NCBI GenBank assembly: GCA_041649575.1
Contig: JBAZMW010000001.1
Span: 23,944 to 87,943, forward strand
Reading direction: 5' to 3'
Origin: Patescibacteria group bacterium
GTDB taxonomy: Bacteria; Patescibacteriota; Patescibacteriia; 2-01-FULL-39-33
Length of the DNA: 64,000 nt
Shown: in pieces, positions 1 through 64,000 of the stretch
Numbering within the stretch: position 1 is the first letter of the stretch
Layout of the letters: each line of letters begins with the position of its first letter
Position numbers and translations under genes: made by a program
The notes under the pieces: model-generated
What the model was told of the DNA's origin: nothing
Database searches by the model: none
What the model saw: only the letters and a program-made list of their open reading frames with translations

Positions 1-277
1 AGATATAGGCAGAAAAGGTAAATTAATTTTTAAGTTAGTTAAGGATAGATTTTATTGCAGACAGTCTAATCTACCGCAAAAAGTTTTTTTTATTGATAAG
101 CTAAAAAAGTTAAAACCAGAAGGGAGGATAGCTTATAGAAAGTTTTGGCACAATGGTGATATTGAATATCGTTTGGGTTATTATGTAATCAGTCAGTATG
201 GTAAACGAAAAGGGCATTGGATGTTTGGTCAGTATAATCCGATTATGCCGCTAAGAGATTTGGAAAAAATTTTGTAA
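1..277 (+). CDS. 3' fragment of an unidentified protein-coding gene (runs in from upstream of window, stop TAA 275-277)
   Basis: Open frame from position 2 to TAA at 275-277 with no internal stops (…YRKFWHNGDIEYRLGYYVISQYGKRKGHWMFGQYNPIMPLRDLEKIL*). No recognisable domain. Confidence 0.3.
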   Translation, partial: DIGRKGKLIFKLVKDRFYCRQSNLPQKVFFIDKLKKLKPEGRIAYRKFWHNGDIEYRLGYYVISQYGKRKGHWMFGQYNPIMPLRDLEKIL

Positions 278-328
278 GAGGCAAAAAATAAAGGAATCAT
301 AGATAAAAATTTTAAAATTGTTTGAAAA

Positions 329-1516
329 TTGAAAATTTTTAAATTAAAAATTATGTCTAAAATACTCGAAGGCTCCCGCGCAATTGCGGAGACAATTAAA
401 AATATCAATGTGGGTGTAGTTTCGGCTTACCCGATTACGCCGCAGACGCATATCGTCGAAGAATTGGCCAAGCTGAAAGCCGATGGCCAAGCGGATTTTG
501 AATATGTCAAAGCCGAGAGCGAGTTCGCGGCCATTTCCATACTGGTTGGCGCTTCGGCTGCGGGAGTACGCACTTATACTGCCACTTCGGCTCAAGGATT
601 GTTGTTGATGACCGAGGTGCTCTATAATGTGGCCGGTATGCGACTGCCAATAGTGATGACCGATGCCAATCGGGCCGTCTCGGCGCCGATAAATATTTGG
701 AATGACCAGCAAGACGCCGTCACCATGCGCGATGCCGGCTGGATTATGATGTTTGGCGAGGACATTCAGGAAGTTTGCGATTTGCACGTCTTGGCTTATA
801 AAATAGCGGAAAAATGTCTGCTTCCGGTGATGGTAAATTTGGACGGTTTTGTGCTGACTCATGTGGTGGAGCCGGTGACAGTGCCGGAAATGGCAGAAAT
901 TAAGAAATATTTGCCGGATTTCAAGCTAGCAGAAAAATTGGATGTCAAAAATCCTTTGACTCTCGGCGCCTTCGCCACGCCAGCGCATTATATGGAAATC
1001 AGGCAGGAGTTGCACGACGATTTGGTCGCTTCAAAAAATATTATGGCCAAGGAAATGAAGGAGTTTAAAAAAGTTTTTGGCCGGTTGCTCACTCTGGTTG
1101 AATACTATGGCGATCAAAGTGCCGAGACAGTGATTATAGCTATGGGTTCGGTCTTGGGAACTATTAAGGAGACAGTCGATGAAATAAATAATTCTACAGG
1201 AGGGGCACACCATGGCGTGCCCGTACAAAAAGTCGGAGTTTTAAAGATTAGTTGTTTACGGCCGTTTCCAGTTGAGGAAATTTTAAAATTAATCGGCGAC
1301 AAGAAAAATATTGTGGTGATTGATAAATCTGTTTCTCTAGGCGAGGAAGGAACTTTGGCTGGTGAAATTCGTCGCGTTTTTTATGGCCGGTCCAAAGCCA
1401 ACATCACCAGCGTGATTATGGGTTTGGGCGGCAGAGATATTACCAAGGAGACGATTCTGCAGGCAATTAATCTGGCTAAAAACAGAAACGATAAAGCAGT
1501 TTTTATTGGAAAATAA
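329..1516 (+). CDS. porA: 2-oxoacid(pyruvate):ferredoxin oxidoreductase, alpha subunit (PorA/KorA-like)
   Basis: 395 aa. The N-terminus 'MSKILEGSRAIAETIKNINVGVVSAYPITPQTHIVEELAKL' is the typical POR/KOR alpha N-terminal domain. A TPP-binding beta subunit follows directly. An alternative ATG at 353 (MSKILEG) is possible. Confidence 0.8.
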   Translation: MKIFKLKIMSKILEGSRAIAETIKNINVGVVSAYPITPQTHIVEELAKLKADGQADFEYVKAESEFAAISILVGASAAGVRTYTATSAQGLLLMTEVLYNVAGMRLPIVMTDANRAVSAPINIWNDQQDAVTMRDAGWIMMFGEDIQEVCDLHVLAYKIAEKCLLPVMVNLDGFVLTHVVEPVTVPEMAEIKKYLPDFKLAEKLDVKNPLTLGAFATPAHYMEIRQELHDDLVASKNIMAKEMKEFKKVFGRLLTLVEYYGDQSAETVIIAMGSVLGTIKETVDEINNSTGGAHHGVPVQKVGVLKISCLRPFPVEEILKLIGDKKNIVVIDKSVSLGEEGTLAGEIRRVFYGRSKANITSVIMGLGGRDITKETILQAINLAKNRNDKAVFIGK

Positions 1517-1517
1517 T

Positions 1518-2420
1518 ATGGAAAAGAAATATAAAGCACCGTTATCACATTTACTTAACCCCGGCCACAGCGCTTGCGCTGGTTGCGGCATGATTATTGC
1601 TTATCGTTTGGTTTTGGACGCGGCTGGCCAAAACACCATTGTCACCAACGCCACCGGTTGTAGCGAAGTGACCACCACTCAATACCCGATGACGGCTTTT
1701 AAAGTGCCCTGGATTCATTCGTTGTTCGAAAATTCGTCTTCCCTGGCTTCGGGCATTTGGGCGGCTTTGAAATACCAGAAGAAAGATAAGGATATAAATA
1801 TTATCGCGGTGGGCGGTGACGGCGCCACCTTTGACATTGGCTTCGCGCACATTTCCGGCATGTGGGAAAGGGGCGATAATGTTTTGTATGTCTGTTTTGA
1901 CAATGAGGCTTACCAAAATACCGGTTATCAATATTCTAGCGCCACCCCACTGGACGCCAACACCTCCACCACGCCGCCGGGCAAGCGGTCACTGGGCAAC
2001 CAGAGCTACAAAAAAGACATGATCAAAATAGCTCTGGCCCACAACCTGCCTTATGTGGCCACCGCTACCACCGGCTATCCGCTGGACATCGGCGTCAAAG
2101 TTAAAAAGGCGCTGGCTATAAAAGGGCCGAAATATTTACAGCTCCACACTCCTTGTGTGCCTGGCTGGGGTATTGAGCCCAAAGACACCATAAACGTGGC
2201 CAAGCTGGCGGTGCAATCCGGATTTTATCCTATTGTCGAGTACACAAATGGCGAATTGACTGGCAAGATAAAGATTACCAAAAAAGTACCAGTGGAAGAA
2301 TTTTTAAAATTACAAAAAAGGTTTAAACATCTGTTTAGCTCGGAAGCAGGCAAGCTGGAGGTTGCTAAAATTCAAAAATTGGCGGACGAAAATATCAAAA
2401 AATTCGATTTAATTCAATAA
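1518..2420 (+). CDS. porB: 2-oxoacid:ferredoxin oxidoreductase, beta subunit (TPP-binding)
   Basis: It carries the 'GHSACAGCG' and 'GGDGATFDIGFAHISG' TPP-binding motifs. The ORF track starts at a TTG (1506) that overlaps porA. The first ATG (1518) lies 2 nt after the porA stop, so the two genes are translationally coupled. Confidence 0.8.
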   Translation: MEKKYKAPLSHLLNPGHSACAGCGMIIAYRLVLDAAGQNTIVTNATGCSEVTTTQYPMTAFKVPWIHSLFENSSSLASGIWAALKYQKKDKDINIIAVGGDGATFDIGFAHISGMWERGDNVLYVCFDNEAYQNTGYQYSSATPLDANTSTTPPGKRSLGNQSYKKDMIKIALAHNLPYVATATTGYPLDIGVKVKKALAIKGPKYLQLHTPCVPGWGIEPKDTINVAKLAVQSGFYPIVEYTNGELTGKIKITKKVPVEEFLKLQKRFKHLFSSEAGKLEVAKIQKLADENIKKFDLIQ

Positions 2421-2449
2421 TTAAACAAACTTTAGAGAGGAGGTGAAAA

Positions 2450-2881
2450 ATGTTATTAAGCTTAATGCAAATCCAGGCCAATATTAATATTGACCCGGAA
2501 AAGATGAAGCAACTGCAAGATCAGATAAATCAGCTATCGAACGCAGCCAACAGTCCGGCGGCCAAACAGGCGGTGAGCGGTTTGGCGATATTTGCCGGCT
2601 GGATGCTGGGTCTGGTGGTGGTACTGGGCATCATTATGTTAGTCATTACCATTATCAGCTTGATCGATATTTATCATTGGGGCATAACCGATAAAGCGCT
2701 TTTCGAGAAAGCCAAAGAAGAAAAAAAGAAATGGTTCATTAATTTGATTTTGATTCCCTTTATCGCCGGTGTAGTAATGATCATTCCTTTTGTCGGCTGG
2801 GTGATCGGCGGGGTGATGTATATTTATTGGTTGGTAATGGTTTTGGTATATTTTTTCGGGGTGCGCAAGAAACTGGTTTAA
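2450..2881 (+). CDS. small integral membrane protein (about 3 TM segments), function unknown
   Basis: 143 aa with a strong SD (GAGAGGAGGTG) 7 nt upstream. It has hydrophobic stretches and a K/E-rich loop. Confidence 0.5.
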   Translation: MLLSLMQIQANINIDPEKMKQLQDQINQLSNAANSPAAKQAVSGLAIFAGWMLGLVVVLGIIMLVITIISLIDIYHWGITDKALFEKAKEEKKKWFINLILIPFIAGVVMIIPFVGWVIGGVMYIYWLVMVLVYFFGVRKKLV

Positions 2882-2895
2882 TAAAAAAGTTTATT

Positions 2896-2925
2896 AAAAT
2901 TCCCCCGATTAATCGGGGGAATTTT
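2896..2925 (+). terminator. intrinsic terminator-like hairpin
   Basis: The sequence 'aaaattcccccgatt aatcgggggaatttt' forms a perfect 12-bp stem flanked by A/T runs, directly after the 143-aa gene. Confidence 0.55.
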
Positions 2926-2987
2926 AATATTGACAAAGGCAAATCTTTTTAGTAAAACCGACATCCCTAGTTTTTTCCTATAATCTT

Positions 2988-3016
2988 TTGACACCCTTGA
3001 CTTTTTCCTGTATAAT
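2988..3016 (+). promoter_or_regulatory. consensus sigma70-type promoter upstream of uvrA
   Basis: TTGACA (2988-2993), a 17-nt spacer, then TATAAT (3011-3016). uvrA's ATG is at 3063. Confidence 0.5.
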
Positions 3017-3062
3017 AAACGTTAATTTAAAAACTTAAAAATATTGTTTTAAGCGACAGGCC

Positions 3063-5936
3063 ATGAAAGATAAGATTTCTATCCACGGAGCGCGAGTCAA
3101 TAATTTGAAGAATATTGATATTGATTTGCCCAAAAATAAATTAGTGGTGATCACCGGGCTCTCCGGCTCGGGCAAATCGTCTTTGGCTTTTGATACCGTT
3201 TATGCCGAAGGGCAGAGGCGTTATGCCGAGAGTTTATCCGCTTACGCCAAGCAATTTCTGGATTTGATGGACAAGCCGGACGTCGACAGCATTGAAGGCA
3301 TGTCGCCAACCGTTGCCATTGATCAAAAATCGTCTTCCGCCAATCCGCGTTCCACGGTGGGGACAATCACGGAAATCTATGATTATTTGAGGTTGCTTTA
3401 TGCCAAAGTGGGAGTTGTCCATTGCCATTTGTGCGGCCAGGAGGTGAAAAAACAAACCCCCGATCAGATTTTGGAACAGCTTCTAAAATTACCGGCTGAT
3501 TCAAGGGTTCAGATTTTGGCGCCGGTGGTCTTTAATAAGAAAGGCACGCACACCAAACAAATCGAAGCCATCGCCAAAGCCAATTACGAATTGTTGCGTA
3601 TTGATGGTCATTTTTACAATATTGACGAGGCCAAGCAATTGAACTTGGACAAAAATTTCAGTCATACCATCGAAGTTTTGATCGACAGTTTAAGTTTGAC
3701 CAGCGGTATCAGCAGTCGCGACAAAGAAGACGTTGACTGGCAGCGTCTAAATAAAGCCATCATGCTGGCCCTGGATTATGGCAACGGTTTTATCAATGTT
3801 CATCTGCCGGAAAGCGACAAAGACTTGCCTTTCAATTTGTATTATGTTTGCCATCGTTGCGGCATTAGCATTGCCGAAGTGGAGCCGCGGAGTTTTTCTT
3901 TTAATTCGCCTTTTGGCGCCTGCCCGGCTTGCCGGGGGCTGGGTATAAAATTGGTGCCGGACAGGGATTTGATCATTCCCAACAAAAGACTGACTTTGGC
4001 CGAAGGCGCCATTAAGCCCTGGTCCAGAAATTTCGCCTCGCAAAATTCCAATTTTAAGTTGTTGGAAAAAGTAGCCCAGAAAAATAATTTCAGCCTGAAT
4101 TCTCCGGTAGCGGAATTACCCGACAGGGCGCTGGAGATTATTTTTAACGGCAGCGGTGACGAGGTCTATGAAGTCGACGGTCTGTCGAAGACCGAGGCGA
4201 GAAGAAAAATGGTTTTTGAAGGCGTGATAAAGTTTTTGGACAATAAATACAGTGAAACTAAATCGGAATATCTGCAAAAAACACTGGAAGACTACATGAG
4301 AATTTCCACTTGCCCGGTTTGTCATGGTACCAGATTAAAACCAGAAAGCCTGGCAGTCAAAGTGGTGGACAAAAACATCGCTCAAGTCAGCGGCTTGGAT
4401 GTTGATCGGTTGTTAGAATTTTTTAATGACCTGGAAAAGAAGTGGAAAGCGACTTCGCGCGAAGGAAAAATTTCCAAGCAGATTTTTAGGGAAATCACCA
4501 AAAAGTTGGGTTTTTTGAAAAACGTCGGACTAGACTATTTGACTTTAAGCCGCAGCGCTACCACCTTGGCCGGCGGCGAAGCCCAGCGCATAAAGCTGGC
4601 GACGCAAATCGGCTCGGGTTTGGAGGGAGTGGTTTATATTCTCGATGAGCCGTCAATTGGCCTGCACGCCAGGGACAATGGAAAATTAATCGACACTCTG
4701 AAGAAGTTGCGCGACAAAGGCAATTCGGTGATTGTGGTGGAACACGACGAGCAGATGATGCGGGCCGCGGATTATCTTATCGATATCGGACCGGGCGCGG
4801 GAATTTATGGCGGAGAGATTGTGGCCGAGGGTACTTTTGACCAAGTCAAAAAAAATAAAAAATCCATTACCGGCCAGTACTTGTCGGGAGTCAAAAGAGT
4901 GGAAATCAAAAAAGAATTGCATCAGGGCAATGGCAAAGCCATCAAAATTATCGGCGCCAGTGAGTTTAATCTGAAAAATATTGACGTCGAGATTCCGCTG
5001 GGCAAGCTGGTTTGCATCACCGGCGTCTCCGGCAGCGGCAAGTCGACTTTAATGACAGAAATTTTAGCCAAAGCTCTGGCTAATCGTTTTTACCGCACCA
5101 AGGATTTGCCGGGCAAACACAAGGAAATCAGAGGTTTGGATAATCTAGACAAGGTGATAGACATTGATCAGTCACCCATTGGCCGCACGCCACGCAGTAA
5201 TCCAGCCACGTACACGGGGGTGTTTACTTACGTCCGTGATTTGTACGCTAATTTACCGGAGAGCAAGGTGCGCGGCTTCAAGCAAGGCCATTTCAGTTTT
5301 AACGTTAAGGGCGGCGGTCGTTGCGAGACCTGTGCTGGTGACGGCTTGGTGAAAATCGAGATGCAATTTTTGCCAGATGTCTATGTGGAATGCGAGGAAT
5401 GTCATGGCAAGAGATATAACAAGCAGGCGCTGGAAATCCATTATCGGGGCCAGGACATCTCCGATGTTTTGCAAATGTCGGTGGCCGAAGCCAAAAAGTT
5501 TTTTACCCTTAATCAACAGATAGTCGACAAGCTGAATATCCTGGAAGAAGTTGGTTTGGGTTATTTAAAGCTGGGGCAAAGCGCCACCACACTCTCGGGC
5601 GGCGAAGCGCAAAGAGTGAAATTGGCTACCGAATTATCACGTCGTCCCACTGGCAGAACTTTATATATTCTCGACGAGCCGACCACCGGTTTGCATTTTG
5701 ATGATATAAAGAGATTATTGCAGGTGTTAAATTGCCTGGTGGAAAAAGGCAATTCGGTGTTGATCATAGAGCATAATTTAGATGTGATCAAATCCGCCGA
5801 CTGGATTATTGATTTGGGGCCGGAAGGCGGCAACCATGGCGGCGAAGTGGTGGCCGAGGGCACGCCCCAGGCGGTGGCCAAAATAAAAAATAGTTATACC
5901 GGCCAGTATTTGAAAAAAATTTTAAAACAAGCTTAA
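3063..5936 (+). CDS. uvrA: excinuclease ABC subunit A
   Basis: 957 aa with two ABC ATPase modules. Walker A '[14 protein letters not shown]' and '[10 protein letters not shown]' are present. The signature 'LSGGEAQR' occurs twice. Zinc-finger Cys clusters are present. Confidence 0.95.
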
Positions 5937-5940
5937 ATTA

Positions 5941-5967
5941 AAAAAATCCGCTCAACGCGGATTTTTT
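5941..5967. terminator. bidirectional terminator hairpin between uvrA (+) and the convergent minus-strand gene
   Basis: The sequence 'aaaaaatccgc tcaac gcggatttttt' has a stem flanked by an A-run and a T-run. Confidence 0.55.
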
Positions 5968-5981
5968 GAAAATCAATAGAT

Positions 5982-6989
5982 TTAGATTACACCGCAGGCG
6001 ATAACCGCTTCTCCCGGCAGGGCAACCGCCGAATCAGCATGGCCCAAAATCACGCAATCATTAGTGGCGAATAAAGTTTCCTTTAGTTCGCCAAAAACAT
6101 TATAAACCCTTGCCAAGACCTGCTTCTTTTTTACCACTTGCCCCGGCTTGACTATAAAACGGATAATGCCGGAAGTAGAGACAACCGGCTGGTGGGAGTA
6201 TTTTAAAATTTTATTTCTTAATTTTGGCGGTATGGAGAAGCCAAGGTTGTTGTCGGATTCCTTGCTCATACCCAATTCTTTTAGTAATTTGAAAATAGAC
6301 TTAACTCCCTCGGCGACGATTTTTTCGTCAATAGTGTAGGCGCCACCCAGCTCAATAGTCAGGGCCGGTATATTTTCTCTAATCAAGCTTCCAGAGAGAG
6401 TTTTTTTTAAAATTTTGTCTTCTTCCGGATCTTTGCCCTCATCAATAACCAAAAAACCAGTATGCAAGCTTAATTTTTTTGTTTTTTCGTAAGCTTCTCT
6501 ATACTTATTCCCCGGGTAGGGATCGATGATGGTGTAAGGGATCGACTGAAGCCAGTCGTTGTGCAGATCCAAAACCAAGTTGGGCTTGGTTTTTAAAATA
6601 GTGGTAAAAATTTTGTCGGTAATCCTTTCAACCAGAGAGCCATTTTTATCGCCGGGAAAAGAGCGGTTCAAGTCTTCTTGCACCACTCCCAGATTGCGAG
6701 AAACCATTTCAAAGCCCACCGGGTTCATTAAAGGAAAAGCAAAAAGAGATCCCCTGAGCAGCGGTCTGTTTTTTATTTTTTTGAAAACTTCCTGAATAAC
6801 AGCGATGCCGCCCACTTCGTCTCCATGAATGCAACCGGTAAGCCAGACAACCGGTCCGGGATTTTTGCTTTTGGCCGACATTAAAGCCAGGCGCCTGTAA
6901 GATAAATCGGAGCCAGTTAGTATTTTAATAAAAGAATGGTTTATTTTTTGCTTAGTTTTTTTCATAAGATTTGTCTTTAATAGTAGCAT
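5982..6989 (-). CDS. succinylglutamate desuccinylase / aspartoacylase (AstE/AspA, M14-like zinc hydrolase) family protein
   Basis: The sequence 'VWLTGCIHGDEVGGIAV' is the Zn-binding HxxE motif of the AstE_AspA family. Length is 335 aa. Confidence 0.6.
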   Translation of the reverse strand: MLLLKTNLMKKTKQKINHSFIKILTGSDLSYRRLALMSAKSKNPGPVVWLTGCIHGDEVGGIAVIQEVFKKIKNRPLLRGSLFAFPLMNPVGFEMVSRNLGVVQEDLNRSFPGDKNGSLVERITDKIFTTILKTKPNLVLDLHNDWLQSIPYTIIDPYPGNKYREAYEKTKKLSLHTGFLVIDEGKDPEEDKILKKTLSGSLIRENIPALTIELGGAYTIDEKIVAEGVKSIFKLLKELGMSKESDNNLGFSIPPKLRNKILKYSHQPVVSTSGIIRFIVKPGQVVKKKQVLARVYNVFGELKETLFATNDCVILGHADSAVALPGEAVIACGVI

Positions 6990-7077
6990 TTTTTGCTATT
7001 TTTGTCCAGAACTTCAGCTAAAGTTGAAAAAAACAAATTTTTATGGTAATTTTAAAAACATAACGGTTAATTTTACT

Positions 7078-10000
7078 ATGTCTACTTATAAAGAGTTTTT
7101 AGATGGTGACGGTGAAAAGAAGTGGCAAGACTATTGGGAGCAAAAAAAATTATTTGCGGCCAATGATTTTGACGACCGGCCCAAGTATTATGCCTTGATA
7201 GAATTTCCTTATCCTTCGGCCGAGGGTTTGCACGTAGGTCATCCGCGCAGTTATACCGCGCTTGATATTGTGGCTAGAAAAAGACGGATGCAGGGTTTTA
7301 ATGTGCTATACCCAATTGGTTTTGACGCTTTTGGACTACCGGCAGAAAATTTTGCTATCAAAACCGGGACCCATCCGAAAATTCAAACCGATAAGAATAT
7401 CGACAATTACCGTCGACAACTCAAATCGATCGGTTTTTCTTTTGATTGGGACAGGGAAGTCAATACGACCGATCCCAAGTATTACAAATGGACGCAGTGG
7501 ATTTTTTTACAGCTGTTCAAACACGGCTTGGCTTACAAAGCGGAAGTGCCGATTAATTTTTGTACCTCTTGCAAGGTAGGTTTAGCAAATGAGGAAGTGG
7601 TGGGTGGTAATTGCGAACGTTGTGGCGGTGAGGTGGTCAAAAAGATTAAAAGCCAGTGGATGCTAAAAATCACCGACTATGCCCAGCGGTTGGACAAAGA
7701 TTTAGACCAGGTAGATTTTTTGGAAAAAATAAAAATTCAGCAACGGAATTGGATTGGCAAGAGCGAAGGAGCGGAAGTTGATTTTGCAATTAGTGGTAGT
7801 GAGGAAAAAATAAAAGTCTATACTACTCGGCCGGACACTTTGTTTGGCGCGACCTACATGGTGCTTTCTCCAGAGCACGAGCTGGTACAAAAATTAAAGG
7901 ATAAAATTAGCAATTTTCAGGAGGTCGAAAATTATCTTAGTGAGGCGGCCAAGAAATCTGATTTGGAACGCACTGAACTCAACAAAGAAAAAACCGGCGT
8001 GGAGTTAAAAGGAATTAAGGCGATAAACCCAGTTAATAATGAAGAGATTCCGATTTGGATTTCCGACTATGTGTTGGCCGGTTATGGCACGGGAGCGATT
8101 ATGGCTGTGCCGGCACATGATGAGAGAGACTTTTTATTTGCTTTGAAATATAATTTGCCGATTATCCAAGTTGTTGAATCATCAGATAAACAAGATGTTA
8201 TTAATATTAATATTCATGATGATGATCGGAGCGACACGGTTGAAAAACTAAGATTGTTGGCAATAGATAGTGAGCCAGTGGCACCGACTATACGGCGGTA
8301 TCATTTTTCCACTGAAAAACTAAATTCTTTAATGGATATTTTAAAAGGTAATAAGGTGGGGAAAGAAGATGATTATAAGTTGATAAAAAAAGCAGTTAAT
8401 TTTACTTTATATACAATCGAAGATAAGACGGAGATCGTTTTTACAAAAATATTTACCGGTGATGGAGTACATATAAATTCTGATTTTTTAAACGGCTTGG
8501 GTCTGACAGATTCCCTGGCCGAGATTATAAATTGGTTGGAAAAAAATAAATGTGGTAAAGGCGCTACTATTTACAAACTGCGTGACTGGGTATTTTCTCG
8601 CCAGCGTTATTGGGGCGAACCGATTCCTTTGGTCTTTTGCGAAAACTGCAAGAACAAGAAACAGAAGGCGTTGCTAATTCACGGTTTTGAGGGCACGGGT
8701 GATGGCAATTGGTTTGCTTGGATTAAACAAGAATTAGAGAAAGCTGGTTTTGAGGTATTCAACCCGACGATGACCACCTCGGAGCATCCGGTGTTGGAGC
8801 AATGGTTTGAGGAATTAATGCCGTTTGTCGAGCAGATGGGCGAAGATGATATCATCGTCGGTCACAGCTTGGGCGCTAAGGCGGCTTTGCATTTGATAGA
8901 GAAAGCGGGCAAGAAGTTTAAGGCCTTGTATTTAGTGGCGCCGGTGCTAAATGCGGCTTCTGACAAGGAATATGATTTATTATCTGAAAAATGGCAGGGC
9001 TCGGACATTGATTTATTAAAAAAGTTTTCTTCGGAGCCGTATGATTTCAGAAAGATCAGTGATTTAGTAGAAAGTAAAAATGTTATTTTTTCCGATGATG
9101 ATCCGTATATAAGAGTTGAGTCAAAAAATATTTTGCCGGCTGGTTGGAATAGACAAGTGTGGAATGGTTTTGGGCATTTTCAGAATAAAGAGATTTCCGA
9201 GTTGTTAAATTTAATTTCCAAGAGCAAAAATACCGGCTGGGTGGCTTTGCCGGAAATAGAGTTGCCGTTGGTTTTGCCGGAAATAAAAGAATTTCAGGCT
9301 GGCGACGACGGCGAGTCGCCATTATCCAAAGAAACAAAATGGGTGGCAACCACTTGTCTGAAGTGTGGCGGATCGGCCAAGCGGGAGACCGACACTATGC
9401 CACAATGGGCGGGCAGCTCTTGGTATTTTTTGCGCTACATCGATCCGCAAAATAATGTGGCTTTTGCCGATGAGAAAAAGCTTAGTTATTGGACACCAAT
9501 AGATTGGTATAATGGCGGCATGGAGCATACGACCCTACATTTGTTGTATTCTAGATTTTGGCACAAATTCTTGTTCGACTTAGGATATGCGCCGACAGCT
9601 GAGCCTTATGCCAAGCGTACTAGTCACGGCATGGTTTTGGGCGAGGGTAGCGAGAAGATGAGTAAGAGCCGCGGCAATGTGGTCAATCCTGATCAGGTGA
9701 TCAAGGATTGTGGCGCCGATACTCTAAGAATGTATGAGATGTTCATGGGCCCATTTGATCAGGCGATTCCCTGGGACACTAAGGGCGTGCTGGGCGTGAG
9801 AAGGTTTTTAGAAAAAGTGTGGTTGTTTTTTGGCGATGAGAAAAATATTACTAAAGAGGCTGATGAGGAGCTAGAAAGAGTGTTAAATAAAACAATTAAA
9901 AAAGTAGGCGAGGATATTGAGACGATGCATTTTAATACCGCTGTTTCAGCGATGATGATTCTCGTCAATAAAATAACGGAGAAGAAGTCGGCGACTAAAG

Positions 10001-10326
10001 AAATTTTGGAAAAATTTCTGATAATATTGTCGCCATTTGCACCGCATTTGACGGAAGAACTGTGGGGCCGACTAGGACATCAGAATAGTATCGCTTTGGA
10101 AAAGTGGCCGGCTTATGACAAAGTGTTAATAAAAGATGAGCAAGTGGAAATAGTGGTGCAAGTCAATGGTAAGGTAAGAGCTAAAATTTTGGTGTCGGCC
10201 GATATTTCGGAGGGTGAAGTAGTGGAGTTGGCTGGGCAGAATGAGAATGTTAAAAAATATTTGGAAGGGCAGCAAATTAAGAAAACGGTCTTTGTGCCGG
10301 GCAAATTGATTAGTTTTGTGGTTTAA
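7078..10326 (+). CDS. leuS: leucyl-tRNA synthetase carrying an inserted alpha/beta serine-hydrolase domain
   Basis: Class I aaRS motifs are present: HVGHPRSYTALDIVARKRRMQGFNVLYPIGFDAFGLPAE, KMSKS ('KMSKSRGN') and a C-terminal anticodon-binding region. The ORF track starts at 7024 but MSTYKEF at 7078 is the likely start. At about 1082 aa it is ~230 aa longer than typical because of the insert. Confidence 0.9.
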   Translation: MSTYKEFLDGDGEKKWQDYWEQKKLFAANDFDDRPKYYALIEFPYPSAEGLHVGHPRSYTALDIVARKRRMQGFNVLYPIGFDAFGLPAENFAIKTGTHPKIQTDKNIDNYRRQLKSIGFSFDWDREVNTTDPKYYKWTQWIFLQLFKHGLAYKAEVPINFCTSCKVGLANEEVVGGNCERCGGEVVKKIKSQWMLKITDYAQRLDKDLDQVDFLEKIKIQQRNWIGKSEGAEVDFAISGSEEKIKVYTTRPDTLFGATYMVLSPEHELVQKLKDKISNFQEVENYLSEAAKKSDLERTELNKEKTGVELKGIKAINPVNNEEIPIWISDYVLAGYGTGAIMAVPAHDERDFLFALKYNLPIIQVVESSDKQDVININIHDDDRSDTVEKLRLLAIDSEPVAPTIRRYHFSTEKLNSLMDILKGNKVGKEDDYKLIKKAVNFTLYTIEDKTEIVFTKIFTGDGVHINSDFLNGLGLTDSLAEIINWLEKNKCGKGATIYKLRDWVFSRQRYWGEPIPLVFCENCKNKKQKALLIHGFEGTGDGNWFAWIKQELEKAGFEVFNPTMTTSEHPVLEQWFEELMPFVEQMGEDDIIVGHSLGAKAALHLIEKAGKKFKALYLVAPVLNAASDKEYDLLSEKWQGSDIDLLKKFSSEPYDFRKISDLVESKNVIFSDDDPYIRVESKNILPAGWNRQVWNGFGHFQNKEISELLNLISKSKNTGWVALPEIELPLVLPEIKEFQAGDDGESPLSKETKWVATTCLKCGGSAKRETDTMPQWAGSSWYFLRYIDPQNNVAFADEKKLSYWTPIDWYNGGMEHTTLHLLYSRFWHKFLFDLGYAPTAEPYAKRTSHGMVLGEGSEKMSKSRGNVVNPDQVIKDCGADTLRMYEMFMGPFDQAIPWDTKGVLGVRRFLEKVWLFFGDEKNITKEADEELERVLNKTIKKVGEDIETMHFNTAVSAMMILVNKITEKKSATKEILEKFLIILSPFAPHLTEELWGRLGHQNSIALEKWPAYDKVLIKDEQVEIVVQVNGKVRAKILVSADISEGEVVELAGQNENVKKYLEGQQIKKTVFVPGKLISFVV

Positions 10327-10345
10327 AATTAAATTTTTTAAAAAT

Positions 10346-10384
10346 AAAGCGCGTTTGCCATCCTCCGGTGGCAAACGCGCGTTT
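10346..10384. terminator. strong bidirectional terminator hairpin
   Basis: The sequence 'aaagcgcgtttgcca tcctccgg tggcaaacgcgcgttt' has a 12-bp GC-rich stem between convergent leuS and the minus-strand ORF 10417-11472. Confidence 0.6.
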
Positions 10385-10416
10385 AAGTTTATAGTACAGG
10401 TTGGGTAAAGAGCTGG

Positions 10417-11472
10417 TCAGAACCGAAGCAGGAACTGAAGCTGGCCTTGATCTGGCGTCTTCGGCTCCAGCGACCAGTAGTAGCCGGCCTTGACTGACAC
10501 GATGTCCCGATAGAGGAAGACCTCTGCGGTGGCCCCGATGCTGGTGTCGGTTTTGTCCGGGCTGTTTCTGGCTACCTCGGCAGAAGTCACCTGGCCGTTC
10601 TTGCCGACGGAGGTCACGATTTCCGTCCAGTACTTGGGCAGCTGTCGGTTATACATCGCGATTCCAGACAGTTTGGCTTGGCCGTCAAACAGCTCGCGGC
10701 CAAGCAGTAGGTAGCCGCCGACTTGATTGCTGATGTGGTCGTCGCTGTAGTTGGAGCCGTCCACCTCTACGCGGCAGAACCAGGGCTTGGGTCGCCACTC
10801 GAGGAAGCCGCCAAGTTTCAGGAAGTCGTCGCAGACCTGTCCGGTGATGCCCAAGCAGCCTTGATCCAGTTTGCGTTTGAGCATGAATGACGACTCCAGG
10901 CGATCAAACAGCTTGGAGCTGTCGAAGGCCTCACCTGATCGGCCGGTGACATCCCATAGCGCGGTCCAGACATCGCTTTCCCAGCGTAGTTGGACACCAG
11001 GAGCGTAGCTGCTGAAGGGGATCGAGGCGGGAAAGAAGGGCAAGTCCCACTTGAATGGTCCGATGATGGGGTTGCCGAAGCCGCAGGCTAGCGTAAAAAG
11101 TCCGCCGCGTAGTTTCAGCCGGCCATCAAAGCCGATTGGCGTTTCCAGCCAGGCTTCGCGCAACCAATTGCCGCTGGTGTCTTCCTGCAAGTCGGCTAGC
11201 TCCAGTACCAGGCCGAAGGCCATCTGGCGGCCTTGGAGCTTGGTGTTGATGCGGGTCATCTGCCAAACAGCGTCGGTGGCGTTGTCTTGTAGTTTGATGA
11301 CCCCGCTAGTCCAGCCCCAGGTGGTCCAGGTCCAGTCGTCGTCCAGTTGAACGGGCGGAATCAGCCGGAGCTGTTCGGGCAGGTTCTGGGTTGGCGCTTT
11401 GGCGGCTTCCTCGGCCCAGACCGGTAGGGTTATTGTAACTGCCAAGATCGAAATCATTCTCACGTACTTCAT
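10417..11472 (-). CDS. secreted aromatic-rich beta-barrel/OMP-like protein of foreign (GC-rich) composition
   Basis: It has a signal peptide (MKYVRMISILAVTITLPVWAEEA). It is W/Y/G-rich and ends in '…LQFLLRF', a terminal Phe typical of an OMP beta-signal. The gene's GC is visibly far above flanking DNA. Confidence 0.5.
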   Translation of the reverse strand: MKYVRMISILAVTITLPVWAEEAAKAPTQNLPEQLRLIPPVQLDDDWTWTTWGWTSGVIKLQDNATDAVWQMTRINTKLQGRQMAFGLVLELADLQEDTSGNWLREAWLETPIGFDGRLKLRGGLFTLACGFGNPIIGPFKWDLPFFPASIPFSSYAPGVQLRWESDVWTALWDVTGRSGEAFDSSKLFDRLESSFMLKRKLDQGCLGITGQVCDDFLKLGGFLEWRPKPWFCRVEVDGSNYSDDHISNQVGGYLLLGRELFDGQAKLSGIAMYNRQLPKYWTEIVTSVGKNGQVTSAEVARNSPDKTDTSIGATAEVFLYRDIVSVKAGYYWSLEPKTPDQGQLQFLLRF

Positions 11473-12035
11473 GGCGCTTCTCCTTCTTTGGTTAAGGCTC
11501 GAGCTATAACTCTAACAACCCTCTGAGCCAGCATATATTCTGAGCAGCTAACCCAGAGGCTATCGGCAACGATGATGTTACTGCCATTTCCGACCAGCTG
11601 GAAGCTTAGTTGTATTCCTCCGTGCTGATATTGCGAGGTGCCAGTTATCAGCTTGGCATTCACTGGCAAGGTTGTACGGTTTTCCCAGAGATCATTGGCC
11701 TCTTTGTCGTTGAGGTAGGAGACTTCGGCGTTGGCCTCTCTCAACTGATTGATGATTGCTGTCTCGACAGCTTTCGCCGTCTCATGTTGCGGGTCGCTCT
11801 CATTGCTGGCTCGGATTACCACCAAGAACTGCTGACCCTTTAGAGCGGCGAGTTGGCGTTCTTCTATTCTGGCCTGCTGGCAGTGGGCTTCATACAGGCA
11901 GTAGGCCAAATACCCGATACCCACCACAGCCGCGCTGGCTAGGATAGCGCCCAGTGTCGCAGCACTACCTAGCAGCATCCATTTGTATTTCTGGTTCATG
12001 ATTCTGTCTCTCCCTCGGGTTTTCAAGGTTCGCAC
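11469..12035 (-). CDS. N-terminally membrane-anchored hypothetical protein (GC-rich island, 4-nt overlap with downstream ORF)
   Basis: The likely start is MNQKYKWMLLGSAATLGAILASAAVVGIGYLAY (TM anchor). No known domain. It shares the atypical composition of the neighbouring ORF. Confidence 0.45.
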   Translation of the reverse strand: MRTLKTRGRDRIMNQKYKWMLLGSAATLGAILASAAVVGIGYLAYCLYEAHCQQARIEERQLAALKGQQFLVVIRASNESDPQHETAKAVETAIINQLREANAEVSYLNDKEANDLWENRTTLPVNAKLITGTSQYQHGGIQLSFQLVGNGSNIIVADSLWVSCSEYMLAQRVVRVIARALTKEGEAP

Positions 12036-12105
12036 CCTAGTTGTCTTTCCGAGACAAGTTTACCGCCATGGTAAACGGCTAATTCTAACAAGGCGATAAA
12101 AAACT

Positions 12106-12119
12106 GTCAATCTGTTGAC
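12106..12119. promoter_or_regulatory. perfect inverted repeat GTCAA-N4-TTGAC in the divergent intergenic region
   Basis: 'gtcaatctgttgac' sits between the minus-strand GC-rich operon and the TrmB-like regulator gene and overlaps a -35-like TTGACG. It is a candidate operator. Confidence 0.25.
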
Positions 12120-12170
12120 GAAAATCGACAACTATGATATATTGAGTATAGAAAATTTTAAATTAGATCT

Positions 12171-12974
12171 ATGTTGCAAGATATCCTAAAAAATTTAGAC
12201 ATTCCTGAAACCACTAGTCGGGTTTATCTTCGGCTTTTGGAAAACGGCGCCAGTTCCGCCCGGCAACTGGCGGAAAATCTTAATATTCCCAGGCCGTCAA
12301 TTTATGACAATTTAAGAGTTTTAATTAGCTTAGGACTGGTGACGGAAATTGACCAAGAAAATAAAAAGTTATTCAAAGTAGATGATATAAAAAACCTCTC
12401 ACATTTACTGATTGGCAAAATTTCTAATTTGCAAAAGCAGGAGAAGGAGCTTAAAGGAATTATTCCCAAACTAAGTGTTTCCAACGATTATTTTGAACCA
12501 AAAATTAAATTCTATAGCGGGCCGGACGGCGTACGGCGAGCGGTTAATGATATTTTGTGGTATGAAGATATTATAACTTTGTGCACCTGGCCTATCAGTG
12601 AAATGCTCGAGGTCTTGGGCGCGGATTGGCTGGCCGAGCATAATAAAAAAAGAATCCGCAAAAAAATTGCTCTGCGCACCATTTGGCCATCAGATAAAGC
12701 TGTTAAATTCAAGCAGTATCCTTTTTTGGGTGTCGGCAAGGAGTTCTTGCGCGAGATTCGACTGGCGCCCAAGGGCATGAGTTGGAATATGGGTTATTGG
12801 CTTTACGCCGACAAGGTTTCTTTTATTTCTTCGCGTAAAGAGAGTTTTGGTTTTACAGTCACCAGTCGCGATTTTACCGAGCTGATAAAATCGCAGTTTG
12901 AACTGGTCTGGCCGCTGTGCAAAAAAGTGGTGGTCGACCCCAAAGACACAGCCTCGTTTTTGAAATATATCTAA
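12171..12974 (+). CDS. TrmB-like winged-HTH transcriptional regulator
   Basis: N-terminal wHTH 'TSRVYLRLLENGASSARQLAENLNIPRPSIYDNLRVLISLGLV' is followed by a ~170-aa C-terminal domain. Length and architecture fit the TrmB family. Confidence 0.5.
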   Translation: MLQDILKNLDIPETTSRVYLRLLENGASSARQLAENLNIPRPSIYDNLRVLISLGLVTEIDQENKKLFKVDDIKNLSHLLIGKISNLQKQEKELKGIIPKLSVSNDYFEPKIKFYSGPDGVRRAVNDILWYEDIITLCTWPISEMLEVLGADWLAEHNKKRIRKKIALRTIWPSDKAVKFKQYPFLGVGKEFLREIRLAPKGMSWNMGYWLYADKVSFISSRKESFGFTVTSRDFTELIKSQFELVWPLCKKVVVDPKDTASFLKYI

Positions 12975-13037
12975 AACTTTATTTTTCAGACCGGTTTTGC
13001 TATAATTCATCTCAATATTAATAAATTAAAAAAATCT

Positions 13038-13613
13038 ATGAAAAAAGGGTTGATAATTTTGGTTGTCGTAATTGTCGTGTTGGTGGCGGTAGTCGGCTAT
13101 TTGTGGTCGGCTTACAATAAAATGGTTGTCGCCAACGAATCAATCGACGGCCAGTGGGCGCAAGTAGAGACACAATATCAAAGGCGTTTGGATTTGATTC
13201 CTAATTTAGTGGAATCGGTCAAGGGCATTATGACTCAAGAACAGCAAGTTTTCGGCGATTTGGCCGAGGCCAGGACCAAATATGCCGGCGCGGTGACTGT
13301 AGATCAAAAGGCGGCGGCGGCCACTCAAGTGGAAAGCGCTTTGGGACGACTGCTGGTGATAGTGGAAAATTACCCGCAGCTCAAATCGGCAGAAAATGTG
13401 CAAACACTGATGGTTCAGCTGGAGGGGACGGAAAATCGGGTGAGCGTGGAGCGTGGACGATTCAATGATTTGGTAAAAAATTACAACATCTTAATCAAAC
13501 GTATTCCAGAAAAATGGCTGGCCGGCATGTTCGGTTTTGGCGAGCGGCAATATTTTGAAGCAGCAGCCGGCGCCGAGAATGCGCCAAGCGTAAACTTAAA
13601 TATCAATCAATAA
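13038..13613 (+). CDS. lemA: LemA family protein
   Basis: N-terminal TM followed by 'QWAQVETQYQRRLDLIPNLVESVKG…ENYPQLKSAENVQTLMVQLEGTENRVSVERGRFND'. This is the classic LemA signature. Confidence 0.8.
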   Translation: MKKGLIILVVVIVVLVAVVGYLWSAYNKMVVANESIDGQWAQVETQYQRRLDLIPNLVESVKGIMTQEQQVFGDLAEARTKYAGAVTVDQKAAAATQVESALGRLLVIVENYPQLKSAENVQTLMVQLEGTENRVSVERGRFNDLVKNYNILIKRIPEKWLAGMFGFGERQYFEAAAGAENAPSVNLNINQ

Positions 13614-13625
13614 TAAAGAAGCTTT

Positions 13626-13650
13626 AAAGCCGTAGCCGCGCTACGGCTTT
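13626..13650 (+). terminator. hairpin after lemA
   Basis: 'aaagccgtagc cgcg ctacggcttt' forms a 10-bp stem. Confidence 0.35.
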
Positions 13651-13661
13651 AACTTTAGCTT

Positions 13662-14555
13662 ATGCAAAAAGTATTTCTAAGAATAGGTTTAGTAGCTGTG
13701 ATTTTGGCCTTTTTAACTTTGCCGGCCAAGGCCTATTATGATTTGGGCCGGCCGGCGGGATATGTTAATGATTACGCCGGAGTTTTAAGCGCGGCCGACA
13801 AAACGGCGCTGGAAAACAAATTGACGCAGTTCGAAGCGGATTCTTCCAATGAGATTGCCATAGCGACAATCAAGTCGCTCCAAGGCGATACGATAGAGAA
13901 TTTTGCGGTGAAGTTATTCGAGTCTTGGAAGATCGGCAAAGAAGACAAGGATAACGGCGTCTTAATTTTGGTGGCGGTAGAGGACAGAAAAATGCGGGTT
14001 GAAGTTGGCTATGGCCTGGAAGGAGCGCTGACCGACGCCCAAAGTTATTGGGTAATCAACAACGTCATGAAGCCGGCTTTCAGAGAAAGTAACTATTACG
14101 GAGGTCTTAATGGAGCCGTAGATAAAATAGTTGACGCCACCAAGGGCGAATATGTACCCAGCGAAACTCCAAAAAATTCTGAAGAGGGGGGTTTGTTAAA
14201 TATCGTTTTTGGCTTGATCTGGCCTTTCGCTTTTATTTTGATATTTTTAGCCAGTATTTTGTCGAGGAGCAAATCGTGGTGGGCCGGAGGAATAATTGGC
14301 TTAGTTATAGGGGTGGTGGTCGGATTGTTCGTCGGTTTCATTTGGGGTGTGGTTGGCGTTTTGATCCTGACGCCCCTGGGCCTGTTGTTTGATTTTTTTG
14401 TTTCCAAACAATATCAAAAGGGCAAAGCTTCGGGACATTATCCCTGGTGGATTGGGGGGCGCGGCGGATTTGGCGGCGGCGGTAGCGGCGGCGGCGGTTT
14501 TGGCGGATTTGGCGGCGGCAGTTCGGGTGGTGGCGGAGCGAGCGGTGGGTGGTAA
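13662..14555 (+). CDS. TPM-domain (YgcG-like) membrane protein with Gly-rich C-terminal tail
   Basis: Signal peptide, then the TPM domain 'YVNDYAGVLSAADKTALENKL…NEIAIATIKSLQGDTIENFAVKLFESWKIGKEDKDNGVLILVAVEDRKMRVEVGYGLEG', then TM segments and a GGxGG tail. LemA plus TPM is a common gene pair. Confidence 0.75.
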   Translation: MQKVFLRIGLVAVILAFLTLPAKAYYDLGRPAGYVNDYAGVLSAADKTALENKLTQFEADSSNEIAIATIKSLQGDTIENFAVKLFESWKIGKEDKDNGVLILVAVEDRKMRVEVGYGLEGALTDAQSYWVINNVMKPAFRESNYYGGLNGAVDKIVDATKGEYVPSETPKNSEEGGLLNIVFGLIWPFAFILIFLASILSRSKSWWAGGIIGLVIGVVVGLFVGFIWGVVGVLILTPLGLLFDFFVSKQYQKGKASGHYPWWIGGRGGFGGGGSGGGGFGGFGGGSSGGGGASGGW

Positions 14556-14956
14556 AAAATATGGAAAACAAATACAAAGGCGTAATAATAGAAGAAAGCC
14601 TAGAAGACAAAACTGTTTTAGGAAGTGTCAGTATTTTGGATACGAAAATAGAAGAAGTAACTAAAAAACATAGAACTCCATGGGTTACTAAGTGGACTTT
14701 GCACACTGTAGAAATACCCGAGGATAGAGTTGAGATTATTACAGGACAAATCAGTGAATCTTTAGATAAAAACCACGCCTGGTATGCCGATTTTAAAAAT
14801 AGAGAGCATCATTACATTGTTTTCCGTGGTAAGGTTTTCTTTGTTGACCGATACAGTAAAGAACAATATGACGAGGCAAAGAAATATGGAATTTCATTGG
14901 GTATTCCGGAATATCAGGTTGATTTTCATCCAGAGGTGAAAGAGTGGGAGAGATAG
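14549..14956 (+). CDS. hypothetical cytoplasmic protein
   Basis: 135 aa with no recognisable motif. It overlaps the TPM gene stop by 7 nt. Confidence 0.4.
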   Translation: MVKNMENKYKGVIIEESLEDKTVLGSVSILDTKIEEVTKKHRTPWVTKWTLHTVEIPEDRVEIITGQISESLDKNHAWYADFKNREHHYIVFRGKVFFVDRYSKEQYDEAKKYGISLGIPEYQVDFHPEVKEWER

Positions 14957-14987
14957 GGTTTACATAATTATTTAGATCAAATACTAC

Positions 14988-15018
14988 GGAGACGCGTGCA
15001 AGCGCGTCCCTGTATTTT
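14988..15018 (+). terminator. intrinsic terminator
   Basis: 'ggacgcg tgcaag cgcgtcc' stem followed by 'ctgtatttttt'. Confidence 0.55.
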
Positions 15019-15088
15019 TTGGCTGATTTTTGCTATAATTTATCCTGTTAGACAAAATTTTAAATTTTTTATTTGTCTTGCAATATGT

Positions 15089-15343
15089 ATGTATTATGTC
15101 TATATTTTGGAATCTATAAAAGATAAAAAATTCTATACTGGCTTTACTAAAAATTTAAAATTTAGATTTGAGCAACATCAAAAAGGATTGGTTGACTCTA
15201 CTAAGAATAGGAAACCGTTTAAATTAATTTACTATGAGGCTTGTCTTAACCAGCAGGATGCTACTAGGAGAGAAAAGTACCTAAAAACGATTTATGGCAA
15301 AAGATACCTCAAGAATCGGCTCGAATCTTATCTAACAGGATGA
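15089..15343 (+). CDS. GIY-YIG family nuclease (UPF0213/SLX1-like small endonuclease)
   Basis: 'MYYVYILESIKDKKFYTGFTKNLKFRFEQHQKG…' is the GIY…YIG motif with conserved R and H/Q. The ORF-track N-terminal extension (14996) runs through the upstream terminator, so the ATG at 15089 is preferred. Confidence 0.7.
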   Translation: MYYVYILESIKDKKFYTGFTKNLKFRFEQHQKGLVDSTKNRKPFKLIYYEACLNQQDATRREKYLKTIYGKRYLKNRLESYLTG

Positions 15344-15347
15344 ATTA

Positions 15348-16472
15348 ATGAAAGTAATTTTTGGAGAAAGCTTGGGTCAGGAAAAGTGGGACGAATTTAT
15401 CAAAAATAATTCGTCTGATTTTGGTTTATTGCAATCAGCTGGTTGGGCTAAGTTTCAGAGAAGCTTGGGCCGGCAAGTTTTTCAGTTAGCAGCGGCCGAT
15501 GAACAGCAAAATATTTTGGCCGTAGCATTAATAATTAAGCAGAAGCTACCACTAGGAAAAAGTTATTTTTATATTCCACGTGGGCCAGTTGTGGTTGTCA
15601 TTGCGAGCGAAGCGAAGCAATCCCAAGTAATAATGGATAACACGGGATCGCCACCTGTCTCGCATGCCTTTGGCAAAGCCTTCGGCGACGCCAGGCCGAG
15701 CCTAGGCGGACGGTCGCTATCGCTTCCTCGCGATGACATTTTGAGTAGTTTGTTTTCTGAAATTGAGAATTTGGCTAAAAAAGAAAAAGCGATTTTTTTA
15801 AGATTGGATCCGGCCTGGGAAAACAGCGAGGCCAGTCTGAATTATTTTAAAAAGCAAAAATTAAAATTTTCCGGACAGGTTCAGCCAAAACAAACACTAA
15901 TTTTAGACTTAACCAAATCAGAAGAAGAATTATTGGCGCAAATGAAACCAAAAACCCGCTATAATATCAAAGTGGCGCAAAAGCATTGTTTAAAAATTGA
16001 CGAAGGTGAGCATTATTTTGAAAATTTTTGGCAATTAATGAAAAAAACTGCCAAACGCGACAACTTTTCGACTCATAGCAGAGAGTATTACTATAAAATG
16101 GTCGAAAACCTAGCGTCGGATAAAGTTGTCAGACTAGTGGTGGCCAAAGACGGCGACAGAGTTATCGCCGCTAATCTAATGGTAGCTTTCGGCTACTGGT
16201 GCGTTTATTTGCACGGCGCTTCCGATTATGGCTCTCGGGAAAAAATGGCGCCCTATTTGTTGCAGTGGGAGGCGATTTTATCGGCCAAAGCCAAAAACAA
16301 AAAATATTATGATTTTTGGGGCGTGGACGAAGACAGCTGGCCGGGGGTGACGCGGTTTAAGACCGGTTTTGCTCTTAAACAGGGTTTCACCCAATATGTT
16401 GGCAGCTGGGATTTAGTGTATAATAAAAGGTGGTATGGTCTATACCGGGCTCTGAAAAAAATAAAAAGCTAG
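15348..16472 (+). CDS. FemAB-family peptidoglycan interpeptide-bridge aminoacyltransferase, interrupted in frame by a 141-bp GC-rich element
   Basis: Its length, 'GLLQSAGWAKFQ' and the C-terminal GNAT-like half with 'YYDFWGV' are typical of the FemX/FemAB (lipid II aminoacyl transferase) family. Confidence 0.7.
   Translation: MKVIFGESLGQEKWDEFIKNNSSDFGLLQSAGWAKFQRSLGRQVFQLAAADEQQNILAVALIIKQKLPLGKSYFYIPRGPVVVVIASEAKQSQVIMDNTGSPPVSHAFGKAFGDARPSLGGRSLSLPRDDILSSLFSEIENLAKKEKAIFLRLDPAWENSEASLNYFKKQKLKFSGQVQPKQTLILDLTKSEEELLAQMKPKTRYNIKVAQKHCLKIDEGEHYFENFWQLMKKTAKRDNFSTHSREYYYKMVENLASDKVVRLVVAKDGDRVIAANLMVAFGYWCVYLHGASDYGSREKMAPYLLQWEAILSAKAKNKKYYDFWGVDEDSWPGVTRFKTGFALKQGFTQYVGSWDLVYNKRWYGLYRALKKIKS
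15597..15737. mobile_element. miniature inverted-repeat element (MITE/RPE-like) inserted in frame in the FemAB-family gene
   Basis: The element is 141 bp, which is 47 codons. It is strongly GC-rich against an AT-rich gene. Its imperfect terminal inverted repeats are 'gtcattgcgagcgaagcgaagc' and 'gctatcgcttcctcgcgatgac'. Confidence 0.45.
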
Positions 16473-16478
16473 ACTTTT

Positions 16479-17669
16479 ATGGCCGATAAAATTAGAGATT
16501 TAATTTTATCTTGTTTCCCCCGCCAGCTTAACCGGCAGATCAAGGAGTTGTATCTTTCTTCGATAATTTTGGTCTTCGCCGAGTCGATGGTTATCATCTT
16601 CGAGCCGGTTTTTTTGTACACTATTTTTTTTAAGTCCCACGGATTTAAAGGCTCGTTGCAACTCTTGTTGTGTTTTTATCTGGTGATTTATCTGCTTTAT
16701 TTCGCCGTCTTGCCTTTGGGGGCTCGTTTTGCCAAGCGTTTTGGCTACGAATCTTCCATTGCTTTGGGAGTTTTTTTTACGGCGTTGCTTTACGGCAGCT
16801 TGTTTATGATCAGTAAATTTTTCTGGCCCTTTACAGTTCTGACCATAATTTTTTATGTTTTGGCTAAAATGTTTTATTGGCCGGCCTATCACGCCAATTT
16901 TGCCCGCTTTTCGGCTTCGGGCCAACGCGGTCGACAAATTAGCAATTTGGCCATTTTGGAAACCATAGTTTGCATCGTCGGTCCGCTACTGGGCGGCTTG
17001 ATTCTGAAATTTTTCGGCTTTGAGTTTTTGTTTATTATCGCCTGCGCCTTGATAATTATTTCCAACATTCCCCTACTTATCACCAGGGAACAATTCGAGC
17101 CGAAACCTTTCGAGTATTTTAAAGTCTATAAAGATTTATTTTCTCGGGAAAGAAGAAAAAAGTTTTTTTCCCTGTGGGGCTATGGCGAAGAATTCATCAC
17201 CATGGTCGTTTGGCCAGTGTTTATTTTCACAGTGGTTAAAGATTTCTTAGGCTTGGGCGCTTTGACGGCTTTTTCTTTGTTTTTAACCACCATTGTCTTT
17301 TTATTCATCGGCAGAATCACCGATCGACAAGAAGGCCGGCTAGTTATGCGCTACGGCACAATTTTCTATTCTTTTAGCTGGCTGTTGCGCCTGATCTCTC
17401 GGGGTGTTTTGGGAGTTTTTTTAATTGACAGCTATTCCCGATTGGCCAAGCAATCAATCTCAGTGCCCACGGTGGCCTTGACTTATTCCAAGGCGACACG
17501 AAAAGATTCGTCGGTGATGGGGACAATAGTTTTTTTTGAGATGTCTCTGGTGGTTGGCAAAATCGTTACCATGTTGGCGGCCTTAGTCTTGTTGCAAATC
17601 TTTACTCCAGGCTGGAACTCGATGTTTATTCTGGCCGGACTGATGACTTTACTTTATTTACTTTTTTAA
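16479..17669 (+). CDS. polytopic membrane protein, MFS-transporter-like
   Basis: 396 aa with about 10-12 hydrophobic helices. Paired-half organisation and Gly-rich helices (IVGPLLGGLILKFFG) resemble MFS permeases. Confidence 0.45.
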   Translation: MADKIRDLILSCFPRQLNRQIKELYLSSIILVFAESMVIIFEPVFLYTIFFKSHGFKGSLQLLLCFYLVIYLLYFAVLPLGARFAKRFGYESSIALGVFFTALLYGSLFMISKFFWPFTVLTIIFYVLAKMFYWPAYHANFARFSASGQRGRQISNLAILETIVCIVGPLLGGLILKFFGFEFLFIIACALIIISNIPLLITREQFEPKPFEYFKVYKDLFSRERRKKFFSLWGYGEEFITMVVWPVFIFTVVKDFLGLGALTAFSLFLTTIVFLFIGRITDRQEGRLVMRYGTIFYSFSWLLRLISRGVLGVFLIDSYSRLAKQSISVPTVALTYSKATRKDSSVMGTIVFFEMSLVVGKIVTMLAALVLLQIFTPGWNSMFILAGLMTLLYLLF

Positions 17670-17672
17670 TTT

Positions 17673-18725
17673 ATGAAAAGATTGGATTTTTTGGATTATT
17701 GGCGCGGTTGGGCGATAGTGCTGATGGTTTTCAATCATACGGCTCGCTGGTGGCTTGAATCAGCGACGCTGGGAGCCCTTCAGGAACGGGTGGTTTATTT
17801 TACAGTGACTCTGGCAGCGCCATTTTTTTTGTTTTTAGTCGGTTTTTCTTTGGCCTTATCTTTTTTTAGAGCCAGAGAGGCAAAACGGCTGCCGTCGGCA
17901 AAAATTGTGGTCAAATATTTAAAAAGAGGTTTATTTATCATTATTTTGGGCTATGTTTTTAATTTTTTAATTTTGACCAGCCAAAATTCGATTCTGCGTG
18001 GCCAGGTTTTGCAAGCGATAGGCTCGACCATTATTCTGGCCATACCTTTTTTATTTTTGAGCCAGAAAAAATTTTTTCAGTTTGTTTTTTTGGCGCTGGC
18101 CTTGGCCATTGTCTTTTTTGGGCCGATAGCCTTTAGTCTCTCGGTCTCGGCGCCACTACTGGAAAAAATAAATTGGTTTTTTACAGCCTTCCCCCTGATT
18201 CCTTGGTTTGGTTTTGCGCTGCTGGGCCTGGTTTTGGGCCGTATTTTTTTGGAGCTTCGAGATAATCAAAAAAAACTGGCCTGGTTTTTTGGTGTTCTGG
18301 GTTTTTTGGGAGTAATTGGTTTGGCCATAGCGTTTGTCGGTAAAGAATTATTTTTGGATGGTTACTTTTTCGCTTTCGGCCATGATTTTGTCGTCAACGC
18401 CTGGTGGGCACCAAAGGGATTGACGGTCTTTTGGGTTTTGGGAATGATTTTTATATTCTTGGTCGGGTGTTATTTTTTGGATCAATTCGGGAAATGGCGA
18501 ATAACTTGGCTGAAAAATTTAGGCCAGACGGCTTTAATGATTTATTTTGCGCATCATTTGATCGGTTTGGATTTATTAAGCTACGTTTTTAATTTTAAAC
18601 TGGCAACACCCGTTGGTTATTTTTGCGCCAGTCTGGTTTTTTTGGTGATACTGGTATTCTCAAGCGGGTGTTGGCTTGAACTAATTAATTATCTTAAAAA
18701 AAAGTTTGACTATCGCCGAAGCTAA
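17673..18725 (+). CDS. DUF1624/acyltransferase-3-like polytopic membrane protein
   Basis: N-terminus 'KRLDFLDYWRGWAIVLMVFNHTARWW' matches the R..D..RG…H motif of the heparan-N-acetyltransferase-like / acyltransferase-3 superfamily. It has about 10 TM segments. Confidence 0.5.
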   Translation: MKRLDFLDYWRGWAIVLMVFNHTARWWLESATLGALQERVVYFTVTLAAPFFLFLVGFSLALSFFRAREAKRLPSAKIVVKYLKRGLFIIILGYVFNFLILTSQNSILRGQVLQAIGSTIILAIPFLFLSQKKFFQFVFLALALAIVFFGPIAFSLSVSAPLLEKINWFFTAFPLIPWFGFALLGLVLGRIFLELRDNQKKLAWFFGVLGFLGVIGLAIAFVGKELFLDGYFFAFGHDFVVNAWWAPKGLTVFWVLGMIFIFLVGCYFLDQFGKWRITWLKNLGQTALMIYFAHHLIGLDLLSYVFNFKLATPVGYFCASLVFLVILVFSSGCWLELINYLKKKFDYRRS

Positions 18726-19542
18726 ATCAATCAGCGCCAGAATCGGCTTGTCTCCCAGCAGAGCCAAAGGCCAAAATTTTTTGGTCGACCAAAATATTAT
18801 CGACAGGATAATTAAGTCGGCCGATCTTGGCAAAGCCGAGACGGTTTTGGAGGTTGGGCCGGGTTTTGGCGTTTTGACCAGAGAGCTGGTCAAAGAGGCG
18901 GGCCAGGTGGTGGCGGTGGAACTGGACAAAAAACTTTTTGATTTTTTGCAGAAAGAATTGGGGCAAAATAAAAATTTAAAACTGCTTAACGCCGATATTT
19001 TGAAAAACGATCCAGGGGCAATGGGTTTGTCGGCGTTTGGCTATCGGGTGGTGGCCAACCTGCCTTACAATATCACTTCCTTTTTTTTGCGGCGATTTTT
19101 GGAAAGCCCGACCAAGCCCCGTGAAATGATGCTAATGGTGCAAAAAGAAGTGGCTCAAAGGCTTATGGCCAAACCAGGGAAAAACAATTTACTTTCTCTC
19201 TCGGTGCAATTCTATGGCGAGAGTCAAATTTTATTTGAAGTCAAAAAAGAATCTTTTTGGCCCGAGCCGCAAGTGGATTCGGCAGTGATTAAAATAAAAT
19301 TAAAAAAAGATTTGCCAGAAATTGACGCCAAATATTTTTTCAGGGTTTTGAGGGTCGGTTTTTCGGCCAAAAGGAAGCAGTTACAGAACAATTTAGCGGC
19401 CGGTTTTTGTCTAAAAAACTCTAAAATTAGAGAAATTTTGGCTGCTATTGGGTTGGAAGAAAAAATCAGGGCGCAGGAGCTCGCTTTAGACAAGTGGCTC
19501 AATTTGGCTAACCAATTAAAAGATCAGATTTTGCTGAAATAA
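18706..19542 (+). CDS. rsmA: 16S rRNA (adenine1518/1519-N6)-dimethyltransferase
   Basis: 'GQNFLVDQNIIDRII…VLEVGPGFGVLTREL…VANLPYNITS' are the KsgA/RsmA SAM-binding and catalytic motifs. Confidence 0.85.
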   Translation: MTIAEAKSISARIGLSPSRAKGQNFLVDQNIIDRIIKSADLGKAETVLEVGPGFGVLTRELVKEAGQVVAVELDKKLFDFLQKELGQNKNLKLLNADILKNDPGAMGLSAFGYRVVANLPYNITSFFLRRFLESPTKPREMMLMVQKEVAQRLMAKPGKNNLLSLSVQFYGESQILFEVKKESFWPEPQVDSAVIKIKLKKDLPEIDAKYFFRVLRVGFSAKRKQLQNNLAAGFCLKNSKIREILAAIGLEEKIRAQELALDKWLNLANQLKDQILLK

Positions 19543-19666
19543 AAAAGTAAAAAAAGTAAAAAGAGGTATTGGGTGTTTTTTAGTTTTTTATGTTATAATA
19601 TAAATAGTACCTTTCCTCTTTTTTGTGTTATACTATTAGTAATCGGATATATTTATTCACAACCAA

Positions 19667-20602
19667 ATGGAAGGCGACCGACAGGAGGAGTCAATTTTGA
19701 GCGATAACTCGGATTTAGAGTTAAAATCCCCATACAAAAGGGGTAATTTTTCTGTTGTTGGCCGCTCAAAACCAGAAAAAATTATTTCGGTAGCGGTGGT
19801 GGTGATGATTTTGGTGGCACTTTTTTTTGCCTATTACCAGCTGGCTAGCAGTTTTAAGAAGCCTTTTGTTAATTTTAGTCAGTTGGCGGCTAGTAGTAAT
19901 ACTTCCTGTTCTGACGGCAGTTGCTCTGGAGAGAATTCGGCCTCGGAAGAAGAACTAAAAAATACTGACACAGACGGAGACGGCCTTTCTGATTATGATG
20001 AGCTAAACGTTTATAAGACCAGCCCCTACCTAGAGGATACCGATAGCGACGGCACCAGCGATAAACAGGAAGTGCAGTTGGGGTACGACCCAAACTGTCC
20101 CGGTAAGAACCCTTGTTTTGGCTTCAATTTTGATGCTGTCAGCCAAGCCGCTTCGACCACGGCGCCGTCTTTTCAGATCATGCCTAGCACCCCAGTTCAG
20201 CAAATAACTCCTGATTTTTTGCGTCAGCAGCTGAAAGCCAGCGGCGCTACCGAAGAACAATTAGCCCAGTTTAGCGATGCCGAGCTTTTGGCCATGTATG
20301 AGGAATATGTGGCCGAAACGGGGAGCCAGAATACCCAAGCGGGACAGGCCGGCAGTCAGACAAATTCTGGCGGCACTGGCACCAATAATTCTTTGCAGCC
20401 TAGCGGCAATATCGATTTAAGCCAGCTTAATGTGCAGTCGGTAGACGATCTTAAAAAATTAACAGGGGCGCAAATCAGACAACTAATGATTCAGCAGGGC
20501 GCGCCGGCCGAGACCTTGTCCCAAGTCAGCGACGACAAGCTTAAGGAAATGTTCTTGGCGCAGCTGGAGAGTAAATTAAGCGAGACAAATACTAATAAAT
20601 AA
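19667..20602 (+). CDS. secreted/membrane-anchored protein with thrombospondin-type-3-like Ca-binding repeats
   Basis: TM anchor, Cys cluster, 'DTDGDGLSDYDELNVYKTSPYLEDTDSDGTSD', then a Q/S/T-rich tail. It lies directly upstream of the giant protein gene. Confidence 0.5.
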   Translation: MEGDRQEESILSDNSDLELKSPYKRGNFSVVGRSKPEKIISVAVVVMILVALFFAYYQLASSFKKPFVNFSQLAASSNTSCSDGSCSGENSASEEELKNTDTDGDGLSDYDELNVYKTSPYLEDTDSDGTSDKQEVQLGYDPNCPGKNPCFGFNFDAVSQAASTTAPSFQIMPSTPVQQITPDFLRQQLKASGATEEQLAQFSDAELLAMYEEYVAETGSQNTQAGQAGSQTNSGGTGTNNSLQPSGNIDLSQLNVQSVDDLKKLTGAQIRQLMIQQGAPAETLSQVSDDKLKEMFLAQLESKLSETNTNK

Positions 20603-20623
20603 TTTTTTGAAGATAAATTTGCC

Positions 20624-23600
20624 ATGAATCCAGGAGAAGGAACAAAAAAGATAACGAAAAATCTATTTAACAAGGTGATAGTGGTTGGTTTTTTGTTAAG
20701 TTTTTTTATTCCAGCTTTGGTTATAGCGCAGGAGGTTGTTCCAGGAATTAGCGGCGTTAATGTGGCGGATGTGCACGATGAAAATGCTTTTAGGGTGGCT
20801 ACGGAAGGAGGGGGAGATGCTGTGATTACTTGCAATAATTTTGTCGCTGGCGGTTTGGCAACATCCGGAGATATAGCCGCTTTAATTAAATGTATAGAAA
20901 GCGGGACTAAGGCGCAAAACAAAACGGTTGACAAGAATACCCTCAAGCAACTCAAGGCCTTGGAACAAAAGCAGCAGCGTGAAGAATTGTTCAGTAAAAT
21001 GAAGGATGAGCTGAAAAAGAGCATGGCCGGCGCTTTTAAGACCATGCTACGGCAATTTTCCAAACAATTGGCTTATGACACGGCCGTTTGGGTAGCTTCT
21101 GGCGGCAAGGGGCAACAGCCGCTGTTTATGACCGAGGGTATCGGCGCTTATTTGCGAAATCAGCTAGATAATGCCCTGGGTGTGTTTTTGGACGAACTGG
21201 GCCGCTATTATGGCGTGGATGTCTGTACGCCAAATTTCCAGATTAGAGCGCTCCTGCCCGGTTATTTGGGCAGACCACAGGTGAGTGTTCGCTGTTCTTT
21301 TACTAAAATGATCAGTAATTGGCAGAGTGCGGCCCAAAATGCCAGCTTTGCCGTGGAGTACAGAAGATTTTTGAGGCCAGGAGAAAATGATATTTCTTCG
21401 CTACTAATGATTAAAACCGGTTTGAGCAACAAACTAGACCAAGAATTAAGAGATAGCGTTTTAAATGTTTTATCGAAAGATGGCTGGAAGGATGTTAAAG
21501 ATTTTGCCGGCTGGGTTTTGACTCCGGGCACCATGGTGCGCAAGGCCACCGAAAACGCCATTGATCCCCAAAATACTTCGATAGCGGACTACACCTATAC
21601 CGATACACTCTGGGATTTTATCGAAACTTTTTTGAACACGCTGACGGGAAAACTCTTAGAAAATTTAATGACTGGCTTTTTCAGCTCCGGCGGCAATACC
21701 CAAAATTTCACTACCGGTAATTCAAGCTCCAGTTTATTTAATCCTTTGGCGCAACCGTTTAGCGAGGGCCAAGAAGGAGCACAGGAAAGATTTCTGAGTC
21801 TGGTGGAGGGAAGTTTGCAGGTGGGCGGTGTTTACGATATTTTGAACAAACTGACCCAATGCCTGGATTCCAGTAAAAGCAATTTAGGGCCGACAGACTG
21901 TGTTATTGATCAGGCCCTGGCTCAAGCCATAAGAGAAAAAAAATTAGTCAAAGATTTATCCGCGGATATTTTAAATCGTCAGTTCGCTCCCTCTATCTCG
22001 GCCAACATCAATCCGCAGACAGTTTTTACCTTAAGAAATATTGTTATCTTGAGAAAATATCGAATCGTGCCTGTTGGCTGGGAAGTCGCCGCCAAACTGG
22101 TCAATGAAAAAGCCAAACAAATTTATACTTTGCGTCAGTTGATGGAGTGTTATAACGGCTGTGATCGTTTTGGCAAAGAAGAGGATTTTTGCGGCAATCC
22201 GGCCGTGGAAGACACCAGTAGCTGGTGCCGAGGACTGGTTGATCCCAACTGGGTCTTAAAGGCGCCGGAACTATTCTGCCGGCGGGAAGGATACGGGATC
22301 GAAAGCGGCGCCATTGATTCCCAGAACAGTGTCAGTCGGGATAAATATTGCGCCGACGAACAGCAATGCATCAAAGAAGATGAAAAAGGCAATTGTTTGG
22401 CCTATGGTTATTGCACCAAAGAACGCCGGACTTGGGATTTTAATTCTTCCACCTGCGACCCGAAATTCAACACTTGCTTTAATTTTAAATCGCGAACGGG
22501 AGCTGCCAACGCTTATTTGGCCAACACCCTTGATTATAGGGATTGCGACGCTCAAGTGGCTGGTTGTCGTTGGCTGGCTACGGCTTTGAATCCGGTTAGT
22601 AATTATTGGTTGAATCTAACCTATAAAACGAACGAGCTGGGCAAACCCAAGGAAGTCTTAAAGACCTGCAATAATCCTCTGGGTTGCGAGGTGACGGGAG
22701 CCAGCGCAGCTGCCGCTGTGACTTATGGCCACAACATTAGCCCCGATGCCAAAACGATCCTTTCCCAGCCCTGCAATAAAAGCGCCGGCTGTTCTTACGA
22801 AACCAGTAAGTGCACCATTCCTAACGGTGGCGTCACTTGTTCGCCAATAAAAGCAGCTTGTGACGGCCAAAATAATATTTTGGCCGGTTATAATGGCAAT
22901 TTTGCCAAATGCGCCTCTTGGAATGCGGAAAAGTGGGAAGAGGGCTGGGGCGGCTCGGAGAATAATCACCACGCTTGCGTTACTGGTGTTGGCGTGACCG
23001 GCAGTGGCATCAAAGACGACAAGGCCCTGGCCAGCTATACCCTGGGCCAGCAGGTAAGCTCGGCCTTAAGAGACATCTCGGTTGAGCCAAATAAAAAATA
23101 CATTCTGACTTTTGAAGCCAAGAAAAGCGCTCTGGATGCTTATGGTGGAGTTACTAGGGGTTCGGTTGCTGTCAAAGTGGAGTTTACCGATACCAGCGGC
23201 AAGAAGACCGATCAAGGAGTTGTCTTGGCGGCCGATGATTTGAGCGATACTGGTTATCGGACTTTTACTATTGGCAATATCAATAACGGTAATAATGACA
23301 AGTTTACCATCAAAGTGACGACCAACGCCGGTTCTTATGGCAGTTTCTATTTTGATGAATTTATTTTGCGGGAGGTGACGGAGAACTGTTTTGAGACCAA
23401 CCTGGTTTTGACTAATGGCGTTCAAACGGAAGACGACAGCAACAAGGAAATTTATTTTGACCGCGACATTCAGTCTTGCGACGCCAAAGACGAGGGCTGT
23501 AGCCAATTTATTCGCACCAAGGCCGGGTTGGGCAGCAACTTAATACCCAACAGCGGTTTTGAGATTGATGCTGGTGGCGATAATAAACCGGATGGCTGGG

Positions 23601-26600
23601 TAGAGAGAGGGCTGACCAATATTAGTCTGGACACCAACGATAAATATAAAGCCAAGATAGTTTATAGCGCCGAAGGATATGATAAATATCCACTGATACC
23701 GGTAGAGGCCGGCGAATATTATGCCATTTCCTTTGATGCCGCTCAAGCTATTAGTGGCAACAATGACGAAGCTGATTTGGAAATGATTTTTTTGAACAAG
23801 GAAGCGGACGCGATTATTGGGGCAACCGGTATAAAAATCGACAAGACAAATTGCGCCCAGACCGGAGACAACACCATTACTTTGAGAAATTTGCCTGCAA
23901 ATATGAATATGCAGAGGCAGTCTTGCTACTTTTTGGTGCCGGCCGGGGCCAGAGTTATGGGTTATAAGCTGTTTTCGGCCACCGCCAGTGGAGTTAATTT
24001 TATTGACAACATAAAATTGGAAAAAATAAATTATTTCAGCTTGAACGCCTCGGTTTATACACCCTATACGCCTTCGGAACGACCAGTAAGCCAGTTGGCT
24101 TTTGTCAAAAAGGCTCCTGCTTATTACGGCTGTTATAAAACCGGCAGTCTTTGGCCGCAGAGCGAGACTGAATTGGAAAGAGTTTTGCTTGGCCGCAGTG
24201 CGGCCTGCGCTAATTTTGCCAGCGTTTGTATCAGAGATGAAGTTGGTTGCGAACGTTATAGTCCGCTAAATAAGGATCCGGCAGTGCCGGGCAAAATCAA
24301 CGCGCTTAATATCTGCCCGGCGGAGTGTGTCGGCTACCAGCTGTATCGCAAAGAGAAAACTTATTTCGAAAGCGTAAGCTACGAAAAATTCATTGCCGAC
24401 AAAAAACCGCAGTATTGCTCGGCCGCTTACGCCGGTTGTGATGAGTTTACCAATTTAGACGAAGTGGCCAAGGGCGGCGAGAGCAGGGAATACTATTCGC
24501 AACTGCGCGTTTGTCAGCAACCGGCCGCCGACGCCAGCGATGCCACTTATTACACCTGGGAGGGCAGCGACACCACCGGCTATCAGCTAAAAACTTATCA
24601 GTTGAAAAAAAGTCAGACGGACAGCTTTGATACTAATGCTCCCTGCACTGTTTTGGATTATCCGGCCAGTTTAAATGGCAAGAACCAGTGTAATGACCTG
24701 AAAGATGACGGAACCAACAGCGTTGGTTCGGTTTCATTGCCGGCCGGCTACAGTAGTCTAAAGGGTTATTTAACGGTTTTACAGGGTTATACCGATACCA
24801 GTAGCAGCGATCCGAATTTACCCACTATTGTTAACTCGGGAATTTTGGACGAGTTGCACGAGTTTGGCATCTGCGCCAAACAAGAGCTCAACGGCATCGT
24901 TTACAATCGAGGCACGATGGATGATGCCAGTGACGATATTTACATTTATGCCAATGCCGATTGCCGCGAGTTTTATGATGGCAGCGGCCAAGTCCATTAT
25001 CGGCTGCTTTCCAAGGCAATCTTTTCTTCCAGCGAGTGCCATCCTTATCGTCGCAGCCAGGTTCAGACCGATACGGCCGAAGCCCAAGCCGATTGCCGAA
25101 ATTCCCAAGGCTATTGGAATGCTAACGGAGAGTGTATTTATATGGCGATACCCGGCCAGGGAAAGACTTGCCCTGCCAGCGCCAAGGGTTGCCGTCAATA
25201 TGTCGGCAATCAAGGCAACAACGTCCGTTTGAAGTTTTTTGATAATTTTGAGAGTAATCTGGGCGCCTGGCAAGGCGGCGGTGTTCTGGCCATGGAAGCC
25301 ACTAATCCGGGAGGCAAATCATTAAAGAAGGCGGGCGGTGGCGAGATTAGCCGGCCGGTTGCCACAGTCAAAAATAAGGCTTATATCTTAAGTTTTTGGG
25401 CCAAGGCTTCGGCCGACGCCGTTGTGCTGGATGCAATTAAATTTAAAGGAGCGGAAAATAACTCCGACAATTATTTTGCCGAAAGCGACAGCGACGCCGA
25501 CAATATCCCGCAAGCAGTTTTAAATACCACTTGGCAGAAATATGACTTAGGTCCGGTTTTTGTCACTTGGGACGAAAGAGCCGACGAAGCGCTAGAAATC
25601 AAAGCGCCGGCCGGAGTCGATGTCTTTTTTGACAACATAATTCTAAAAGAAGTTCAGCAAAACGTTTACCTGATCGCCAATACTTGGTTTACGCCTTTTG
25701 CTTGCGATAACATACTGGAAACACCCTTTGGGTCAGCCGGTGATTCCAATAATCCGACTCGTGACAGCCAAGGAGAGATGCTCGGCTGTCAGGCTTACAA
25801 TGATCGATCCGATCAACCCTGGTATTTGAAATCATTTTCCAGATTATGCCGCGAAGACGCTGTGGGTTGCGAGGCCTTAATTAATACCTTTAACTCCGAT
25901 TCTCCTTGGGGCAAGGAATTTAATAACGAAGACTTGGAAACGCATGATGACGTGACGGTCCAGAGCGATCAGGCGGTCTATTTGGTCAATGACAATCAAT
26001 ATGCTTGTCAGGCCGAGGATAAGGGTTGCACGGCTTTCGGCTTGCCCAGCGTCACCAAGTATGACGAAACAATAGGTTACAGCACTGTGTATTTGGAAAA
26101 CGTTCCTGACCGTTATAGCTTTGATCTGTGCCGTTACCAAAATTTATGGTGCGAGGAATTCTCCAGTGCCGATGCCCGCGAACTGTCTTATTTTAAGGAT
26201 CCCAGAGACAAGCTGTGCGAGTACACCGCGATTTCCGGCAAGAATTACAGCAACTGGTATGCCAAAGGGACTAATAATCCCTGTCTGACCACCGCCACGC
26301 AAACGATTGGTCTGGGTTCGGCCGATGAGAAGCGGCAGCCAATCGGCTGGTATGACAATAAAACAGAGACGGAGGTGGCGGATTATAAGGGTTGGGCCGG
26401 CCTGTGTCCGGCCGAGCAGAGCTCTTGCACCGAATATATCGATCCGCTGACCGAGGTTTATGAGGGTCTCTTTAATAAGGAGGAAAACAGTTTCAAAAAC
26501 TGTGCCGGCGAAACTCCAGGAGCCGAGCAAAACAATTGCGGTTATTATGTGTTAGAACTGGAGGACGAAAATCTTTATACCATCTCGATCAAGAGAACCA

Positions 26601-29600
26601 GCTCCGGCAATGTCGCCACCCAGCTAGTTTGCGATAATGAAATTTGGTCGCCGGATAAGAGTTTGGATGTGTCTGGCTCTAGTAAATTAATTTTAAACAG
26701 AGACAACGTCGGCGGCGATAAGCAGGTTAGCGGTAGATTTTATCTGGAAAGTACCGGCGCCGGCCAGGCCAGAGTCAATTGTCGCATTTACGATCCTGGT
26801 TTTGACGGCGAAGAGATCGAAGTGGTTAAGGCCGGGGTTTATTATCAATTGGCCAAAGCGGTCAATCGCGCCGCCTGCAACGGTTTGGTGGATATAGATA
26901 GCGGTTGCGTTTTGTTCAATGAGAGAGGAGAGATGAATTACTCCAAGCAGGGCGTGGAGAGAGTCCGCGATTATCTTGACTTTGACGCCGATGAAACTTT
27001 CAATTTGCAAATCAAAGCTGCCAGTAAAAATCCACAGCCGCCATTTTCAGCGATTTTGCCAGGCCAAAAAAATTCTAATTCGATCATTAAAGTGTCGCCA
27101 GACAGGGAATGCAGCGGCTGGCTGTTTTGCACCACTTACGAAAAAGCCAATCCCGAAGATACGGATTTGGCCTTTGGCAGTCAGGATAAGTGTTTGGAAA
27201 TAGGCCTCTGCAGTCGCTTTGATAGCAAGGGAAATTGTTTGAAATATTCGCTGGGCAAAAAAGAAGCCCTGTCTACCAGCACCCCCGATTTTCAAAACTT
27301 AACGGGATACTCCATCAGCGGTTATTACCCGACAGATCTGATGGAACAAATCGGCAATGCGGCCAACTTGCCCAATGGTAATTTTGAATCAACTTACTCG
27401 GGAACCAAAGAACCTCTTGGCTGGTATATCGGCGGCAGTCATTATGATTCGGACAACATCAAACAGCCAGGACAAGTCAGCGGCTGGGGCGATTATCGTT
27501 TTAGCATCGAACGGGATTCTGCCAATCGTAGGGAAGGCTCTGGTTATTTAAAATTAAACGGAGCCTATGAGGCCGAATCGGAACTGGTAGATGTTTTCCC
27601 CAATGTTGATTACACTATTTCGGCCTGGGTAAACACGCTTAACCTGCAGCCCACTTCGACGCAAGCGGAAATTCTGGTCAGGGAGCTAAACGCCAGTGGC
27701 AATACTATAAAAAATTCCAACTGCTCGGCCGTGGCCGGCTGTTATGAAGTCAAAATCAATGGCATCTCCTGGTCTTTGTATGGCGGACTGAAATTAAAAG
27801 CCGGCCAGCCCTGGCTTAGAGTCAACCAGCGGATAAAAACTATGCCGGAAACTTCAAGATTGCAAATTAAACTGTTAAATTTTCTTAGTAGCCAGGATTA
27901 TGTAAATTGTCGCGACCAGAACGCAGCCACCTATTGCAAAACGGGGGGCTACACTTTCTTTGACGATTTACAGATAAACGCCGCCCTGAAAGTTAATGAC
28001 AAAGAGAACATAAAAAGAGACTGTCGCGCTTATCCCGAGCAGGATTCATTGGCCTGTCGGTATTTCAAAGATAATCAGTTTTTTTATGGCTGGTCCGGCT
28101 ACTGCCTGACTTATGATCCGCTAAACTCTCGTTCCTGTCTGCAGTGGTGGCCGGTCGACAATATAAAAGGGGAAGTGGAGGACGAGGTTTCCGGTTATGA
28201 CAACAGAGTTCCTTTGTATTATTGTCTGTTAACCGAATTTGAAAGAGAATTGAAAGAAGTAAGTACCGATGTGATACAGGTTCAGGAAGCGGTCGGCGGC
28301 GCTATGCCGGTTGCCTCTCAGGCCCAAGGAGTGGCGGGAACAATTTTGGATTTTTTAGAATTCATTCTTAATATTGTGGGCGATGTCTTTCTGGGCGGAA
28401 CTAATAGCGGAACAATCATAACCGACCTGATAGCCGGCGGCTTGCAGACTTTTGCCGGCATTGATGTCGGGTCGAGCGGCTCTTCGTCTTCAAAATCGAA
28501 TATGCCTCAATGCGAAAGACTAAGCTTTGAGGATTTGAAATTCGATCCGACCACAAAAAGCTTGAATTCCTGGGTTGCCAGTATCACCGGGAATAATTCC
28601 AGAAACGTCGATGCCAAGTATCTGAAGCCGATAAGTTTGTATAATGTAGTCTATATCACCCTGGATACCGGCTATGGCGGCGGCGGCGGCGTGGAATGCG
28701 AAGATCAGGGCGGGCATAATTTACAAAAAGTAAAATACACGGAAAATTTTATTCTTAGAGGTCTGTATAAATTGGTTGTCGGCGGTACTAGCAGTATAAC
28801 TACCGAAGATTATGGTTATGTTTCTCCTGGCGATGGTACGGCCGGCCTGGATTATAGCGACAAGACTTATTGCGCGGGTTTTGTGACCTTTTTTGACAAA
28901 GACGAGAACGGTCATCGCAAAGGAGAAATAAAAAACATGATAGCCTGCGCTCAGGATACAGGGGAGTACACCCATCAGGACACCTTTAACTTTAAGTTTA
29001 AGATAGGCTACATGACAGACAAGCAGGGCCCGGCTTGCCAAATATTGGCTCAAGTGGTGACTCCGATGGGCAATAACAAGGCTTGGAGCAGAAGGGTGGC
29101 CAAGGGCAGTATTTTCACTATGCCTGGTCTTGGCACTTCGTATAATTCCGATTATCCTCCTTATGGCGCGGTGGTGCCGCCGGAGCCGGCGCATTATCCC
29201 GAGGTTTGGGATACCGACTTAACTCAAAAAGATAAGCAAAAATTATATCATTCCGCGCCGGAACTGGAAAGCCAAAAGCCCTATCAGGCCAGGGCGGGAG
29301 AAGTGTTTAGTTGCGTCAATTATGTCAATGATTTGCCAGGTTATGATGGAACAATGGGAGCGTTAAGAAGTATTTTTGGAGTCGCTTCCAGCTGGGCTTA
29401 TAAGGTGCCTTGTTTTGAGGGCTGCCTGAAAGGCATCAGAACCGACAATGCCTGGCAGGGACTAACTTCCATAACCCAGTCGGTGCTGTGTGTTTGGAGA
29501 CATTGCACCAACGCCTGCAATTTCATCGGCCGTTGCAGTCAGTCGGGCAGTGTTTGTGTCAACTACAACGGCTTTGGCGATGATATTTTGGGTATTGATT

Positions 29601-32221
29601 CGCTCGACGAACAGTCCATGCCTTGCCCGATTTCCGGAGAAAAATGCGTTAGCATCTCTTTGTGGAAAATGTTGAACCAAAACGGAGTACCGACCTGGAT
29701 CGACCAGGCAGCCATTAGAAACAGTTCCAGTTTCATAAAACGACTTTTCGCCAAAAGTTATGGAGTCTGGACCTGGGCCGGCGATGGGGTCGGCTACAAG
29801 AAGACCGACCAATATAATTGGGATGTTCCGGTCAGGCAGTGCGAATTTCACGGCGTGCCAAATGTTCGTCCTGATCCTCAAAATAGCAGTATCAACGAGA
29901 TAATTACCGGCTGGTTTGATCTGAATTTTGAAAAAAACCCAGCCACCGTGGCGGATTGTGATTGGGGCAGCGCCTGCTTGGAGCCGGCCGGCTGTGATTG
30001 TCATGGACTGTGCACGGTGCCCAACGGACAACGAACCTGTGAGTATCCCAAAAATCCGGATTATTGCGGGGTGGCTCCGGTTATCAATAATATCAGAGTG
30101 AACAAGAAGGTGGAGGTGGATGTAAACGGAGTGAATTTGTCAAATACGCCGGTTAAAGTCAGCAACAACAGTAACGTGGAGCTGGAGTTCAACGCGACCT
30201 TGGATCCCGAACAGTTGCCGCTCTCGGCTTACCAGGTTGATTGGGGAGATTACAAGCTCTCTTATTCCGGCATCGAGCTAAGAGACCGCTCCAATATCAA
30301 AAATAAATTCAAACTCTATCATTATTATAGTTACGAGAAGTTGTCCAAACAAAACACCGGTCTTGATGAGATTTATTGCGACGGAGACGCTCTGCCGCAG
30401 GATCCAGCGGTAAGTCCGCCGGTTCTGACCGTTGCTTCCGGAGAATGCTGGCTAAAAATAAAAATTCAGGTGCGCGATAATTGGGGCTGGTGCAACGGCA
30501 GTGATAGCGCCAAAGGTTTTCATGTCAGCAGCGGCAAATGCGGTTCAGACGAGGCCTGGAGGAATTTTGGCCGCTGGGTGGTGGTAATAAAGAATTTCGA
30601 AGACCTCGATGTGGAAGAAGATAAAGAGCTAAATAATGACAGTGATCTGGATTTAGCTTTCACGCCCTATAATGGTATTTGTGAGCCGGGAGAGGATATT
30701 AATACCGAGCCGGCCTGCCCCCTGACTTCGGGCGCCAGTTTTTCTTTGAGGCACAATACTATGAAAAGAACTATCAGCACCAATCCGCAACTTGATGAAT
30801 ATTGGTATTTTTCCACCGGTCAGGGTGAGGATATAACTAAAATCAGGAATTTAAGAATCAGGGCGATCGGAGTTTTAAATTCCAAGCAATGGGAAATAGA
30901 TGATCAGGTTGTGAAGAACGGCGCGAGATTTAATTTGGTTAAAGTCCCCTACGAGGTGCAGAAGAATTGCGAGGTCAAACGGCTCAGCGCCGTAGAGGAG
31001 CCGACACTAGGGGACGGCGATTGTGTTTACATCGAAAGCGAGAGACTAGCCGCCGGCGCCTCCGAAAGCGGCCAGATTTGGGACACCGCTCTTTATAGCC
31101 CGCAGTTGTTCACTTACCCGTCAATATTAGAATATGACTACCAGTTTAAAAGAGAAGGCCAGATAGAAAATCCGCCAACTGTTTTTAAGCTTCATGGAGA
31201 GAGGACTTTCTATCGTGGCACGGTGATTACTTTAGAGGAGAGAGACGACGACGGCACCATTAAGAGCGGCGCCAAATATATAGATGTTGACACCGAAGCC
31301 TGTGATTCCGTATTCTGTGATTTAAAGCAAGGTTCGGCTAATGGTTTTCATGTTTGTGACAATCAGGGAGATTGTTCTGTCAACGCTTGCGATGGTCGGT
31401 GGGACGATAAGGATTTGATTTACAAAACCGTCTGCGAGCTCTTTGGCACGGATAGCCACTGCCGGCCAGAGTGTTCTTGCGAACAGGGTTTTCAGGCCAA
31501 AACATCCGCCGATGGCACTTGCGTAGATTGTTCCAGTGGCCAAAGTTGCGGCTGTCCCAGTTTCCAGTGCTGGAATTCTTCAAGCAAAACGTGCGAACCA
31601 TGTGGCCTGAAGCTGATGGGCAGATTCGCTCTGGAAGAAGCCGTTAACACGGCCGTTGTCGGGGCGACCGCGCCCAATACCGACGGCCGGCGAAATTTGA
31701 CAGTCAAAGACAAAGACTCCAATTTTATCCAAGAAGGCGATCCAGACGCTCTACTTTGCTTCCAGCTGGTGAAGATAAAAAACAGCTCCGGAGCAGAGCA
31801 AAGCAGTTTTACCAGAGATTTGCAAAATGGCGATATTGTCACTCTGTTTACTCCTTGGGGCTGCGTGCAAGAGGCCGGTAATGATTACGTGGTGGGCGCT
31901 GGGAGCGGTTGTCGCGAATTCAAAGTTGAAGGCAGCCCGGTTTTTTCCAAGGGCTCGACTATGACTCTAAAAGATGGCAGCAGTTATTGGGATGCCGATA
32001 TAGCCGGAAGTGGCAAGATAAGTAAAGGCAGCTTAAATACCTTCAAAGTCGGTGATTGCAGCGACGGCAGCTTTGCCTTGGCCAGTTCTGAGTGGCGTTT
32101 GGCCAGCGGCCGCGTGGCGGGAGCGAGCGAGAGCGGAGCCGGATCGAGGCTGGGCCGGCTGGAAGGAGCTTTGGCTGATTTGTGGAACAATTTTTCAAAA
32201 TTAGTGGCCAGAGTATTTTAG
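20624..32221 (+). CDS. giant (3865 aa) cysteine-rich cell-surface protein with multiple CBM4/9-like beta-sandwich modules (putative adhesin)
   Basis: It is an uninterrupted 11.6 kb ORF with an N-terminal signal/TM anchor (KVIVVGFLLSFFIPALVIAQE). There are hundreds of Cys. Recurrent modules read 'N(L/G)xPNxxFE…GW…' (e.g. NLIPNSGFEIDAGGDNKPDGWVERG; FFDNFESNLGAWQGGG; LPNGNFESTYSGTKEPLGWYIGG), typical of carbohydrate-binding CBM_4_9-like domains. The C-terminus is an EGF-like Cys-rich region. Confidence 0.75.
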   Translation: MNPGEGTKKITKNLFNKVIVVGFLLSFFIPALVIAQEVVPGISGVNVADVHDENAFRVATEGGGDAVITCNNFVAGGLATSGDIAALIKCIESGTKAQNKTVDKNTLKQLKALEQKQQREELFSKMKDELKKSMAGAFKTMLRQFSKQLAYDTAVWVASGGKGQQPLFMTEGIGAYLRNQLDNALGVFLDELGRYYGVDVCTPNFQIRALLPGYLGRPQVSVRCSFTKMISNWQSAAQNASFAVEYRRFLRPGENDISSLLMIKTGLSNKLDQELRDSVLNVLSKDGWKDVKDFAGWVLTPGTMVRKATENAIDPQNTSIADYTYTDTLWDFIETFLNTLTGKLLENLMTGFFSSGGNTQNFTTGNSSSSLFNPLAQPFSEGQEGAQERFLSLVEGSLQVGGVYDILNKLTQCLDSSKSNLGPTDCVIDQALAQAIREKKLVKDLSADILNRQFAPSISANINPQTVFTLRNIVILRKYRIVPVGWEVAAKLVNEKAKQIYTLRQLMECYNGCDRFGKEEDFCGNPAVEDTSSWCRGLVDPNWVLKAPELFCRREGYGIESGAIDSQNSVSRDKYCADEQQCIKEDEKGNCLAYGYCTKERRTWDFNSSTCDPKFNTCFNFKSRTGAANAYLANTLDYRDCDAQVAGCRWLATALNPVSNYWLNLTYKTNELGKPKEVLKTCNNPLGCEVTGASAAAAVTYGHNISPDAKTILSQPCNKSAGCSYETSKCTIPNGGVTCSPIKAACDGQNNILAGYNGNFAKCASWNAEKWEEGWGGSENNHHACVTGVGVTGSGIKDDKALASYTLGQQVSSALRDISVEPNKKYILTFEAKKSALDAYGGVTRGSVAVKVEFTDTSGKKTDQGVVLAADDLSDTGYRTFTIGNINNGNNDKFTIKVTTNAGSYGSFYFDEFILREVTENCFETNLVLTNGVQTEDDSNKEIYFDRDIQSCDAKDEGCSQFIRTKAGLGSNLIPNSGFEIDAGGDNKPDGWVERGLTNISLDTNDKYKAKIVYSAEGYDKYPLIPVEAGEYYAISFDAAQAISGNNDEADLEMIFLNKEADAIIGATGIKIDKTNCAQTGDNTITLRNLPANMNMQRQSCYFLVPAGARVMGYKLFSATASGVNFIDNIKLEKINYFSLNASVYTPYTPSERPVSQLAFVKKAPAYYGCYKTGSLWPQSETELERVLLGRSAACANFASVCIRDEVGCERYSPLNKDPAVPGKINALNICPAECVGYQLYRKEKTYFESVSYEKFIADKKPQYCSAAYAGCDEFTNLDEVAKGGESREYYSQLRVCQQPAADASDATYYTWEGSDTTGYQLKTYQLKKSQTDSFDTNAPCTVLDYPASLNGKNQCNDLKDDGTNSVGSVSLPAGYSSLKGYLTVLQGYTDTSSSDPNLPTIVNSGILDELHEFGICAKQELNGIVYNRGTMDDASDDIYIYANADCREFYDGSGQVHYRLLSKAIFSSSECHPYRRSQVQTDTAEAQADCRNSQGYWNANGECIYMAIPGQGKTCPASAKGCRQYVGNQGNNVRLKFFDNFESNLGAWQGGGVLAMEATNPGGKSLKKAGGGEISRPVATVKNKAYILSFWAKASADAVVLDAIKFKGAENNSDNYFAESDSDADNIPQAVLNTTWQKYDLGPVFVTWDERADEALEIKAPAGVDVFFDNIILKEVQQNVYLIANTWFTPFACDNILETPFGSAGDSNNPTRDSQGEMLGCQAYNDRSDQPWYLKSFSRLCREDAVGCEALINTFNSDSPWGKEFNNEDLETHDDVTVQSDQAVYLVNDNQYACQAEDKGCTAFGLPSVTKYDETIGYSTVYLENVPDRYSFDLCRYQNLWCEEFSSADARELSYFKDPRDKLCEYTAISGKNYSNWYAKGTNNPCLTTATQTIGLGSADEKRQPIGWYDNKTETEVADYKGWAGLCPAEQSSCTEYIDPLTEVYEGLFNKEENSFKNCAGETPGAEQNNCGYYVLELEDENLYTISIKRTSSGNVATQLVCDNEIWSPDKSLDVSGSSKLILNRDNVGGDKQVSGRFYLESTGAGQARVNCRIYDPGFDGEEIEVVKAGVYYQLAKAVNRAACNGLVDIDSGCVLFNERGEMNYSKQGVERVRDYLDFDADETFNLQIKAASKNPQPPFSAILPGQKNSNSIIKVSPDRECSGWLFCTTYEKANPEDTDLAFGSQDKCLEIGLCSRFDSKGNCLKYSLGKKEALSTSTPDFQNLTGYSISGYYPTDLMEQIGNAANLPNGNFESTYSGTKEPLGWYIGGSHYDSDNIKQPGQVSGWGDYRFSIERDSANRREGSGYLKLNGAYEAESELVDVFPNVDYTISAWVNTLNLQPTSTQAEILVRELNASGNTIKNSNCSAVAGCYEVKINGISWSLYGGLKLKAGQPWLRVNQRIKTMPETSRLQIKLLNFLSSQDYVNCRDQNAATYCKTGGYTFFDDLQINAALKVNDKENIKRDCRAYPEQDSLACRYFKDNQFFYGWSGYCLTYDPLNSRSCLQWWPVDNIKGEVEDEVSGYDNRVPLYYCLLTEFERELKEVSTDVIQVQEAVGGAMPVASQAQGVAGTILDFLEFILNIVGDVFLGGTNSGTIITDLIAGGLQTFAGIDVGSSGSSSSKSNMPQCERLSFEDLKFDPTTKSLNSWVASITGNNSRNVDAKYLKPISLYNVVYITLDTGYGGGGGVECEDQGGHNLQKVKYTENFILRGLYKLVVGGTSSITTEDYGYVSPGDGTAGLDYSDKTYCAGFVTFFDKDENGHRKGEIKNMIACAQDTGEYTHQDTFNFKFKIGYMTDKQGPACQILAQVVTPMGNNKAWSRRVAKGSIFTMPGLGTSYNSDYPPYGAVVPPEPAHYPEVWDTDLTQKDKQKLYHSAPELESQKPYQARAGEVFSCVNYVNDLPGYDGTMGALRSIFGVASSWAYKVPCFEGCLKGIRTDNAWQGLTSITQSVLCVWRHCTNACNFIGRCSQSGSVCVNYNGFGDDILGIDSLDEQSMPCPISGEKCVSISLWKMLNQNGVPTWIDQAAIRNSSSFIKRLFAKSYGVWTWAGDGVGYKKTDQYNWDVPVRQCEFHGVPNVRPDPQNSSINEIITGWFDLNFEKNPATVADCDWGSACLEPAGCDCHGLCTVPNGQRTCEYPKNPDYCGVAPVINNIRVNKKVEVDVNGVNLSNTPVKVSNNSNVELEFNATLDPEQLPLSAYQVDWGDYKLSYSGIELRDRSNIKNKFKLYHYYSYEKLSKQNTGLDEIYCDGDALPQDPAVSPPVLTVASGECWLKIKIQVRDNWGWCNGSDSAKGFHVSSGKCGSDEAWRNFGRWVVVIKNFEDLDVEEDKELNNDSDLDLAFTPYNGICEPGEDINTEPACPLTSGASFSLRHNTMKRTISTNPQLDEYWYFSTGQGEDITKIRNLRIRAIGVLNSKQWEIDDQVVKNGARFNLVKVPYEVQKNCEVKRLSAVEEPTLGDGDCVYIESERLAAGASESGQIWDTALYSPQLFTYPSILEYDYQFKREGQIENPPTVFKLHGERTFYRGTVITLEERDDDGTIKSGAKYIDVDTEACDSVFCDLKQGSANGFHVCDNQGDCSVNACDGRWDDKDLIYKTVCELFGTDSHCRPECSCEQGFQAKTSADGTCVDCSSGQSCGCPSFQCWNSSSKTCEPCGLKLMGRFALEEAVNTAVVGATAPNTDGRRNLTVKDKDSNFIQEGDPDALLCFQLVKIKNSSGAEQSSFTRDLQNGDIVTLFTPWGCVQEAGNDYVVGAGSGCREFKVEGSPVFSKGSTMTLKDGSSYWDADIAGSGKISKGSLNTFKVGDCSDGSFALASSEWRLASGRVAGASESGAGSRLGRLEGALADLWNNFSKLVARVF

Positions 32222-32257
32222 GTTTTATTTTTTTAAATAAGCGAGGTTTTTAAAAAA

Positions 32258-35200
32258 ATGACAGTCAGAAGAAAAAAATTGATTTTAATTATAACAGTCG
32301 TCTTGTTTTTGGCTGGAATTTTTTTGTTGAGCAGTAATATTTCTTTTGCCCAGGAAACCAACTCCGACTCCAATATTAATGGCAATATCAGTTCGGATTC
32401 CGATGTCGAAGCCGACACCAACATTAATGCGGATTACAACCCCAAGCCAGCCGAGAATGCCGGCGCACCAGCCAATGACGGCAAGATTGCCGGGTTCATT
32501 AATTGGATTTTGTATTACGTGGCTTCGTTTTTTGGCTGGCTGGTGGGGCTGATAGTCAATGTTTTGGTTAATAAGGTGGTGGTTTTTAATGATTTTTTGA
32601 ATGTCCGGCTGGTCAAGGAGGGCTGGCGCATTGTGCGCGACATCTGTAATAATTTTTTTATCGTCATCTTGCTGGTGATCGCCGTGGGCACTATTTTGCG
32701 GGTACCCAACTATCAATACAAACAATTGTTGCCAAAACTTTTGATAATGGCGGTGCTGATTAATTTTTCCAAGATGATTACCGGCGTCCTCATAGATTTT
32801 TTTCAGATTATTATGGTGTTTTTCGGCGGAGCCCTGGTAAAAGAAAATGCCGCCGGAGTGATTTTGGCCAGTGTGGGGTTGTATAAGCTATATTTATTGG
32901 GACAAAACCCAGGGGGACAAATTCTTGGGAACGAGAATTTGCAGGATTGGGATATTACTATCGCTCTGTTTTTTGCCATTGTAATCTCCATTGTCGCCTG
33001 CGTGGCGATAGGAGTGACTATGATCATTCTGGTCTATCGTATTGTAATGTTGTGGATTCTGGTGATTTTGTCGCCGGCCGCTTATTTTCTTTCTTCCTTT
33101 CCCAAAGGCCAGCAGTATGCCGGCATGTGGTGGAGCCAATTCGCCAGCAACCTGGTAGTCGGGCCGGTGCTGCTGTTTTTTCTGTATTTGTCCTTTTTCA
33201 GCGGTTACCGCGATGTCGGCGGCGTAGAAAACACTCGGGGAGGGACGGTTACTATCCCTAGTTCTGCTACTACCCCAGAAGAGCTTAAAAAAAGCGCTAA
33301 AGAAGCTAGGACTGATACTGGCCAAAAAGGTTATATAACCGGTTCTACAAATTCACTCATGGCCACGGATCAAGGATTTTTTGATTATTTAATTATTATT
33401 GCCCTGATGATTGCCGGTCTGGCCGTAGCGCAAAAAGCCGGCGCCGCCGGCGGACAATGGGCGGGCAAGGGCGTGGCCAGTTTGCAAAAATGGGGGAAGA
33501 GAGCAGCCAAGCTGCCTTTAGGTGCAGCCAAGTATACAGCCAAGGAGACTGGCCGAAAAGTCGCTGGAATTCTAAGTTATGAGACAAAAAGTGGCAAACG
33601 ACTCCCTTTTATTGGTCAATGGGCTGGTGATATAAAAACTAAGATGGAAGATGATATTGTAAAACGGCGTACTGCTATAATGAAAAAAATAGGCATGGGG
33701 GACAAGACAAAAGAATGGATAGCCGGCAAGAAGGAGGATTTCAAAAAGGCAAGATACCAAGTTTCTGGTAGGCTTGTTCAAGCGCCAGTTGGGGCCGCTG
33801 TGCATGGCGCCGGTGGAGCTGCTTTGGGAGCTACTATTGGAGGAGTTGCCGGAGGAGTTATTGGTATAATGACAGCCAATCCTCTATTAGCCTTGGGTGG
33901 GGCCAAGGCTGGTGCTTGGATAGGCGGTGCTATGGGAGGATTTGGCGGTATATTAGGAGGCTTAGGAAAAAAACCTTTACAATTTACGGTTAAGGCTGCT
34001 GAATTAGACACGAAGACGGTAAAAAATGCAAAGAGAAAGGCCGATGCCTTGAATGATACCACCGTGCCAGTTGGTGGCACGGATGAAAGTGGTCTAATTG
34101 AGGCCAGAAGTTCATGGAAAAATACCGGGGCGTATATTGGAGCTGGCGGTATTTTATCTAAGGAAAATAAAAAGATGCTTGATAATATAAATGACGACGG
34201 TCTAGCGCATTTATCGCAAGCCATAGATGCTGAAATAGACCCAACTAAGAAAAGTGATTTAAAGGAAGCTTTTACCAAAATGTTGGCTGCTTATAAAAAA
34301 GGCGGCGGATCTAATCTTAGTACCATACAGTCATTTCTCGGTGGCGGAAGGAATGTTTTGGGTATAAGCGAAACAGCTCATATGGATCCTTTAATAGCAG
34401 CTAATAAGGTAGACGTTGCTTCCCGTCGTACCGGTACCGAGAAGTTCAGAGAACAACGCGGTGACTTAAAGGTAGCTCGGTTTAGTCATCTTAAAGATAA
34501 CACAGAGGCTGGTGTTGATTTCAGGGATTTGTTTGAAGGCAATTCAGAGCTTCTAAGTCAAATCAAGGCGCAACAACCGGATTTTGACATCAGTCAAAGC
34601 GGTATTCATATCGAAGGCAAGGAAATGACGCAAAAAGTCTCACAAGCCATGGCTGTCTTGATAGACAAAGAATTGGCCAGTCTTTCTCATAACAGCGCTA
34701 TTGCTTCGACCGGTCAGAAGGAGCAAATAGGCAGAAGAATGGGAACGCTAAGAACGGCCAGAGAGCAACTAACGTCTGGCAGATTGCAGCAGTTGCAATT
34801 ATGGAATAGCGGCCTGGAGAATGAGACCGGCGAAGCGGCAACTACCATTTTCCATGAAAGGATTCATAAAGCAGGTGTTAAGAGCGAAGTTAAGGCCGAG
34901 GAAGGGGCGCGGTTTATTAGGGAAAGGCATTTAGCGGGTTTGCACGAAGAGATCGCCAGGGAAATGGTAGCCATGGAAGGCGAAAGGGGTGGAGATGATT
35001 ACACTATGGACGAGGTGATGGCCAGAGTCAAAGAAAAGCATGGCACCAAGGATAAAGTGAAAAGATTAATTGCCAGAGAACAAGAAGCGGGAGTCGCTCC
35101 GGGCAAGACTGGCGCTAAAGAGCCCAAGCCAACCAAAACTATTACCGAAGCCCCCGAGCTGGAAAGAGCAATACAAGAGCTGACCGAGGCTTTAACCAAA

Positions 35201-35449
35201 ACTAGCAGAAGCGAGGCAGGCGGTGTCGGGCCGGGCGGCGCTTTGCAGCCTGATTTGCAAAGAGAAGCGGCTGCCAACGCCAATTTTTTCAGGTTGCTGC
35301 AAAGCTTGAGAGAAATCGAAAAAGGCGTAGCTGGCTTGGGGGACAAAGAAGCAAAAGATGCTGTCGGCGTGGTGGTCGGGCTGGGGTCAGATCCAGTGCC
35401 TTTGGACGCCCAAGTGACGGCCGAGACTGTTAAAAATTCTTTAAGTTAA
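32258..35449 (+). CDS. VirB6/TrbL-like polytopic membrane protein with long Gly-zipper and coiled-coil C-terminal region
   Basis: Signal peptide, then 7 or more TM helices in the first ~370 aa. The 'GWRIVRDICNNFFIVILLV' region resembles the TrbL/VirB6 core. This is followed by Gly-zipper segments (GAAVHGAGGAALGATIGGVAGGVIGI…) and a charged C-terminal domain. Confidence 0.5.
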   Translation: MTVRRKKLILIITVVLFLAGIFLLSSNISFAQETNSDSNINGNISSDSDVEADTNINADYNPKPAENAGAPANDGKIAGFINWILYYVASFFGWLVGLIVNVLVNKVVVFNDFLNVRLVKEGWRIVRDICNNFFIVILLVIAVGTILRVPNYQYKQLLPKLLIMAVLINFSKMITGVLIDFFQIIMVFFGGALVKENAAGVILASVGLYKLYLLGQNPGGQILGNENLQDWDITIALFFAIVISIVACVAIGVTMIILVYRIVMLWILVILSPAAYFLSSFPKGQQYAGMWWSQFASNLVVGPVLLFFLYLSFFSGYRDVGGVENTRGGTVTIPSSATTPEELKKSAKEARTDTGQKGYITGSTNSLMATDQGFFDYLIIIALMIAGLAVAQKAGAAGGQWAGKGVASLQKWGKRAAKLPLGAAKYTAKETGRKVAGILSYETKSGKRLPFIGQWAGDIKTKMEDDIVKRRTAIMKKIGMGDKTKEWIAGKKEDFKKARYQVSGRLVQAPVGAAVHGAGGAALGATIGGVAGGVIGIMTANPLLALGGAKAGAWIGGAMGGFGGILGGLGKKPLQFTVKAAELDTKTVKNAKRKADALNDTTVPVGGTDESGLIEARSSWKNTGAYIGAGGILSKENKKMLDNINDDGLAHLSQAIDAEIDPTKKSDLKEAFTKMLAAYKKGGGSNLSTIQSFLGGGRNVLGISETAHMDPLIAANKVDVASRRTGTEKFREQRGDLKVARFSHLKDNTEAGVDFRDLFEGNSELLSQIKAQQPDFDISQSGIHIEGKEMTQKVSQAMAVLIDKELASLSHNSAIASTGQKEQIGRRMGTLRTAREQLTSGRLQQLQLWNSGLENETGEAATTIFHERIHKAGVKSEVKAEEGARFIRERHLAGLHEEIAREMVAMEGERGGDDYTMDEVMARVKEKHGTKDKVKRLIAREQEAGVAPGKTGAKEPKPTKTITEAPELERAIQELTEALTKTSRSEAGGVGPGGALQPDLQREAAANANFFRLLQSLREIEKGVAGLGDKEAKDAVGVVVGLGSDPVPLDAQVTAETVKNSLS

Positions 35450-35452
35450 ATT

Positions 35453-36388
35453 ATGGCTAATAATTACATTGCCGAATGTTTGACAAAATTTAGAGCCCTG
35501 CCTCGAGAAATCCAGGAGGCGGTGGGCGGTTTTGAGGCCTTGAAAACCATTCAGGGCCTGGAAGAGACCCATAGAATCAAGCTGGGGCTGATGGTCATTT
35601 TAGTGGCGATTGGCGAATTAAAAATGGAGGAAATAGAGGATTATCTGATGGAAAAGTATAATTTTGGAAAATGGGAAGCGCAGGAGATCAATGAGATTTT
35701 ACAGCAAAGCATTTTTGAACCGGCTCTTGAAGTTGCTTTGGCAACAATGCCTTTAGCCGGCCAGTCTGGACGAGATTTAAGTTTGCCCGAGCAGAAGAAA
35801 ATTTTGACTGATTTATTCAGAGAAAGACTAAAAGAGGTCTTAACCGGCGATGGTGAGCTGGTTCAAGAAGTAAACGATATGATTTTTGATATTTTGGGTC
35901 GGGAAATGGGCGACGAGAATAAAATGTTTGAAAAAGATTTGGAAAAAATTCTCTATCTCAACCAAGAAAAATTGACCAGTCAGAGCATTAATATCGACGG
36001 CCGGCCTCTCGAGCCCACGGTGGCTAATTGGCTTAGGGATTTTATTAATAGAAACGGCACTGCATTTTTTTCCAACCTGGTTTTGTCGCAATATCTGGCC
36101 AACTCGGAAAACGGCAACCGTTTGAATCAAGGAGAAAAGATGCTTCTGGGCAAATTGTTGGTTTTGTATCGCAATTTAAAATTTTTTCCAGACAACCTGA
36201 CTAATTTGCCCCGAAACCAATGGGAGATCATTCCCATTAGCCGCCATAAGTCCGAGCCAATAGCTTCGGCTGGCGCTGCCGCTGGCGGCAGCAGAGCTGT
36301 GCCCCAAGAAGAGCCCTCTCCGGCTTGGCAGGGGCTGTCGGCGATAGAAAAGAAAGCTTTAATGGAAGAGGAAAGTTCCAGAAAATAG
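35453..36388 (+). CDS. hypothetical protein, paralog A (shares N-terminal ~80-aa domain with next gene)
   Basis: N-terminus 'F.ALP.EIQEAV.GFEALKTIQGLEETHRIKLGLMVILVAIGELK' aligns with the N-terminus of ORF 36417. There are no TM segments. Confidence 0.45.
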   Translation: MANNYIAECLTKFRALPREIQEAVGGFEALKTIQGLEETHRIKLGLMVILVAIGELKMEEIEDYLMEKYNFGKWEAQEINEILQQSIFEPALEVALATMPLAGQSGRDLSLPEQKKILTDLFRERLKEVLTGDGELVQEVNDMIFDILGREMGDENKMFEKDLEKILYLNQEKLTSQSINIDGRPLEPTVANWLRDFINRNGTAFFSNLVLSQYLANSENGNRLNQGEKMLLGKLLVLYRNLKFFPDNLTNLPRNQWEIIPISRHKSEPIASAGAAAGGSRAVPQEEPSPAWQGLSAIEKKALMEEESSRK

Positions 36389-36416
36389 CCAAAAGAATCG
36401 GAGAAATAAAAATTTT

Positions 36417-37886
36417 ATGGATTCTAGTTTACAAAAATTCAATCAGTTGCCGGTTTTCGTCAAAGAAAAATTGTCAGCGCTAGCCGTTTTGAAGGCGGTG
36501 GAAGAATTGGAAAAAAAATACCGGATAAAACTGGCTTTATCGCTTATAAAAATGGCGGTGGGCGATTTGACCATAGCCGATTTTAGCAGTTATTTGACTA
36601 ATGTTTCAAAACTAGAGGCCGGTTCGGTCAGAGAAATTAGCCAAAAATTCAAAGAATTTTTGGCTGAAGCGGGGTTAAGAGTCAGCGAAGTTGAAAGGGA
36701 AGCCGCTCTTGGCCGGCCAGCCAGGGAAGCAGTGTTTGCTTTTTCCACTGAGGACGAACATGAGGTTGATAATTTCAGACAATTGGCCGATAGCGGAGAA
36801 AAAATTCACGATCATGATTATTTGGCCGGCGTAGTTATATCGCGGTTTGGCTTTTTGGAAACCGATGAAGTCATAAAAAAAAGATTGCATAATATCGTGA
36901 CAGCCCGGTTAAGAGATATAAGAGACGATTTGGAAACCCTGGAGAGTCTGCAAAAAAGTCGTAAAATCGGAGGTTTGGGTTTTACCGAGGAACAGAGCCG
37001 TCGCCTGCTGGGCTTGATAAAAAATGGCATAAGTGGCCAATGGCCGAAAAATTCGCCAAACGTCAAAGAGCCGGAGACTTCGGGGCGTGAACCCAGTGCT
37101 TCAGTGGCGGCTTCGTCAAAAGCGGAATTAGAAAAAAAAGTTTTGACTTTGCAAGAAAAGAAAAAGCAGGAAGAGACTTCGGTCGGTGCCGGAGACTATC
37201 CGAAGGTCAGAGATTCTTTGGCCGCCAAAGCGCTGGATTTATTGACGGATAAACGGCCAATCTCTCAAAGAGGGGGCAGGCCGCGAATTGAAGAAGAAGA
37301 CGGATTGCCGGTGGTAGTTTTGCCGGAGGAAGAGGAATTAATGATTAAGCCGCTAGTGATTGATTTACAAAAAAAACCTCGAGGCAAGGTAGAAATTAAA
37401 GAGCCGCAGTTACCGCCAAAAGCGTCGGAAAATATCAAAGCTTTCAGACCGCTGGGGCCTCAACCCAGCCCCTTTGCCAGTCCGCGGCCGGTGGTTAAAA
37501 AGGTTTTTAAAACCAGTCTTAGCAGTCGGCCGAATTTGGACGATGTAAAATTTGCTCCCAAGTTGATGGGGCCGGTAGAAGAGCTGGAGAGCATGACTCT
37601 CATTGATTTTCGTCGTTTAGGCCAGGAGCCGAAAGAAATCGCTCGCAAAATCAAAGAAAAAATCGATTTGCTAGAAAACGAATCTTATAGCAAAAAACTT
37701 GAAGGAGTCGAGGCCTGGCAGAAAAACGAGGTCAACAGGTTTTATCGTCTTTTGGGTCAGGCCAGTCTGGCGGCGGGGCAGGGCATTGAAGAGATAATCA
37801 GCGAGCGGCTGGCCAGCGGCAAGCCGACTCTGACTGTCGAGGAATTCGAATCGGTGATGGAGCTTAACAAAGATTTGCGTTTCTAA
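36417..37886 (+). CDS. hypothetical protein, paralog B
   Basis: N-terminus 'FNQLPVFVKEKLSALAVLKAVEELEKKYRIKLALSLIKMAVGDL' is paralogous to ORF 35453. The rest is charged, P-rich and disordered. Confidence 0.45.
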   Translation: MDSSLQKFNQLPVFVKEKLSALAVLKAVEELEKKYRIKLALSLIKMAVGDLTIADFSSYLTNVSKLEAGSVREISQKFKEFLAEAGLRVSEVEREAALGRPAREAVFAFSTEDEHEVDNFRQLADSGEKIHDHDYLAGVVISRFGFLETDEVIKKRLHNIVTARLRDIRDDLETLESLQKSRKIGGLGFTEEQSRRLLGLIKNGISGQWPKNSPNVKEPETSGREPSASVAASSKAELEKKVLTLQEKKKQEETSVGAGDYPKVRDSLAAKALDLLTDKRPISQRGGRPRIEEEDGLPVVVLPEEEELMIKPLVIDLQKKPRGKVEIKEPQLPPKASENIKAFRPLGPQPSPFASPRPVVKKVFKTSLSSRPNLDDVKFAPKLMGPVEELESMTLIDFRRLGQEPKEIARKIKEKIDLLENESYSKKLEGVEAWQKNEVNRFYRLLGQASLAAGQGIEEIISERLASGKPTLTVEEFESVMELNKDLRF

Positions 37887-37919
37887 TAATTAATTTTTTT
37901 GTTAAGATAAGTATAAGCC

Positions 37920-38366
37920 ATGGAACAAATAGTAGTACCACAATTTTTAGACGTCGAAGACAAGATTATCGGTCCGATAACCGTGCGTCAGTTTATCGAA
38001 ATGATGATTGGCGGTTTGCTTTGCTTCATCTTTTATAAACTGTTTGATTTTTCACTTTTTGCTGTGGCTTCGCTCTTGGTGATTCTGGTCACTCTGGTCA
38101 TCGCTTTTGTCAAAATAAACGGCCAACCCTTTCATTATTTTTTGTTGAATTTTTTTGGCACCGTCAAAAATCCCAAATTGAAAGTTTGGCGCAAAGACGT
38201 GACGCTGGCCGATATCAGGGCGCTAGAGGCCAAACAGCCGGTGACCAAGCCGCCAACGGTGGCGGGAACAAGGCAGATACTCACCACTTCCAAAATATCG
38301 GAGCTGTCTTTGATTGTTGATACCGGCGGTGTCTATCGCGGCGAGGAAAAGCTAGCTATTAAATAA
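37920..38366 (+). CDS. PrgI-family (VirB3-like) small membrane protein
   Basis: 'VPQFLDVEDKIIGPITVRQFIEMMIGGLLCFIFY' matches the PrgI-family N-terminal motif (VP.d..vkdkiffGLT.RQf). It is followed by two TM helices. It sits immediately upstream of the VirB4-family ATPase, as in Gram-positive T4SS operons. Confidence 0.55.
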   Translation: MEQIVVPQFLDVEDKIIGPITVRQFIEMMIGGLLCFIFYKLFDFSLFAVASLLVILVTLVIAFVKINGQPFHYFLLNFFGTVKNPKLKVWRKDVTLADIRALEAKQPVTKPPTVAGTRQILTTSKISELSLIVDTGGVYRGEEKLAIK

Positions 38367-38379
38367 TTTATTTAGTTTT

Positions 38380-39063
38380 ATGGCTTCAAGAGTAGCTAAT
38401 AAAAAAACCCCAGCCACCCAAAGGCATCTACATATTGTAGAAGTCAGAGACGATTGCGTGGTAATGAAAGACGGCAGCTTAAGAGCCGTACTGCTGGTGT
38501 CGAGTATAAATTTTGCCCTGAAGTCAGAGGACGAGCAAAATGCCATCGTGGCCGGTTATATGTCGTTTTTGAACTCTTTGGATTTTCCAATTCAGATGGT
38601 GGTGCAGTCCCGGCAACTTGATTTGGATGAATATCTGGCGGAAATAAAAAATGCCGAAGACAACCAGACCAATGAGCTGCTAAAGTTGCAAACAGCGGAA
38701 TATCGCCAATATATCACGGAACTGGTTTCGCTGGGCGATATTATGACCAAAAGATTTTTTGTGATCATACCTTATGACCCTCTGTCCAACAAAAAACGGA
38801 CTTTTTGGCAGAGAACGACCGACGTTTTGTCGCCAACCAGCATTATTAATTTGAAAGAGAAGCAATTTATCAAACGAAGAGAGGATTTGTTGTTGAGGAT
38901 CGACAAGGTGATTTCCGGATTGTCCAGTATGGGACTAAGAGCGTCGCTATTAAATACCCAGTCACTAATAGAGTTGTACTACAGCACCTACAATCCGACG
39001 ATTTCCAGAAGCGAGAAAATGGTTGATACTAATAAATTAAGAATCGAAGAAAATTTTTTATAA
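38380..39063 (+). CDS. VirB4-family N-terminal region (separated from the ATPase ORF by a single in-frame TAA)
   Basis: 'DGSLRAVLLVSSINFALKSEDEQNAIVAGYMSFLNSLDFPIQMVVQS' resembles the extreme N-terminal segment of Gram-positive VirB4/TraE/PrgJ homologues. It is in the same reading frame as ORF 39067; the stop at 39061-63 is followed by the ATG at 39067. Confidence 0.5.
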   Translation: MASRVANKKTPATQRHLHIVEVRDDCVVMKDGSLRAVLLVSSINFALKSEDEQNAIVAGYMSFLNSLDFPIQMVVQSRQLDLDEYLAEIKNAEDNQTNELLKLQTAEYRQYITELVSLGDIMTKRFFVIIPYDPLSNKKRTFWQRTTDVLSPTSIINLKEKQFIKRREDLLLRIDKVISGLSSMGLRASLLNTQSLIELYYSTYNPTISRSEKMVDTNKLRIEENFL

Positions 39064-39066
39064 AAT

Positions 39067-40971
39067 ATGTTTGACCCGAAAGACTTAGACAAAAAAAACG
39101 ATTTAATTACTCCAACTGTCGAACCGGAGATAAAATTAAGTGCGGAGCAGTTAAACCGGCAAGAAGCGCAGGAGCTGGGAAAAACCAAAGAAAGCCTGGA
39201 AGAAGAGATTGTCTATCGCCGCGGGGCGATGACCATTCGTGACTTGGTGGCGCCGGCGGCTTTGGAGGTGGAAAGCTCTTTTGTCAGATTGGGCGAATAC
39301 TATGTCACGACGATTTTTGTCGTGCAGCTGCCGCGCTATATTAATGTTGGCTGGTTTGCGCCGGTGATAAACCTGGATATTACCGCCGATATGGCGCTGT
39401 ATTTTTACCCGGTTAAATCAGCGGTTATTTTGAAGCAATTAAAAAAGAAAGTCGGTAATGTCGAGGCGGGACTGATCGCCGACGCGGAAAAAGGCGCTCC
39501 GCGCGATCCTTTAAGGGAGACGGCTTTAAGGGATATGGAAAGACTGCGCGACGAACTGACCCAAGGCACGGAACATTTCTTTCAGACCGGCACTTATATA
39601 ACAATTTACGCCAAGAGTTTGGAAGAGCTCGACAAAATCACGGAACGGGTGGAAAACATTTTTGGCTCAACCCTGGTTTTTTCCAAACGGGTTTTTTATC
39701 AAGCCGAACAGGGGTTCAACTCAACCATGCCTTTTGCTTTCGATGAATTGCAGGTTTTGGTAAATATCAACACTTCGCCGGCCGCCAGCTCTTTTCCTTT
39801 TGTTTCTTCGGATTTGACTTCCGATCGCGGCGTGCTTTTTGGCATTAATCGCCACAACAATAGCTTGATTTTATTCGATCGGTTTTCTTTGCAGAATGCC
39901 AACATGGTGGTGTTTGCCACCTCTGGCGCTGGCAAATCCTACGCCATCAAGCTGGAGGTTTTGCGCAGTTTGATGTTTGGCACCGACATTATTATTATCG
40001 ACCCGGAAAGAGAATACAGTCACTTATGCGATGCGGTGGGCGGGACTTATATTGACATTTCTTTGAACTCGGAAAGCAAGATTAATCCTTTCGATTTGCC
40101 TCGGGCGATTGGCGAGGACGCGAGGCCAGCCGATATTATCAGGAGCGCAGTGATTACGGTAAAAGGATTAATTAGATTAATGATCGGCGACATTGACACC
40201 GAGGAAGACTCCATCATTGACCGAGCGCTGCTGGAAACTTATGCCAAGAAAGACATCACTCCCGATGTTGATTTGACACAAATTGAGCCGCCGATTTTGT
40301 CGGACTTACAGGAAGTTTTGGAAGGCATGGAGGGAGCGGAAAAAATCTCGATCCGGTTAAAGAAATATACGGAAGGCACTTTCGCCGGCTTGTTGAACAA
40401 TCCAACCAACGTGGAAACCAATAATCAACTGGTGGTTTTCAGCGTCCGTGATTTGGAAGACGAATTAAAGCCCATGGCTATCTATACGATTATCAATTAT
40501 ATTTGGAATATCGTCAGAAGCCAGATGAAGAAAAGGATTATGATTGTCGACGAGGCCTGGTGGCTGATGCAGCGCGAGGATAGCGCCAAGTTTATTTTTG
40601 CTCTGGTAAAACGGTGCCGTAAATATTACCTGGGCGTGACCACCATTACCCAAGATGTTAACGATTTTTTGACTTCTCCTTACGGTCAGGCAATTGTCAA
40701 TAATTGTTCGCTGCAGCTGTTAATGAAGCAGACGCCGGCAGCCATTAATTTGGTGCAAAAAACCTTCATGTTGACCGAAGGAGAAAAATATTTGCTTTTG
40801 GAGTGTGGCGTGGGCGAGGGTATATTTTTTGCCGGCGCCAAGCACGCTGCCATAAAAACGGTCGCTTCCTATTCCGAAGATCAATTAATAACCTCTGATC
40901 CGCGCCAGCTGCTAGAAATCGAACAAGCCAAAAAGGAATTTGAGGAATCACTTGCTGCCGGGCAAGTCTAG
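39067..40971 (+). CDS. VirB4/TraC/PrgJ-family type IV secretion ATPase
   Basis: Walker A is 'VVFATSGAGKSYAIK', the Walker B-like motif is 'IMIVDEAWWLMQ', and there is the typical 'YYVTTIFVVQLPRYINVGWFAPVINLDITADMALYFYPV' N-domain. Confidence 0.75.
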   Translation: MFDPKDLDKKNDLITPTVEPEIKLSAEQLNRQEAQELGKTKESLEEEIVYRRGAMTIRDLVAPAALEVESSFVRLGEYYVTTIFVVQLPRYINVGWFAPVINLDITADMALYFYPVKSAVILKQLKKKVGNVEAGLIADAEKGAPRDPLRETALRDMERLRDELTQGTEHFFQTGTYITIYAKSLEELDKITERVENIFGSTLVFSKRVFYQAEQGFNSTMPFAFDELQVLVNINTSPAASSFPFVSSDLTSDRGVLFGINRHNNSLILFDRFSLQNANMVVFATSGAGKSYAIKLEVLRSLMFGTDIIIIDPEREYSHLCDAVGGTYIDISLNSESKINPFDLPRAIGEDARPADIIRSAVITVKGLIRLMIGDIDTEEDSIIDRALLETYAKKDITPDVDLTQIEPPILSDLQEVLEGMEGAEKISIRLKKYTEGTFAGLLNNPTNVETNNQLVVFSVRDLEDELKPMAIYTIINYIWNIVRSQMKKRIMIVDEAWWLMQREDSAKFIFALVKRCRKYYLGVTTITQDVNDFLTSPYGQAIVNNCSLQLLMKQTPAAINLVQKTFMLTEGEKYLLLECGVGEGIFFAGAKHAAIKTVASYSEDQLITSDPRQLLEIEQAKKEFEESLAAGQV

Positions 40972-40998
40972 CTTTTAACTTTTTAAATTAATAATTTT

Positions 40999-41568
40999 AT
41001 GGACAACAAAAGAAGAATAGTCATAGTCGTTTTGGCAATAGTAGTGTTGATAATTCTAGTGATAATCTGTTGGTGGATTTTGAAAAATAATTTTGGTCGC
41101 CAGGGCACAGTCAACTTGAATACCAATGTTAACAGGCCGTTGACCGAGAGAATCCAACAATTGCCGCCGCCGACCGCCGAAGAAATAGCCGAGGAAAAAA
41201 AATACCCCCTAGGCATGAAGCAACTGGCCTATTCTTTTGCCGAAAGATTTGGTAGCTATTCCAACTTGACAGTCAACAAAAATCTAAACGACTTGAGAGG
41301 TCTGATGACCGTTAAGATGCAAGCAGAAACCGATAAAGTGATTGACCAGACCTTTACGGCGCCAGCCAGTTATGATGGTTATGATACCAGGGCCTTAGAG
41401 AGCGAACTTTTGTATCTAAAAGACAATGAAGCCAGTATTTTAATTAAAACGCAAAGATCTCACTATTTAGAAAAGGAAAGTCAGCCAGAAGTTTATTATC
41501 AAAATTTACAGCTTAAAATGGTAAAAGTGGGCGAAGAATGGAAGATTGACGAGGCCAAGTGGCAGTAG
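40999..41568 (+). CDS. bitopic membrane protein, possibly VirB8-like (N-terminal TM plus ~140-aa periplasmic/extracellular domain)
   Basis: The single TM is 'IVIVVLAIVVLIILVIICWWIL' and the soluble domain is of NTF2-like size. The position directly after VirB4 matches PrgL/VirB8 placement. The call rests on topology only. Confidence 0.3.
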   Translation: MDNKRRIVIVVLAIVVLIILVIICWWILKNNFGRQGTVNLNTNVNRPLTERIQQLPPPTAEEIAEEKKYPLGMKQLAYSFAERFGSYSNLTVNKNLNDLRGLMTVKMQAETDKVIDQTFTAPASYDGYDTRALESELLYLKDNEASILIKTQRSHYLEKESQPEVYYQNLQLKMVKVGEEWKIDEAKWQ

Positions 41569-41598
41569 GGAGCTCTTTTAAATTTAAGAAGAAATTTA

Positions 41599-42273
41599 AT
41601 GTTTGAAGATATTGGGCAGATAAAGGGTTGGCTGGAGGATTTGTTGTTTCCCAAGAGTTGTGTTAATTGCCGACAGGAGAAGAGCTGGCTTTGCGGTGAA
41701 TGTACAAAATTATTAAAGGCCGTTGCGATGAATTTGGGCTCTCATGTTTTTGACAGCGGTAATCATTTAGAAAAATTATGGGCTTTGACCGATTATAACG
41801 ATCTGCTGGCGCAAAAAGTGATTCAGGCCATTAAATATAATTTTATTAAAGAGTTGGTTTGTAGCTTCGACAGTCTGATTGTGGAAATGGAAAAGATAAT
41901 ACCCGCCTGGTCTAGGGAATTCGTTTTATTGCCGGTTCCTCTGCACCAGAAACGTCTCTCCTATCGAGGATTTAATCAAGCGGAATTAATCAGCGAGAGA
42001 ATAAGCCGGCTACTAGGCAACCCTTTAGGCGACAAAATTTTAAAGAGAAAAATTTATACCAGGCCACAGGTTGGTCTAAGCCAAGCGAAGCGCCGGGAAA
42101 ATATCAAAGGAAGTTTTTTATTGGATAATAAAGTCGAGTGGCGCTTCCCTAGAAATAATGTGGTTTTGATTGACGATGTCTACACGACCGGAGCGACAAT
42201 GGGGGAGTGTGCCGAAGTTTTACAAAAGGCAGGATTTACAAACATCAAAGGACTGGTAATAGCTCATGGTTGA
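41599..42273 (+). CDS. comFC: ComF family protein (ComFC-type phosphoribosyltransferase-domain competence protein)
   Basis: N-terminal Zn-finger 'CVNCRQEKSWLCGECTKLL' and C-terminal PRTase motif 'VVLIDDVYTTGATMGECAEVL'. Confidence 0.7.
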   Translation: MFEDIGQIKGWLEDLLFPKSCVNCRQEKSWLCGECTKLLKAVAMNLGSHVFDSGNHLEKLWALTDYNDLLAQKVIQAIKYNFIKELVCSFDSLIVEMEKIIPAWSREFVLLPVPLHQKRLSYRGFNQAELISERISRLLGNPLGDKILKRKIYTRPQVGLSQAKRRENIKGSFLLDNKVEWRFPRNNVVLIDDVYTTGATMGECAEVLQKAGFTNIKGLVIAHG

Positions 42274-42447
42274 AGAGTTTGATATTTTTTGGGTAAATCA
42301 AAAAATTATTGTAAAGTTTATGAAATAAGACGTGGCAGTTGATTGGGTTTACAAATTTTCGTTTTTGTGTTAAAGTTTGGGGTAAAAGATAAGAAAAAGT
42401 AAAAAAAAGAGATGGCTGATTTTAAAATCGTCTGTTAGGACGAGTCT

Positions 42448-42539
42448 GGAGAGATGGCTGAGTGGCTGAAAGCGGCGGTTTGCTAAACCGTTATACGTCC
42501 TTTTCGGGCGTATCGAGGGTTCGAATCCCTCTCTCTCCG
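42448..42539 (+). tRNA. tRNA-Ser (anticodon GCU)
   Basis: Acceptor GGAGAGA/TCTCTCC, anticodon loop TTGCTAA, long variable arm, T-loop GTTCGAATC. It folds as a canonical cloverleaf. Confidence 0.85.
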
Positions 42540-42540
42540 T

Positions 42541-42578
42541 ATCAGGAATTTAGCCATAATTATGGCTAAATTCCTGAT
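42541..42578. other. perfect 17-bp-stem hairpin immediately 3' of tRNA-Ser
   Basis: 'caggaatttagccataa tta ttatggctaaattcctg' is a perfect palindrome. It is a terminator or processing element. Confidence 0.5.
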
Positions 42579-42776
42579 AAAGAAAGTGAAGGGATGAGAA
42601 GGGCAGTAATGAGCCAAGTCCCGACTTTAGTCGGGGCGCAGGCGAGATGCCGACAATTCCGAGCTGGTGCAGGAATTGTCGCTGCCCAGGCCGCGAATCC
42701 CTCTCTCTCCGCCTTCGCCCGGCCAAAGCGGGCTTCGGCGGACAAGTCCGCAAAAAGCACCTAATTTAAATCATAG

Positions 42777-42863
42777 GGAGAGGTGGCAGAGTGGTCTAAT
42801 GCACCGGTCTTGAAAACCGGAGTCCCTTTACGGGGACCGTGGGTTCGAATCCCACCTTCTCCG
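42777..42863 (+). tRNA. tRNA-Ser (anticodon UGA)
   Basis: Acceptor GGAGAGG…CTTCTCC, anticodon loop CTTGAAA, long variable arm, T-loop GTTCGAATC. Confidence 0.85.
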
Positions 42864-42893
42864 TTTGGCAATAAATTTATAAAATTAGAAAAT

Positions 42894-43406
42894 ATGCCAG
42901 AAACATCAGAAAAACAATTAAGCGAGGTGGTTTTTTCCTGGCGGCATCCGGAATATATTAGGTATCGGAAAAATATTTGGTGGTATGTGATCTCTCTGAT
43001 CGTTCTAATATTATTATCCATTTGGGCCATCGCCCAAGGCAATTGGTTTGGCGATCAGAACTATTTATTTGTAGTTTTTTTGGTTCTTTTTTATCTGGTG
43101 GTTTTAATTTACGAATTCCGTCAGCCGGAAGAAGTCGATTTTATTATCACTCCGGATGGCGTCAAATCTGGCCGGCGTTTTTATTATTATAAAGACATTG
43201 ACAATTTTTTTGTTATTTATCAGGAACAGGGCATAAAAAATTTATATTTAGATTTTGTCAATCCGCTCCGCGGCAGATTAGTAGTGCCGCTAGACGGCCA
43301 AGACGCAGTGGCAATCAGAGAATTTTTACTGGGTTTTTTAAAAGAGGATTTAGACAGAGAAGTCGAGCCCTTGTCGGAAAGATTTCGTCGCTGGTTGAAG
43401 TTGTAA
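42894..43406 (+). CDS. hypothetical membrane protein
   Basis: The ORF track starts at 42783 inside the tRNA, which I reject. The ATG at 42894 (MPETSEKQLSEVVF…) gives a 170-aa protein with two TM helices. Confidence 0.45.
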   Translation: MPETSEKQLSEVVFSWRHPEYIRYRKNIWWYVISLIVLILLSIWAIAQGNWFGDQNYLFVVFLVLFYLVVLIYEFRQPEEVDFIITPDGVKSGRRFYYYKDIDNFFVIYQEQGIKNLYLDFVNPLRGRLVVPLDGQDAVAIREFLLGFLKEDLDREVEPLSERFRRWLKL

Positions 43407-43426
43407 TAATTTAGAAGTTAAAGTAT

Positions 43427-43500
43427 GTGCCCGTAGCTTAGCTGGATAAAGCGTCGGCTTGCGGAGCCGGAGATCAGAGGTTCAAATCCTCTCGGGCACG
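43427..43500 (+). tRNA. tRNA-Arg (anticodon read as GCG)
   Basis: Acceptor GTGCCCG/CGGGCAC, D-arm GCTT/AAGC, anticodon stem TCGGC/GCCGG with loop TTGCGGA, T-loop GTTCAAATC. It is 74 nt. Confidence 0.75.
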
Positions 43501-43514
43501 AAAGAGCATTAAGA

Positions 43515-45569
43515 ATGACTGGTTTAGAAACAAAAGTTAACCAACTCTCGGGCATTGGCAAGACCATTAGCCTAAGATTGAAAAGATTAGGAATTGAGAC
43601 CATTGGCGATCTCATTTTTTATTATCCCTTTCGTTATGATGACTTCAGCCAGCTGACAACCATTGACCAGCTAAAAAGCGGTTCGGTGACAACGGTTAAG
43701 GTAAGAATGGAGTTGCTTGCCAATCGTCGGACATTTAGAAAAAAGAAAATAATTACCGAAGGCGTAGCCAGCGACAGCACCGGTTCGATAAAAGTTATTT
43801 GGTTCAATCAACCCTGGATAGCCAAAAATATCAAAGTGGGCGAAGAGATTTATCTCTCCGGCAAAGTGGCCGGCAACCTGTTTGATATTTATCTCAATTC
43901 GCCACTTTATGAAAGAGCTGCTGCGGCCAACCTTAATACCGCCAGATTGGTGCCAATTTATTCGATCACCGAAGGAGTTTCGCAAAAGCAGTTGAGGGCT
44001 TTGGTAAAAATAGCTTTGAATTTTGTGGGGAATGTTTCAGATTTTTTGCCCGAAAAAATAGTCAAACAAGAAAGGCTATTAAGCCTGCCGCTGGCTTTGA
44101 AACAAATTCATTTCCCGGAAAACCACAAAAAACTAGCGGCGGCCAGAACCAGACTAGCCTTTGAGGAGTTATTCTTATTGCAGCTTTGGTCGCAACTGAT
44201 AAAGAAAGAGCTGGATCAGAAGACTTCCTGGCCGGTGGTTTTTCAGCGGGAAAAAATAAAGGAATTTATTGACGGTCTGGATTTTAAACTGACGACAGAC
44301 CAAAAAAAAGCTGCTTGGGAAATCATCCAGGACTTGGAGAAGAAGCGGCCGATGAATCGTCTGTTAGAAGGCGATGTCGGTTCGGGCAAGACGCTGGTAG
44401 CGGCTCTGGCCATCTTTAACACTGCTTTAAACGGCTATCAGAGCGTCTTATTGGCGCCGACAGAGATTCTGGCCCGGCAGCATTTTCAGACTTTTGATAA
44501 ATTATTTAAAAATAAAGATTTGAAAATCGGTTTATTAACCAGGAGTAATAAACTAATAAACCAAGAAGAAGTCGGTAAAAAGGAATTTTTGGCTCGTTGC
44601 CGGGCAGGAAAAATACAGATTATTATTGGGACGCACGCGGTTATCCAAAAAGAAGTGGCTTTTGCGAAGCTGGCTTTGGCAGTGATTGACGAGCAGCACC
44701 GCTTTGGTGTTGATCAGCGTCAGATTTTGAAAAAGCAGTCGGAGAAAACTCCGCATTTTTTGTCGCTGTCGGCCACCCCTATTCCGCGTTCCTTGGCTTT
44801 GATAATTTATGGCAGTCTGGATTTATCAATCATTAAACAGCTGCCGCCAGGCCGCCGGCCGGTAATTACCAAGGTAGTGGCTCCAGAAAACAGACAGTTG
44901 GCCTATGAATTTATCAGCAAAAAAATAACAGAGGGCCGGCAGGTGATGGTGATTTGTCCGTTGATTGATCCTTCAGATAAACTAGGAGTGCGTTCGGTGA
45001 CGGAAGAATTTAAAAAGCTGGACCAGGAGGTTTTTCCTCATTTACCAGTAGGGTTGTTGCACGGCAGACTGAAAGCCAGCAATAAAGAAAAGGTGATGGC
45101 CGAATTCGTGGCCGATAAAATAAAAATTCTAGTAGCCACCTCGGTAGTGGAGGTGGGAGTGGACGTGCCCAATGCCACAGTGATAATGATTGAGGGGGCA
45201 GAACGTTTTGGTCTGGCCCAGTTACATCAGTTTCGGGGACGAGTGGGGCGTGGCCGAGAACAGTCCTATTGTTTTCTTTTCAGTGCTAGCCCGGACCAAG
45301 AAACGGCCAAAAGGTTGTCGGCAGTGACGGCAACCAGTGACGGTTTTATACTGGCACAAAAAGATTTGCAACTAAGAGGCGCCGGTCAGATCTATGGCTA
45401 TCGGCAGTCTGGTTTTGACGAGCTTAAAATCGCCAATCTTGATGATTTGCCTTTAATAAAAAAAGCCCGTTTCTGGGCAGAAAAGATAATCAACGATGAC
45501 TGTTTAGATAAATACCCTTTGCTGCTTGAAAAAATCGAAGCCTTGGGGCTCACCAGTCATTTAGAATAA
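43515..45569 (+). CDS. recG: ATP-dependent DNA helicase RecG
   Basis: Wedge/OB N-domain and the helicase motifs 'GDVGSGKT', 'VIDEQHRFGV', 'SATPIPRS' and 'QLHQFRGRVGRG'. Length is 684 aa. Confidence 0.9.
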   Translation: MTGLETKVNQLSGIGKTISLRLKRLGIETIGDLIFYYPFRYDDFSQLTTIDQLKSGSVTTVKVRMELLANRRTFRKKKIITEGVASDSTGSIKVIWFNQPWIAKNIKVGEEIYLSGKVAGNLFDIYLNSPLYERAAAANLNTARLVPIYSITEGVSQKQLRALVKIALNFVGNVSDFLPEKIVKQERLLSLPLALKQIHFPENHKKLAAARTRLAFEELFLLQLWSQLIKKELDQKTSWPVVFQREKIKEFIDGLDFKLTTDQKKAAWEIIQDLEKKRPMNRLLEGDVGSGKTLVAALAIFNTALNGYQSVLLAPTEILARQHFQTFDKLFKNKDLKIGLLTRSNKLINQEEVGKKEFLARCRAGKIQIIIGTHAVIQKEVAFAKLALAVIDEQHRFGVDQRQILKKQSEKTPHFLSLSATPIPRSLALIIYGSLDLSIIKQLPPGRRPVITKVVAPENRQLAYEFISKKITEGRQVMVICPLIDPSDKLGVRSVTEEFKKLDQEVFPHLPVGLLHGRLKASNKEKVMAEFVADKIKILVATSVVEVGVDVPNATVIMIEGAERFGLAQLHQFRGRVGRGREQSYCFLFSASPDQETAKRLSAVTATSDGFILAQKDLQLRGAGQIYGYRQSGFDELKIANLDDLPLIKKARFWAEKIINDDCLDKYPLLLEKIEALGLTSHLE

Positions 45570-45584
45570 AAAAATAATCAATTA

Positions 45585-45614
45585 TTGACAAAAAATAAAC
45601 AGGGGAGTTATAAT
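45585..45614 (+). promoter_or_regulatory. consensus sigma70 promoter (TTGACA-17-TATAAT)
   Basis: TTGACA at 45585-90, a 17-nt spacer, TATAAT at 45609-14, located 16 nt after the recG stop. Confidence 0.5.
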
Positions 45615-45725
45615 AAAATCACTCGTTCTTTCGATGATTGCCTGGCGAAAGGAGGTCAACCGGCTTTAAAGGCGATTTGTGAAAGAATAACGGTAGGGTT
45701 CATACAACAGGAGGAGAATGGTGGC

Positions 45726-45938
45726 ATGGAGACACGGGTGGTAAAAGCGGTGGAGCTGGCAACAGCAACGGCGGTGGTTTGCTCTGTTCGGGGCTGCGAG
45801 AATCGGCTCAACAGAGACAGGGCTGAACTCCTGCAGAGGCATGGGCTGAATTTGACCTGTGTACACTGCCAGGAGAAGATAGAGGCCGGCGCCTCGCACT
45901 TCTTCCAGGGCGGCGAGATCGTCCTCGCGCGGACATAG
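45726..45938 (+). CDS. small GC-rich ORF encoding a putative zinc-ribbon protein (70 aa)
   Basis: 'METRVVKAVELATATAVVCSVRGCENRLNRDRAELLQRHGLNLTCVHCQEKIEAG…' carries a CxxxxC…CxxC arrangement. It is preceded by AGGAGG and has GC-rich codon usage unlike host genes. Confidence 0.3.
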   Translation: METRVVKAVELATATAVVCSVRGCENRLNRDRAELLQRHGLNLTCVHCQEKIEAGASHFFQGGEIVLART

Positions 45939-45962
45939 AGGATGGTCGAAAAGCATGCTCGT

Positions 45963-46004
45963 GACGGCTGTCGGACCGGCAAGGTTCGCGGCCGTCGTTT
46001 TTTT
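45963..46004 (+). terminator. intrinsic terminator
   Basis: 'gacggc…gccgtc' stem followed by 'gtttttttgtttt'. Confidence 0.5.
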
Positions 46005-46014
46005 GTTTTATCTC

Positions 46015-46042
46015 TTGACAGCAATCAGAAAATTGTTATAAT
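46015..46042 (+). promoter_or_regulatory. near-consensus sigma70 promoter (TTGACA-16-TATAAT)
   Basis: TTGACA at 46015-20 and TATAAT at 46037-42. Confidence 0.45.
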
Positions 46043-46130
46043 TCATCTTAAGTAGACAGTTGTTCCTTGGTCTGGTTCCTTTGGGGGAGCCAGTTGGCTG
46101 CGAGTTCAAATAGGATAGGAGTACATTGAG

Positions 46131-46292
46131 ATGAAGATGAGGCTGACACCGCCAGATAAGGAAATTATGGAGATACTGGCGGCCCACAAGGGCGGCCATA
46201 TCACGGTGACGGAGGCAAGCCAGATGCTGAAGACGAAAGTAGGCTTGCCGGCGTCCTCACGAGAGAAGGAGCACCAGGCTCTGTGCAACTAG
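46131..46292 (+). CDS. small GC-rich ORF (53 aa) with putative helix-turn-helix
   Basis: The protein is 'MKMRLTPPDKEIMEILAAHKGGHITVTEASQMLKTKVGLPASSREKEHQALCN'. The 'ILAAHKGGHITVTEASQML' stretch resembles an HTH. AGGAG lies 8 nt upstream. It is below the ORF-track size cutoff. Confidence 0.3.
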   Translation: MKMRLTPPDKEIMEILAAHKGGHITVTEASQMLKTKVGLPASSREKEHQALCN

Positions 46293-46352
46293 AGCCCTAC
46301 TAGCGAGCCAGCGAGCGTCCCCAGGTTAGGAACGAGGTCTTCTGATGCGATG

Positions 46353-47705
46353 TTATTGCGTTGGAAGCCTCTTTTTTTTGCCGATAATTTTAACAAGCTC
46401 TCTGATATCACTAATAGAAACAACCCTTGTTTTATTAGTAGCAGCACCCTTGTTTGGCGGGGAGACGATTTTCTCGAAGTTAAGCTTGAGGGCTTCAGAG
46501 ATAATTTTTTCCATTTGCGGTACCGATCGAATTTCGCCGGCCAGGCCCAGCTCGCCAAAAATCAAGAGCCCAGGGCTAACAGGCAGTTCTAAAAAGGCAG
46601 AAATTATAGCGGTAGCAACCGCTAAATCCACACCAGGGTCTTTTATTTTCAAACCGCCGGCAATATTTAGGTAAATATCCTGGTTATTAAGGTTGAGTTT
46701 GGCTATTTTGGAAATCACGGCAATAATTAACTGCAGACGATTAAGATCAAAGCCGGCAGCTTTTCTTTGGGGATAGCCAAAAACAGTTTTGGTGACCAGC
46801 GCCTGCACCTCTAGAAAAAACGGCCGTTGACCTTCTATCACTGCGGTGACAACCGCACCAGTGGCCGGATAATTTTCTTTTTCCAAAAATACTTGTGAGG
46901 GATTGCTGACTTCTTTCAGGCCAAGGTCGGTCATTTCAAAAACGCCTATTTCTCCAGTGGAGCCAAAGCGATTTTTACTGCTGCACAAAATTTTATAAAA
47001 ATTTTGGTTGTCATTTTCCAAATACAGGACGGTATCGACCAGGTGTTCCAAGCTCTTAGGTCCGGCGACCAGCCCTTCTTTGGTGACGTGGCCGATAATG
47101 ATGATAGGGATGCCAGATTTTTTGGCCACTTCCAGCAGCTGACTGGTAATGGAGATAATTTGCGCGGCCGAGCCCAGATTAGAGGCGGGATCATGAAAAC
47201 GCATAGTCTGGATAGAATCAACAATAGCCAGTTCCGGCTTGACTTCTTCGATGGTGGCGATGATTTTACCGATGTCGGTCTGGGCCAAAAAACGCAGATT
47301 ATTAAGATCCAGGTTGATTCTTTGGGCTCGAATCTTTACTTGATTGCCGGACTCCTCGCCGGAGACATAAAGAACATTTTTTAATTTATCGGAGATTTGC
47401 AGGCAGAGGGTCGATTTGCCAACGCCCGGATCGCCGCCGATCAAGATCAGAGACCCCTTGACTATGCCGCCTCCTAAAACCCGGTCCAACTCTTGAATTT
47501 TAGTAGAGAGTCTGGCCTGACTGATGTCGGGCAATTGCTTCAGATCTATTGGTTGGTCAGGCGCGGTTTTGGGCGTTTTTTTATCGTTGTTTTCAACGGC
47601 TTGCTCCTGAATGGTTCCCCAAGAGCCGCATTCCAAACAGCGCCCTTGCCACTTGGGATATTGGGCGCCGCATTTGAGGCAGGAATAAATTAAGCTATGG
47701 GCCAT
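46353..47705 (-). CDS. radA: DNA repair protein RadA/Sms
   Basis: N-terminal C4 zinc finger 'CLKCGAQYPKWQGRCLECGSW', RecA-like Walker A 'GGDPGVGKSTL', 'KNRFG' and a Lon-protease-like C-terminal domain. Confidence 0.9.
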   Translation of the reverse strand: MAHSLIYSCLKCGAQYPKWQGRCLECGSWGTIQEQAVENNDKKTPKTAPDQPIDLKQLPDISQARLSTKIQELDRVLGGGIVKGSLILIGGDPGVGKSTLCLQISDKLKNVLYVSGEESGNQVKIRAQRINLDLNNLRFLAQTDIGKIIATIEEVKPELAIVDSIQTMRFHDPASNLGSAAQIISITSQLLEVAKKSGIPIIIIGHVTKEGLVAGPKSLEHLVDTVLYLENDNQNFYKILCSSKNRFGSTGEIGVFEMTDLGLKEVSNPSQVFLEKENYPATGAVVTAVIEGQRPFFLEVQALVTKTVFGYPQRKAAGFDLNRLQLIIAVISKIAKLNLNNQDIYLNIAGGLKIKDPGVDLAVATAIISAFLELPVSPGLLIFGELGLAGEIRSVPQMEKIISEALKLNFEKIVSPPNKGAATNKTRVVSISDIRELVKIIGKKKRLPTQ

Positions 47706-47706
47706 A

Positions 47707-48492
47707 TTATTTTAGGTAACATTGGCAGGAGTAAGTATTAATGGTGTCTCCATTTTTTGGGGCGTGGGTGTAGACCAGGTTAGCGTATCTTTCAGAGCAC
47801 CAAGAGAAGCAGAGTTGATCGGCGGCCTCCTGACTGTTAGCTTTAATGTCGGTGGGGCCATTACGATAATTCAGAGTAGTCGCTTTGTCACGGCAAAAAC
47901 AGGACCATAAATTAGGACTACTGCCTTGCTCTACACGTTCAAACTCCTGGTTGTTGTTAGAACATTGGTTTTGGCATTGTTTTTCGGCTTCTTCTTTACT
48001 ACCGGTAGAAGCTAAGCCGACTGGCTGGGTGCTGGCAGTGGGGGTTGTAACACTGTCTAAATGCGGCATCGTTATCACTGTCAGCTTGGGATTGATCAAA
48101 TACAAAATAGTGAAAGACAAAAAAGCCAAGACCAGACCAATCAAGGCGGAGATAATAATCTCTTTGGCCTGTCCGATCTCGGAACTATTGCCTCGAGAAG
48201 CCAGCCACTTGAATCCGCCCCACATCACCATCACCGCCGCCAAGACTCCCACGGCGCCGATGATTAGACGATACCAAATATTAAAGTAAGTGCCCAAGAT
48301 GTTAGCATCGGTGACATTAAATTCTTTGGCCATATTGCCGAGAGGCACATTAAGGCAAACTTTTCCTGCTGGGCAAGAGCCGGCGGCTCCGGAGGCGGCT
48401 GCCGGAGTTTCTCCGGGGGTAGCTCCCAAAGCCAGAAGAGGAGCAGTAAAAAACAAGACAACCAAAAATAAGATTATTATATTTTTTTTCAT
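47707..48492 (-). CDS. secreted protein with TrbC/VirB2-pilin-like membrane module and Cys-rich C-terminal domain
   Basis: Signal peptide, then the module 'LIIGAVGVLAAVMVMWGGFKWLASRGNSSEIGQAKEIIISALIGLVLAFLSFTIL' (hydrophobic-WGG-basic-hydrophobic, pilin-like), then a C-terminal 8-Cys domain. Confidence 0.45.
   Translation of the reverse strand: MKKNIIILFLVVLFFTAPLLALGATPGETPAAASGAAGSCPAGKVCLNVPLGNMAKEFNVTDANILGTYFNIWYRLIIGAVGVLAAVMVMWGGFKWLASRGNSSEIGQAKEIIISALIGLVLAFLSFTILYLINPKLTVITMPHLDSVTTPTASTQPVGLASTGSKEEAEKQCQNQCSNNNQEFERVEQGSSPNLWSCFCRDKATTLNYRNGPTDIKANSQEAADQLCFSWCSERYANLVYTHAPKNGDTINTYSCQCYLK
48058..48269. repeat. 212-bp direct repeat copy A (~99 % identical to 49110-49321)
   Basis: Aligned by eye, there are 3 mismatches over 212 bp. 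It encodes the shared pilin-like TM module of the two adjacent paralogs. Confidence 0.8.
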
Positions 48493-48506
48493 TTTATTGG
48501 CGGTTT

Positions 48507-49688
48507 TTAGAGACAGGACGTTTGCGCCCGATTAATGAACTGTTGTTCGCCATCGGCGCTTTCTAAAATATTGGCGTTACTGTTGATTCGGCTGGATACC
48601 CCCATACCCGGATCGGTTTTGAAAAAATTAAGGTAGTTGGTCCTCATATATTGGGCGGCTCCCGCTCGATCGCCAGCCCGGATTCTAGAAGCGGTTTCAC
48701 TTAAAAATACTGAATTAGGACCAAATTGATAAGCGGTGTCTGCTAAAACCGCTTTAGCCTGGGGATCAAGTCTCTCCCAGCCGTCGCCATAAGCGTTGGC
48801 CGCTCCCGGCCAATAGGTATTATTGTAATTATTCCAAAACCAATTTTTTTCCGTTTCATAATCGACAGAATTCGGCCTTTGGTCGCTATTATGCCCAAAG
48901 CCATAAGTATAGCCGTGCAGGTCGGCATAAGGAGTGCTGTTGTATCCCTCATAAGAAGCGGTAAAGGCATGATAATAATCAACGCCACCGGCGGTTTCTG
49001 AGCAAGGAACTTTGGCTTGGGAGTAATATGGCCCTGGCAGACCGTTTGGGTCGACAGATAAAGAGATGCCTCTGGGAACAAGGTTGGTATGAACAACCTG
49101 CACACTATCCAAATGCGGCATCGTTATCACTGTCAGCTTGGGATTGATCAAATACAAAATAGTGAAAGACAAAAAAGCCAAGACTAGACCAATCAAGGCG
49201 GAGATAATAATTTCTTTAGCCTGTCCGATCTCGGAACTATTGCCTCGAGAAGCCAGCCACTTGAATCCGCCCCACATCACCATCACCGCCGCCAAGACTC
49301 CCACGGCGCCGATGATTAGACTAAACCAAACAGCAAGGTAGTCTTCCAGGCCAGAGGCGGTAGTTTTGGAGCCAAGAGGCACATTAAGCTTAATACTGAT
49401 TGATCCTTTTGATTCTTCGGAATTAATTCCGACAGGGCCGCTGAATTGATCGAGAGTTTCTCCGGCGGCCAAGAAGGAGCGACAGCCTTGCTGGCAGGTT
49501 ATCAAGAGAGAATCGTTGGCCGCCCTGGCCAGGCCCTGATTTTCCCTGTTTCCATAATCCGTGTAACATTGGTTGACGCAGTCGGTGTATTTTGTTTTGT
49601 CGGCCAAAACATTTTTTGGCAACAAGCTGATGGCCAAGAGGATAATCGCAGGCAAAATTATTCTTAACAGTTGTCGTTTGGTGATCAT
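48507..49688 (-). CDS. secreted pilin-like-module protein fused to a GH24 (T4-lysozyme-like) peptidoglycan hydrolase domain
   Basis: It carries the same TM module as ORF 47707. The C-terminal domain 'YEGYNSTPYADLHGYTYGFGHNS…LDPQAKAVLADTAYQFGPNSVFLSETASRIRAGDRAGAAQYM' matches the phage-lysozyme pattern E-G-x…Y-x-D…T-x-G-x-GH and the A..D.AYN.G/…I..GDW..AA helix. Confidence 0.55.
   Translation of the reverse strand: MITKRQLLRIILPAIILLAISLLPKNVLADKTKYTDCVNQCYTDYGNRENQGLARAANDSLLITCQQGCRSFLAAGETLDQFSGPVGINSEESKGSISIKLNVPLGSKTTASGLEDYLAVWFSLIIGAVGVLAAVMVMWGGFKWLASRGNSSEIGQAKEIIISALIGLVLAFLSFTILYLINPKLTVITMPHLDSVQVVHTNLVPRGISLSVDPNGLPGPYYSQAKVPCSETAGGVDYYHAFTASYEGYNSTPYADLHGYTYGFGHNSDQRPNSVDYETEKNWFWNNYNNTYWPGAANAYGDGWERLDPQAKAVLADTAYQFGPNSVFLSETASRIRAGDRAGAAQYMRTNYLNFFKTDPGMGVSSRINSNANILESADGEQQFINRAQTSCL
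49110..49321. repeat. 212-bp direct repeat copy B
   Basis: See copy A. The spacing between copies is 1052 bp. Confidence 0.8.
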
Positions 49689-50407
49689 CGGTTTAGTTCT
49701 ATTTTGATAATGTTTTCGAAATCGGCCAAAGAAGCTTGTCCGGAGAGCTCCTGGCTGTTGATATAAAAATGAGGCGTACCAGTAAGCAGGAGCTCATCGG
49801 CTTCCTGGACATCTTGCTCAATTAGCTTTTCAATATTTTTGTCTGTTAAACAATCAGAAAAAAGTTTTTCATTTAAATTCAGTTTTTGGGCTAGCGCCAG
49901 AAGATTTTTTGCAGAAAAATTTTTTTGGTTTTGCCACAACAGATCGCTGTAGGCCCAAAATTTATTTTGTTGCCCAGCGCAGCGGGCGGCTTGATGGGCC
50001 AGATAAGAATCTTCTACTCCCGAAAAAGGCAGGTCTTTCCAAACTAGCCTGACCTGATCCGGATATTTTTCAATAATTTTTTTCAACACATTTTGGGTGG
50101 CAGCGCCGTATTCGCAGGAGAAACTGGAAAATTCGAAAATGGTTATTGGCGCATTAGGATTGCCCAAAATTGGCGCTTGGGCTTTCATTTTTGGCTCTAG
50201 GAGTTTTTGTTCGGGCACATAACTGACCAAGCCATTGTCGATCACTGCTTTTTGTCCGGTAAGGGCTGCCGGGGCCGTGTTTTTTAATGCCGTCTGGGTT
50301 TTTTGCCGGGAGACGGAGGCCAAAGACAGCAAAAAGAAAGACACAATTATTATCGCCAAAATAACGAGAATACCTTTGAGATAGTCGGGAGTTTTATTTC
50401 TTGGCAT
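49685..50407 (-). CDS. membrane-anchored DsbA-family thioredoxin-fold protein (active site reads SCEYG rather than CxxC)
   Basis: TM anchor, 'ITIFEFSSFSCEYGAA' in the position of F-x-D-F-x-CPxC, and the downstream 'AARCAGQQNKFWAYSDLLW' DsbA-family helix. Confidence 0.55.
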   Translation of the reverse strand: MPRNKTPDYLKGILVILAIIIVSFFLLSLASVSRQKTQTALKNTAPAALTGQKAVIDNGLVSYVPEQKLLEPKMKAQAPILGNPNAPITIFEFSSFSCEYGAATQNVLKKIIEKYPDQVRLVWKDLPFSGVEDSYLAHQAARCAGQQNKFWAYSDLLWQNQKNFSAKNLLALAQKLNLNEKLFSDCLTDKNIEKLIEQDVQEADELLLTGTPHFYINSQELSGQASLADFENIIKIELNR

Positions 50408-50412
50408 CAGTT

Positions 50413-51651
50413 TTAGATCTTAACTTTGTAAATTTTTTTGGTATTATTGTCGGTGAAGAAAAGCGAATGAGTATCGGTGCTGATGATTAGCTGACCAATG
50501 GAATGATAGCCGTCGGGATTGGCAATAATTTTTTTCGATCCGGTACGCAGATCGATTTCATAAATTTGGTCGTTGACCTCATTGGCTACCTCCGGATCCA
50601 GGCCGACTCCGGCCGGAGGGTTAATGGGAACAGCGCAGAACAGGCGGTCATTGCCGCTAAAGGCGCATTTATTAGCCCAGGTAGTCAGGTCTAATTTGAG
50701 CCGGTTTTCGCCAATCGCTCCGGGCGTGGCTTCGGAAATCCAAAGTTCCGGCTTATAATCGTTGTCGGAACTGTAGACGCTGTAGAGTATTCTTTGGCCG
50801 TCGGGCGACCATTTCCCTTGAAAGCCGCGGCCCTCCACAATCATCAGTTTGAAATTTTCATTATTTAGGCCAATAAAATAGACTTCGGAACGATTAGCGT
50901 CTTTGCCTTGAGTAAAGGTGGCCACCATCTGGTTGTTGGGCGACCAGTTGGAGTCGAATTTATCTTCCACGCCGCCGATTCTTTCCAGGGTTTTGCTTTG
51001 CGAACCGTCATAGTTGGCAACTGCCAAAAAACGATTTTCTGGATCCAGGGCCAAGCTTTTGAAAACCAGCTTTTCGTCATTGGGGGAGAAAGAAAAATCT
51101 TCCCAATGGTTGGGCAGAGTCAGTTGCTTCTTGTTTTTGAAATCATAAACAATATTGGAGCCGTCCGGATATTCTAAAACGGCCTTTTCCAAGTTGTTAG
51201 ACCAGCTGACATTCTTGACGTTATAGAAAATTTTGTCGCTGAATTCGCTGATTTTGCCGTCGAGAGAAAGGCGATAGAATTTGCCGGTTTTAGGATCATA
51301 ATAGACCAGCTCGCCGTTTTGGGAACTGGAAACAAAATAAGCGTTATCCTTGCTTACCAATTCGGTTTCATTGGTTGGGGCAGTGGTTGGTTCGAGAGTG
51401 GTTGCCGGGGTTTTGCCGTTGACGTTCTCGGTTGTCGGTAATTGGCCGTTAGCATCAACAGTATAAATTTTGCCGTTAATATTCACAGTTAGCGGCAAGC
51501 GGCCATTAGCATTGGCATTAGTATTAATATTGGCGTTGGTTGGCGGCACAAAAAAACTGCGGAAAAAAAAGTAATAAAGAAAAAAGCCAAACAAGGCAAT
51601 CGCGACAATAAAAAGAAGGATGATCCCTATTTTTTTCCAATCCAGTTCCAT
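50413..51651 (-). CDS. membrane-anchored TolB-like / PD40 beta-propeller repeat protein
   Basis: N-terminal TM, then repeated 'SPDG/SPN…' blades (KWSPDGQRILYSVYS; NWSPNNQMVATF; FSFSPNDEKLVFKS). Confidence 0.5.
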   Translation of the reverse strand: MELDWKKIGIILLFIVAIALFGFFLYYFFFRSFFVPPTNANINTNANANGRLPLTVNINGKIYTVDANGQLPTTENVNGKTPATTLEPTTAPTNETELVSKDNAYFVSSSQNGELVYYDPKTGKFYRLSLDGKISEFSDKIFYNVKNVSWSNNLEKAVLEYPDGSNIVYDFKNKKQLTLPNHWEDFSFSPNDEKLVFKSLALDPENRFLAVANYDGSQSKTLERIGGVEDKFDSNWSPNNQMVATFTQGKDANRSEVYFIGLNNENFKLMIVEGRGFQGKWSPDGQRILYSVYSSDNDYKPELWISEATPGAIGENRLKLDLTTWANKCAFSGNDRLFCAVPINPPAGVGLDPEVANEVNDQIYEIDLRTGSKKIIANPDGYHSIGQLIISTDTHSLFFTDNNTKKIYKVKI

Positions 51652-51669
51652 GGTTGTTTAAATTATTTT

Positions 51670-53031
51670 TTATTGACCGCCAATTCTTTGAGCCGCCTCT
51701 TGCACGGCAGTGTTGCCTCCGGGCAAAGCTCCGGCCAGCCAAATCATGGCGCCGCCCCAAAGGCCAATATTATAGATCCGGTAGCCGACGTAAAGTATCA
51801 AAGCGATAATGCTAAACAAAATTCCGTTAATAATGGCCAGAATAATTATTTCGGTCCATTTAGCCAGCTCTTTTGGCAGCCACCGGCCGATCAAGTAGTC
51901 TTCGCCAAAGTCGGCTATTTTATCGGTAAAGAGGGTGGTTGCCAGATAGAGATTCAGTCCCCAAAGAGTGAGAGTAGTCCAATCAAGCCAGACCGCTCCC
52001 CACATTGAAGTAAGAATGGCGGCACTCTCTTGCTTGACGGCCAAATTAACCGTAGCTTTGGCATCGGAAATTTTTAAAGAAGCGGCTAGGCTGGCGGCTT
52101 GTTTAAAGTTGTTTCTCGATTTCTCCCTGGCGCTTTGAATTCTTTGTTCTGTCGTTTGCCTTAGTTTGTCAGCTTCTTTTTCTTTGCTTTTATTTTTTTC
52201 TGATTCTTTTTTGTTTTCTTCTTCGACTTCTGGGGTTGGTGCTTGCGATTTTAGATCGCCGTTTTTTTCGTCTTTTTTGCCAGTGGCGTCTTCTTTTGGT
52301 TTTTTATCTTTTTTATCATCCTCCCCCTTTTTCTCACCTTCCGCCTTTTCCGATTTTTTGTCTTTCTTGTCTTTTTTTTCGCCTTCCTTTTCCTTTGCCC
52401 CTGTTTCTCCAGCCGGTTTTTCTTCCTCATCTGTTGCCTCGGCCGGCTCTCCAGCGATATTTTTTTTATGTTCTTCACCGGCCTCGGTTTGTGGTTCTGT
52501 CTCCGTTTCTTCTTCCGAGTCAGAAAAGAGATTGGCATTAGTGTCTTCACCGGCGCCTCCCCAATCTTCACTCTGGTCGTAGATGTCTTCTAGATCATAG
52601 GGATTTTCTTTGTCCCGCGGCAGATAGCCTTCCGCCTCCCTCCTTTTTTCTAACCGGGCTTCCTCCTGTTTTCTTCGTAAAGCGGCAGCCTGGCTGGAGC
52701 TGTCTTTTAGGCCGCCACTGCCAATAATGGAAGCGTTGGCAGCCCGTCTAGCAACACCCAAGGTATCGCCAAAATTTTTTGCTCCGGCTTTGGCTCGGCC
52801 AATCGCTCCTTGCTGGGCCAGAGGAAAACCGCTGGCTCGAGAGCTGATTTTTTGGGCTATTTTGTCTAGTGTTAGGCCGGCAACTCTGGTCATTCTGCCC
52901 GCGCGGCTGTTGGGACTAATGGCGCCAGCGGCTTTGGTTGCCCCGGCCAGGCCTCTTAAGCCAAGAGTGTCCAAAGACCTACCCGCCGGGCGAGAGGTTC
53001 TGTTTAATTGGTGGGCGAGATTATCGGACAT
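51670..53031 (-). CDS. protein with long K/E/D-rich disordered region and C-terminal multi-TM domain
   Basis: 453 aa. The central ~200 aa are low-complexity (EKKDKKDKKSEKAEGEKKGEDDKKDKK…). The C-terminus has 3-4 TM helices. Confidence 0.45.
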   Translation of the reverse strand: MSDNLAHQLNRTSRPAGRSLDTLGLRGLAGATKAAGAISPNSRAGRMTRVAGLTLDKIAQKISSRASGFPLAQQGAIGRAKAGAKNFGDTLGVARRAANASIIGSGGLKDSSSQAAALRRKQEEARLEKRREAEGYLPRDKENPYDLEDIYDQSEDWGGAGEDTNANLFSDSEEETETEPQTEAGEEHKKNIAGEPAEATDEEEKPAGETGAKEKEGEKKDKKDKKSEKAEGEKKGEDDKKDKKPKEDATGKKDEKNGDLKSQAPTPEVEEENKKESEKNKSKEKEADKLRQTTEQRIQSAREKSRNNFKQAASLAASLKISDAKATVNLAVKQESAAILTSMWGAVWLDWTTLTLWGLNLYLATTLFTDKIADFGEDYLIGRWLPKELAKWTEIIILAIINGILFSIIALILYVGYRIYNIGLWGGAMIWLAGALPGGNTAVQEAAQRIGGQ

Positions 53032-53066
53032 CTAAATAAAGTTTAGCCGCGCCAATACTGATCAAA

Positions 53067-55547
53067 TTAGGCGTTGACGCTTAACTTTATTATACCATTT
53101 TTTTCGCTAAGCTGCACAGTATTGCCGGCAGAGGCCCTATCTTCAAGAATTTTTTGGGACAGCGGCATTTCTATCAGCTCTTGAATTGTCCGGCTGATGG
53201 CGCGGGCGCCGGGAGAATCTTTTTGGCTTTCTTTGGCGAGAAAAACGATTAGCTTGCGGCTGAATTTCAAAGCAATTTTTTGTTTTTTCAGTTTTTCTTC
53301 CAATTTTTTCAGTTCCAGCTTGACGATGTCTTCCAAATCGTGACTGGAAAGCGGGTTAAAGTAGATTATTTTATCAACCCGATTCAAAAATTCCGTTCTA
53401 AAATGATTTTTAACTTCATTGATAATTATTTTTTCCAGAGGTGAAGAAAACTTTTCTTGACTTTGAGAAAAACCGATGGTTTTCTGTCGCTGAAAACGGT
53501 GGGAACCAAGATTGGAAGTCATGATAATGACAGTGTTTCTAAAGTTAATTTTAACTCCGGTGGCATCGGTCAGGTAGCCATTATCGAGCACTTGAAGCAG
53601 TAAATTGAAAACTTCCGGATGCGCTTTTTCGATTTCATCGAATAAAATTAAAGAGTAGGGACGATGTTTGACTTTTTCGGTCAGTTGCCCGCTCTCTTTG
53701 TAGCCGACATAGCCTGCCGGGGCTCCAATCAACTTGGAAATATTGAATTTTTCGCTGTATTCCGACATGTCAATGCGAATCAGCGCTTCAGGGCTGTTAA
53801 AAATCGATTGAGCCAGAATTTTGGCGGTATAGGTTTTGCCGACGCCGCTTGGTCCGACAAAAATAAAGGAAGCAAGAGGCTTGGTCTCATCGGTTAGTCC
53901 GGCCTTGGCTCTTTTGACAAAGCCGGCAATGGTTTTCAAGGCCCCGTCCTGTCCGATAATCATTTCTTTTATCTGCTGGTCCAAATTAAGCAGTTGGCGT
54001 TTTTCCGAAGAGAGCAGGTTGTCCAGAGGAATGCCGGTGATTTTAGTGAGAATTTGGGCGACATCTTTATCGGTTATTTCACCGATGTTCAAGTGAGATT
54101 TTTTTTGATTTTTTTTCTTTAAGGCGCCTAGCTCTTCGTTTAATAGTTCAACTTGTTTTTTAAACGCCAGCGCTTCGGCAAAGTTTTCACTAAAGATCGC
54201 CGTTTCCTTGTTTTTATTCAAACTGCTTATTTCCTCGGTCAGTTTGTAGATTTTTTTGTCTAGAGCGGATGTTTTTTTGTTAATTCTAATGGCGGCGCAG
54301 GCTTCATCAATGAGGTCGATCGCCTTATCGGGCAAAAATCGTTCCGGCAGGTATCTTTGGCTAAGCGTGATGGCGGCGCTGATGGCCGTTTCATTAATTC
54401 TAACGTGATGAAAATTTTCTAGATTTTCTTTGATGCCCAGTAGGATTTTTCGGCCTTGTTCGCCGGTTGGCTCATCAATTTTTACCGGTTGAAAGCGGCG
54501 GTTTAAGGCCGGGTCGTTTTCGATAGTTTTGCGATAATCCTCAAAAGTGGTGGCGCCGAGGCAATGAATCTCGCCTCTGGCTAGAGCCGGTTTCAAAATA
54601 TTGGCCGTGTCCAGCGACCCGGAGGCCGAGCCGGCGCCGACGATATTGTGGATTTCATCAATGAAAATGATGACTTCGGGACGGTTTTTGACCTCCTCGA
54701 TTATCTGTTTGATGCGGTTCTCAAATTCGCCACGGTACATGGTGCCGGCAATGGTGGCAGTAAGATCTAGCGAATAAATTTTTTTGTCTCGCAATATTTC
54801 TGGCACATCGCCGGACAGGATTTTTTTGGCTAAACCCTCGACGATGGCGGTTTTGCCCACGCCGGGCTGGCCCAAAATAATGGGATTATTTTTGGTGCGG
54901 CGGGACAAAATCTGGATAACCCGACTGATTTCCTCCTCGCGCCCGATGACGGGGTCGATTTTTTTCTGTACTTTGGGCGAAGTCAAATTGACGCCAAAAA
55001 CATCCAGGACTCCGGTTTGGCCGTAGGGGACTTCCGGGTCGAGATATTCCTCCGATCGTTTGCCGATAACCTGAAATATTTCGGTCAGGTCGGGGAGCTT
55101 GGAAGCGCTTTTTAAGACGGCCGCGGCTCTTTGTACCAAATCATTTTCCGAAAGTTTGAAATTGTTGAATATTTTTTTAACCTCCTGGTCTCCGACTTCC
55201 AAGATGGCGGTCAAAAGATGTTCAGTGCCGATGTATTTATGGCGATTAAGATAAGAAATCTGAACTGATTTTTGAATAATTTTTTTGGCGTCGGGAGAAA
55301 ATTGAGGCAGAACTTTTGTCACGGCTTGGTTTTTTGACAAATGACTTTGGGCAATGCTGTTTTTGACTTCGGCCGGCTTAAGCTCTAAAGAATTAAAAAG
55401 CTCGGCGCCGACGCTACCGCGCTGGAGGATCAAACCGTAAAGGAGATGAATCGGATCAATCCAAAAATGGGCCAACTCCTGAGCCAGTTCGGCGGCGGTT
55501 TTAAGAGATTTTTTATAATTATTGGAGAATTTATCCAAAGTGTCCAT
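53067..55547 (-). CDS. clpC: ATP-dependent Clp protease ATP-binding subunit ClpC (class I Clp/Hsp100, two AAA+ modules)
   Basis: Clp_N repeats, Walker A 'GQPGVGKT' and 'GPSGVGKT', a short M-domain and the sensor-2 '[10 protein letters not shown]'. Confidence 0.9.
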
Positions 55548-55573
55548 AAAATTTAATTAGATTTAAAATAAAA

Positions 55574-56455
55574 TTAGGCCATGGTTCGCAATTTTTTTAT
55601 ACGGTCATCAAGAGGGGGATGAGTGGAAAAAGCGTTAGTAAAAATTTTTTTGCTTTTGGCAAAAGGATTGGCAATATACAAATGGGCGGTAGCGCCACTG
55701 GCCCTGATTAAAACAGCTGGGTCGTTTTTGATTTTTTCCAAAGCTCGAGCCAAGCCTTCTGGATAACGGGTTAAGAGTGAGCCGGCAGCGTCGGCCAGAT
55801 ATTCACGGTTGCGAGAAATTGCTAACTTTATCAGTTGAGCGATTAAAGGCGAGACAATAATTAAGATAAGGCCTAAAATCATTAAAACCGAACCGCCGTT
55901 TTCGTTATTGTTTCTCCGGCCACGGAAAAAGCTACCACGCCAAAACCAGTCGGCCAAAAGAACAATCACACTGACCAGAACTATGACAACAGTCATTAAC
56001 CGGATGTCATAGTTTTTGATATGAGAGAGCTCATGGGCAATGACGCCTTCCAGCTCCTCATTCTCTAATTTAGCGACAGCGCCGGTGGTGATGGCCAGAG
56101 AGGAGTGCCGGGGATCGCGGCCGGCGGCAAAAGCATTGATGGCCGGGTCATTGATCAGATAAATTTTCGGCAGCGGCAAGCCGGCAGTGAGACAGAGGTT
56201 TTCCACCAGCCGATAGACATAGGCGTTTTCGTTTTTGGTGATAGCTTTGGCGCCGGCAGCCGCCAGGGCCAGCTTATCGCCGGAAAAATAACCAAGCAGA
56301 CTCAGGGCGATCGAGATAGCCGCAGCGATTAGCAAAACGCCATTGCCATATTCGGTGAGATAACCGAGGAGGTAGCCCAGAAGAGAAATCAGAGCGATAA
56401 AAATAATAATTAAAATCCAGGTTTTACGTTTGTTGGAATCAATTTGGGAATACAT
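55574..56455 (-). CDS. htpX: zinc metalloprotease HtpX (M48 family)
   Basis: 'HELSHIKNYD' is the HExxH motif. There are four TM segments. Length is 293 aa. Confidence 0.85.
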   Translation of the reverse strand: MYSQIDSNKRKTWILIIIFIALISLLGYLLGYLTEYGNGVLLIAAAISIALSLLGYFSGDKLALAAAGAKAITKNENAYVYRLVENLCLTAGLPLPKIYLINDPAINAFAAGRDPRHSSLAITTGAVAKLENEELEGVIAHELSHIKNYDIRLMTVVIVLVSVIVLLADWFWRGSFFRGRRNNNENGGSVLMILGLILIIVSPLIAQLIKLAISRNREYLADAAGSLLTRYPEGLARALEKIKNDPAVLIRASGATAHLYIANPFAKSKKIFTNAFSTHPPLDDRIKKLRTMA

Positions 56456-56598
56456 AAAACTAATAATTCAAAATTATTTTTTGTTTCTGCCGGATTGATC
56501 AAATTGAAGCCGGTTCCAGAGGATAATTTTCAAACAAATTGATGATAATCCAATTTTTTTAAATTAAAAAATCACTCGCCTGGTTTGAAAATTAGAAT

Positions 56599-57156
56599 TT
56601 AAAATTTTACCGTCACGTTTTCTTTCTCGCCAGCTTCAGTTTCAAAAAAAGCGAATTCTTTAAAACCCAAGGCGTTGCCTATTAAGTTATTGGGGAAGAT
56701 TTGAATCTTAATGTTAAAGTCACGCACGTTACCGTTGTAGAAGCGTCTAGCTGCTTGGATTTTATTTTCGGTGTCGGCGAGCTCATCTTGTAGCTGCAAA
56801 AAATTTTGGTTGGCTTTGAGGTCGGGGTAGCTTTCGGCCAAGGCAAAGATGGATTTTAAAGTAGCGGAAAGAGCGTTTTCCGCTTTGGCTTTTTCTTCCA
56901 AATTGGCGCCCGGCTTCATGGCGGCGTTTCTGGCTTCGATAACTTTTTGCAAAGTTTCCTGTTCGTGTTTGGCATAACCTTTGACCGTTTCCACTAAGTT
57001 AGGAATCAAATCGTGGCGTCTTTTTAACTGGACGTCAATATCGGACATAGCTTCGTCAGTCCTGGTTTTTAGCTTAATTAAGCTATTATAAACCGCTATC
57101 AGCCAAACAATTATGATGGCTATGGCGGCCAAAACAACCCAAAGAATATCAGTCAT
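56599..57156 (-). CDS. lemA: LemA family protein (second copy)
   Basis: 'DIDVQLKRRHDLIPNLVETVKGYAKHEQETL…ESYPDLKANQNFLQLQDELADTENKIQAARRFYNG'. Confidence 0.8.
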   Translation of the reverse strand: MTDILWVVLAAIAIIIVWLIAVYNSLIKLKTRTDEAMSDIDVQLKRRHDLIPNLVETVKGYAKHEQETLQKVIEARNAAMKPGANLEEKAKAENALSATLKSIFALAESYPDLKANQNFLQLQDELADTENKIQAARRFYNGNVRDFNIKIQIFPNNLIGNALGFKEFAFFETEAGEKENVTVKF

Positions 57157-57309
57157 ATTTTTTAAATTATTTATTAGCTTTGATTTAGAGCTTTATTTTG
57201 TGTTATAATTTAAATAAATAGTTTTAATTTTTACTGTTTTATTGTATAATAAATTGTATAACATGACTGTTGATAAGTCAATTTATTTAAACTCTGGAAG
57301 GTGACAACT

Positions 57310-58635
57310 ATGAGATGGCCAAGAGCCAAAGGATCTAAATTGTTAATCGTCAATTTCTTGACGTTTTTGGTTATTTTGGCGTGTTTGACGTTGGCTGGCA
57401 AAAACATTGCAGCCCAAACCGCGATTTGGCATGAGCCAGAAGGGACGCCGCCCAACAACAATGTGCCCGCACCTTTAAATATTAATACCAAGTTTGTAGG
57501 CGATAATTTATCGCTTGAGGGTGGCTGGGACTATGGTTTAGGAGCCATGAAACTCACTTTGTCCGGCTGCAACAATGCCAACGAGGTTCTTAAGTGGGAC
57601 AATGACCAAGAAAAATGGGTTTGCGGTGAAGCCCAGGCCAATAATTTGTTAAGCGTCTTGCAAAAAAGTTCTGACGCCAGCGAATTTACTGGCAATGTTT
57701 TGATTGGCAGTGAAACCAACGGGGCTAATTTGTATTTAGGCGGTGAATTTACAAGTAAATGGCTTCATGCCACTGCCCAAGGCGACAACAGTATTCTGGG
57801 TAATTTGGGTTTGGGCACTATTACTCCACGAGCCAAACTTCATATCTTCGATTTGAGCAAAAACGCTGAAATCGACTTACAAAGCGTTGATGGCGAGGGC
57901 AATCACTGGGCTATTTATCATGACGCCTCTAGTAATTCTTTGCGTTTTTGGAACAATAAAGCGCCAGGTGACAAAAATGTTATTTCCTTGGGAGACGGAG
58001 GAAAATTGGGACTGGGCACCGTTAATCCCAATAGTAATTTGCATATTTACGACAGTTCTAAGAATGCAGAAATAGATATTCAAAGCGGCGGTGGCAGCAA
58101 TGAGCATTGGGCTATTTACCATGATGCCAGTAGCGGTGATTTAAGGTTTTGGAAGGACGATAACGATGGCAATTCTAATAACGACAACCAGGTTAAAATC
58201 AATAAACAGGGAATAATTACTGCCGAAGATTTTTGTTCGGAATCCGGGAAATGTTTAAGCGGCGGCTTAGGTTTTATGGGTCAGACCAGCCAGGAATTCA
58301 CGGGCGCGTCCGGGGGATATAAGGGAGCCAACGCCAAATGTTCGGCACAGTATCAGAATAGCCACGTTTGCAGTACGGACGAAATCCTGGCTTTGATTAA
58401 TAAAGGATTATCGCCGAATTCTGGTTGGGGCTGGATCTCTAACGGGCCGCCAGGATTTCCGGCGATCATCCCCAACTATAAATCGCGAGTCAATGATTGT
58501 AATGGTTGGACTAACGGTACCGGCGATATCAATGGAGAAAAAACTTATGGTAATTGGTGGCAGTTTGATAGTAATGGCGGTCGAGGATATTTGGTAAATT
58601 GTAATGTCGATATGCCGTTTTTGTGCTGTCATTAG
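57310..58635 (+). CDS. secreted repeat protein (3x ~40-aa 'KLHIFD..KNAEID.QS…HWAIYHDASS..LRFW' repeats) with Cys-rich C-terminal domain
   Basis: AGGTGA lies 6 nt before the ATG at 57310; the ORF-track GTG at 57301 is less likely. It has a signal peptide and internal repeats related to those of ORF 58672. Confidence 0.5.
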   Translation: MRWPRAKGSKLLIVNFLTFLVILACLTLAGKNIAAQTAIWHEPEGTPPNNNVPAPLNINTKFVGDNLSLEGGWDYGLGAMKLTLSGCNNANEVLKWDNDQEKWVCGEAQANNLLSVLQKSSDASEFTGNVLIGSETNGANLYLGGEFTSKWLHATAQGDNSILGNLGLGTITPRAKLHIFDLSKNAEIDLQSVDGEGNHWAIYHDASSNSLRFWNNKAPGDKNVISLGDGGKLGLGTVNPNSNLHIYDSSKNAEIDIQSGGGSNEHWAIYHDASSGDLRFWKDDNDGNSNNDNQVKINKQGIITAEDFCSESGKCLSGGLGFMGQTSQEFTGASGGYKGANAKCSAQYQNSHVCSTDEILALINKGLSPNSGWGWISNGPPGFPAIIPNYKSRVNDCNGWTNGTGDINGEKTYGNWWQFDSNGGRGYLVNCNVDMPFLCCH

Positions 58636-58671
58636 GCGTTTTAAAAGCTTAAATAAAATTAATTAAAAAAT

Positions 58672-61600
58672 ATGAACAGTAAAATCGTTTTTAAGACATT
58701 AATGCCAATAGCGGTAATGGCATTACTTTTTACGTCTTTAGCTCTGGTGGCCCAAGCGGCGCCCAATACCACGTGTCCAGGCTCTGGCGGCGGTATTGAG
58801 TGTCCCAGCTCCAAACCTTTTTTGTGTGGCGGGGTCTGTGTGGGCTCTTTACCAGTGCAGCCGCAGGATCCGGATCCTAATAATTACACTCTTGATTGTG
58901 ACACTTGCCAATGGGTGTGTTATGGAGGAGCGGTCAGCTGTAATGGTTTGTGTAGAGCATCACAAGCCGGCCAAACTTGTGATTGGTCAGATGCCGCCGA
59001 TACCGATGACGGCAAAAAGGACGCCTGTGGCAGCTGCGCCTCCTGTAATACTCCCACTTATTTGGATTGTCGTGATGTCAGCCGAGGCTGTGCCCGACCG
59101 GACGAATTTACCACTTGCGTCGGCGCTAACTGCAACACAACTACAGGAGAATGCAATTCCGGTTTTGCCAAAGATTCCTGCGGTCGTTGCGTCTCTAATG
59201 TTTATACCCCGGTTTATCTTAATTATTATGAGCCACAAACTGGAAATGTAGCTATTTCTGGCAACTTAAGAACCTCCAATGGTGATTTATATTTAAGCAG
59301 CACCAAAGCCATCAGAGTCGATGGCCTTGGTCAGACAGCTCTAAATATTGGCAACTGGGACGCTAATGGAGAGGGAGTGCAATTGGGTGTTTGGGGGAGC
59401 TTGAGGGTTGGTGATCTTAAAAATTATTGGCAAACAGGAACTGCGGAAGTCAGTATCAATGGTTCGCCGGCAAAAATCGCTGTTTTAAGCGCTGTTTCTG
59501 CCGACGGCCAGTTCCCGATAGGCGCTATCGCCAACGGAGTGGCAATTCTTTCGACAGAAAATTCCGGCAGTGATCCGTTTATCGATTTGGTTGACGGAAA
59601 TGACAGTAGTGAGTCTCTTAACCTGAGATACAATCGCGCTTCCCGAACAACCAGTTTGACCGGATCAGGTAAATATTTTATCGATGGGCCGATTTATTTG
59701 TGGGGCGGAGAATATATTTCAGCCGGCAAAGAAGAGGGTAATTGGGGATTAAATCTGGGGGTTAATGGTGTTGATAGAATGACAATTGCCAGTGGCGGCA
59801 ACGTTGGGATTGATACTGGCACCGTCGCTCCGGCTTCCAGGCTGACGGTTTTTGGCAACGCGCAATTTGGCGATGAAAAAAATTATTGGAAATTTGAGAA
59901 TACGCCCTTAACAGTTAATGGCCAAACAATCACCGTGGCCTTAGCCAGAGGCAATTCCGGCGATGGCCAGTGGCCGCTTGGCGCCATTGCTAACGGCGTG
60001 GCAGTTTTGGCAGAGGGCGCTGGCAGCAGTCCCTTTCTCATTTTCGTTAATAAGAATAACATGGAAAATGCCTTTACCTTGGGCTATAACCCTACTTCCA
60101 AAAACGCCTTGTTTACCGGCGCCGATAGTTATTCTTTCGATAATAAAATTAGCCTTGGCGGCGGTGGTGAATATATTTATTCTCCCAGAGACGGGAATGA
60201 TCCGGACAGGTGGTCCTTAAAATTTTTTACTGGTTTTAATAACGCCATGACTATCGCCAATAGCGGTAATGTCGGCATTGGCACCAGCCAGCCACAGCAA
60301 AAGTTAGATGTTAATGGAGCTATTCGGCTTGCCGGTCAAGCCCAAGAAACAGATCAGGCGCTTTATAATATTAATGGCGAGCTTTATTGGAACGGCAGCA
60401 AATTAGGTTCTGGACAAGGCGGTTCTGATTGGGTCAAGGTGGGCAATAATCTTGTTTATACCGGCGGCAATGTCGGTATTGGCACCACCAACCCGACCAG
60501 CGGGCTTGAAGTCAGTGGCCAAATAGCAGTTAAAGCGGTTAATGGCACTGGTGACGGCTGGGATTATTCTAGTTTTGTTTTGGATTCGACCGACAACAGT
60601 AAATGGGGATTAGTCCATCGGCAAGCCGAAAGCAGCCCCCAATTGCAGCACAGTCTTAATATCGAATATAATTCACCAGGCGGGTTTAGTTATAACAGAA
60701 TGCTGACTATTATGCCACCAACTAAAGACTTGAGCGGCTTAAGTCCTTTGACCATCATGGGTAATGGCGATGTTTTAATGCCAAACAGAGTTGCGATAGC
60801 TAGATTGAATCTTGGTAGTAATAGCAGTGATGCAGCCCCCTCTATTACCGGTAATGTTGGAGCATTATCGTTTTTGACCAATAACCAACAAAGAATGATG
60901 GTTGATCTTGGTGGAAATGTGGGCATTGGTCTGGATAATCCCGGGCAAAAGTTAGATGTCAGTGGCGTGATTAGAGCGCAGGAGAACGGCGCGGCCAGAA
61001 TTATTGCCGAAGGAAAGGGCAATGGTTGGGATTATGCCAATATTCTTCTTAAAGGTGATACTGGCTCCGGCCCCAATGGTGGCAATACTTGGTCTTTGTC
61101 GCATCGTCAGGCTAGCGATTCAGGCAGTGAGTACAAAGACGCCTTGATTGTGGAGTATAATGACAGCAGTAATAATAGCCATGATATGATCTGGGTTCAG
61201 GCGCCAATAATCGGTATGGAATCGGGACTTAGACCCTTTATGATAAAAAGCAACGGTGATATTCATATGAGTATGAATTTGTCGGTTGGCGGCAAGGTCG
61301 ATAGCAGCAACATCAGTATTACTGGTAAGAGTGGCGGTGATAATCCAGAGTTGAGGATGAACATGTCTGGTGATAATTATTGGGCGTTATATGGTGACAA
61401 AAACGGCCAAGGAGATTTTAGGATTTGGAATCAAACCATCCCGGGAGATAAGAATGCTCTGGTTGTAAAACAAAATACTGGCAATGTTGGTATTGGAGTG
61501 ACTAGTCCGACCCAAAAATTAGATATAGCCGGCAACCTGAAGGTACAGGTAAATACTGCCTCTGCCGCTCCTGCTGCTTGCAGTGCCGCCGAAGAGGGAA

Positions 61601-61692
61601 CAATAAAATATGTGCGAGTAGGCAACGCCGGCCACTATTACGGTTGTGCCAGAACCAGCGCCACGGCTTTGAGCTGGAGGAGACTGGAATAG
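58672..61692 (+). CDS. large secreted tail-fibre-like repeat protein (Cys-rich N-domain plus repeated 'GNVGIGT..P..KLDV.G' motifs)
   Basis: Signal peptide and a 20-Cys N-terminal module. There are 5 or more repeats: 'GNVGIGTSQPQQKLDVNGAIRL', 'GNVGIGTTNPTSGLEVSGQIAV', 'GNVGIGLDNPGQKLDVSGVIRA' and 'GNVGIGVTSPTQKLDIAGNLKV'. Confidence 0.55.
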   Translation: MNSKIVFKTLMPIAVMALLFTSLALVAQAAPNTTCPGSGGGIECPSSKPFLCGGVCVGSLPVQPQDPDPNNYTLDCDTCQWVCYGGAVSCNGLCRASQAGQTCDWSDAADTDDGKKDACGSCASCNTPTYLDCRDVSRGCARPDEFTTCVGANCNTTTGECNSGFAKDSCGRCVSNVYTPVYLNYYEPQTGNVAISGNLRTSNGDLYLSSTKAIRVDGLGQTALNIGNWDANGEGVQLGVWGSLRVGDLKNYWQTGTAEVSINGSPAKIAVLSAVSADGQFPIGAIANGVAILSTENSGSDPFIDLVDGNDSSESLNLRYNRASRTTSLTGSGKYFIDGPIYLWGGEYISAGKEEGNWGLNLGVNGVDRMTIASGGNVGIDTGTVAPASRLTVFGNAQFGDEKNYWKFENTPLTVNGQTITVALARGNSGDGQWPLGAIANGVAVLAEGAGSSPFLIFVNKNNMENAFTLGYNPTSKNALFTGADSYSFDNKISLGGGGEYIYSPRDGNDPDRWSLKFFTGFNNAMTIANSGNVGIGTSQPQQKLDVNGAIRLAGQAQETDQALYNINGELYWNGSKLGSGQGGSDWVKVGNNLVYTGGNVGIGTTNPTSGLEVSGQIAVKAVNGTGDGWDYSSFVLDSTDNSKWGLVHRQAESSPQLQHSLNIEYNSPGGFSYNRMLTIMPPTKDLSGLSPLTIMGNGDVLMPNRVAIARLNLGSNSSDAAPSITGNVGALSFLTNNQQRMMVDLGGNVGIGLDNPGQKLDVSGVIRAQENGAARIIAEGKGNGWDYANILLKGDTGSGPNGGNTWSLSHRQASDSGSEYKDALIVEYNDSSNNSHDMIWVQAPIIGMESGLRPFMIKSNGDIHMSMNLSVGGKVDSSNISITGKSGGDNPELRMNMSGDNYWALYGDKNGQGDFRIWNQTIPGDKNALVVKQNTGNVGIGVTSPTQKLDIAGNLKVQVNTASAAPAACSAAEEGTIKYVRVGNAGHYYGCARTSATALSWRRLE

Positions 61693-61705
61693 TCTAAAAT
61701 GGTAA

Positions 61706-63517
61706 ATGCTAAAGAAAAAATTTAAATATTTTTTAGGAATTGTTTTGGTGGGTATAATTGCCGCGACTGGTTTGTTGTTTTACAATTTTAAGACATTGCA
61801 AGCGCAGAACTCCGATTATGATTTGGCCGGTTGGCTTTGGAGTGATAATTATGGCTGGATTTCTCTGAGTTCGGATAATTGCAAACTGCCCGATTGCATT
61901 CCCGGCCCTAATGATTATGGCGTTAGATTAAATTCAAACAATACGGTTAGTGGCTATGCCTGGTCGAATAATGTTGGCTGGATCTGTTTTGGCGAAACTT
62001 GTTCGGGAGTCGCGCCCGATGGCGGAGGCCCGAGGATCGTTTTGGATGATAACAGCGGTCGATTGAGCGGCTGGGCCAAGGTGGTTTCCCTGGCAGATCA
62101 GGGCTGGATAAGTTTGGGTAGTGGAGAGGTTTTGGGCGAGATTAAAGGCGAAATATGCTATGACTGCAAACCGGTTTGCGAGGATTGGACGGCTTACAGG
62201 AGGTGTGACGGCAAGGGCTGCCAAGAATCAAACACCAAGTGCCAGGCAGGCGAGATCGGCTGCACCAATGTCGAGCCTTGCGTGGTTTATTCGGAAGAAA
62301 AATATGAACGTTGCAACACTTGTTTTTCAGAAACTTTTTTTTGCAACAATGAGAATGATTGCCGTCAGCCGCCCGATTCCGATCCGGTGGTTGGAGGCAG
62401 CGGGAAGATTTGTTCAGATTGCCAATTAAATTGTCATAAAGAATTTGATCCTTTAAAAAAGAATAATCGGATCGTCTGCGATAAATGTTTCAGGTGCAGA
62501 AATTATGGGGTTAGCTCCGAGGTTTTGGCTGATTTTAGCAACGGTGAAATTCTGGGTTGGGGCTGGAACGGCATAAAAGAAGGAAGCAACTGGGTGGGTG
62601 GAGCCGGTTGGGTGCATTTTAATACCGGTCGGGGAGCCTTTATTGTTTATCCTTGGCTGGAAACATTGTATGGCGCGATCTATAGCTCTAATGAGGTCAG
62701 GCAAAGAGCCGGATTAATTGATAATAATGCAACTTATTGTATTTTTGCCAAAGACGTGATTAGGGTTAGTTCAGCGCGCTGTGAGGAAAGAGTAATTAGT
62801 GATGTCAATATTAATTTTCCGAGCTTGGAAGCGGAGACAAATTATCGCAATGCTTTAGGCAAAATAGATTACACTGGACTGGTGACGCCGGTGGTTGTTG
62901 AAGGCAAAACTAACAAATACGGCAACGAAATAATCAAAATAGGCGATGGCTGGCTTGGTCCTCAAGGAAATGTTTTAGACGACAAAGTCTATTATCGCGA
63001 AGGCGATCTGACGATTGGCAGCTCGGGGTTGGTTTTCAATAATGCTCCGGAAGATTCGCAACAGAAGGGCAACGGGATAATTGTGATTGATGGAGATTTG
63101 AGGGTTAATGGCGACGTGTCCTATAATGGCCAATTAACCGATGATTTAAGACAGCTGTCTTCGGTAGCCTGGCTGGTCAGGGGCGATGTAATAATTAATG
63201 GCGACGTCAAGAGATTGGCTGGAGCATTTATAATTATGGGCAAAGGCAATGATTGCGAAGAGCTGGCTGGTTCACAGCCGGATTACCCGCATTACCGACA
63301 AAACAGTTGTGGCGTATTTTTTTCTGGAGAATCGGACAAGTCGCTGACTTCCCTGGGTTTAATTATTTCCAGAGCGTTTGATTTCCGTCGCACGTTTGCT
63401 AGTCGTAAACAAGGGGCAGAGAGAATAATTTACGATGGCCGTTTGATCGCCAACCCGCCGCCAGGCCTGGAAGGGTTTGTGGAAAAGCTGCCAGTTATCA
63501 GAGATTTTTCATTTTAA
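61706..63517 (+). CDS. secreted Cys-rich protein with repeated 'GW(I/V)' aromatic motifs
   Basis: N-terminal TM/signal, 'GWLWSDNYGWISLSS' and 'SNNVGWICFGETC' repeats, and many Cys in the central region. Confidence 0.45.
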   Translation: MLKKKFKYFLGIVLVGIIAATGLLFYNFKTLQAQNSDYDLAGWLWSDNYGWISLSSDNCKLPDCIPGPNDYGVRLNSNNTVSGYAWSNNVGWICFGETCSGVAPDGGGPRIVLDDNSGRLSGWAKVVSLADQGWISLGSGEVLGEIKGEICYDCKPVCEDWTAYRRCDGKGCQESNTKCQAGEIGCTNVEPCVVYSEEKYERCNTCFSETFFCNNENDCRQPPDSDPVVGGSGKICSDCQLNCHKEFDPLKKNNRIVCDKCFRCRNYGVSSEVLADFSNGEILGWGWNGIKEGSNWVGGAGWVHFNTGRGAFIVYPWLETLYGAIYSSNEVRQRAGLIDNNATYCIFAKDVIRVSSARCEERVISDVNINFPSLEAETNYRNALGKIDYTGLVTPVVVEGKTNKYGNEIIKIGDGWLGPQGNVLDDKVYYREGDLTIGSSGLVFNNAPEDSQQKGNGIIVIDGDLRVNGDVSYNGQLTDDLRQLSSVAWLVRGDVIINGDVKRLAGAFIIMGKGNDCEELAGSQPDYPHYRQNSCGVFFSGESDKSLTSLGLIISRAFDFRRTFASRKQGAERIIYDGRLIANPPPGLEGFVEKLPVIRDFSF

Positions 63518-63544
63518 TTTAAGAGATAAAAAGTTTAAATTCCT

Positions 63545-64000
63545 ATGGGATTATTATCGAAGCAAATAAGTTATGTGGGGGTGGATTTGGGGTCGGCTTC
63601 AATCAAGATTGTGGAGCTGGCCAATATTAACCATCGTCCCAAATTAATCACTTACGGTTTTACCGAAAAAAAATTAGCCGGTTGGGCCGGTGAAGATGCC
63701 CTGGAACGAACGGAAGAGACGGCGCAGGTAATCAAAGATGTTTATAGTAAGGCCAGAATCGGCTCGTCTAAAGCGATTGCCGCCTTGCCGAATTTTTCGG
63801 TTTTTACTTCCATTCTAAATTTGCCGGAGATGCCCAAAAAAGAATTAGCCTCGGCAATCGGCTGGGAAGCCAAGAAAATTATTCCGATGCCTTTGGAAGA
63901 TATTATTTTGGATTGGAAAGTAATCAAAGAAACGGCCGAAGACGGTAAGGTTTTAAAAAATAATGGCATTAACCCTGGCGCAGAAATCAATCTCCAGGAG
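63545..64000 (+). CDS. pilM: type IV pilus assembly protein PilM (5' portion; continues beyond window)
   Basis: 'VGVDLGSASIKIVEL' is the actin-like ATPase phosphate-1 motif typical of PilM/FtsA. It is open to the window end. Confidence 0.6.
   Translation, partial: MGLLSKQISYVGVDLGSASIKIVELANINHRPKLITYGFTEKKLAGWAGEDALERTEETAQVIKDVYSKARIGSSKAIAALPNFSVFTSILNLPEMPKKELASAIGWEAKKIIPMPLEDIILDWKVIKETAEDGKVLKNNGINPGAEINLQE

Follow-up and report, generated by a model that had tools for sequence, protein, structure and literature searches.

A large part of bacterial diversity belongs to the Patescibacteria, which apparently live attached to other cells. In the stretch of DNA that we analysed (64,000 nucleotides from one such bacterium, hereafter the window) a single open reading frame spans 11.6 kb. 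It takes up more than 1% of a genome of ~1 Mb and is therefore likely to be central to the lifestyle of its carrier. This raises the question of what the encoded giant protein is and whether its place in the genome is informative about its function. All coordinates refer to the window and, unless stated otherwise, to the plus strand.

The giant gene (20624..32221) starts with ATG and encodes 3,865 aa; read with translation table 11, it is free of internal stops. At NCBI the product is entered as MFA5029165.1 and annotated as 'hypothetical protein WC518_00230'. Given this composition, the chance of reading 3,865 codons without meeting a stop is P ~1e-87. The identical protein was found in three assemblies, namely the NCBI MAG (contig of 245 kb), ENA ERZ27247363 (116 kb) and Logan SRR8542065 (25 kb). 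As these assemblies are independent, a frameshift introduced during assembly is unlikely, and the single uninterrupted ORF described in an earlier note on this DNA stands. The note had also regarded the ORFs on the opposite strand as artefacts, and our counts agree with this: there are 9 antisense ORFs of at least 100 aa, the longest with 189 aa, compared to 5.8 ± 1.9 ORFs with a mean longest length of 183 aa in codon shuffles of the gene, i.e. the observed counts are at chance level.

An exhaustive HMMER search returned 1,239 cluster representatives homologous to the giant protein, 912 of them at E<1e-30, and nearly all sequences in the latter group are 2,400-3,850 aa long. With an alignment-based scan of genome contigs we located relatives in 366 species-representative genomes; scanning genome contigs with exact peptides from the giant protein gave no match. 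In the genomes where they were seen the relatives are confined to ABY1-type lineages, and the named carriers are Buchanan-, Falkow-, Komeili- and Magasanikbacteria. A word-index search with aa 1-600 returned only four fragments, and alignment-seeded runs added further fragments and shorter relatives and no distant families. We also considered a phage or mobile origin of the gene and dismissed it, as no relatives were found on IMG/VR contigs and the locus is chromosomal and lies among housekeeping genes. No description of the family was found in the literature we searched.

The position of the gene is highly regular. The conserved gene order is KsgA, a membrane protein with TSP3 repeats, the giant gene, an extended polytopic VirB6/TrbL-like protein, two proteins of unknown function, PrgI/VirB3, TrsD, VirB4, a TM protein and ComF, and both order and strand are fixed across loci although the giant proteins share only 27-45% identity. 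The TSP3-repeat protein (19667..20602; Pfam TSP3_bac, a Ca-binding family, E 2.7e-8) has a single membrane pass at aa 34-63; its gene ends 21 nt before the giant gene and lies directly upstream in 55 of 58 loci. On the other side the putative VirB6/TrbL-like gene (32258..35449; 1,063 aa, ~7-8 hydrophobic segments) starts 36 nt after the giant gene and is found downstream in 35 of 36 loci. This protein has no Pfam match itself; 11 of its 28 orthologs match TrbL/VirB6 (best E 6e-6). It is followed by two soluble proteins of 311 and 489 aa that are conserved in synteny (35453..37886) and have an N-terminal domain of ~77 aa in common (BLASTP E 2e-11), a PrgI/VirB3-like protein (37920..38366; Pfam PrgI, E 1.3e-8), a TrsD/VirB4-N-like protein of 227 aa (38380-39063; NCBIfam TrsD, E 2e-8) and the VirB4 ATPase of 634 aa (39067-40971; Pfam P-loop_TraG, E 3.6e-29, and AAA_10; NCBIfam VirB4_plasma, E 3.5e-11). 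A single-pass membrane protein of 189 aa and a ComF-like phosphoribosyltransferase (together 40999..42273, with the latter at 41599) end the conserved string. Downstream sequence of 9.5 kb or more is available for 36 loci, and in 29 of them we detected PrgI, TrsD and VirB4; in the other loci these genes lie beyond the retained flank.

Further downstream the window contains RecG (43515), a RadA-like gene (46353) and, on the minus strand, two VirB2-like T4SS pilins (47707-49688; Pfam T4SS_pilin, E 7e-9 and 1.4e-9) with 10 and 6 cysteines. Next to the pilins a membrane-anchored DsbA-like oxidoreductase is encoded (49685-50407, minus strand; Thioredoxin_4 E 4e-28, DSBA E 6e-18, N-terminal TM). Its presence had been pointed out in the earlier note and is confirmed by these matches, and the gene recurs beside homologous loci: there, too, pilins and/or DsbA are encoded no more than 10 kb away from the giant gene. 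In one locus, L088, the giant gene is split and directly flanked by a pilin array and a pilin gene. ABY1 T4SS loci have been reported to include comF, recG and radA (PMC12102498), and with VirB4, TrsD, PrgI/VirB3, VirB2-like pilins and these three genes nearby the cluster fits that pattern. No relaxase or coupling protein (T4CP) family was detected among the ORFs scanned. No terminator-like site separates the giant gene from the VirB6-like gene, and the gene spacing suggests that the giant gene is co-transcribed with its T4SS neighbours. It keeps its position and orientation relative to virB6 and virB4 across divergent genomes and is a conserved, hitherto undescribed first large gene of the ABY1-type Patescibacteria T4SS operon. 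In the phylum-wide survey of Patescibacteria T4SSs genes without annotation are shown in grey, and no adhesin resembling PrgB was found (PMC12102498). In Saccharibacteria the T4SS is essential for epibiotic growth (PMC10633639), but as the relatives of the giant protein are restricted to ABY1-type lineages the Tn-seq essentiality from that group is not directly transferable.

The protein has one hydrophobic segment only, located at the N-terminus (aa 13-45). The first 35 residues (20624..20728) comprise a lysine-rich n-region (KK..K..K), the 18-residue core VIVVGFLLSFFIPALVIA and the motif VIA|QE, and according to our heuristic reading of hydropathy they look like a Sec signal peptide with a predicted cleavage site. 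We observed the same layout across the family: a hydrophobic N-terminal core is present in 116 of 125 homologs, 102 of these 116 combine a K/R n-region with a small-x-small motif, and the median uncharged core has 15 residues and is followed by small-x-small motifs. In 99 of the 125 a signal-peptide-like N-terminus is combined with the absence of any further TM segment. The N-terminal hydrophobic segment of the earlier note is confirmed, but it looks more like a putative cleavable signal than the membrane anchor that had been proposed. A check for a sortase-type anchor gave no signal: an LP.[TSA]G motif is absent from the giant protein, none of the 125 homologs has LPxTG within its last 60 aa, and the giant protein has no hydrophobic segment at its C-terminus. 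A cell-wall anchor therefore does not explain how the protein would be retained at the surface.

Behind the signal-like region lies a mostly alpha-helical N-domain (aa 100-540; 20921..22243) that is conserved family-wide, with BLAST coverage of 100% by 132 homologs and with invariant D, E and R residues. The AlphaFold model of this domain is helical with a pLDDT of 60.8. It had no Foldseek match at E<=1e-3 in the PDB or BFVD, and neither its profile against the PDB nor Pfam searches with 60 members returned a match. Phage_TAC_12 appeared faintly in 1 of 15 members (E 4e-4 to 9e-3, below cutoff) and was dismissed. The alignments behind our AlphaFold models contained 35-37 rows, so the models, with pLDDT values of ~61-64, are of moderate confidence. 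As the domain has no recognisable fold, a catalytic or channel role may be possible.

The high cysteine content noted earlier is confirmed, with 134 residues or 3.47% of the protein. Cysteine is also the best-conserved residue, with a mean identity of 0.77 compared to 0.62 for tryptophan, and within aa 100-2550 65% of the cysteines are conserved in at least 90% of cases. Between the modules described below lie cysteine-rich connectors with a recurring hairpin, C-x6-C-x-x-[FY]. The most conserved of the cysteine-rich beta regions is aa 541-660 (22244..22603; 9 Cys, mean identity 0.51), which is closed by the first hairpin at aa 641. Connector 1 (aa 1131-1530; 24014..25213) is conserved, contains 18 Cys, has hairpins at aa 1202, 1265 and 1516 and carries an invariant C-D-E-F-T-N-L-D motif. 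Connector 2 (aa 1686-1945; 25679..26458) is likewise conserved and cysteine-rich, with hairpins at aa 1742, 1795, 1836 and 1928, and in some lineages the gene is split in two at the end of this connector. Connector 4 (aa 2463-2540; 28010..28243) shows a mean identity of 0.49. Overall, conservation is 0.34-0.51 for the N-domain and the connectors compared to 0.19-0.32 for the beta-sandwich modules, i.e. the best-conserved parts of the protein are the helical N-domain and the cysteine-rich connectors rather than the CBM-like modules.

We distinguished five beta-sandwich modules, three of which are recognised by CBM4/16/22/70 profiles, one in the structural model only and one faintly. The clearest case is module C (aa 1534-1684; 25223..25675), which scores 34.7 bits against Pfam CBM_4_9 (PF02018; gathering cutoff 25.9, E 2.8e-8). 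The same family is matched by 12 of 15 family members, with a best E of 5e-17. As a profile against the PDB module C matches CBM22, CBM4 and CBM16 structures at E 4e-8, and its AlphaFold pLDDT is 80-90. Module C is thus a CBM_4_9 module by score, with a predicted CBM4/16/22 beta-jelly-roll fold, and it may bind carbohydrate. Module B (aa 969-1124; 23528..23995) is CBM16/CBM70-like by profile against the PDB (2zey, CBM16, E 3e-7; 4d0q, E 3e-5) and is preceded by a hairpin at aa 952. Module E (aa 2241-2462; 27344..28009) is CBM70-like, with a match to the hyaluronate-lyase module 4d0q at E 3.6e-4 and a pLDDT of 80-90. For module D (aa ~1970-2075; 26531..26848) there are AlphaFold strands (pLDDT ~70-84) and no sequence-level match. 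Module A (aa 757-887; 22892..23284) is variable, is faintly similar to Pfam CBM_4_9 (E 0.13) and lies in a region present in only ~30% of the homologs.

When the model of aa 1450-2550, which contains modules C, D and E, was searched with Foldseek, it returned CBM4-2, CBM16, CBM22 and CBM61 structures at E 1e-7 to 1e-5 with a target-normalised TM of ~0.6-0.74, values that refer to the whole model and leave the matched module unspecified. Self-BLAST at E<=1 detected no internal repeats because the modules are too divergent. The earlier note had counted at least four segments with an N-x-x-F-E signature of the CBM_4_9 or laminin-G type. Several modules are indeed present, three of them by profile, but the strict motif occurs only twice, at aa 976 (N-S-G-F-E, module B) and aa 2251 (N-G-N-F-E, module E). 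The outcome named there as fatal to this reading, namely that no CBM-like beta-sandwich is predicted, did not occur, and Pfam, the PDB profiles and AlphaFold all support the modules. CBM-like folds are also known outside lectins, for example in Cry toxin domains and reelin repeats, both of which appeared among the Foldseek matches.

The C-terminal part is more variable. An insert at aa 2541-2795 (28244..29008) with a Gly-rich hydrophobic stretch at aa ~2555-2640 is covered by at most 13% of the homologs. It is followed at a distance by a conserved family C-terminal domain (aa 3141-3300; 30044..30523), at which most homologs stop. This domain has the pattern V-D-W-G-D-G ... D-N-W-G-W, whose WGDG motif may be PKD-like, and as a profile the conserved C-terminal region had no match in the PDB. 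The giant protein continues for another 565 aa (aa 3301-3865; 30524..32218). This extension has 25 Cys, 11 of which fall within aa 3601-3700, ends in an amphipathic helix-like tail and is covered by none of the 83 related loci and none of the 132 homologs. Its description as EGF-like found no support: it is cysteine-rich, but there was no Pfam match for the tile aa 3201-3865 at E<=1 and no sequence match to the PDB for aa 3301-3865 at E<=5. It may form a small disulfide knot of unrecognised type.

Since the protein is giant, cysteine-rich, apparently exported and equipped with several CBM/laminin-G-type modules, glycan-binding adhesion, as suggested before, is reasonable. What has to be revised is the picture of a free-standing adhesin, as the gene sits inside a conserved T4SS operon (55/58 and 35/36 loci). 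We therefore propose, with middling confidence, that the giant protein is exported via Sec, is stabilised by disulfides and serves the ABY1-type Patescibacteria T4SS as a glycan-binding component for contact with the host. The N-terminal signal sequence would direct the precursor to Sec, and ~57 conserved cysteines would then undergo extracellular oxidation, for which the DsbA-like protein encoded next to the pilins is a plausible catalyst. Oxidation would lock the C-x6-C hairpins and the cysteine-rich connectors into a rigid scaffold. Contacts of the helical N-domain with the extended VirB6-like protein, with the TSP3-repeat membrane protein or with both may keep the giant protein at the apparatus. 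The more variable CBM4/16/22/70-like modules, along with the variable inserts and the C-terminal extension, would face away from the cell and attach to glycans on the host envelope. Jointly these parts would provide the T4SS, with its VirB2-like pilus, with contact to the host and specificity for it. With its occurrence in hundreds of species, its fixed place in the T4SS operon, its glycan-binding-type modules and its cysteine-locked scaffold the protein is a concrete candidate for the factor by which ABY1-type CPR bacteria recognise their hosts and stay attached to them, and two uncharacterised conserved elements, the helical N-domain and the C-x6-C hairpin connector, are now defined for structural study. 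A bolder version, which we consider unlikely, is that the protein supplies the half of the Patescibacteria T4SS that is missing outside the cell: a ~400 kDa stalk braced by C-x6-C disulfide hairpins, with a novel-fold domain docked on the extended VirB6, pilins joining in a macromolecule bridge between epibiont and host, and the CBM-like modules and hypervariable inserts setting the host range.

There are several other possible explanations for a gene of this kind at this position. The protein could be an integral extracellular part of the T4SS and no adhesin. As a stalk or conduit braced by disulfides it would cross the wall or S-layer, reach over to the host and, in a CagY-like role, replace the missing outer core of VirB7, VirB9 and VirB10. 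Its universal and rigid placement directly before VirB6 would fit such a part, as would the stronger conservation of the N-domain and connectors, the recurrent split at a domain boundary (aa ~1945) that yields two colinear and still adjacent genes, and the absence of further recognised wall-spanning components from the operon. However, we found no TrbI or VirB family in Pfam at E<=1 and no homology to VirB9, VirB10 or CagY, no oligomeric or channel-like fold was predicted (the monomer models being of low confidence), and the CBM-type modules suggest ligand binding. On balance we consider a purely structural part unlikely. It is still less probable that the protein works on its own, as an adhesin on the surface or as an S-layer-like coat protein, and that its adjacency to the T4SS reflects genome compaction or shared regulation. 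The protein does have what looks like a Sec signal of its own, a modular CBM-like architecture is typical of free-standing bacterial adhesins, and the conserved neighbourhood also holds the housekeeping genes KsgA, MFS and FemAB, so conserved gene order does not always reflect function in genomes this small. Against this, conserved membrane proteins of the cluster are encoded on both sides of the gene, at distances of only 21-36 nt, order and strand are kept across lineages at ~27-45% identity, and pilin genes interleave with the giant gene in L088 and L085.

The least probable of the explanations, and a very unlikely one, is that the protein is secreted to attack the host envelope, as an effector, a toxin or an enzyme that degrades the wall, with a catalytic or membrane-active N-domain and CBM-like modules for targeting, acting as a VirB1 surrogate or in the manner of Cry or binary toxins. 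CBMs are typically found attached to glycan-active enzymes, Cry protoxins and B components of binary toxins are among the top Foldseek matches, one family member matches Pfam Endotoxin_C (E 1.6e-6), the N-domain has the invariant D, E and R residues mentioned above, and few homologs of VirB1 occur in the vicinity of virB4 in Patescibacteria (PMC12102498). On the other hand, we detected no catalytic domain in 15 diverse full-length members and no hydrolase, peptidase or pore-forming family in these 15 or in 60 N-domain members. The matches to Cry, reelin and toxins have a TM of ~0.1 and reflect common beta-sandwich modules only, the N-domain model has no structural neighbour, and the one lysozyme-like signal in the locus is faint and falls on pilin B, not on the giant protein.

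Returning to the proposed host-contact component, we compared the protein to known systems. Omnitrophota giant genes, the giants of the 'Hodor' megaplasmid and the FhaB-like proteins of Patescibacterium danicum are likewise secreted proteins of several thousand residues that adjoin secretion or conjugation machinery and have a proposed role in cell-cell interaction (10.1101/2023.11.21.568195; 10.64898/2026.02.21.707213; PMC11809585). They differ in their FhaB, DUF2341 and S-layer/MBG domains and in their T2SS/T4P-like and sortase partners, and for none of them has the architecture of Cys hairpins and CBMs or a position just before VirB6 been reported. They belong to other families. The adhesins of the PrgB type (pCF10) are also Sec-exported, large, modular surface proteins encoded in a monoderm MPF-FATA-type T4SS cluster, with a presumed contact with the target cell. 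In contrast to PrgB, the giant protein is 3-4 times larger and cysteine-rich, shows no sequence or domain homology to it and has no LPxTG/sortase signal, and the T4SS here is chromosomal, with neither relaxase nor coupling protein among the scanned ORFs. The cysteines of CagY in the cag T4SS of Helicobacter pylori are located in repeat regions. Like the giant protein CagY is very large, T4SS-encoded and contains cysteines (PMC10706595), but it is the VirB10 homolog of a diderm system, whereas no VirB10/TrbI family was found in the giant protein with Pfam (whole protein and tiles, E<=1). Modules B, C and E match the CBM4, CBM9, CBM16, CBM22 and CBM70 families (Pfam CBM_4_9 clan) by profile; they differ from these in that they are attached to no recognisable glycoside hydrolase, and that a conserved C-x6-C hairpin precedes each of them and cysteine-rich connectors surround them. 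Reelin repeats and the C-terminal regions of Cry protoxins gave the top Foldseek matches (E ~1e-10, ~1,000 aligned columns), but with a global TM of ~0.1, no sequence homology and unrelated biology they resemble the giant protein in module type only and not in arrangement. Common to all three are beta-jelly-roll modules with small cysteine-containing elements between them.

The giant gene (20624-32221, +) begins with ATG and, on translation of the window, runs through 3,865 aa with no interruption. At 47.6% GC the chance of a stop-free run of this length is ~1e-87. The product is NCBI MFA5029165.1, annotated as 'MAG: hypothetical protein WC518_00230 [Patescibacteria group bacterium]'. The coding is identical on contigs of three assemblies (the NCBI MAG, ENA ERZ27247363 and Logan SRR8542065) and a frameshift artefact of assembly is thus unlikely. 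On the antisense strand of the gene nine ORFs reach 100 aa or more, the longest of 189 aa. After codon shuffling we observed 5.8 ± 1.9 such ORFs, the longest averaging 183 aa, so those in the window are by-products of the long sense frame. An earlier note had described a single long ORF, artefactual antisense ORFs and many cysteines, and all three observations hold; the protein has 134 cysteines (3.47%).

The main correction to that note concerns the operon to which the gene belongs: it is a conserved member of an ABY1-type Patescibacteria type IV secretion system (T4SS) cluster. Gaps of 21 and 36 nt flank the gene, and nothing resembling a terminator was found between it and the next one. The gene directly upstream (19667-20602, +) encodes a protein that spans the membrane once and carries a bacterial TSP3 repeat. 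The first gene downstream encodes a polytopic protein of 1,063 aa (32258-35449, +) and is followed by those for two soluble proteins with no Pfam family (35453-36388 and 36417-37886, both +), which have a common N-terminal domain of ~77 aa (36% identity, E 2e-11). Next are a PrgI/VirB3-like protein (37920-38366, +; Pfam E 1.3e-8), a TrsD/VirB4-N-like protein (38380-39063, +; NCBIfam), the VirB4 ATPase (39067-40971, +; P-loop_TraG E 3.6e-29), a 189-aa membrane protein whose single TM helix is N-terminal and which has no Pfam match (40999-41568, +) and a ComF-like protein. RecG and a RadA-like protein are encoded beyond the ComF end of the cluster. The window's copy of the polytopic protein showed no Pfam match; as 11 of its 28 orthologs matched TrbL/VirB6 (best E 6e-6), we read it as an 'extended VirB6'. 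ABY1 T4SS loci include comF, recG and radA (Quinonero-Coronel et al., PMC12102498), and the gene content of the window agrees with the pattern reported there. On the opposite strand to the giant gene there are two VirB2-like T4SS pilins and the membrane-anchored DsbA-like protein that the earlier note had already pointed out.

Two members of this neighbourhood deserve separate mention. The 189-aa protein directly follows VirB4 in 23 loci and is by position and topology a candidate VirB8-like component; VirB8 homologs were almost exclusive to ABY1 in a T4SS survey (PMC12102498). The VirB2-like pilin at 48507-49688 (-) has 393 aa and, in its C-terminal part (aa 245-348), a faint Phage_lysozyme match short of the cutoff (E 0.0076). 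Possibly this pilin is fused to a muramidase and takes the place of VirB1, which Patescibacteria usually lack close to virB4.

The arrangement was compared across 83 related loci. The TSP3 gene was directly upstream of the giant gene in 55 of 58 loci and the polytopic gene directly downstream in 35 of 36. Of the 36 loci in which the downstream sequence extends for 9.5 kb or more, 29 reach PrgI, TrsD and VirB4; in the others VirB4 lies past the retained flank because the intervening genes are longer. Both soluble proteins are also kept in synteny. The giant proteins of syntenic loci share only ~27-45% identity, yet the arrangement is kept, and separate locus look-ups agreed with this comparison. 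In some lineages the giant gene consists of two or three adjacent colinear ORFs (in local coordinates, locus L088 10001-19213, L089 10001-18255 and L084 8311-19415). The break recurs at the equivalent of aa ~1945, giving products of 1,534 and 1,516 aa in L088 and of 1,573 and 1,086 aa in L089. Pilin arrays immediately surround the split genes: L088 has seven or more pilin genes in an array upstream and one more directly downstream. Several loci have DsbA and/or pilin genes no more than 10 kb away from the giant gene.

With aa 1-1200 as the query, exhaustive HMMER searching returned 1,239 cluster representatives at E<=1e-3, of which 912 reached E<=1e-30; among the best 150 of the 1,239, nearly every protein measures 2,400-3,850 aa. 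Scanning one genome per GTDB species by pattern and tblastn, we detected 366 stretches encoding a relative. The carriers with a name are Candidatus Buchanan-, Falkow-, Komeili- and Magasanikbacteria, which belong to GTDB class ABY1, and MAGs labelled 'Parcubacteria/Patescibacteria group'. Many relatives' records are titled 'uncultured Gammaproteobacteria', presumably by mislabelling. No relatives were found on viral contigs, and the family was neither annotated nor described in the literature searched.

Judged by how 132 full-length homologs cover it in BLAST, the protein has conserved blocks (aa 100-650, 950-1350, 1450-2550, 2800-2900 and 3150-3300) and variable inserts (aa 650-950, 1350-1450, 2550-2800 and 2900-3150). 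Cysteine was the best conserved residue type in a 45-sequence alignment, with a mean identity of 0.77 (Trp 0.62, Gly 0.42), and at 57 positions Cys is at least 90% conserved. The Cys-rich connectors between the beta-sandwich modules (identity 0.34-0.51) are better conserved than the modules themselves (0.19-0.32). At aa 641, 952, 1202, 1265, 1516, 1742, 1795, 1836 and 1928 there is a hairpin motif, C-x6-C-x-x-[F/Y], in which Gly usually precedes the second Cys. Modules B, C and D each follow directly on one of these copies (aa 952, 1516 and 1928, respectively), and the recurrent gene break falls between connector 2 and module D.

Several CBM4/9-like modules had been proposed, and profile matches bear this out for three of them. 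Module C (aa 1534-1684) scored above the Pfam CBM_4_9 threshold, a match found in 12 of 15 diverse family members, and against the PDB it matched CBM22, CBM4 and CBM16 (E 4e-8). Module B (aa ~969-1124) matched CBM16 and CBM70 (E 3e-7) and module E (aa ~2241-2462) the hyaluronan-binding module CBM70 (E 3.6e-4). For module D (aa ~1970-2075) the sole support is an AlphaFold model, for module A (aa 757-887) a faint Pfam match (E 0.13). A model of aa 1450-2550 (pLDDT 64) gave 128 Foldseek PDB matches at E<=1e-3. Single-domain matches were to CBM4-2, CBM16, CBM22, CBM61 and CBM70 (target-normalised TM 0.6-0.74), and multi-module matches to Cry protoxins and reelin repeats, where a global TM of ~0.1 implies that the module type alone is in common.

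The N-terminus, formerly read as a membrane anchor, fits a cleavable Sec signal better, judging from its sequence: a K-rich n-region precedes a hydrophobic core of 18 residues and VIA|QE, and the one hydrophobic segment of the protein is at aa 13-45. Homologs are alike. An N-terminal core (median 15 residues) is present in 116 of 125 full-length homologs, 102 of these 116 have a small-x-small motif, and 99 of the 125 have no second hydrophobic segment. The N-domain (aa 100-540) is kept in every homolog and was modelled as mostly helical, with a Cys-rich beta region after it at aa 541-660 (AlphaFold, 37-row MSA, pLDDT 60.8). It had no structural relative in Foldseek PDB or BFVD and no match in a PDB profile search or, for 60 members, in Pfam.

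Most homologs end with a conserved terminal domain (aa 3141-3300) carrying V-D-W-G-D-G and D-N-W-G-W motifs, which had no relative in the PDB. The Cys-rich extension beyond it (aa 3301-3865, 565 aa) is missing from all relatives compared (132 homologs, 83 loci). Pfam and PDB searches of the extension were blank, which leaves the EGF-like label once given to it without support. Neither an LPxTG motif, suggested as a possible anchor, nor a C-terminal TM segment is present. A Gly-rich, hydrophobic and amphipathic stretch, …GVAGTILDFLEFILNIVGDVFLGG…LIAGGLQTFAGIDVG…, at 28286-28543 (aa ~2555-2640) in a variable insert is under the TM threshold and could interact with membranes.

The protein thus combines a signal-peptide-like export signal with CBM-type beta-sandwiches embedded in a scaffold whose cysteines are conserved, and we infer that it is the host-contact element of the ABY1-type T4SS. 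It would be extracellular and its cysteines would form disulfides, with which the DsbA-like neighbour and the Cys-rich pilins are consistent. The conserved N-domain and connectors may attach it to the T4SS apparatus, and the more variable CBM-like modules and inserts may bind glycans of the host envelope. No adhesin has been found for Patescibacteria T4SSs (PMC12102498), and the Saccharibacteria counterpart is essential for epibiotic growth (PMC10633639; review PMC12857230). The better conservation of the scaffold and the stable two-gene split would also suit a non-adhesive role as a structural stalk or conduit, a reading that we regard as unlikely. The earlier note's interpretation was partly supported: its adhesin reading agrees with an exported-type, CBM-like modular protein, but a stand-alone adhesin is rather improbable given the rigid synteny with T4SS genes. 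An enzyme or toxin with an unrecognised active domain seems more improbable still. No enzymatic domain was found in the 15 family members, where matches beyond CBM_4_9 were limited to one each for Cu-binding_MopE, Endotoxin_C, Dickkopf_N and, faintly, Phage_TAC_12.

As a host-contact element the protein can be likened in role to the PrgB-type adhesins of Gram-positive conjugative T4SSs, though it lacks LPxTG and homology to them. The likeness to CagY is conceptual and lies in giant size, without homology or a VirB10 domain. Likeness to the CBM4/9/16/22/70 families is at the sequence-profile level for modules B, C and E. Omnitrophota giants (10.1101/2023.11.21.568195), P. danicum FhaB-like proteins (PMC11809585) and Hodor megaplasmid giants (10.64898/2026.02.21.707213) differ in domains and partner systems. 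As a putative T4SS-associated surface protein it contains two uncharacterised conserved elements.

Elsewhere in the window, tRNA genes for Ser-gct (42447-42540), Ser-tga (42777-42863) and Arg-gcg (43426-43501) lie between ComF and RecG. The start of a 207-aa GTG ORF (42783-43406, +) is probably wrong because it overlaps tRNA-Ser(tga). A GC-rich patch at 10001-12035 (0.53 compared to 0.41-0.47 around it) may be a foreign insert; two minus-strand ORFs lie in it, at 10417-11472 (signal-peptide-like at its N-terminus) and at 11469-12035, and both lack a Pfam match. Three successive ORFs of 444, 1,006 and 603 aa at 57301-63517 (+) had no Pfam match; they come after genes for a ClpB/ClpC-like ATPase, an HtpX-like M48 peptidase and a second LemA on the opposite strand. 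The leucyl-tRNA synthetase (7024-10326, +; 1,100 aa) contains a Ser_hydrolase/alpha-beta-hydrolase insertion at aa 550-718 (Pfam E 6.4e-17). Synthetases beside homologous loci have a NUDIX insertion instead (L002 2979-5840; L089 4600-6513), and the site therefore appears to take differing hydrolase domains across CPR lineages.

What the first reader, a model, noticed from the sequence alone, without database searches (positions are those of the whole stretch)
38380..40971. VirB4-family ATPase divided by a single in-frame TAA
ORF 38380-39063 and ORF 39067-40971 are in the same frame. They are separated only by TAA-AAT-ATG. The first ORF resembles the extreme N-terminal region of Gram-positive VirB4/PrgJ homologues and the second carries the remaining N-domain plus the ATPase. 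There are three options. It could be a genuine two-chain VirB4. It could be programmed stop-codon readthrough or recoding. Or it could be recent pseudogenisation or a sequencing error. No SD precedes either ATG.
Basis: seen in the sequence. Interest (0 to 1): 0.6.

Follow-up and report, generated by a model that had tools for sequence, protein, structure and literature searches.

The report
Conserved two-gene VirB4 (TrsD plus ATPase)
The "interrupted" secretion ATPase is really two separate genes, a small TrsD-like N-terminal module followed by the VirB4 motor, an arrangement found throughout Patescibacteria and already published, so the shared reading frame is a coincidence.

Summary
ORF1 (38380-39063, 227 aa) ends in TAA. 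One codon (AAT) follows, then ORF2 (39067-40971, 634 aa) starts in the same frame. ORF1 matches the extreme N-terminus of monoderm VirB4 proteins and the standalone TrsD/TraD family. ORF2 matches the rest of VirB4.

The stop is neither a lesion nor a recoding site. All of the 120 closest ORF1 homologues are standalone proteins of 212-253 aa. In 77 of 77 species-representative loci where it could be checked, the ORF1 homologue ends in its own stop and VirB4 follows. The relative frame looks random (25/31/21) and the spacer runs from -157 to +511 nt. Two other assemblies give identical DNA at the junction.

Natural fused forms are rare (2 of 150 representatives), and both ORFs align on them in order without overlap. 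The same split occurs on Firmicutes megaplasmids.

The missing Shine-Dalgarno (SD) sequence is normal here: only 6 of 40 genes have one. Stop-NNN-ATG junctions also join unrelated genes in this window.

Quiñonero-Coronel et al. 2025 (PMC12102498) already report TrsD homologues beside virB4 across Patescibacteria. The finding is ordinary and already known.

The parts
37920..38366 (+). PrgI/VirB3-like small membrane protein (148 aa), first gene of the conserved PrgI-TrsD-VirB4 triplet
   Evidence: Pfam PF12666 PrgI E 1.3e-8, 35.7 bits (cutoff 27), and TcpE 7.6e-5. Two hydrophobic segments at residues 20-57. A homologue lies just upstream of the ORF1 homologue in 80 of 80 related loci.
38380..39063 (+). 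ORF1: TrsD/TraD-like ('TraC-like', PF26593) protein of 227 aa, a standalone homologue of the extreme N-terminal part of VirB4
   Evidence: NCBIfam hits: VirB4_plasma positions 104-233 of 894 (E 3.5e-11), TrsD/TraD NF041427 positions 20-143 of 201 (E 2.3e-8), CD1110-family VirB4 positions 18-105 of 752. Precomputed Pfam gives PF26593 TraC-like for the identical protein. There are 7,294 homologues, and the best 120 are all 212-253 aa. ORF1 aligns to residues 7-223 of the fused 898-aa P0260. In the fold search, the top 14 PDB hits are all TrwK/VirB4 of R388. No hydrophobic segment was found.
39061..39069 (+). Junction TAA-AAT-ATG: ORF1 stop, a 3-nt spacer, ORF2 start. Probably a site of translational coupling.
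   Evidence: Sequence read. Identical in two other assemblies. In 77 related loci the spacer has a median of 12 nt and is 10 nt or less, or overlapping, in 36; all three relative frames occur.
39067..40971 (+). ORF2: VirB4-type T4SS ATPase (634 aa) that lacks the extreme N-terminal segment
   Evidence: NCBIfam conju_CD1110 E 8e-101, 338.5 bits (cutoff 325), covering profile positions 183-729 of 752. VirB4_plasma positions 292-884 of 894. Pfam P-loop_TraG, AAA_10 and DUF87. PDB 4AG5 (VirB4 C-terminal domain) E 1.3e-48 over residues 249-609, and TrwK at 3e-8. Start codon supported: tblastn matches in close relatives begin at residue 1, at an ATG-TTT.
39916..39939 (+). Walker A motif ATSGAGKS (ORF2 residues 284-291)
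   Evidence: Read from the translation and the alignment. Conserved in P0260 (AKSGSGKS) and P0258 (GKAGSGKS).
40537..40554 (+). Walker B motif IMIVDE (ORF2 residues 491-496)
   Evidence: Pattern scan. Conserved as LTIDE and LVVDE in the fused homologues.
36417..37886 (+). Conserved 489-aa protein of unknown family upstream of the PrgI-like gene; a likely cluster member
   Evidence: A homologue is upstream on the same strand in 75 of 80 related loci. No Pfam or NCBIfam hit.
40999..41568 (+). 189-aa protein with one N-terminal hydrophobic segment, directly downstream of VirB4; a likely cluster member
   Evidence: A homologue is downstream in 60 of 80 loci. Hydrophobic segment at residues 1-19. 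No significant family hit.

Best explanation
These are two real genes of a chromosomal Patescibacteria type IV secretion cluster, in the order PrgI/VirB3-like, TrsD-like, VirB4. Here the VirB4 of other systems is made as two polypeptides. ORF1 (TrsD/TraD-like, 227 aa, soluble) is the homologue of the first ~200 residues of the VirB4 N-terminal domain. ORF2 (634 aa) carries the rest of the N-domain and the Walker A/B ATPase.

Shown: the homology, the collinearity with fused forms, the conservation of the split across species, and the random relative frame.

Inferred: the two chains assemble non-covalently into a VirB4-like unit. By analogy with the R388 structure, where the VirB4 N-domain contacts VirB3, ORF1 would be the part that docks the motor onto the PrgI/VirB3-like membrane protein encoded just upstream.

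Also inferred: the 3-nt TAA-AAT-ATG junction, in a genome that rarely uses SD sequences, lets ribosomes that terminate on ORF1 restart on ORF2 (translational coupling). That would link the output of the two chains. The shared frame has no function.
For: (1) ORF1 and ORF2 map to consecutive, non-overlapping parts of full-length VirB4 profiles: CD1110 family 18-105 then 183-729 of 752, and VirB4_plasma 104-233 then 292-884 of 894.
(2) They also map consecutively onto natural fused proteins. On P0260 (898 aa), ORF1 covers 7-223 and ORF2 covers 313-890. On P0258 (797 aa), ORF1 covers 7-211 and ORF2 covers 217-796.
(3) ORF1 matches the standalone TrsD/TraD family and carries Pfam PF26593 TraC-like.
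(4) The ORF1 structure model (pLDDT 68.6) finds only TrwK/VirB4 chains as its top 14 PDB matches, with E from 1.4e-3, probability 0.91-1.00 and TMq 0.33-0.40; then there is a gap to noise.
(5) The split is conserved. The best 120 of 7,294 homologues are 212-253 aa. Of the top 150 representatives at 50% clustering, 148 are not fused. In 77 of 77 evaluable species-representative loci the ORF1 homologue has its own stop (54 TAA, 12 TAG, 11 TGA) followed by VirB4. PrgI lies upstream in 80 of 80.
(6) ORF1 is under constraint: 57 invariant columns and 72% mean column identity among 24 sequences that are 60-71% identical to it.
(7) Spacers are short (median 12 nt; 36 of 77 are 10 nt or less, or overlap), which fits translational coupling. 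SD-like motifs precede only 6 of 40 genes.
(8) The same split occurs in Firmicutes: Pontibacillus has an 11-nt overlap between the genes, and C. perfringens pJFP838A has PrgI, then the TrsD-like gene, then a DUF87 ATPase.
(9) Literature: PMC12102498 reports 2,272 TrsD homologues in Patescibacteria, 1,664 of them next to virB4. It describes TrsD as remotely homologous to the VirB4 N-terminus and as essential in Ca. Southlakia epibionticum ML1.
Against: No experiment or complex prediction here shows that ORF1 binds ORF2 or the PrgI-like protein; that step rests on analogy. [quoted passage not shown] The NCBIfam TrsD score (34.1 bits) is far below that model's curated cutoff of 200. The structural match to TrwK is modest (TMq 0.40, rmsd 6-8 Å), and the tool does not say which TrwK residues align. 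Translational coupling is inferred only from spacing. About a third of related loci have spacers over 30 nt (26 of 77), so coupling cannot be universal.
Confidence: 0.9

Rival explanations
1. Programmed stop-codon readthrough or recoding at TAA 39061-39063 produces a single ~862-aa VirB4, as the main product or as a regulated minor one.
For: In this window the two ORFs share a frame and are separated by one stop plus one codon. Natural fused proteins with the same architecture exist (P0258, P0260), so a fused product would probably fold.
Against: Across 77 related species the ORF2 frame relative to ORF1 is 25 same, 31 +1 and 21 +2, which is indistinguishable from random. Only 11 loci have the same frame with a single stop. 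Others have 2-7 in-frame stops, overlaps, or spacers up to 511 nt. All three stop codons are used. TAA is the normal, commonest stop in this window (28 of 40). Same-frame stop-NNN-ATG junctions also join unrelated genes here. ORF2 has its own ATG, conserved at residue 1 in close relatives. I did not scan for any known readthrough-promoting signal.
Confidence: 0.03
2. Recent pseudogenisation, or a sequencing or assembly error, introduced a stop into a once-continuous VirB4 gene.
For: The in-frame layout looks superficially like a nonsense mutation. The source is a metagenome-assembled genome.
Against: The stop lies at the same place as the natural end of thousands of standalone homologues of 212-253 aa, at 36-71% identity. 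Every one of 77 evaluable species has the split. ORF1 is strongly conserved. The ENA and Logan assemblies give identical sequence over 3,684 bases including the junction. The regions flanking the junction (the ORF1 tail and about the first 45 ORF2 residues) are poorly conserved terminal or linker sequence, not a disrupted domain core.
Confidence: 0.02
3. ORF1 is an accessory T4SS protein that shares ancestry with the VirB4 N-terminus but now acts independently. It might be a regulator, chaperone or substrate adaptor rather than a structural piece of a two-chain VirB4.
For: PMC12102498 notes that TrsD homologues in Gracilibacteria are mostly not next to virB4, and that no function has been assigned. 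Many family representatives carry extra C-terminal sequence, reaching 300-443 aa. Spacers over 100 nt in some loci suggest separate expression.
Against: ORF2 matches VirB4 profiles only from about position 183 of 752, so it lacks exactly the segment ORF1 supplies. Fused natural forms join the two with almost no linker: residues 211 to 217 in P0258. In that fused protein the Pfam TraC_F_IV N-domain profile runs across the junction (residues 169-394; 27.2 bits against a cutoff of 28.1). Adjacency held in 77 of 77 loci of this clade.
Confidence: 0.05

Closest known systems
TrsD homologues next to virB4 in Patescibacteria (Quiñonero-Coronel et al. 2025, Microb Genom, PMC12102498)
   Same: Same phylum, same gene pair and same neighbourhood (PrgI/VirB3-like, TrsD, VirB4). 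The window's protein is an NCBI Patescibacteria MAG protein (WC518_00255). The paper reports 2,272 TrsD homologues, 1,664 of them next to virB4. It describes TrsD as a remote homologue of the VirB4 N-terminus and notes that it is essential in Ca. Southlakia epibionticum ML1.
   Different: Nothing substantive. The paper does not appear to discuss junction anatomy (frame, spacer) or rare fused variants; a search of its text for 'split' and 'fused' found only VirB3-VirB4 fusions.
TrsD (pGO1/pSK41) and TraD (pIP501-type) proteins, encoded upstream of the VirB4-like TrsE/TraE in Gram-positive conjugative plasmids (NCBIfam NF041427)
   Same: A small soluble protein of about 200 aa encoded between a VirB3-like gene and the VirB4-like ATPase. 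ORF1 matches the profile over positions 20-143 of 201 (E 2.3e-8).
   Different: The score (34.1 bits) is far below the model's curated cutoff of 200, so ORF1 is a distant relative and not a member by NCBI's criterion. The locus is chromosomal, and no relaxase gene was seen among the ORFs scanned near it. That those genes sit in a conjugative plasmid context is from my own knowledge and PMC12102498; I did not inspect those plasmids here.
Full-length monoderm VirB4 ATPases (CD1110 family NF045971; Mbov_0397 family NF045975; PrgJ/TcpF type)
   Same: Together ORF1 and ORF2 cover these profiles in order. ORF2 exceeds the CD1110 curated cutoff (338.5 against 325 bits). Walker A and B motifs are present.
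   Different: Those proteins are single chains of 750-900 aa. Here the first ~200 residues are a separate polypeptide.
Split PrgI / TrsD-like / VirB4 clusters on Firmicutes megaplasmids (Pontibacillus sp. NZ_CP062975.1; C. perfringens pJFP838A NZ_CP013615.1)
   Same: Same three-gene order with a separate TrsD-like gene of about 275-312 aa. ORF1 matches at 27-28% identity over 88-97% of its length, E 5e-24 and 3e-13.
   Different: The Firmicutes proteins are longer and annotated only as 'hypothetical protein'. The junctions differ (an 11-nt overlap and a 130-nt spacer).
TrwK/VirB4 of plasmid R388 (cryo-EM 7O41, 8RTB, 8RTD)
   Same: It is the only solved fold that the ORF1 model matches. The ORF2 ATPase domain matches TrwK residues 446-740.
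   Different: TrwK is a single-chain protein from a diderm system, with 12-15% identity to ORF1 and TMq of only 0.40. The role of its N-domain in binding VirB3 is from my own knowledge of the published R388 structure, not tested here.

Membership tests
TrsD/TraD family (NCBIfam NF041427) / Pfam PF26593 'TraC-like' | Match to the NCBIfam TrsD/TraD profile at or above its curated cutoff | tested here: not met
   E 2.3e-8 but 34.1 bits against a cutoff of 200. This indicates distant homology, not membership by NCBI's rule.
TrsD/TraD family (NCBIfam NF041427) / Pfam PF26593 'TraC-like' | Match to Pfam PF26593 (TraC-like) | tested here: met
   The precomputed Pfam assignment for the identical protein (P0001, and the gene in L084/L085) and for all 120 top homologues is PF26593. 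The local Pfam copy returned no hit for ORF1, and none for the fused P0258 either, so it appears to lack this model.
TrsD/TraD family (NCBIfam NF041427) / Pfam PF26593 'TraC-like' | Small standalone protein encoded immediately upstream of a VirB4-type ATPase and downstream of a VirB3/PrgI-like gene | tested here: met
   Window gene order 37920-38366 (PrgI), 38380-39063, 39067-40971. The order is conserved in 77 of 77 loci for VirB4 and 80 of 80 for PrgI.
TrsD/TraD family (NCBIfam NF041427) / Pfam PF26593 'TraC-like' | Homology to the N-terminal part of VirB4 | tested here: met
   Profile hits to the N-terminal positions of three VirB4 models. Alignment to residues 7-223 of the fused P0260 at 37% identity, E 1e-45. 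Fold matches only to TrwK/VirB4. ORF1 is not a duplicate of the ORF2 N-region (hhalign probability 0.16%).
VirB4 T4SS ATPase (ORF2) | Profile match above the curated cutoff | tested here: met
   conju_CD1110: 338.5 bits against a cutoff of 325, E 8e-101.
VirB4 T4SS ATPase (ORF2) | Walker A and Walker B nucleotide-binding motifs | tested here: met
   ATSGAGKS at residues 284-291 and IMIVDE at 491-496.
VirB4 T4SS ATPase (ORF2) | Complete N-terminal domain within the same polypeptide | tested here: not met
   ORF2 covers the CD1110 profile only from position 183 of 752, and VirB4_plasma only from 292 of 894. ORF1 encodes the missing segment.
VirB4 T4SS ATPase (ORF2) | ATPase activity and hexamer assembly with VirB3 | not testable with these tools
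   Needs biochemistry or a structure of the complex.
Programmed stop-codon readthrough / recoding site | The zero-frame relationship and a single intervening stop are conserved in orthologues | tested here: not met
   Frames are 25/31/21. Only 11 of 77 loci have the same frame with a single stop.
Programmed stop-codon readthrough / recoding site | A readthrough-stimulating context or downstream RNA structure | not tested
   I did not fold the junction. Its sequence is not conserved among relatives (junction strings).
Pseudogene (nonsense-disrupted VirB4) | Close relatives have an uninterrupted ORF, and constraint on the fragments is relaxed | tested here: not met
   All 77 relatives are split. 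ORF1 has 57 invariant columns in 24 sequences.

The most novel reading that the evidence does not exclude
In the minority of lineages, this one included, where TrsD and VirB4 share a frame and are separated by one stop and a few codons (11 of 77 species), rare near-cognate decoding of the stop could yield a small amount of a covalently fused VirB4. That product would resemble the natural fused variants (P0258, P0260), giving two isoforms with different stoichiometry in the machine. More broadly, making the VirB3-docking N-module as a separate chain might let Patescibacteria and some Firmicutes load only a subset of VirB4 subunits onto the membrane platform.
Probability: 0.04. Interest if true: 0.4.

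Novelty: already known. Interest (0 to 1): 0.1.

Why it matters
There is little new here. The T4SS of Patescibacteria matters biologically: PMC12102498 and PMC12857230 both report that it is essential for epibiotic growth in the one species tested. How its motor is built is therefore of interest. But the TrsD + VirB4 gene pair is already catalogued across the phylum. What this check adds is modest. The split is not a lesion or a recoding site. The junction varies freely in frame and spacing. The two chains align in order and without overlap on rare natural fusions. The same split exists on Firmicutes megaplasmids. For annotation, such loci should be called as two genes (a TrsD/TraC-like protein and VirB4), not flagged as a disrupted VirB4.

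Tried and rejected
(1) A local Pfam scan of ORF1 found no family. The local copy seems to lack PF26593, since even the fused P0258 showed no such hit. I relied on NCBIfam and the precomputed Pfam labels instead.
(2) A sequence-profile search of the PDB with the ORF1 family found no hit at E ≤ 1. Only the fold comparison linked it to VirB4.
(3) I tested whether ORF1 is an internal duplicate of the ORF2 N-terminal region, which looked similar by eye. hhalign gave probability 0.16%, so I rejected the idea.
(4) I tested whether the missing SD is special. It is not: only 6 of 40 genes have one.
(5) I tested whether the in-frame stop+1-codon junction is special. It is not: 4 of 33 junctions in the window are same-frame with short spacers, and some join unrelated genes.
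(6) I looked for TrsD in Guglielmini et al. 2014 (PMC4027160). The term is absent from the main text, so the statement about remote homology is cited from PMC12102498 only.
(7) The KsgA gene at 19021 looked N-terminally truncated in my ATG-only ORF list. It actually starts at TTG 18706 and is full length.
Full report
**Observation.** The sequence is as described. ORF1 runs 38380-39063 (227 aa) and ends in TAA at 39061-39063. One codon (AAT) follows, and ORF2 starts at ATG 39067 in the same frame and runs to 40971 (634 aa). Neither ATG has a Shine-Dalgarno (SD) motif upstream.

**What the two ORFs are.** ORF2 is a VirB4-type ATPase.
- It scores 338.5 bits against the CD1110-family VirB4 model (cutoff 325; E 8e-101), but covers only profile positions 183-729 of 752.
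- On the Mbov_0397-type VirB4 model it covers 292-884 of 894.
- It has Pfam P-loop_TraG, AAA_10 and DUF87 domains.
- It matches the solved VirB4 C-terminal domain 4AG5 (E 1.3e-48) and TrwK residues 446-740.
- It has Walker A (ATSGAGKS, residues 284-291) and Walker B (IMIVDE, 491-496) motifs.

ORF1 matches the part of those VirB4 models that ORF2 lacks: CD1110 positions 18-105 and VirB4_plasma positions 104-233. It also matches the standalone TrsD/TraD family (E 2.3e-8, though far below the curated cutoff). The precomputed Pfam label for the identical database protein is PF26593 'TraC-like'. An AlphaFold model of ORF1 (pLDDT 68.6) has TrwK/VirB4 chains of R388 as its top 14 PDB matches (E from 1.4e-3, TMq about 0.40); after them the scores fall to noise. 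ORF1 is not a duplicate of the ORF2 N-terminal region (hhalign probability 0.16%). The gene just upstream (37920-38366) is PrgI/VirB3-like, with two hydrophobic segments.

**Contiguity test.** Rare natural fused proteins exist. On P0260 (898 aa), ORF1 aligns to residues 7-223 and ORF2 to 313-890. On P0258 (797 aa), ORF1 aligns to 7-211 and ORF2 to 217-796. The two ORFs are therefore in order, adjacent and non-overlapping. P0258 is a real gene in the same context, with PrgI upstream, and it sits next to rnpA, yidC, dnaA and dnaN.

**Lesion, recoding site or normal gene boundary?**
- *Homologue lengths.* ORF1 has 7,294 database homologues, and the closest 120 (60-71% identity) are all 212-253 aa. 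In an exhaustive search of representatives clustered at 50% identity, 148 of the best 150 (36-56% identity) are standalone and only 2 are fused.
- *Related loci.* I fetched 80 species-representative genome loci. PrgI is upstream in 80 of 80. VirB4 is downstream in all 77 where the contig continues.
- *Stops, frames and spacers.* In all 77, the ORF1 homologue ends in its own stop (54 TAA, 12 TAG, 11 TGA). The VirB4 frame relative to ORF1 is 25 same, 31 +1 and 21 +2, so there is no enrichment of the zero frame. Spacers run from a 157-nt overlap to 511 nt, with a median of 12. Only 11 loci combine the same frame with a single stop.
- *Conclusion on recoding.* A conserved readthrough or recoding mechanism is excluded. 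Sharing a frame here is a 1-in-3 coincidence.
- *Constraint.* ORF1 has 57 invariant columns among 24 sequences.
- *Assembly error.* Two other assemblies (ENA and Logan) match the window exactly over 3,684 bases, junction included. They may derive from the same reads, so this rules out an assembly error more firmly than a sequencing error.

**Controls within the window.** Only 6 of 40 long ORFs have an SD-like motif, and leaders are A/T-rich. The missing SD is therefore a property of the genome. Ten of 33 co-directional junctions have spacers of 12 nt or less. Four are same-frame with a single stop, including FemAB|MFS and MFS|acyltransferase, which are unrelated genes. TAA is the commonest stop (28 of 40).

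**Mechanism (inferred).** The VirB4 of this T4SS is made as two chains. ORF1 supplies the first part of the N-domain, which in single-chain VirB4 contacts VirB3 (my own knowledge of the R388 structure). The PrgI/VirB3-like gene is directly upstream, which fits this role. The very short spacer, in a genome that rarely uses SD sequences, suggests termination-reinitiation coupling of ORF2 to ORF1. Neither the interaction nor the coupling was tested here.

**Comparison with what is known.** Quiñonero-Coronel et al. 2025 (PMC12102498) already report TrsD as the most abundant T4SS component in Patescibacteria: 2,272 homologues, 1,664 of them next to virB4. They describe it as remotely homologous to the VirB4 N-terminus and as essential in Ca. 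Southlakia epibionticum ML1, with no function assigned. The same PrgI / TrsD-like / VirB4 split is present on Firmicutes megaplasmids from Pontibacillus and C. perfringens pJFP838A.

**Verdict.** This is a genuine, ancient, conserved two-gene arrangement that is already described. The in-frame TAA has no special meaning. Interest is low.

Noticed in passing
L081 544-2937 (P0258, 797 aa); P0260 (898 aa): Rare natural fusions of the TrsD-like module and VirB4 into one ORF (2 of the top 150 representatives). P0258 sits between a PrgI gene and a small ORF, next to rnpA, yidC, dnaA and dnaN. I did not determine whether these are secondary fusions or the ancestral state.
   Followed up: partly
window 32258-35449 (+): A 1063-aa ORF with about 10 hydrophobic segments in its first 540 residues and no Pfam or NCBIfam hit. 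It lies upstream of the PrgI-TrsD-VirB4 genes and could be the VirB6-like polytopic component of the cluster.
   Followed up: partly
window 20624-32221 (+): A giant 3865-aa ORF with one N-terminal hydrophobic segment and a CBM_4_9 carbohydrate-binding domain (E 2.8e-8). It sits directly upstream of the T4SS genes and may be a surface or adhesion protein.
   Followed up: no
window 35453-36388 and 36417-37886 (+): Two adjacent ORFs (311 and 489 aa) with no family hits. By eye their N-terminal ~60 residues look alike (...L.A...LE..HRIKL.L......G.L...). The 489-aa protein is conserved upstream of PrgI in 75 of 80 related loci, so it is probably an uncharacterised T4SS-associated protein.
   Followed up: partly
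window 41599-42273 (+): A ComF-family gene (double zinc ribbon plus phosphoribosyltransferase domain; TIGR00201 E 5.6e-32) lies two genes downstream of VirB4. A homologue occupies the same position in 44 of 80 related loci, which links a competence gene to the T4SS cluster.
   Followed up: partly
window, whole (40 long ORFs): Only 6 of 40 genes have an SD-like motif. Most starts are preceded by A/T-rich sequence such as aaattaaaaattATG, which suggests mostly SD-independent initiation in this organism.
   Followed up: partly
window 16472/16479, 17669/17673, 35449/35453: Three more same-frame junctions separated only by a stop and one or two codons. At least two join clearly unrelated genes (FemAB|MFS, MFS|acyltransferase). 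This pattern will produce repeated false 'split gene' flags in this genome.
   Followed up: yes
L021 around 4660-4841: In this relative the reading frame of the TrsD homologue continues about 180 nt past the end of the homology and overlaps the VirB4 start by 157 nt. This is either an unusually long overlap or a local frameshift or assembly error.
   Followed up: no
one search hit list (e.g. P0141 443 aa, P0169 432 aa, P0146 417 aa): Many TrsD-family representatives are 300-443 aa, with the homologous region at the N-terminus. They carry C-terminal extensions of unknown nature that are absent from the window's protein.
   Followed up: no
loci L003, L006-L009, L011, L012 and others (records CAY.../CAZ...): Many of the related loci come from TPA assemblies titled 'uncultured Gammaproteobacteria bacterium'. 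They nonetheless carry this Patescibacteria-type locus at 53-70% identity. The organism names on those records look wrong or are placeholders.
   Followed up: no
window 18706-19542 (+): The KsgA/RsmA gene starts at TTG 18706 (278 aa). An ATG-only ORF call truncates it to 173 aa. PMC12102498 lists KsgA among the genes often found near virB4 in Patescibacteria.
   Followed up: yes
window 42448-42539, 42777-42863, 43427-43500 (+): Three tRNA genes lie downstream of the cluster. The mechanical ORF 42783-43406 overlaps the second tRNA, so its real start is probably the ATG at 42894.
   Followed up: no

Follow-up and report, generated by a model that had tools for sequence, protein, structure and literature searches.

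Small TraR/DksA-type proteins and leader elements of bacterial mRNAs

The described proteins with which the locus considered here is best compared belong to the TraR/DksA superfamily (PF01258, TIGR02419), with a four-cysteine zinc domain of the family form CxxC-x17-CxxC, in which the tip of the N-terminal helix or coiled coil, bearing the motif DxxDxA, reaches the active site of RNA polymerase and is critical for TraR function (PMC9239242). TraR of the F plasmid (73 aa) and its phage homologues, such as lambda Orf73, are the members of comparable size to the smaller product of this kind reported below. At the level of the transcript, two kinds of element are relevant. The STAB-SD, as treated in PMC12970973 with reference to Agaisse & Lereclus 1996, is an SD-like element of the 5'UTR of the Bacillus thuringiensis cry3Aa mRNA, which lies far upstream and does not initiate translation, while interactions between the 5'UTR and the 3'UTR are known for the B. 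subtilis hbs mRNA (PMC5737220) and for S. aureus icaR (PMC3868564).

Organisation and composition of the recG-radA gap

The window, that is, the whole stretch of DNA analysed (64 kb), comes from a Buchananbacteria-like Patescibacterium (CPR), and its genes recG (43515-45569, + strand) and radA (46353-47705, - strand) converge on a gap, in which a sequence-only reading had correctly placed a compact island. As that reading proposed, the island is made of two independent promoter-ORF-terminator units, both on the + strand; the product predicted for the first is a small protein that binds zinc, and that of the second is small and helical. Promoter P1 (45585-45614) has the perfect hexamers TTGACA and TATAAT claimed for it (12 of 12 consensus positions), though the spacer measures 18 nt and not 17 nt. 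The 5'UTR of unit 1, of about 105 nt (45621-45725, its start placed from the -10 hexamer), carries GTTCTTT at 45625-45631 and the element GAAAGGAGG at 45647-45655; it is followed by ORF1 (45726-45938, 70 aa), with the SD GGAGGAG at 45710-45716, the ATG at 45726 and the cysteines C19-x4-C24 and C45-x2-C48, and by the intrinsic terminator T1 (45963-46004), a GC-rich hairpin (45963-45996) with a T7 run; the length of the ORF, its cysteines and the presence of a terminator agree with the first description of this unit. Promoter P2 (46015-46042), likewise with 12 of 12 consensus positions, has the expected 16-nt spacer, with an extended -10 TG. The 5'UTR of unit 2, of about 82 nt (46049-46130), contains GTTCCTT (46062-46068), a variant of the leader motif of unit 1, and the SD TAGGAG (46116-46121) in front of the ATG at 46131 of ORF2 (46131-46292), whose 53 aa, the length given earlier, include three predicted helices and the conserved motif I24-T25-x-x-E28. 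A 3'UTR segment (46293-46340), predicted to pair with positions 46068-46123 of the 5'UTR, leads into the intrinsic terminator T2 (46334-46379), a hairpin with a T8 run. The radA stop codon falls in the hairpin loop, and T2 also covers, on the opposite strand, the final 9 codons of radA.

The 64-kb window has three perfect TTGACA/TATAAT promoters, where chance would give 0.01; two are P1 and P2, and the third drives uvrA. Inspection by eye for an SOS/LexA-type operator common to the uvrA promoter and the recG-radA units found no shared palindrome. The ENA, Logan and JGI assemblies of the locus are 100% identical. The gene-caller annotation stretched ORF1 to 117 aa, across its own promoter, and ORF2 was called as a gene in only one of the three assemblies.

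The GC content of 200-nt windows across the gap amounts to 51-60.5%, against 45% for the whole 64-kb window. The two 5'UTRs, however, have 47.6%, and therefore the island is GC-rich as reported, but not throughout its approximately 700 bp. The codon usage is unlike that of the host, as had been noted: the GC3 values of ORF1 and ORF2 are 0.73 and 0.755 versus 0.495 +/- 0.058 for the host, and the CAI-like index of the small ORFs lies below 99.6% of 70-codon host chunks. In the proposed frames of both ORFs the order is GC3 > GC1 > GC2, with the GC excess in the third codon position.

Conservation of the proposed frames and the non-coding RNA reading

The comparison covered 80 radA-anchored loci (L-numbers denote the loci of relatives), and the RadA scan of metagenomes returned no relative closer than 62% identity. 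Convergent recG/radA synteny is kept in 17 genome loci of Patescibacteria, and metagenome loci with it were found as well. Proteins resembling ORF1 were found in the recG-radA gap of L010, L001, L011 and L004, and those resembling ORF2 in the gap of L010, L012, L013 and L004, most of these genes having their own TTGACA/TATAAT promoter and terminator. At least 10 genomes have homologues of ORF1 or ORF2 at the orthologous site; the gap is empty or near-empty in at least five relatives (L002, L003, L005, L007, L008) and in several metagenome loci. The comparison of orthologous gaps suggested earlier has thus a divided outcome: presence in the relatives as a conserved gene, which the sequence-only reading had named as speaking against itself, is found in part, the genes being conserved but patchy.

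Since jackhmmer started from single ORF1 or ORF2 gave no matches, the family profiles were seeded from syntenic ORFs spotted by eye and then validated by leave-one-out. The HMMs built from the relatives only pick, among all ORFs of the window, ORF1 with E 1.6e-7 (next best 0.26) and ORF2 with E 1.4e-4 (next best 0.11). The pair of proposed coding frames was the best of nine frame pairs in all five pairwise comparisons, and the pairwise scores of within-family pairs with the window ORFs exceeded those of shuffles (p <= 0.0025). Word-indexed searches of 5.8 billion proteins, with either ORF or the ORF2 alignment as the query, recovered only the queries themselves and proteins already contained in them. 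In the relatives, conservation extends to the protein sequence with its cysteines, to the SD and to the start codons, but to neither the nucleotide sequence nor the long-range pairing, and nhmmer with both transcripts found no DNA homology in the 80 loci.

These results bear directly on the suggestion that the island consists of two structured non-coding RNAs carrying fortuitous ORFs. Such a reading would be consistent with the strong promoters, terminators and long UTRs of both units, with the raised GC in a lower-GC genome, and with the fold z-scores of the two whole transcripts (-3.4 and -3.7), of unit 2 minus its terminator (-3.6) and of the unit 2 CDS alone (-4.05 versus a host CDS mean of -0.72 +/- 1.2), as well as with the stable duplex that the UTRs of unit 2 are able to form. 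However, unit 1 minus its terminator has an ordinary z-score of -1.9, and the covariance models of Rfam 15 (RNase P, tmRNA, SRP, 6S, riboswitches and others) gave no match in 45500-46450 at the gathering threshold and only five matches of chance level at E<=10, the best with E 1.8. ARAGORN found neither a tmRNA nor a tRNA in the island, in agreement with the earlier failure to see hallmarks of RNase P, tmRNA or SRP RNA, and the gaps of 13 relatives' loci contain no Rfam match, although tRNAs were detected elsewhere in those loci. Moreover, the relatives resemble the island only at the protein level and only in the proposed frames, and its GC excess is concentrated in the third position of their codons, which makes two RNAs with fortuitous ORFs extremely improbable. 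On comparative sequence grounds, the island is composed of two monocistronic, strongly promoted small protein-coding genes, being neither a known RNA nor a mobile island, and both genes appear as part of the conserved recG-radA neighbourhood of this Patescibacterium. That they are real, conserved small protein genes, with ORF1 derived from TraR/DksA, is held with good confidence.

Mobility or addiction as the origin of the island

A horizontally acquired or mobile island inserted between recG and radA, possibly a selfish addiction (toxin-antitoxin) pair, was also proposed, and would account for the atypical GC and codon usage, for the gap being empty in several relatives, and for the imperfect inverted repeat of 16 nt that borders the island (45580-45595 and 46374-46389). 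This repeat, the only terminal one, is however AT-rich, its right arm being low-complexity sequence within the radA coding sequence, and the raised GC3 recurs in most orthologues within much lower-GC genomes (L012_1 0.53 and L012_2 0.57 versus host 0.31; L100_1 0.51 versus host 0.27), which argues against a recent transfer. DksA/TraR-type genes occupy the same gap in MAGs labelled as Komeilibacteria and Doudnabacteria, so that ancestral presence with subsequent losses is more parsimonious for such distant lineages. The island contains no mobility genes and has no phage or plasmid DNA match, and the check for other copies found it to be single within the 64-kb window; with homologous genes in the same gap of many Patescibacteria, the view of a mobile-element remnant finds no support. 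As to addiction, type II toxin-antitoxin genes are co-transcribed, usually overlapping and of known families, whereas ORF1 and ORF2 are separate transcription units, with T1 and P2 between them, and L001 and L011 carry ORF1-type genes but no ORF2; the two ORFs have no match to toxin-antitoxin or defence families, including those of Pfam, and none to a PADLOC model below E 0.04. Mobility or addiction is accordingly regarded as highly unlikely.

ORF1, a minimal TraR/DksA-type zinc protein

ORF1 itself has no Pfam or NCBIfam match at E<=1-10 and no match to a PHROG model, and it is connected with TraR/DksA transitively, by way of four relatives and of synteny. Its closest homologue, L010_1, matches TIGR02419 TraR (E 1.2e-6) and phrog_54 'DksA-like' (E 5.6e-7), staying below the curated cutoffs (29 bits versus 59.7 for TIGR02419 and 14 bits versus 24.9 for PF01258), and the same-site proteins of L012, L013 and L020 exceed the Pfam zf-dskA_traR threshold. 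The top PDB matches of the mini-family profile are the TraR structures 5w1s and 6n57 (E 0.002) and YbiI (E 0.014), and hhalign aligns the mini family with the syntenic full-length DksA-like proteins at 92% probability (E 6.5e-7). Invariant in the mini family are the four cysteines, R32 and E53. Like TraR/DksA, the ORF1-type zinc domain has the motif C-x3-[IL]-x3-R following its second cysteine, and its second knuckle reads C-[VL]-x-C-Q; as regards DksA, it shows positional orthology to bona fide DksA-like genes. By these profile and synteny comparisons, ORF1 is assigned to the TraR/DksA C4 zinc-finger superfamily as a minimal member, positioned where more distant relatives carry full-length DksA-like genes.

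There are also differences from TraR. The first cysteine of ORF1 is preceded by 18 residues (METRVVKAVELATATAVV, with no Asp), against 36 in TraR; the first knuckle is CxxxxC, and the loop between the knuckles counts 20 residues versus 17 (C-x4-C-x20-C-x2-C in ORF1, C-x2-C-x21-C-x2-C in L010_1). DxxDxA is absent before the first cysteine in ORF1, L010_1, L001_1, L011_1 and L004_1, and present in the syntenic full-length proteins of L013 (DPGDMA) and L020 (DATDEA). ORF1 also remains under every curated family threshold, and its gene is chromosomal and syntenic in a CPR bacterium, unlike TraR, a plasmid or phage gene.

ORF1 could be considered as an effective pseudogene, the decaying remnant of a full-length dksA with no functional mini-protein, since the same site in more distant relatives holds proteins of 114-170 aa, mostly with a coiled coil and two of them with DxxDxA, and since the reading frame stays open from the ORF1 ATG upstream as far as the promoter, the origin of the 117-aa annotation. 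This is very unlikely, given that five genomes share the mini form (57-99 aa), with its cysteines invariant and with its own consensus promoter, SD and terminator, and that the stretch from the predicted transcription start to the ATG at 45726 is devoid of in-frame start codons. The 47 in-frame codons upstream of this ATG have no similarity to DksA coiled coils, a decayed coiled coil being ruled out there by hhalign.

As a mini-protein, ORF1 keeps the four-cysteine globular domain and has lost the N-terminal helix or coiled coil with DxxDxA. The likeliest mechanism for ORF1, given here with rather less than even confidence, is that this zinc domain would sit at the rim of the secondary channel of RNA polymerase and, from there, would modulate or compete for that site, with the active centre not reached; as ORF1 has neither DxxDxA nor the long N-terminal helix, an RNA polymerase mechanism is a guess. 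The single-sequence AlphaFold model of ORF1 is poor (pLDDT 58), and its Foldseek matches carry no meaning.

ORF2, an orphan helical protein

The AlphaFold model of ORF2 (pLDDT 70) consists of three helices, and Foldseek with this model against the PDB gave no match at E < 1. In Pfam and NCBIfam, ORF2 matches no HTH family and no other known family. By its short helical architecture and the motif G-x-I-T-x-x-E-A, ORF2 is similar to SHOCT-like, excisionase-type HTH and YnzC-like proteins: the ORF2-family profile has weak matches to the excisionase-type HTH protein AM32 (E 0.07) and to YnzC (E 0.23), and L010_2 weakly matches PF22746 SHOCT-like (E 0.0065). However, the matches of ORF2 lie below significance and below every curated threshold, and the two shortest homologues, L012_2 and L013_2, stop 12-15 residues past ITxxE, before a recognition helix could form. 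The HTH label given to ORF2 by the sequence-only reading stands as a candidate assignment. The exhaustive HMMER search of 1.84 billion proteins added nothing to the five-member family apart from EF-hand repeat proteins, which share G-x-I-T-x-x-E and were rejected as noise. In three relatives the ORF2 homologue is divergent to a 3-methyladenine glycosylase gene. ORF2 is an orphan helical protein of about 50 residues, belonging to a small lineage-restricted family often found beside DNA-repair genes. A role as a small adaptor or in regulation may be proposed for it, and the common GTTCTTT leader element would possibly place it under the same control as ORF1.

Leader elements and untranslated regions

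The exact GTTCTTT occurs in 7 of 12 leaders, in both families (P about 1e-15). A conserved 5'-leader hairpin (UUCUUU with GAAAGGA) was considered and dropped, eight folded leaders giving it no support. The second leader element, GAAAGGAGG, is a perfect SD-like sequence that precedes the ORF1 ATG by 71 nt and is followed by no start codon within 20 nt; this 9-mer is unique within the 64-kb window; we take the STAB-SD 9-mer itself to be the same. ORF1-type leaders contain a non-initiating AAGGAGG, and in L010_1, L001_1, L004_1 and L018_1 the equivalents of the element precede the start by 30-105 nt, whereas the chance expectation for an SD-like element is 0.007 per 100 nt. The ORF1 leader thereby agrees with the sequence definition of a STAB-SD, a perfect SD-like element far from the start codon, and by analogy with the cry3Aa element probably acts like an mRNA stabiliser. 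In difference from cry3Aa, it is found in a Patescibacterium and co-occurs with a 5'-proximal GTTCTTT, which has no cry3Aa counterpart.

Unit 2, like hbs and icaR, is a short, strongly promoted monocistronic mRNA, with a predicted 5'/3'UTR pairing, a duplex of about 30 bp (-47 kcal/mol, z -3.4, one of 1000 shuffles being better). Unlike in hbs and icaR, the pairing is only predicted, of moderate significance, and was not seen in the homologous units of L010 or L012. Both transcripts could be bifunctional, i.e., real small-protein mRNAs whose UTRs serve also as regulatory RNA elements, providing 5'-end protection or 5'/3' circularisation and so coupling stability to translation. The conserved GTTCTTT together with the non-initiating SD-like element of the leaders, the UTR duplex and the unusually structured CDS of unit 2, and the precedents of hbs and icaR are in favour of it, but the hairpin predictions for the leaders are inconsistent across genomes, the duplex is confined to the unit of the window when compared with L010 and L012, and its z-score is not extreme, so that a regulatory role of the UTRs in addition to the coding one is possible but doubtful.

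Significance for Patescibacteria and the TraR/DksA family

At its broadest, the locus could represent a Patescibacteria-specific co-regulated pair, composed of a DxxDxA-less TraR-like protein and ORF2, marked by the GTTCTTT leader downstream of consensus promoters, by STAB-SD-like leaders and by raised GC3, and targeting RNA polymerase or else DNA repair and the processing of replication conflicts at recG-(glycosylase)-radA. Such a pair is a speculative and rather unlikely proposal; if it were true, ORF1 would define a new functional class, that of secondary-channel or rim binders without active-site reach.

The CPR/Patescibacteria have tiny genomes with few recognisable regulators, and therefore small proteins whose genes have the strongest promoters are likely to be of importance. 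The ORF1-type domain keeps its consensus promoter, cysteines and position in several lineages without the helix, which indicates a selectable function of the globular domain by itself and bears on the evolution of the secondary-channel factors. For genome annotation, GC-rich, promoter-flanked 'intergenic' islands of CPR can be missed or mis-called micro-genes, and not necessarily non-coding RNAs or insertions, while the shared leader motif may serve as a handle on a possible regulon in these unculturable organisms.

Organisation and composition of the recG-radA island

Between the convergent genes recG and radA, the window carries two units of one and the same order, i.e., promoter, long leader, SD, short ORF and terminator. 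Unit 1 comprises promoter P1 (TTGACA/TATAAT, 45585-45614) and ORF1 (45726-45938; 70 aa, CxxxxC...CxxC), and unit 2 comprises promoter P2 (TTGACA/TATAAT, 46015-46042, with an extended -10 TG) and ORF2 (46131-46292; 53 aa). Both hexamer pairs are perfect and the second spacer is 16 nt, as the sequence-only reading had it, while the first is 18 nt, not 17. A pattern search found three TTGACA-N16-18-TATAAT sites in the 64-kb window versus 0.01 expected, the third being the promoter of uvrA (3063-5936), a perfect TTGACA-17-TATAAT at 2988-3016 and the sole other perfect one in the window. The unit 2 terminator (46334-46379), a hairpin with a T8 run, is encoded antisense to the final nine codons of radA, and this overlap with the radA 3' end represents extreme convergent gene packing; the radA stop codon lies inside the hairpin loop, and the radA KKK codons form the T-run. 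Public gene calls mis-annotate both micro-genes: ENA, Logan and JGI extend ORF1 to 117 aa by taking the TTG of its -35 hexamer as the start codon, and ORF2 is missing from all but the JGI assembly.

The GC-rich character and anatomy initially described for the island were confirmed, with 51-60% GC in 200-nt windows versus 45% in the whole window. The unusual codon usage holds as well: GC3 is 0.73 in ORF1 and 0.755 in ORF2 versus 0.495 +/- 0.058 in the host genes, and the GC excess lies at codon position 3. Most orthologues likewise exceed the GC3 of their own host, including genomes with GC3 near 0.3; thus, the composition is a property of these genes and not a mark of recent transfer.

Coding status

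One proposed explanation was that of two structured ncRNAs carrying fortuitous ORFs. Fold z-scores of the full transcripts are -3.4 and -3.7, with a contribution of the terminators; without these, unit 1 (z -1.9) is ordinary versus host CDS segments (-0.72 +/- 1.2), and unit 2 remains at -3.6, the ORF2 CDS alone giving -4.05. However, Rfam 15 matched only three tRNAs in the window, with nothing better than E 1.8 at 45500-46450 under permissive filters, no tmRNA was detected by ARAGORN, in agreement with the first inspection, and no RNA family was found by Rfam in the recG-radA gaps of relatives, where the reported tRNAs lie elsewhere in the loci. The island is no known RNA. At the protein level, pairwise scores of both ORFs against relatives are above shuffles, and among all ORFs of the window, HMMs built from relatives only score ORF1 (E 1.6e-7) and ORF2 (E 1.4e-4) highest. 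When units were compared with each other in all nine frame pairs, the best-scoring pair was the one proposed as coding in 5/5 cases (chance ~1.7e-5). Together with the syntenic homologues and the GC excess at codon position 3, these results demonstrate conserved coding genes, and the fortuitous-ORF explanation is therefore rejected.

Relatives and the recG-radA gap

When GTDB species genomes and JGI metagenomes were scanned with RadA as the anchor, the best RadA matches (60-62% identity) were all from Patescibacteria, labelled mostly Candidatus Buchananbacteria, and the convergent recG/radA arrangement was kept, with gaps of 0 to ~2.2 kb. No relative locus showed DNA similarity to the two island transcripts by nhmmer. 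The gap of locus L010 is organised like that of the window. A promoter lies 12 nt past recG and is followed by a 71-aa CxxC...CxxC ORF and a terminator; ~430 nt beyond the first promoter, a second one precedes a 65-aa ORF with its own terminator. Mini proteins resembling ORF1 are encoded in L001, L011 and L004 too (57-99 aa), and ORF2-like proteins in L012, L013 and L004 (44-69 aa). The possibility had been raised that relatives lack the island; homologues occupy the same site in many of them, and the gaps are empty in some close ones (L002, L003, L005, L007, L008). This pattern, with the site occupied in distant lineages and empty in some close ones, is consistent with genes that were present ancestrally and were later lost or moved elsewhere.

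The gap frequently holds a third kind of gene, encoding an MPG-like 3-methyladenine DNA glycosylase (L012, 5598-6242; L013, 2046-2708; L004, 5776-6309; also L100, L094, L077 and L017). The more distant L015 (= L097, L098) carries in the same gap (~5317-6211) a promoter-driven unit of ~300 nt with 57% GC, whose content differs from the window island and has no Rfam match.

ORF1, a TraR/DksA-type zinc protein

The 70-aa zinc ORF noticed at first is thus a real gene with homologues at the same site. By itself, it matched no family model in Pfam, NCBIfam and PHROG. Its closest homologue, L010_1, matches TIGR02419 (TraR family, E 1.2e-6) and phrog_54 (DksA-like, E 5.6e-7), under the curated cut-offs. 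Same-site proteins of 114-170 aa occur in the more distant L012, L013, L020, L100, L107 and L018; three of these proteins (L012, L013 and L020) score above the Pfam zf-dskA_traR threshold, and the tip motif DxxDxA is present in L013 and L020. The alignment of the mini family, i.e., ORF1 and the short ORF1-like zinc proteins of relatives, has invariant C19, C24, R32, C45, C48 and E53, and its profile aligns with the full-length proteins over their zinc domain (hhalign probability 92%, E 6.5e-7), the top solved structures being the TraR-RNA polymerase complexes 5w1s and 6n57 (E 0.002) and YbiI. These comparisons establish the TraR/DksA ancestry of ORF1.

For its function, TraR depends on an N-terminal DxxDxA helix, a globular C4 domain with CxxC-17-CxxC and a helix at the C-terminus (PMC9239242); of these, ORF1 retains the globular domain only, with altered cysteine spacing. 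Therefore, judged from its sequence, ORF1 is best described as a divergent, truncated derivative of the TraR/DksA superfamily, and its equivalence to functional TraR or DksA was rejected on the same grounds. ORF1 may bind the RNA polymerase rim.

ORF2, an orphan helical protein

ORF2 belongs to an orphan small-protein family, whose five members share I-T-x-x-E preceded by an amphipathic helix. No family was matched in Pfam, NCBIfam, PHROG and PADLOC, and an exhaustive HMMER search returned EF-hand repeat proteins only, with no further members. An AlphaFold model from three sequences has three predicted helices (pLDDT 70) and no PDB neighbour, and a PDB profile search gave the weak leads AM32 (E 0.07) and YnzC (E 0.23). 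Of the "HTH-like" protein suggested earlier, the small helical protein is real, and the HTH assignment is tentative, AM32 being an HTH protein of the excisionase type. In L012, L013 and L004, the ORF2 homologue is divergent to the glycosylase gene, which is absent from the window; in L012, the -35 hexamer of the ORF2 promoter and the first codon of the glycosylase gene overlap. ORF2 may act as a regulator or adaptor.

Mobile or foreign origin

A mobile-element remnant had also been considered. Within the window the island is single-copy, and it resembles no phage or plasmid and carries no mobility genes; the sole inverted repeat at its ends spans 16 nt, is AT-rich and lies partly within radA. 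This origin is thus unsupported, as is the remaining proposal of a selfish addiction or regulatory module.

The most GC-rich block of the window (10400-12040, 53-59%), encoding a 351-aa protein with a signal peptide (GC3 0.749, no Pfam match) and a 188-aa membrane protein, is a better foreign-DNA candidate than the island. Directly 3' of tRNA-Ser(GCT), a perfect 36-nt palindrome (42543-42578) is followed by ~130 nt of GC-rich (58%) sequence and a direct repeat of the tRNA 3' end (GAATCCCTCTCTCTCCG, 42523-42539 and 42696-42712); the region 42540-42770 has no Rfam match and resembles an att-site duplication that an integrated element left behind. A 229-nt segment occurs twice with 97% identity (48050-48278 and 49102-49330), inside two adjacent T4SS-pilin-like (PF18895) genes, encoding the same transmembrane segment in both.

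Leader elements and possible co-regulation

The ORF1 leader contains the only copy of GAAAGGAGG in the window, placed 71 nt before the ATG and with no start codon after it; this 9-mer is presumably identical to STAB-SD. Non-initiating AAGGAGG elements are also present in the leaders of L010_1, L001_1, L004_1 and L018_1 (0.007 expected per 100 nt). Such SD-like elements of ORF1-type leaders resemble the cry3Aa STAB-SD stabiliser, a concept described in PMC12970973, and these leaders may stabilise the mRNA. The predicted pairing of the unit 2 5'UTR and 3'UTR (-47 kcal/mol, z -3.4), which was not seen in the L010 or L012 units, recalls the hbs and icaR mRNAs (PMC5737220, PMC3868564).

Across both families, GTTCTTT or close variants lie 7-22 nt past the -10 hexamer in 10/12 leaders, the exact motif being found in 7/12 versus 0.003 expected (P ~1e-15), and no common leader hairpin is predicted. 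The motif is absent from other strong promoters, e.g., that of uvrA, whose leader contains TTGTTTTAAG. Ten of the 16 near-perfect promoters in all Patescibacteria loci drive the ORF1 and ORF2 families. As an operator or as an element of the RNA 5' end, GTTCTTT may co-regulate both families. As a whole, the locus consists of two micro-genes with a lineage-restricted distribution, lying in a DNA-repair neighbourhood that is conserved.
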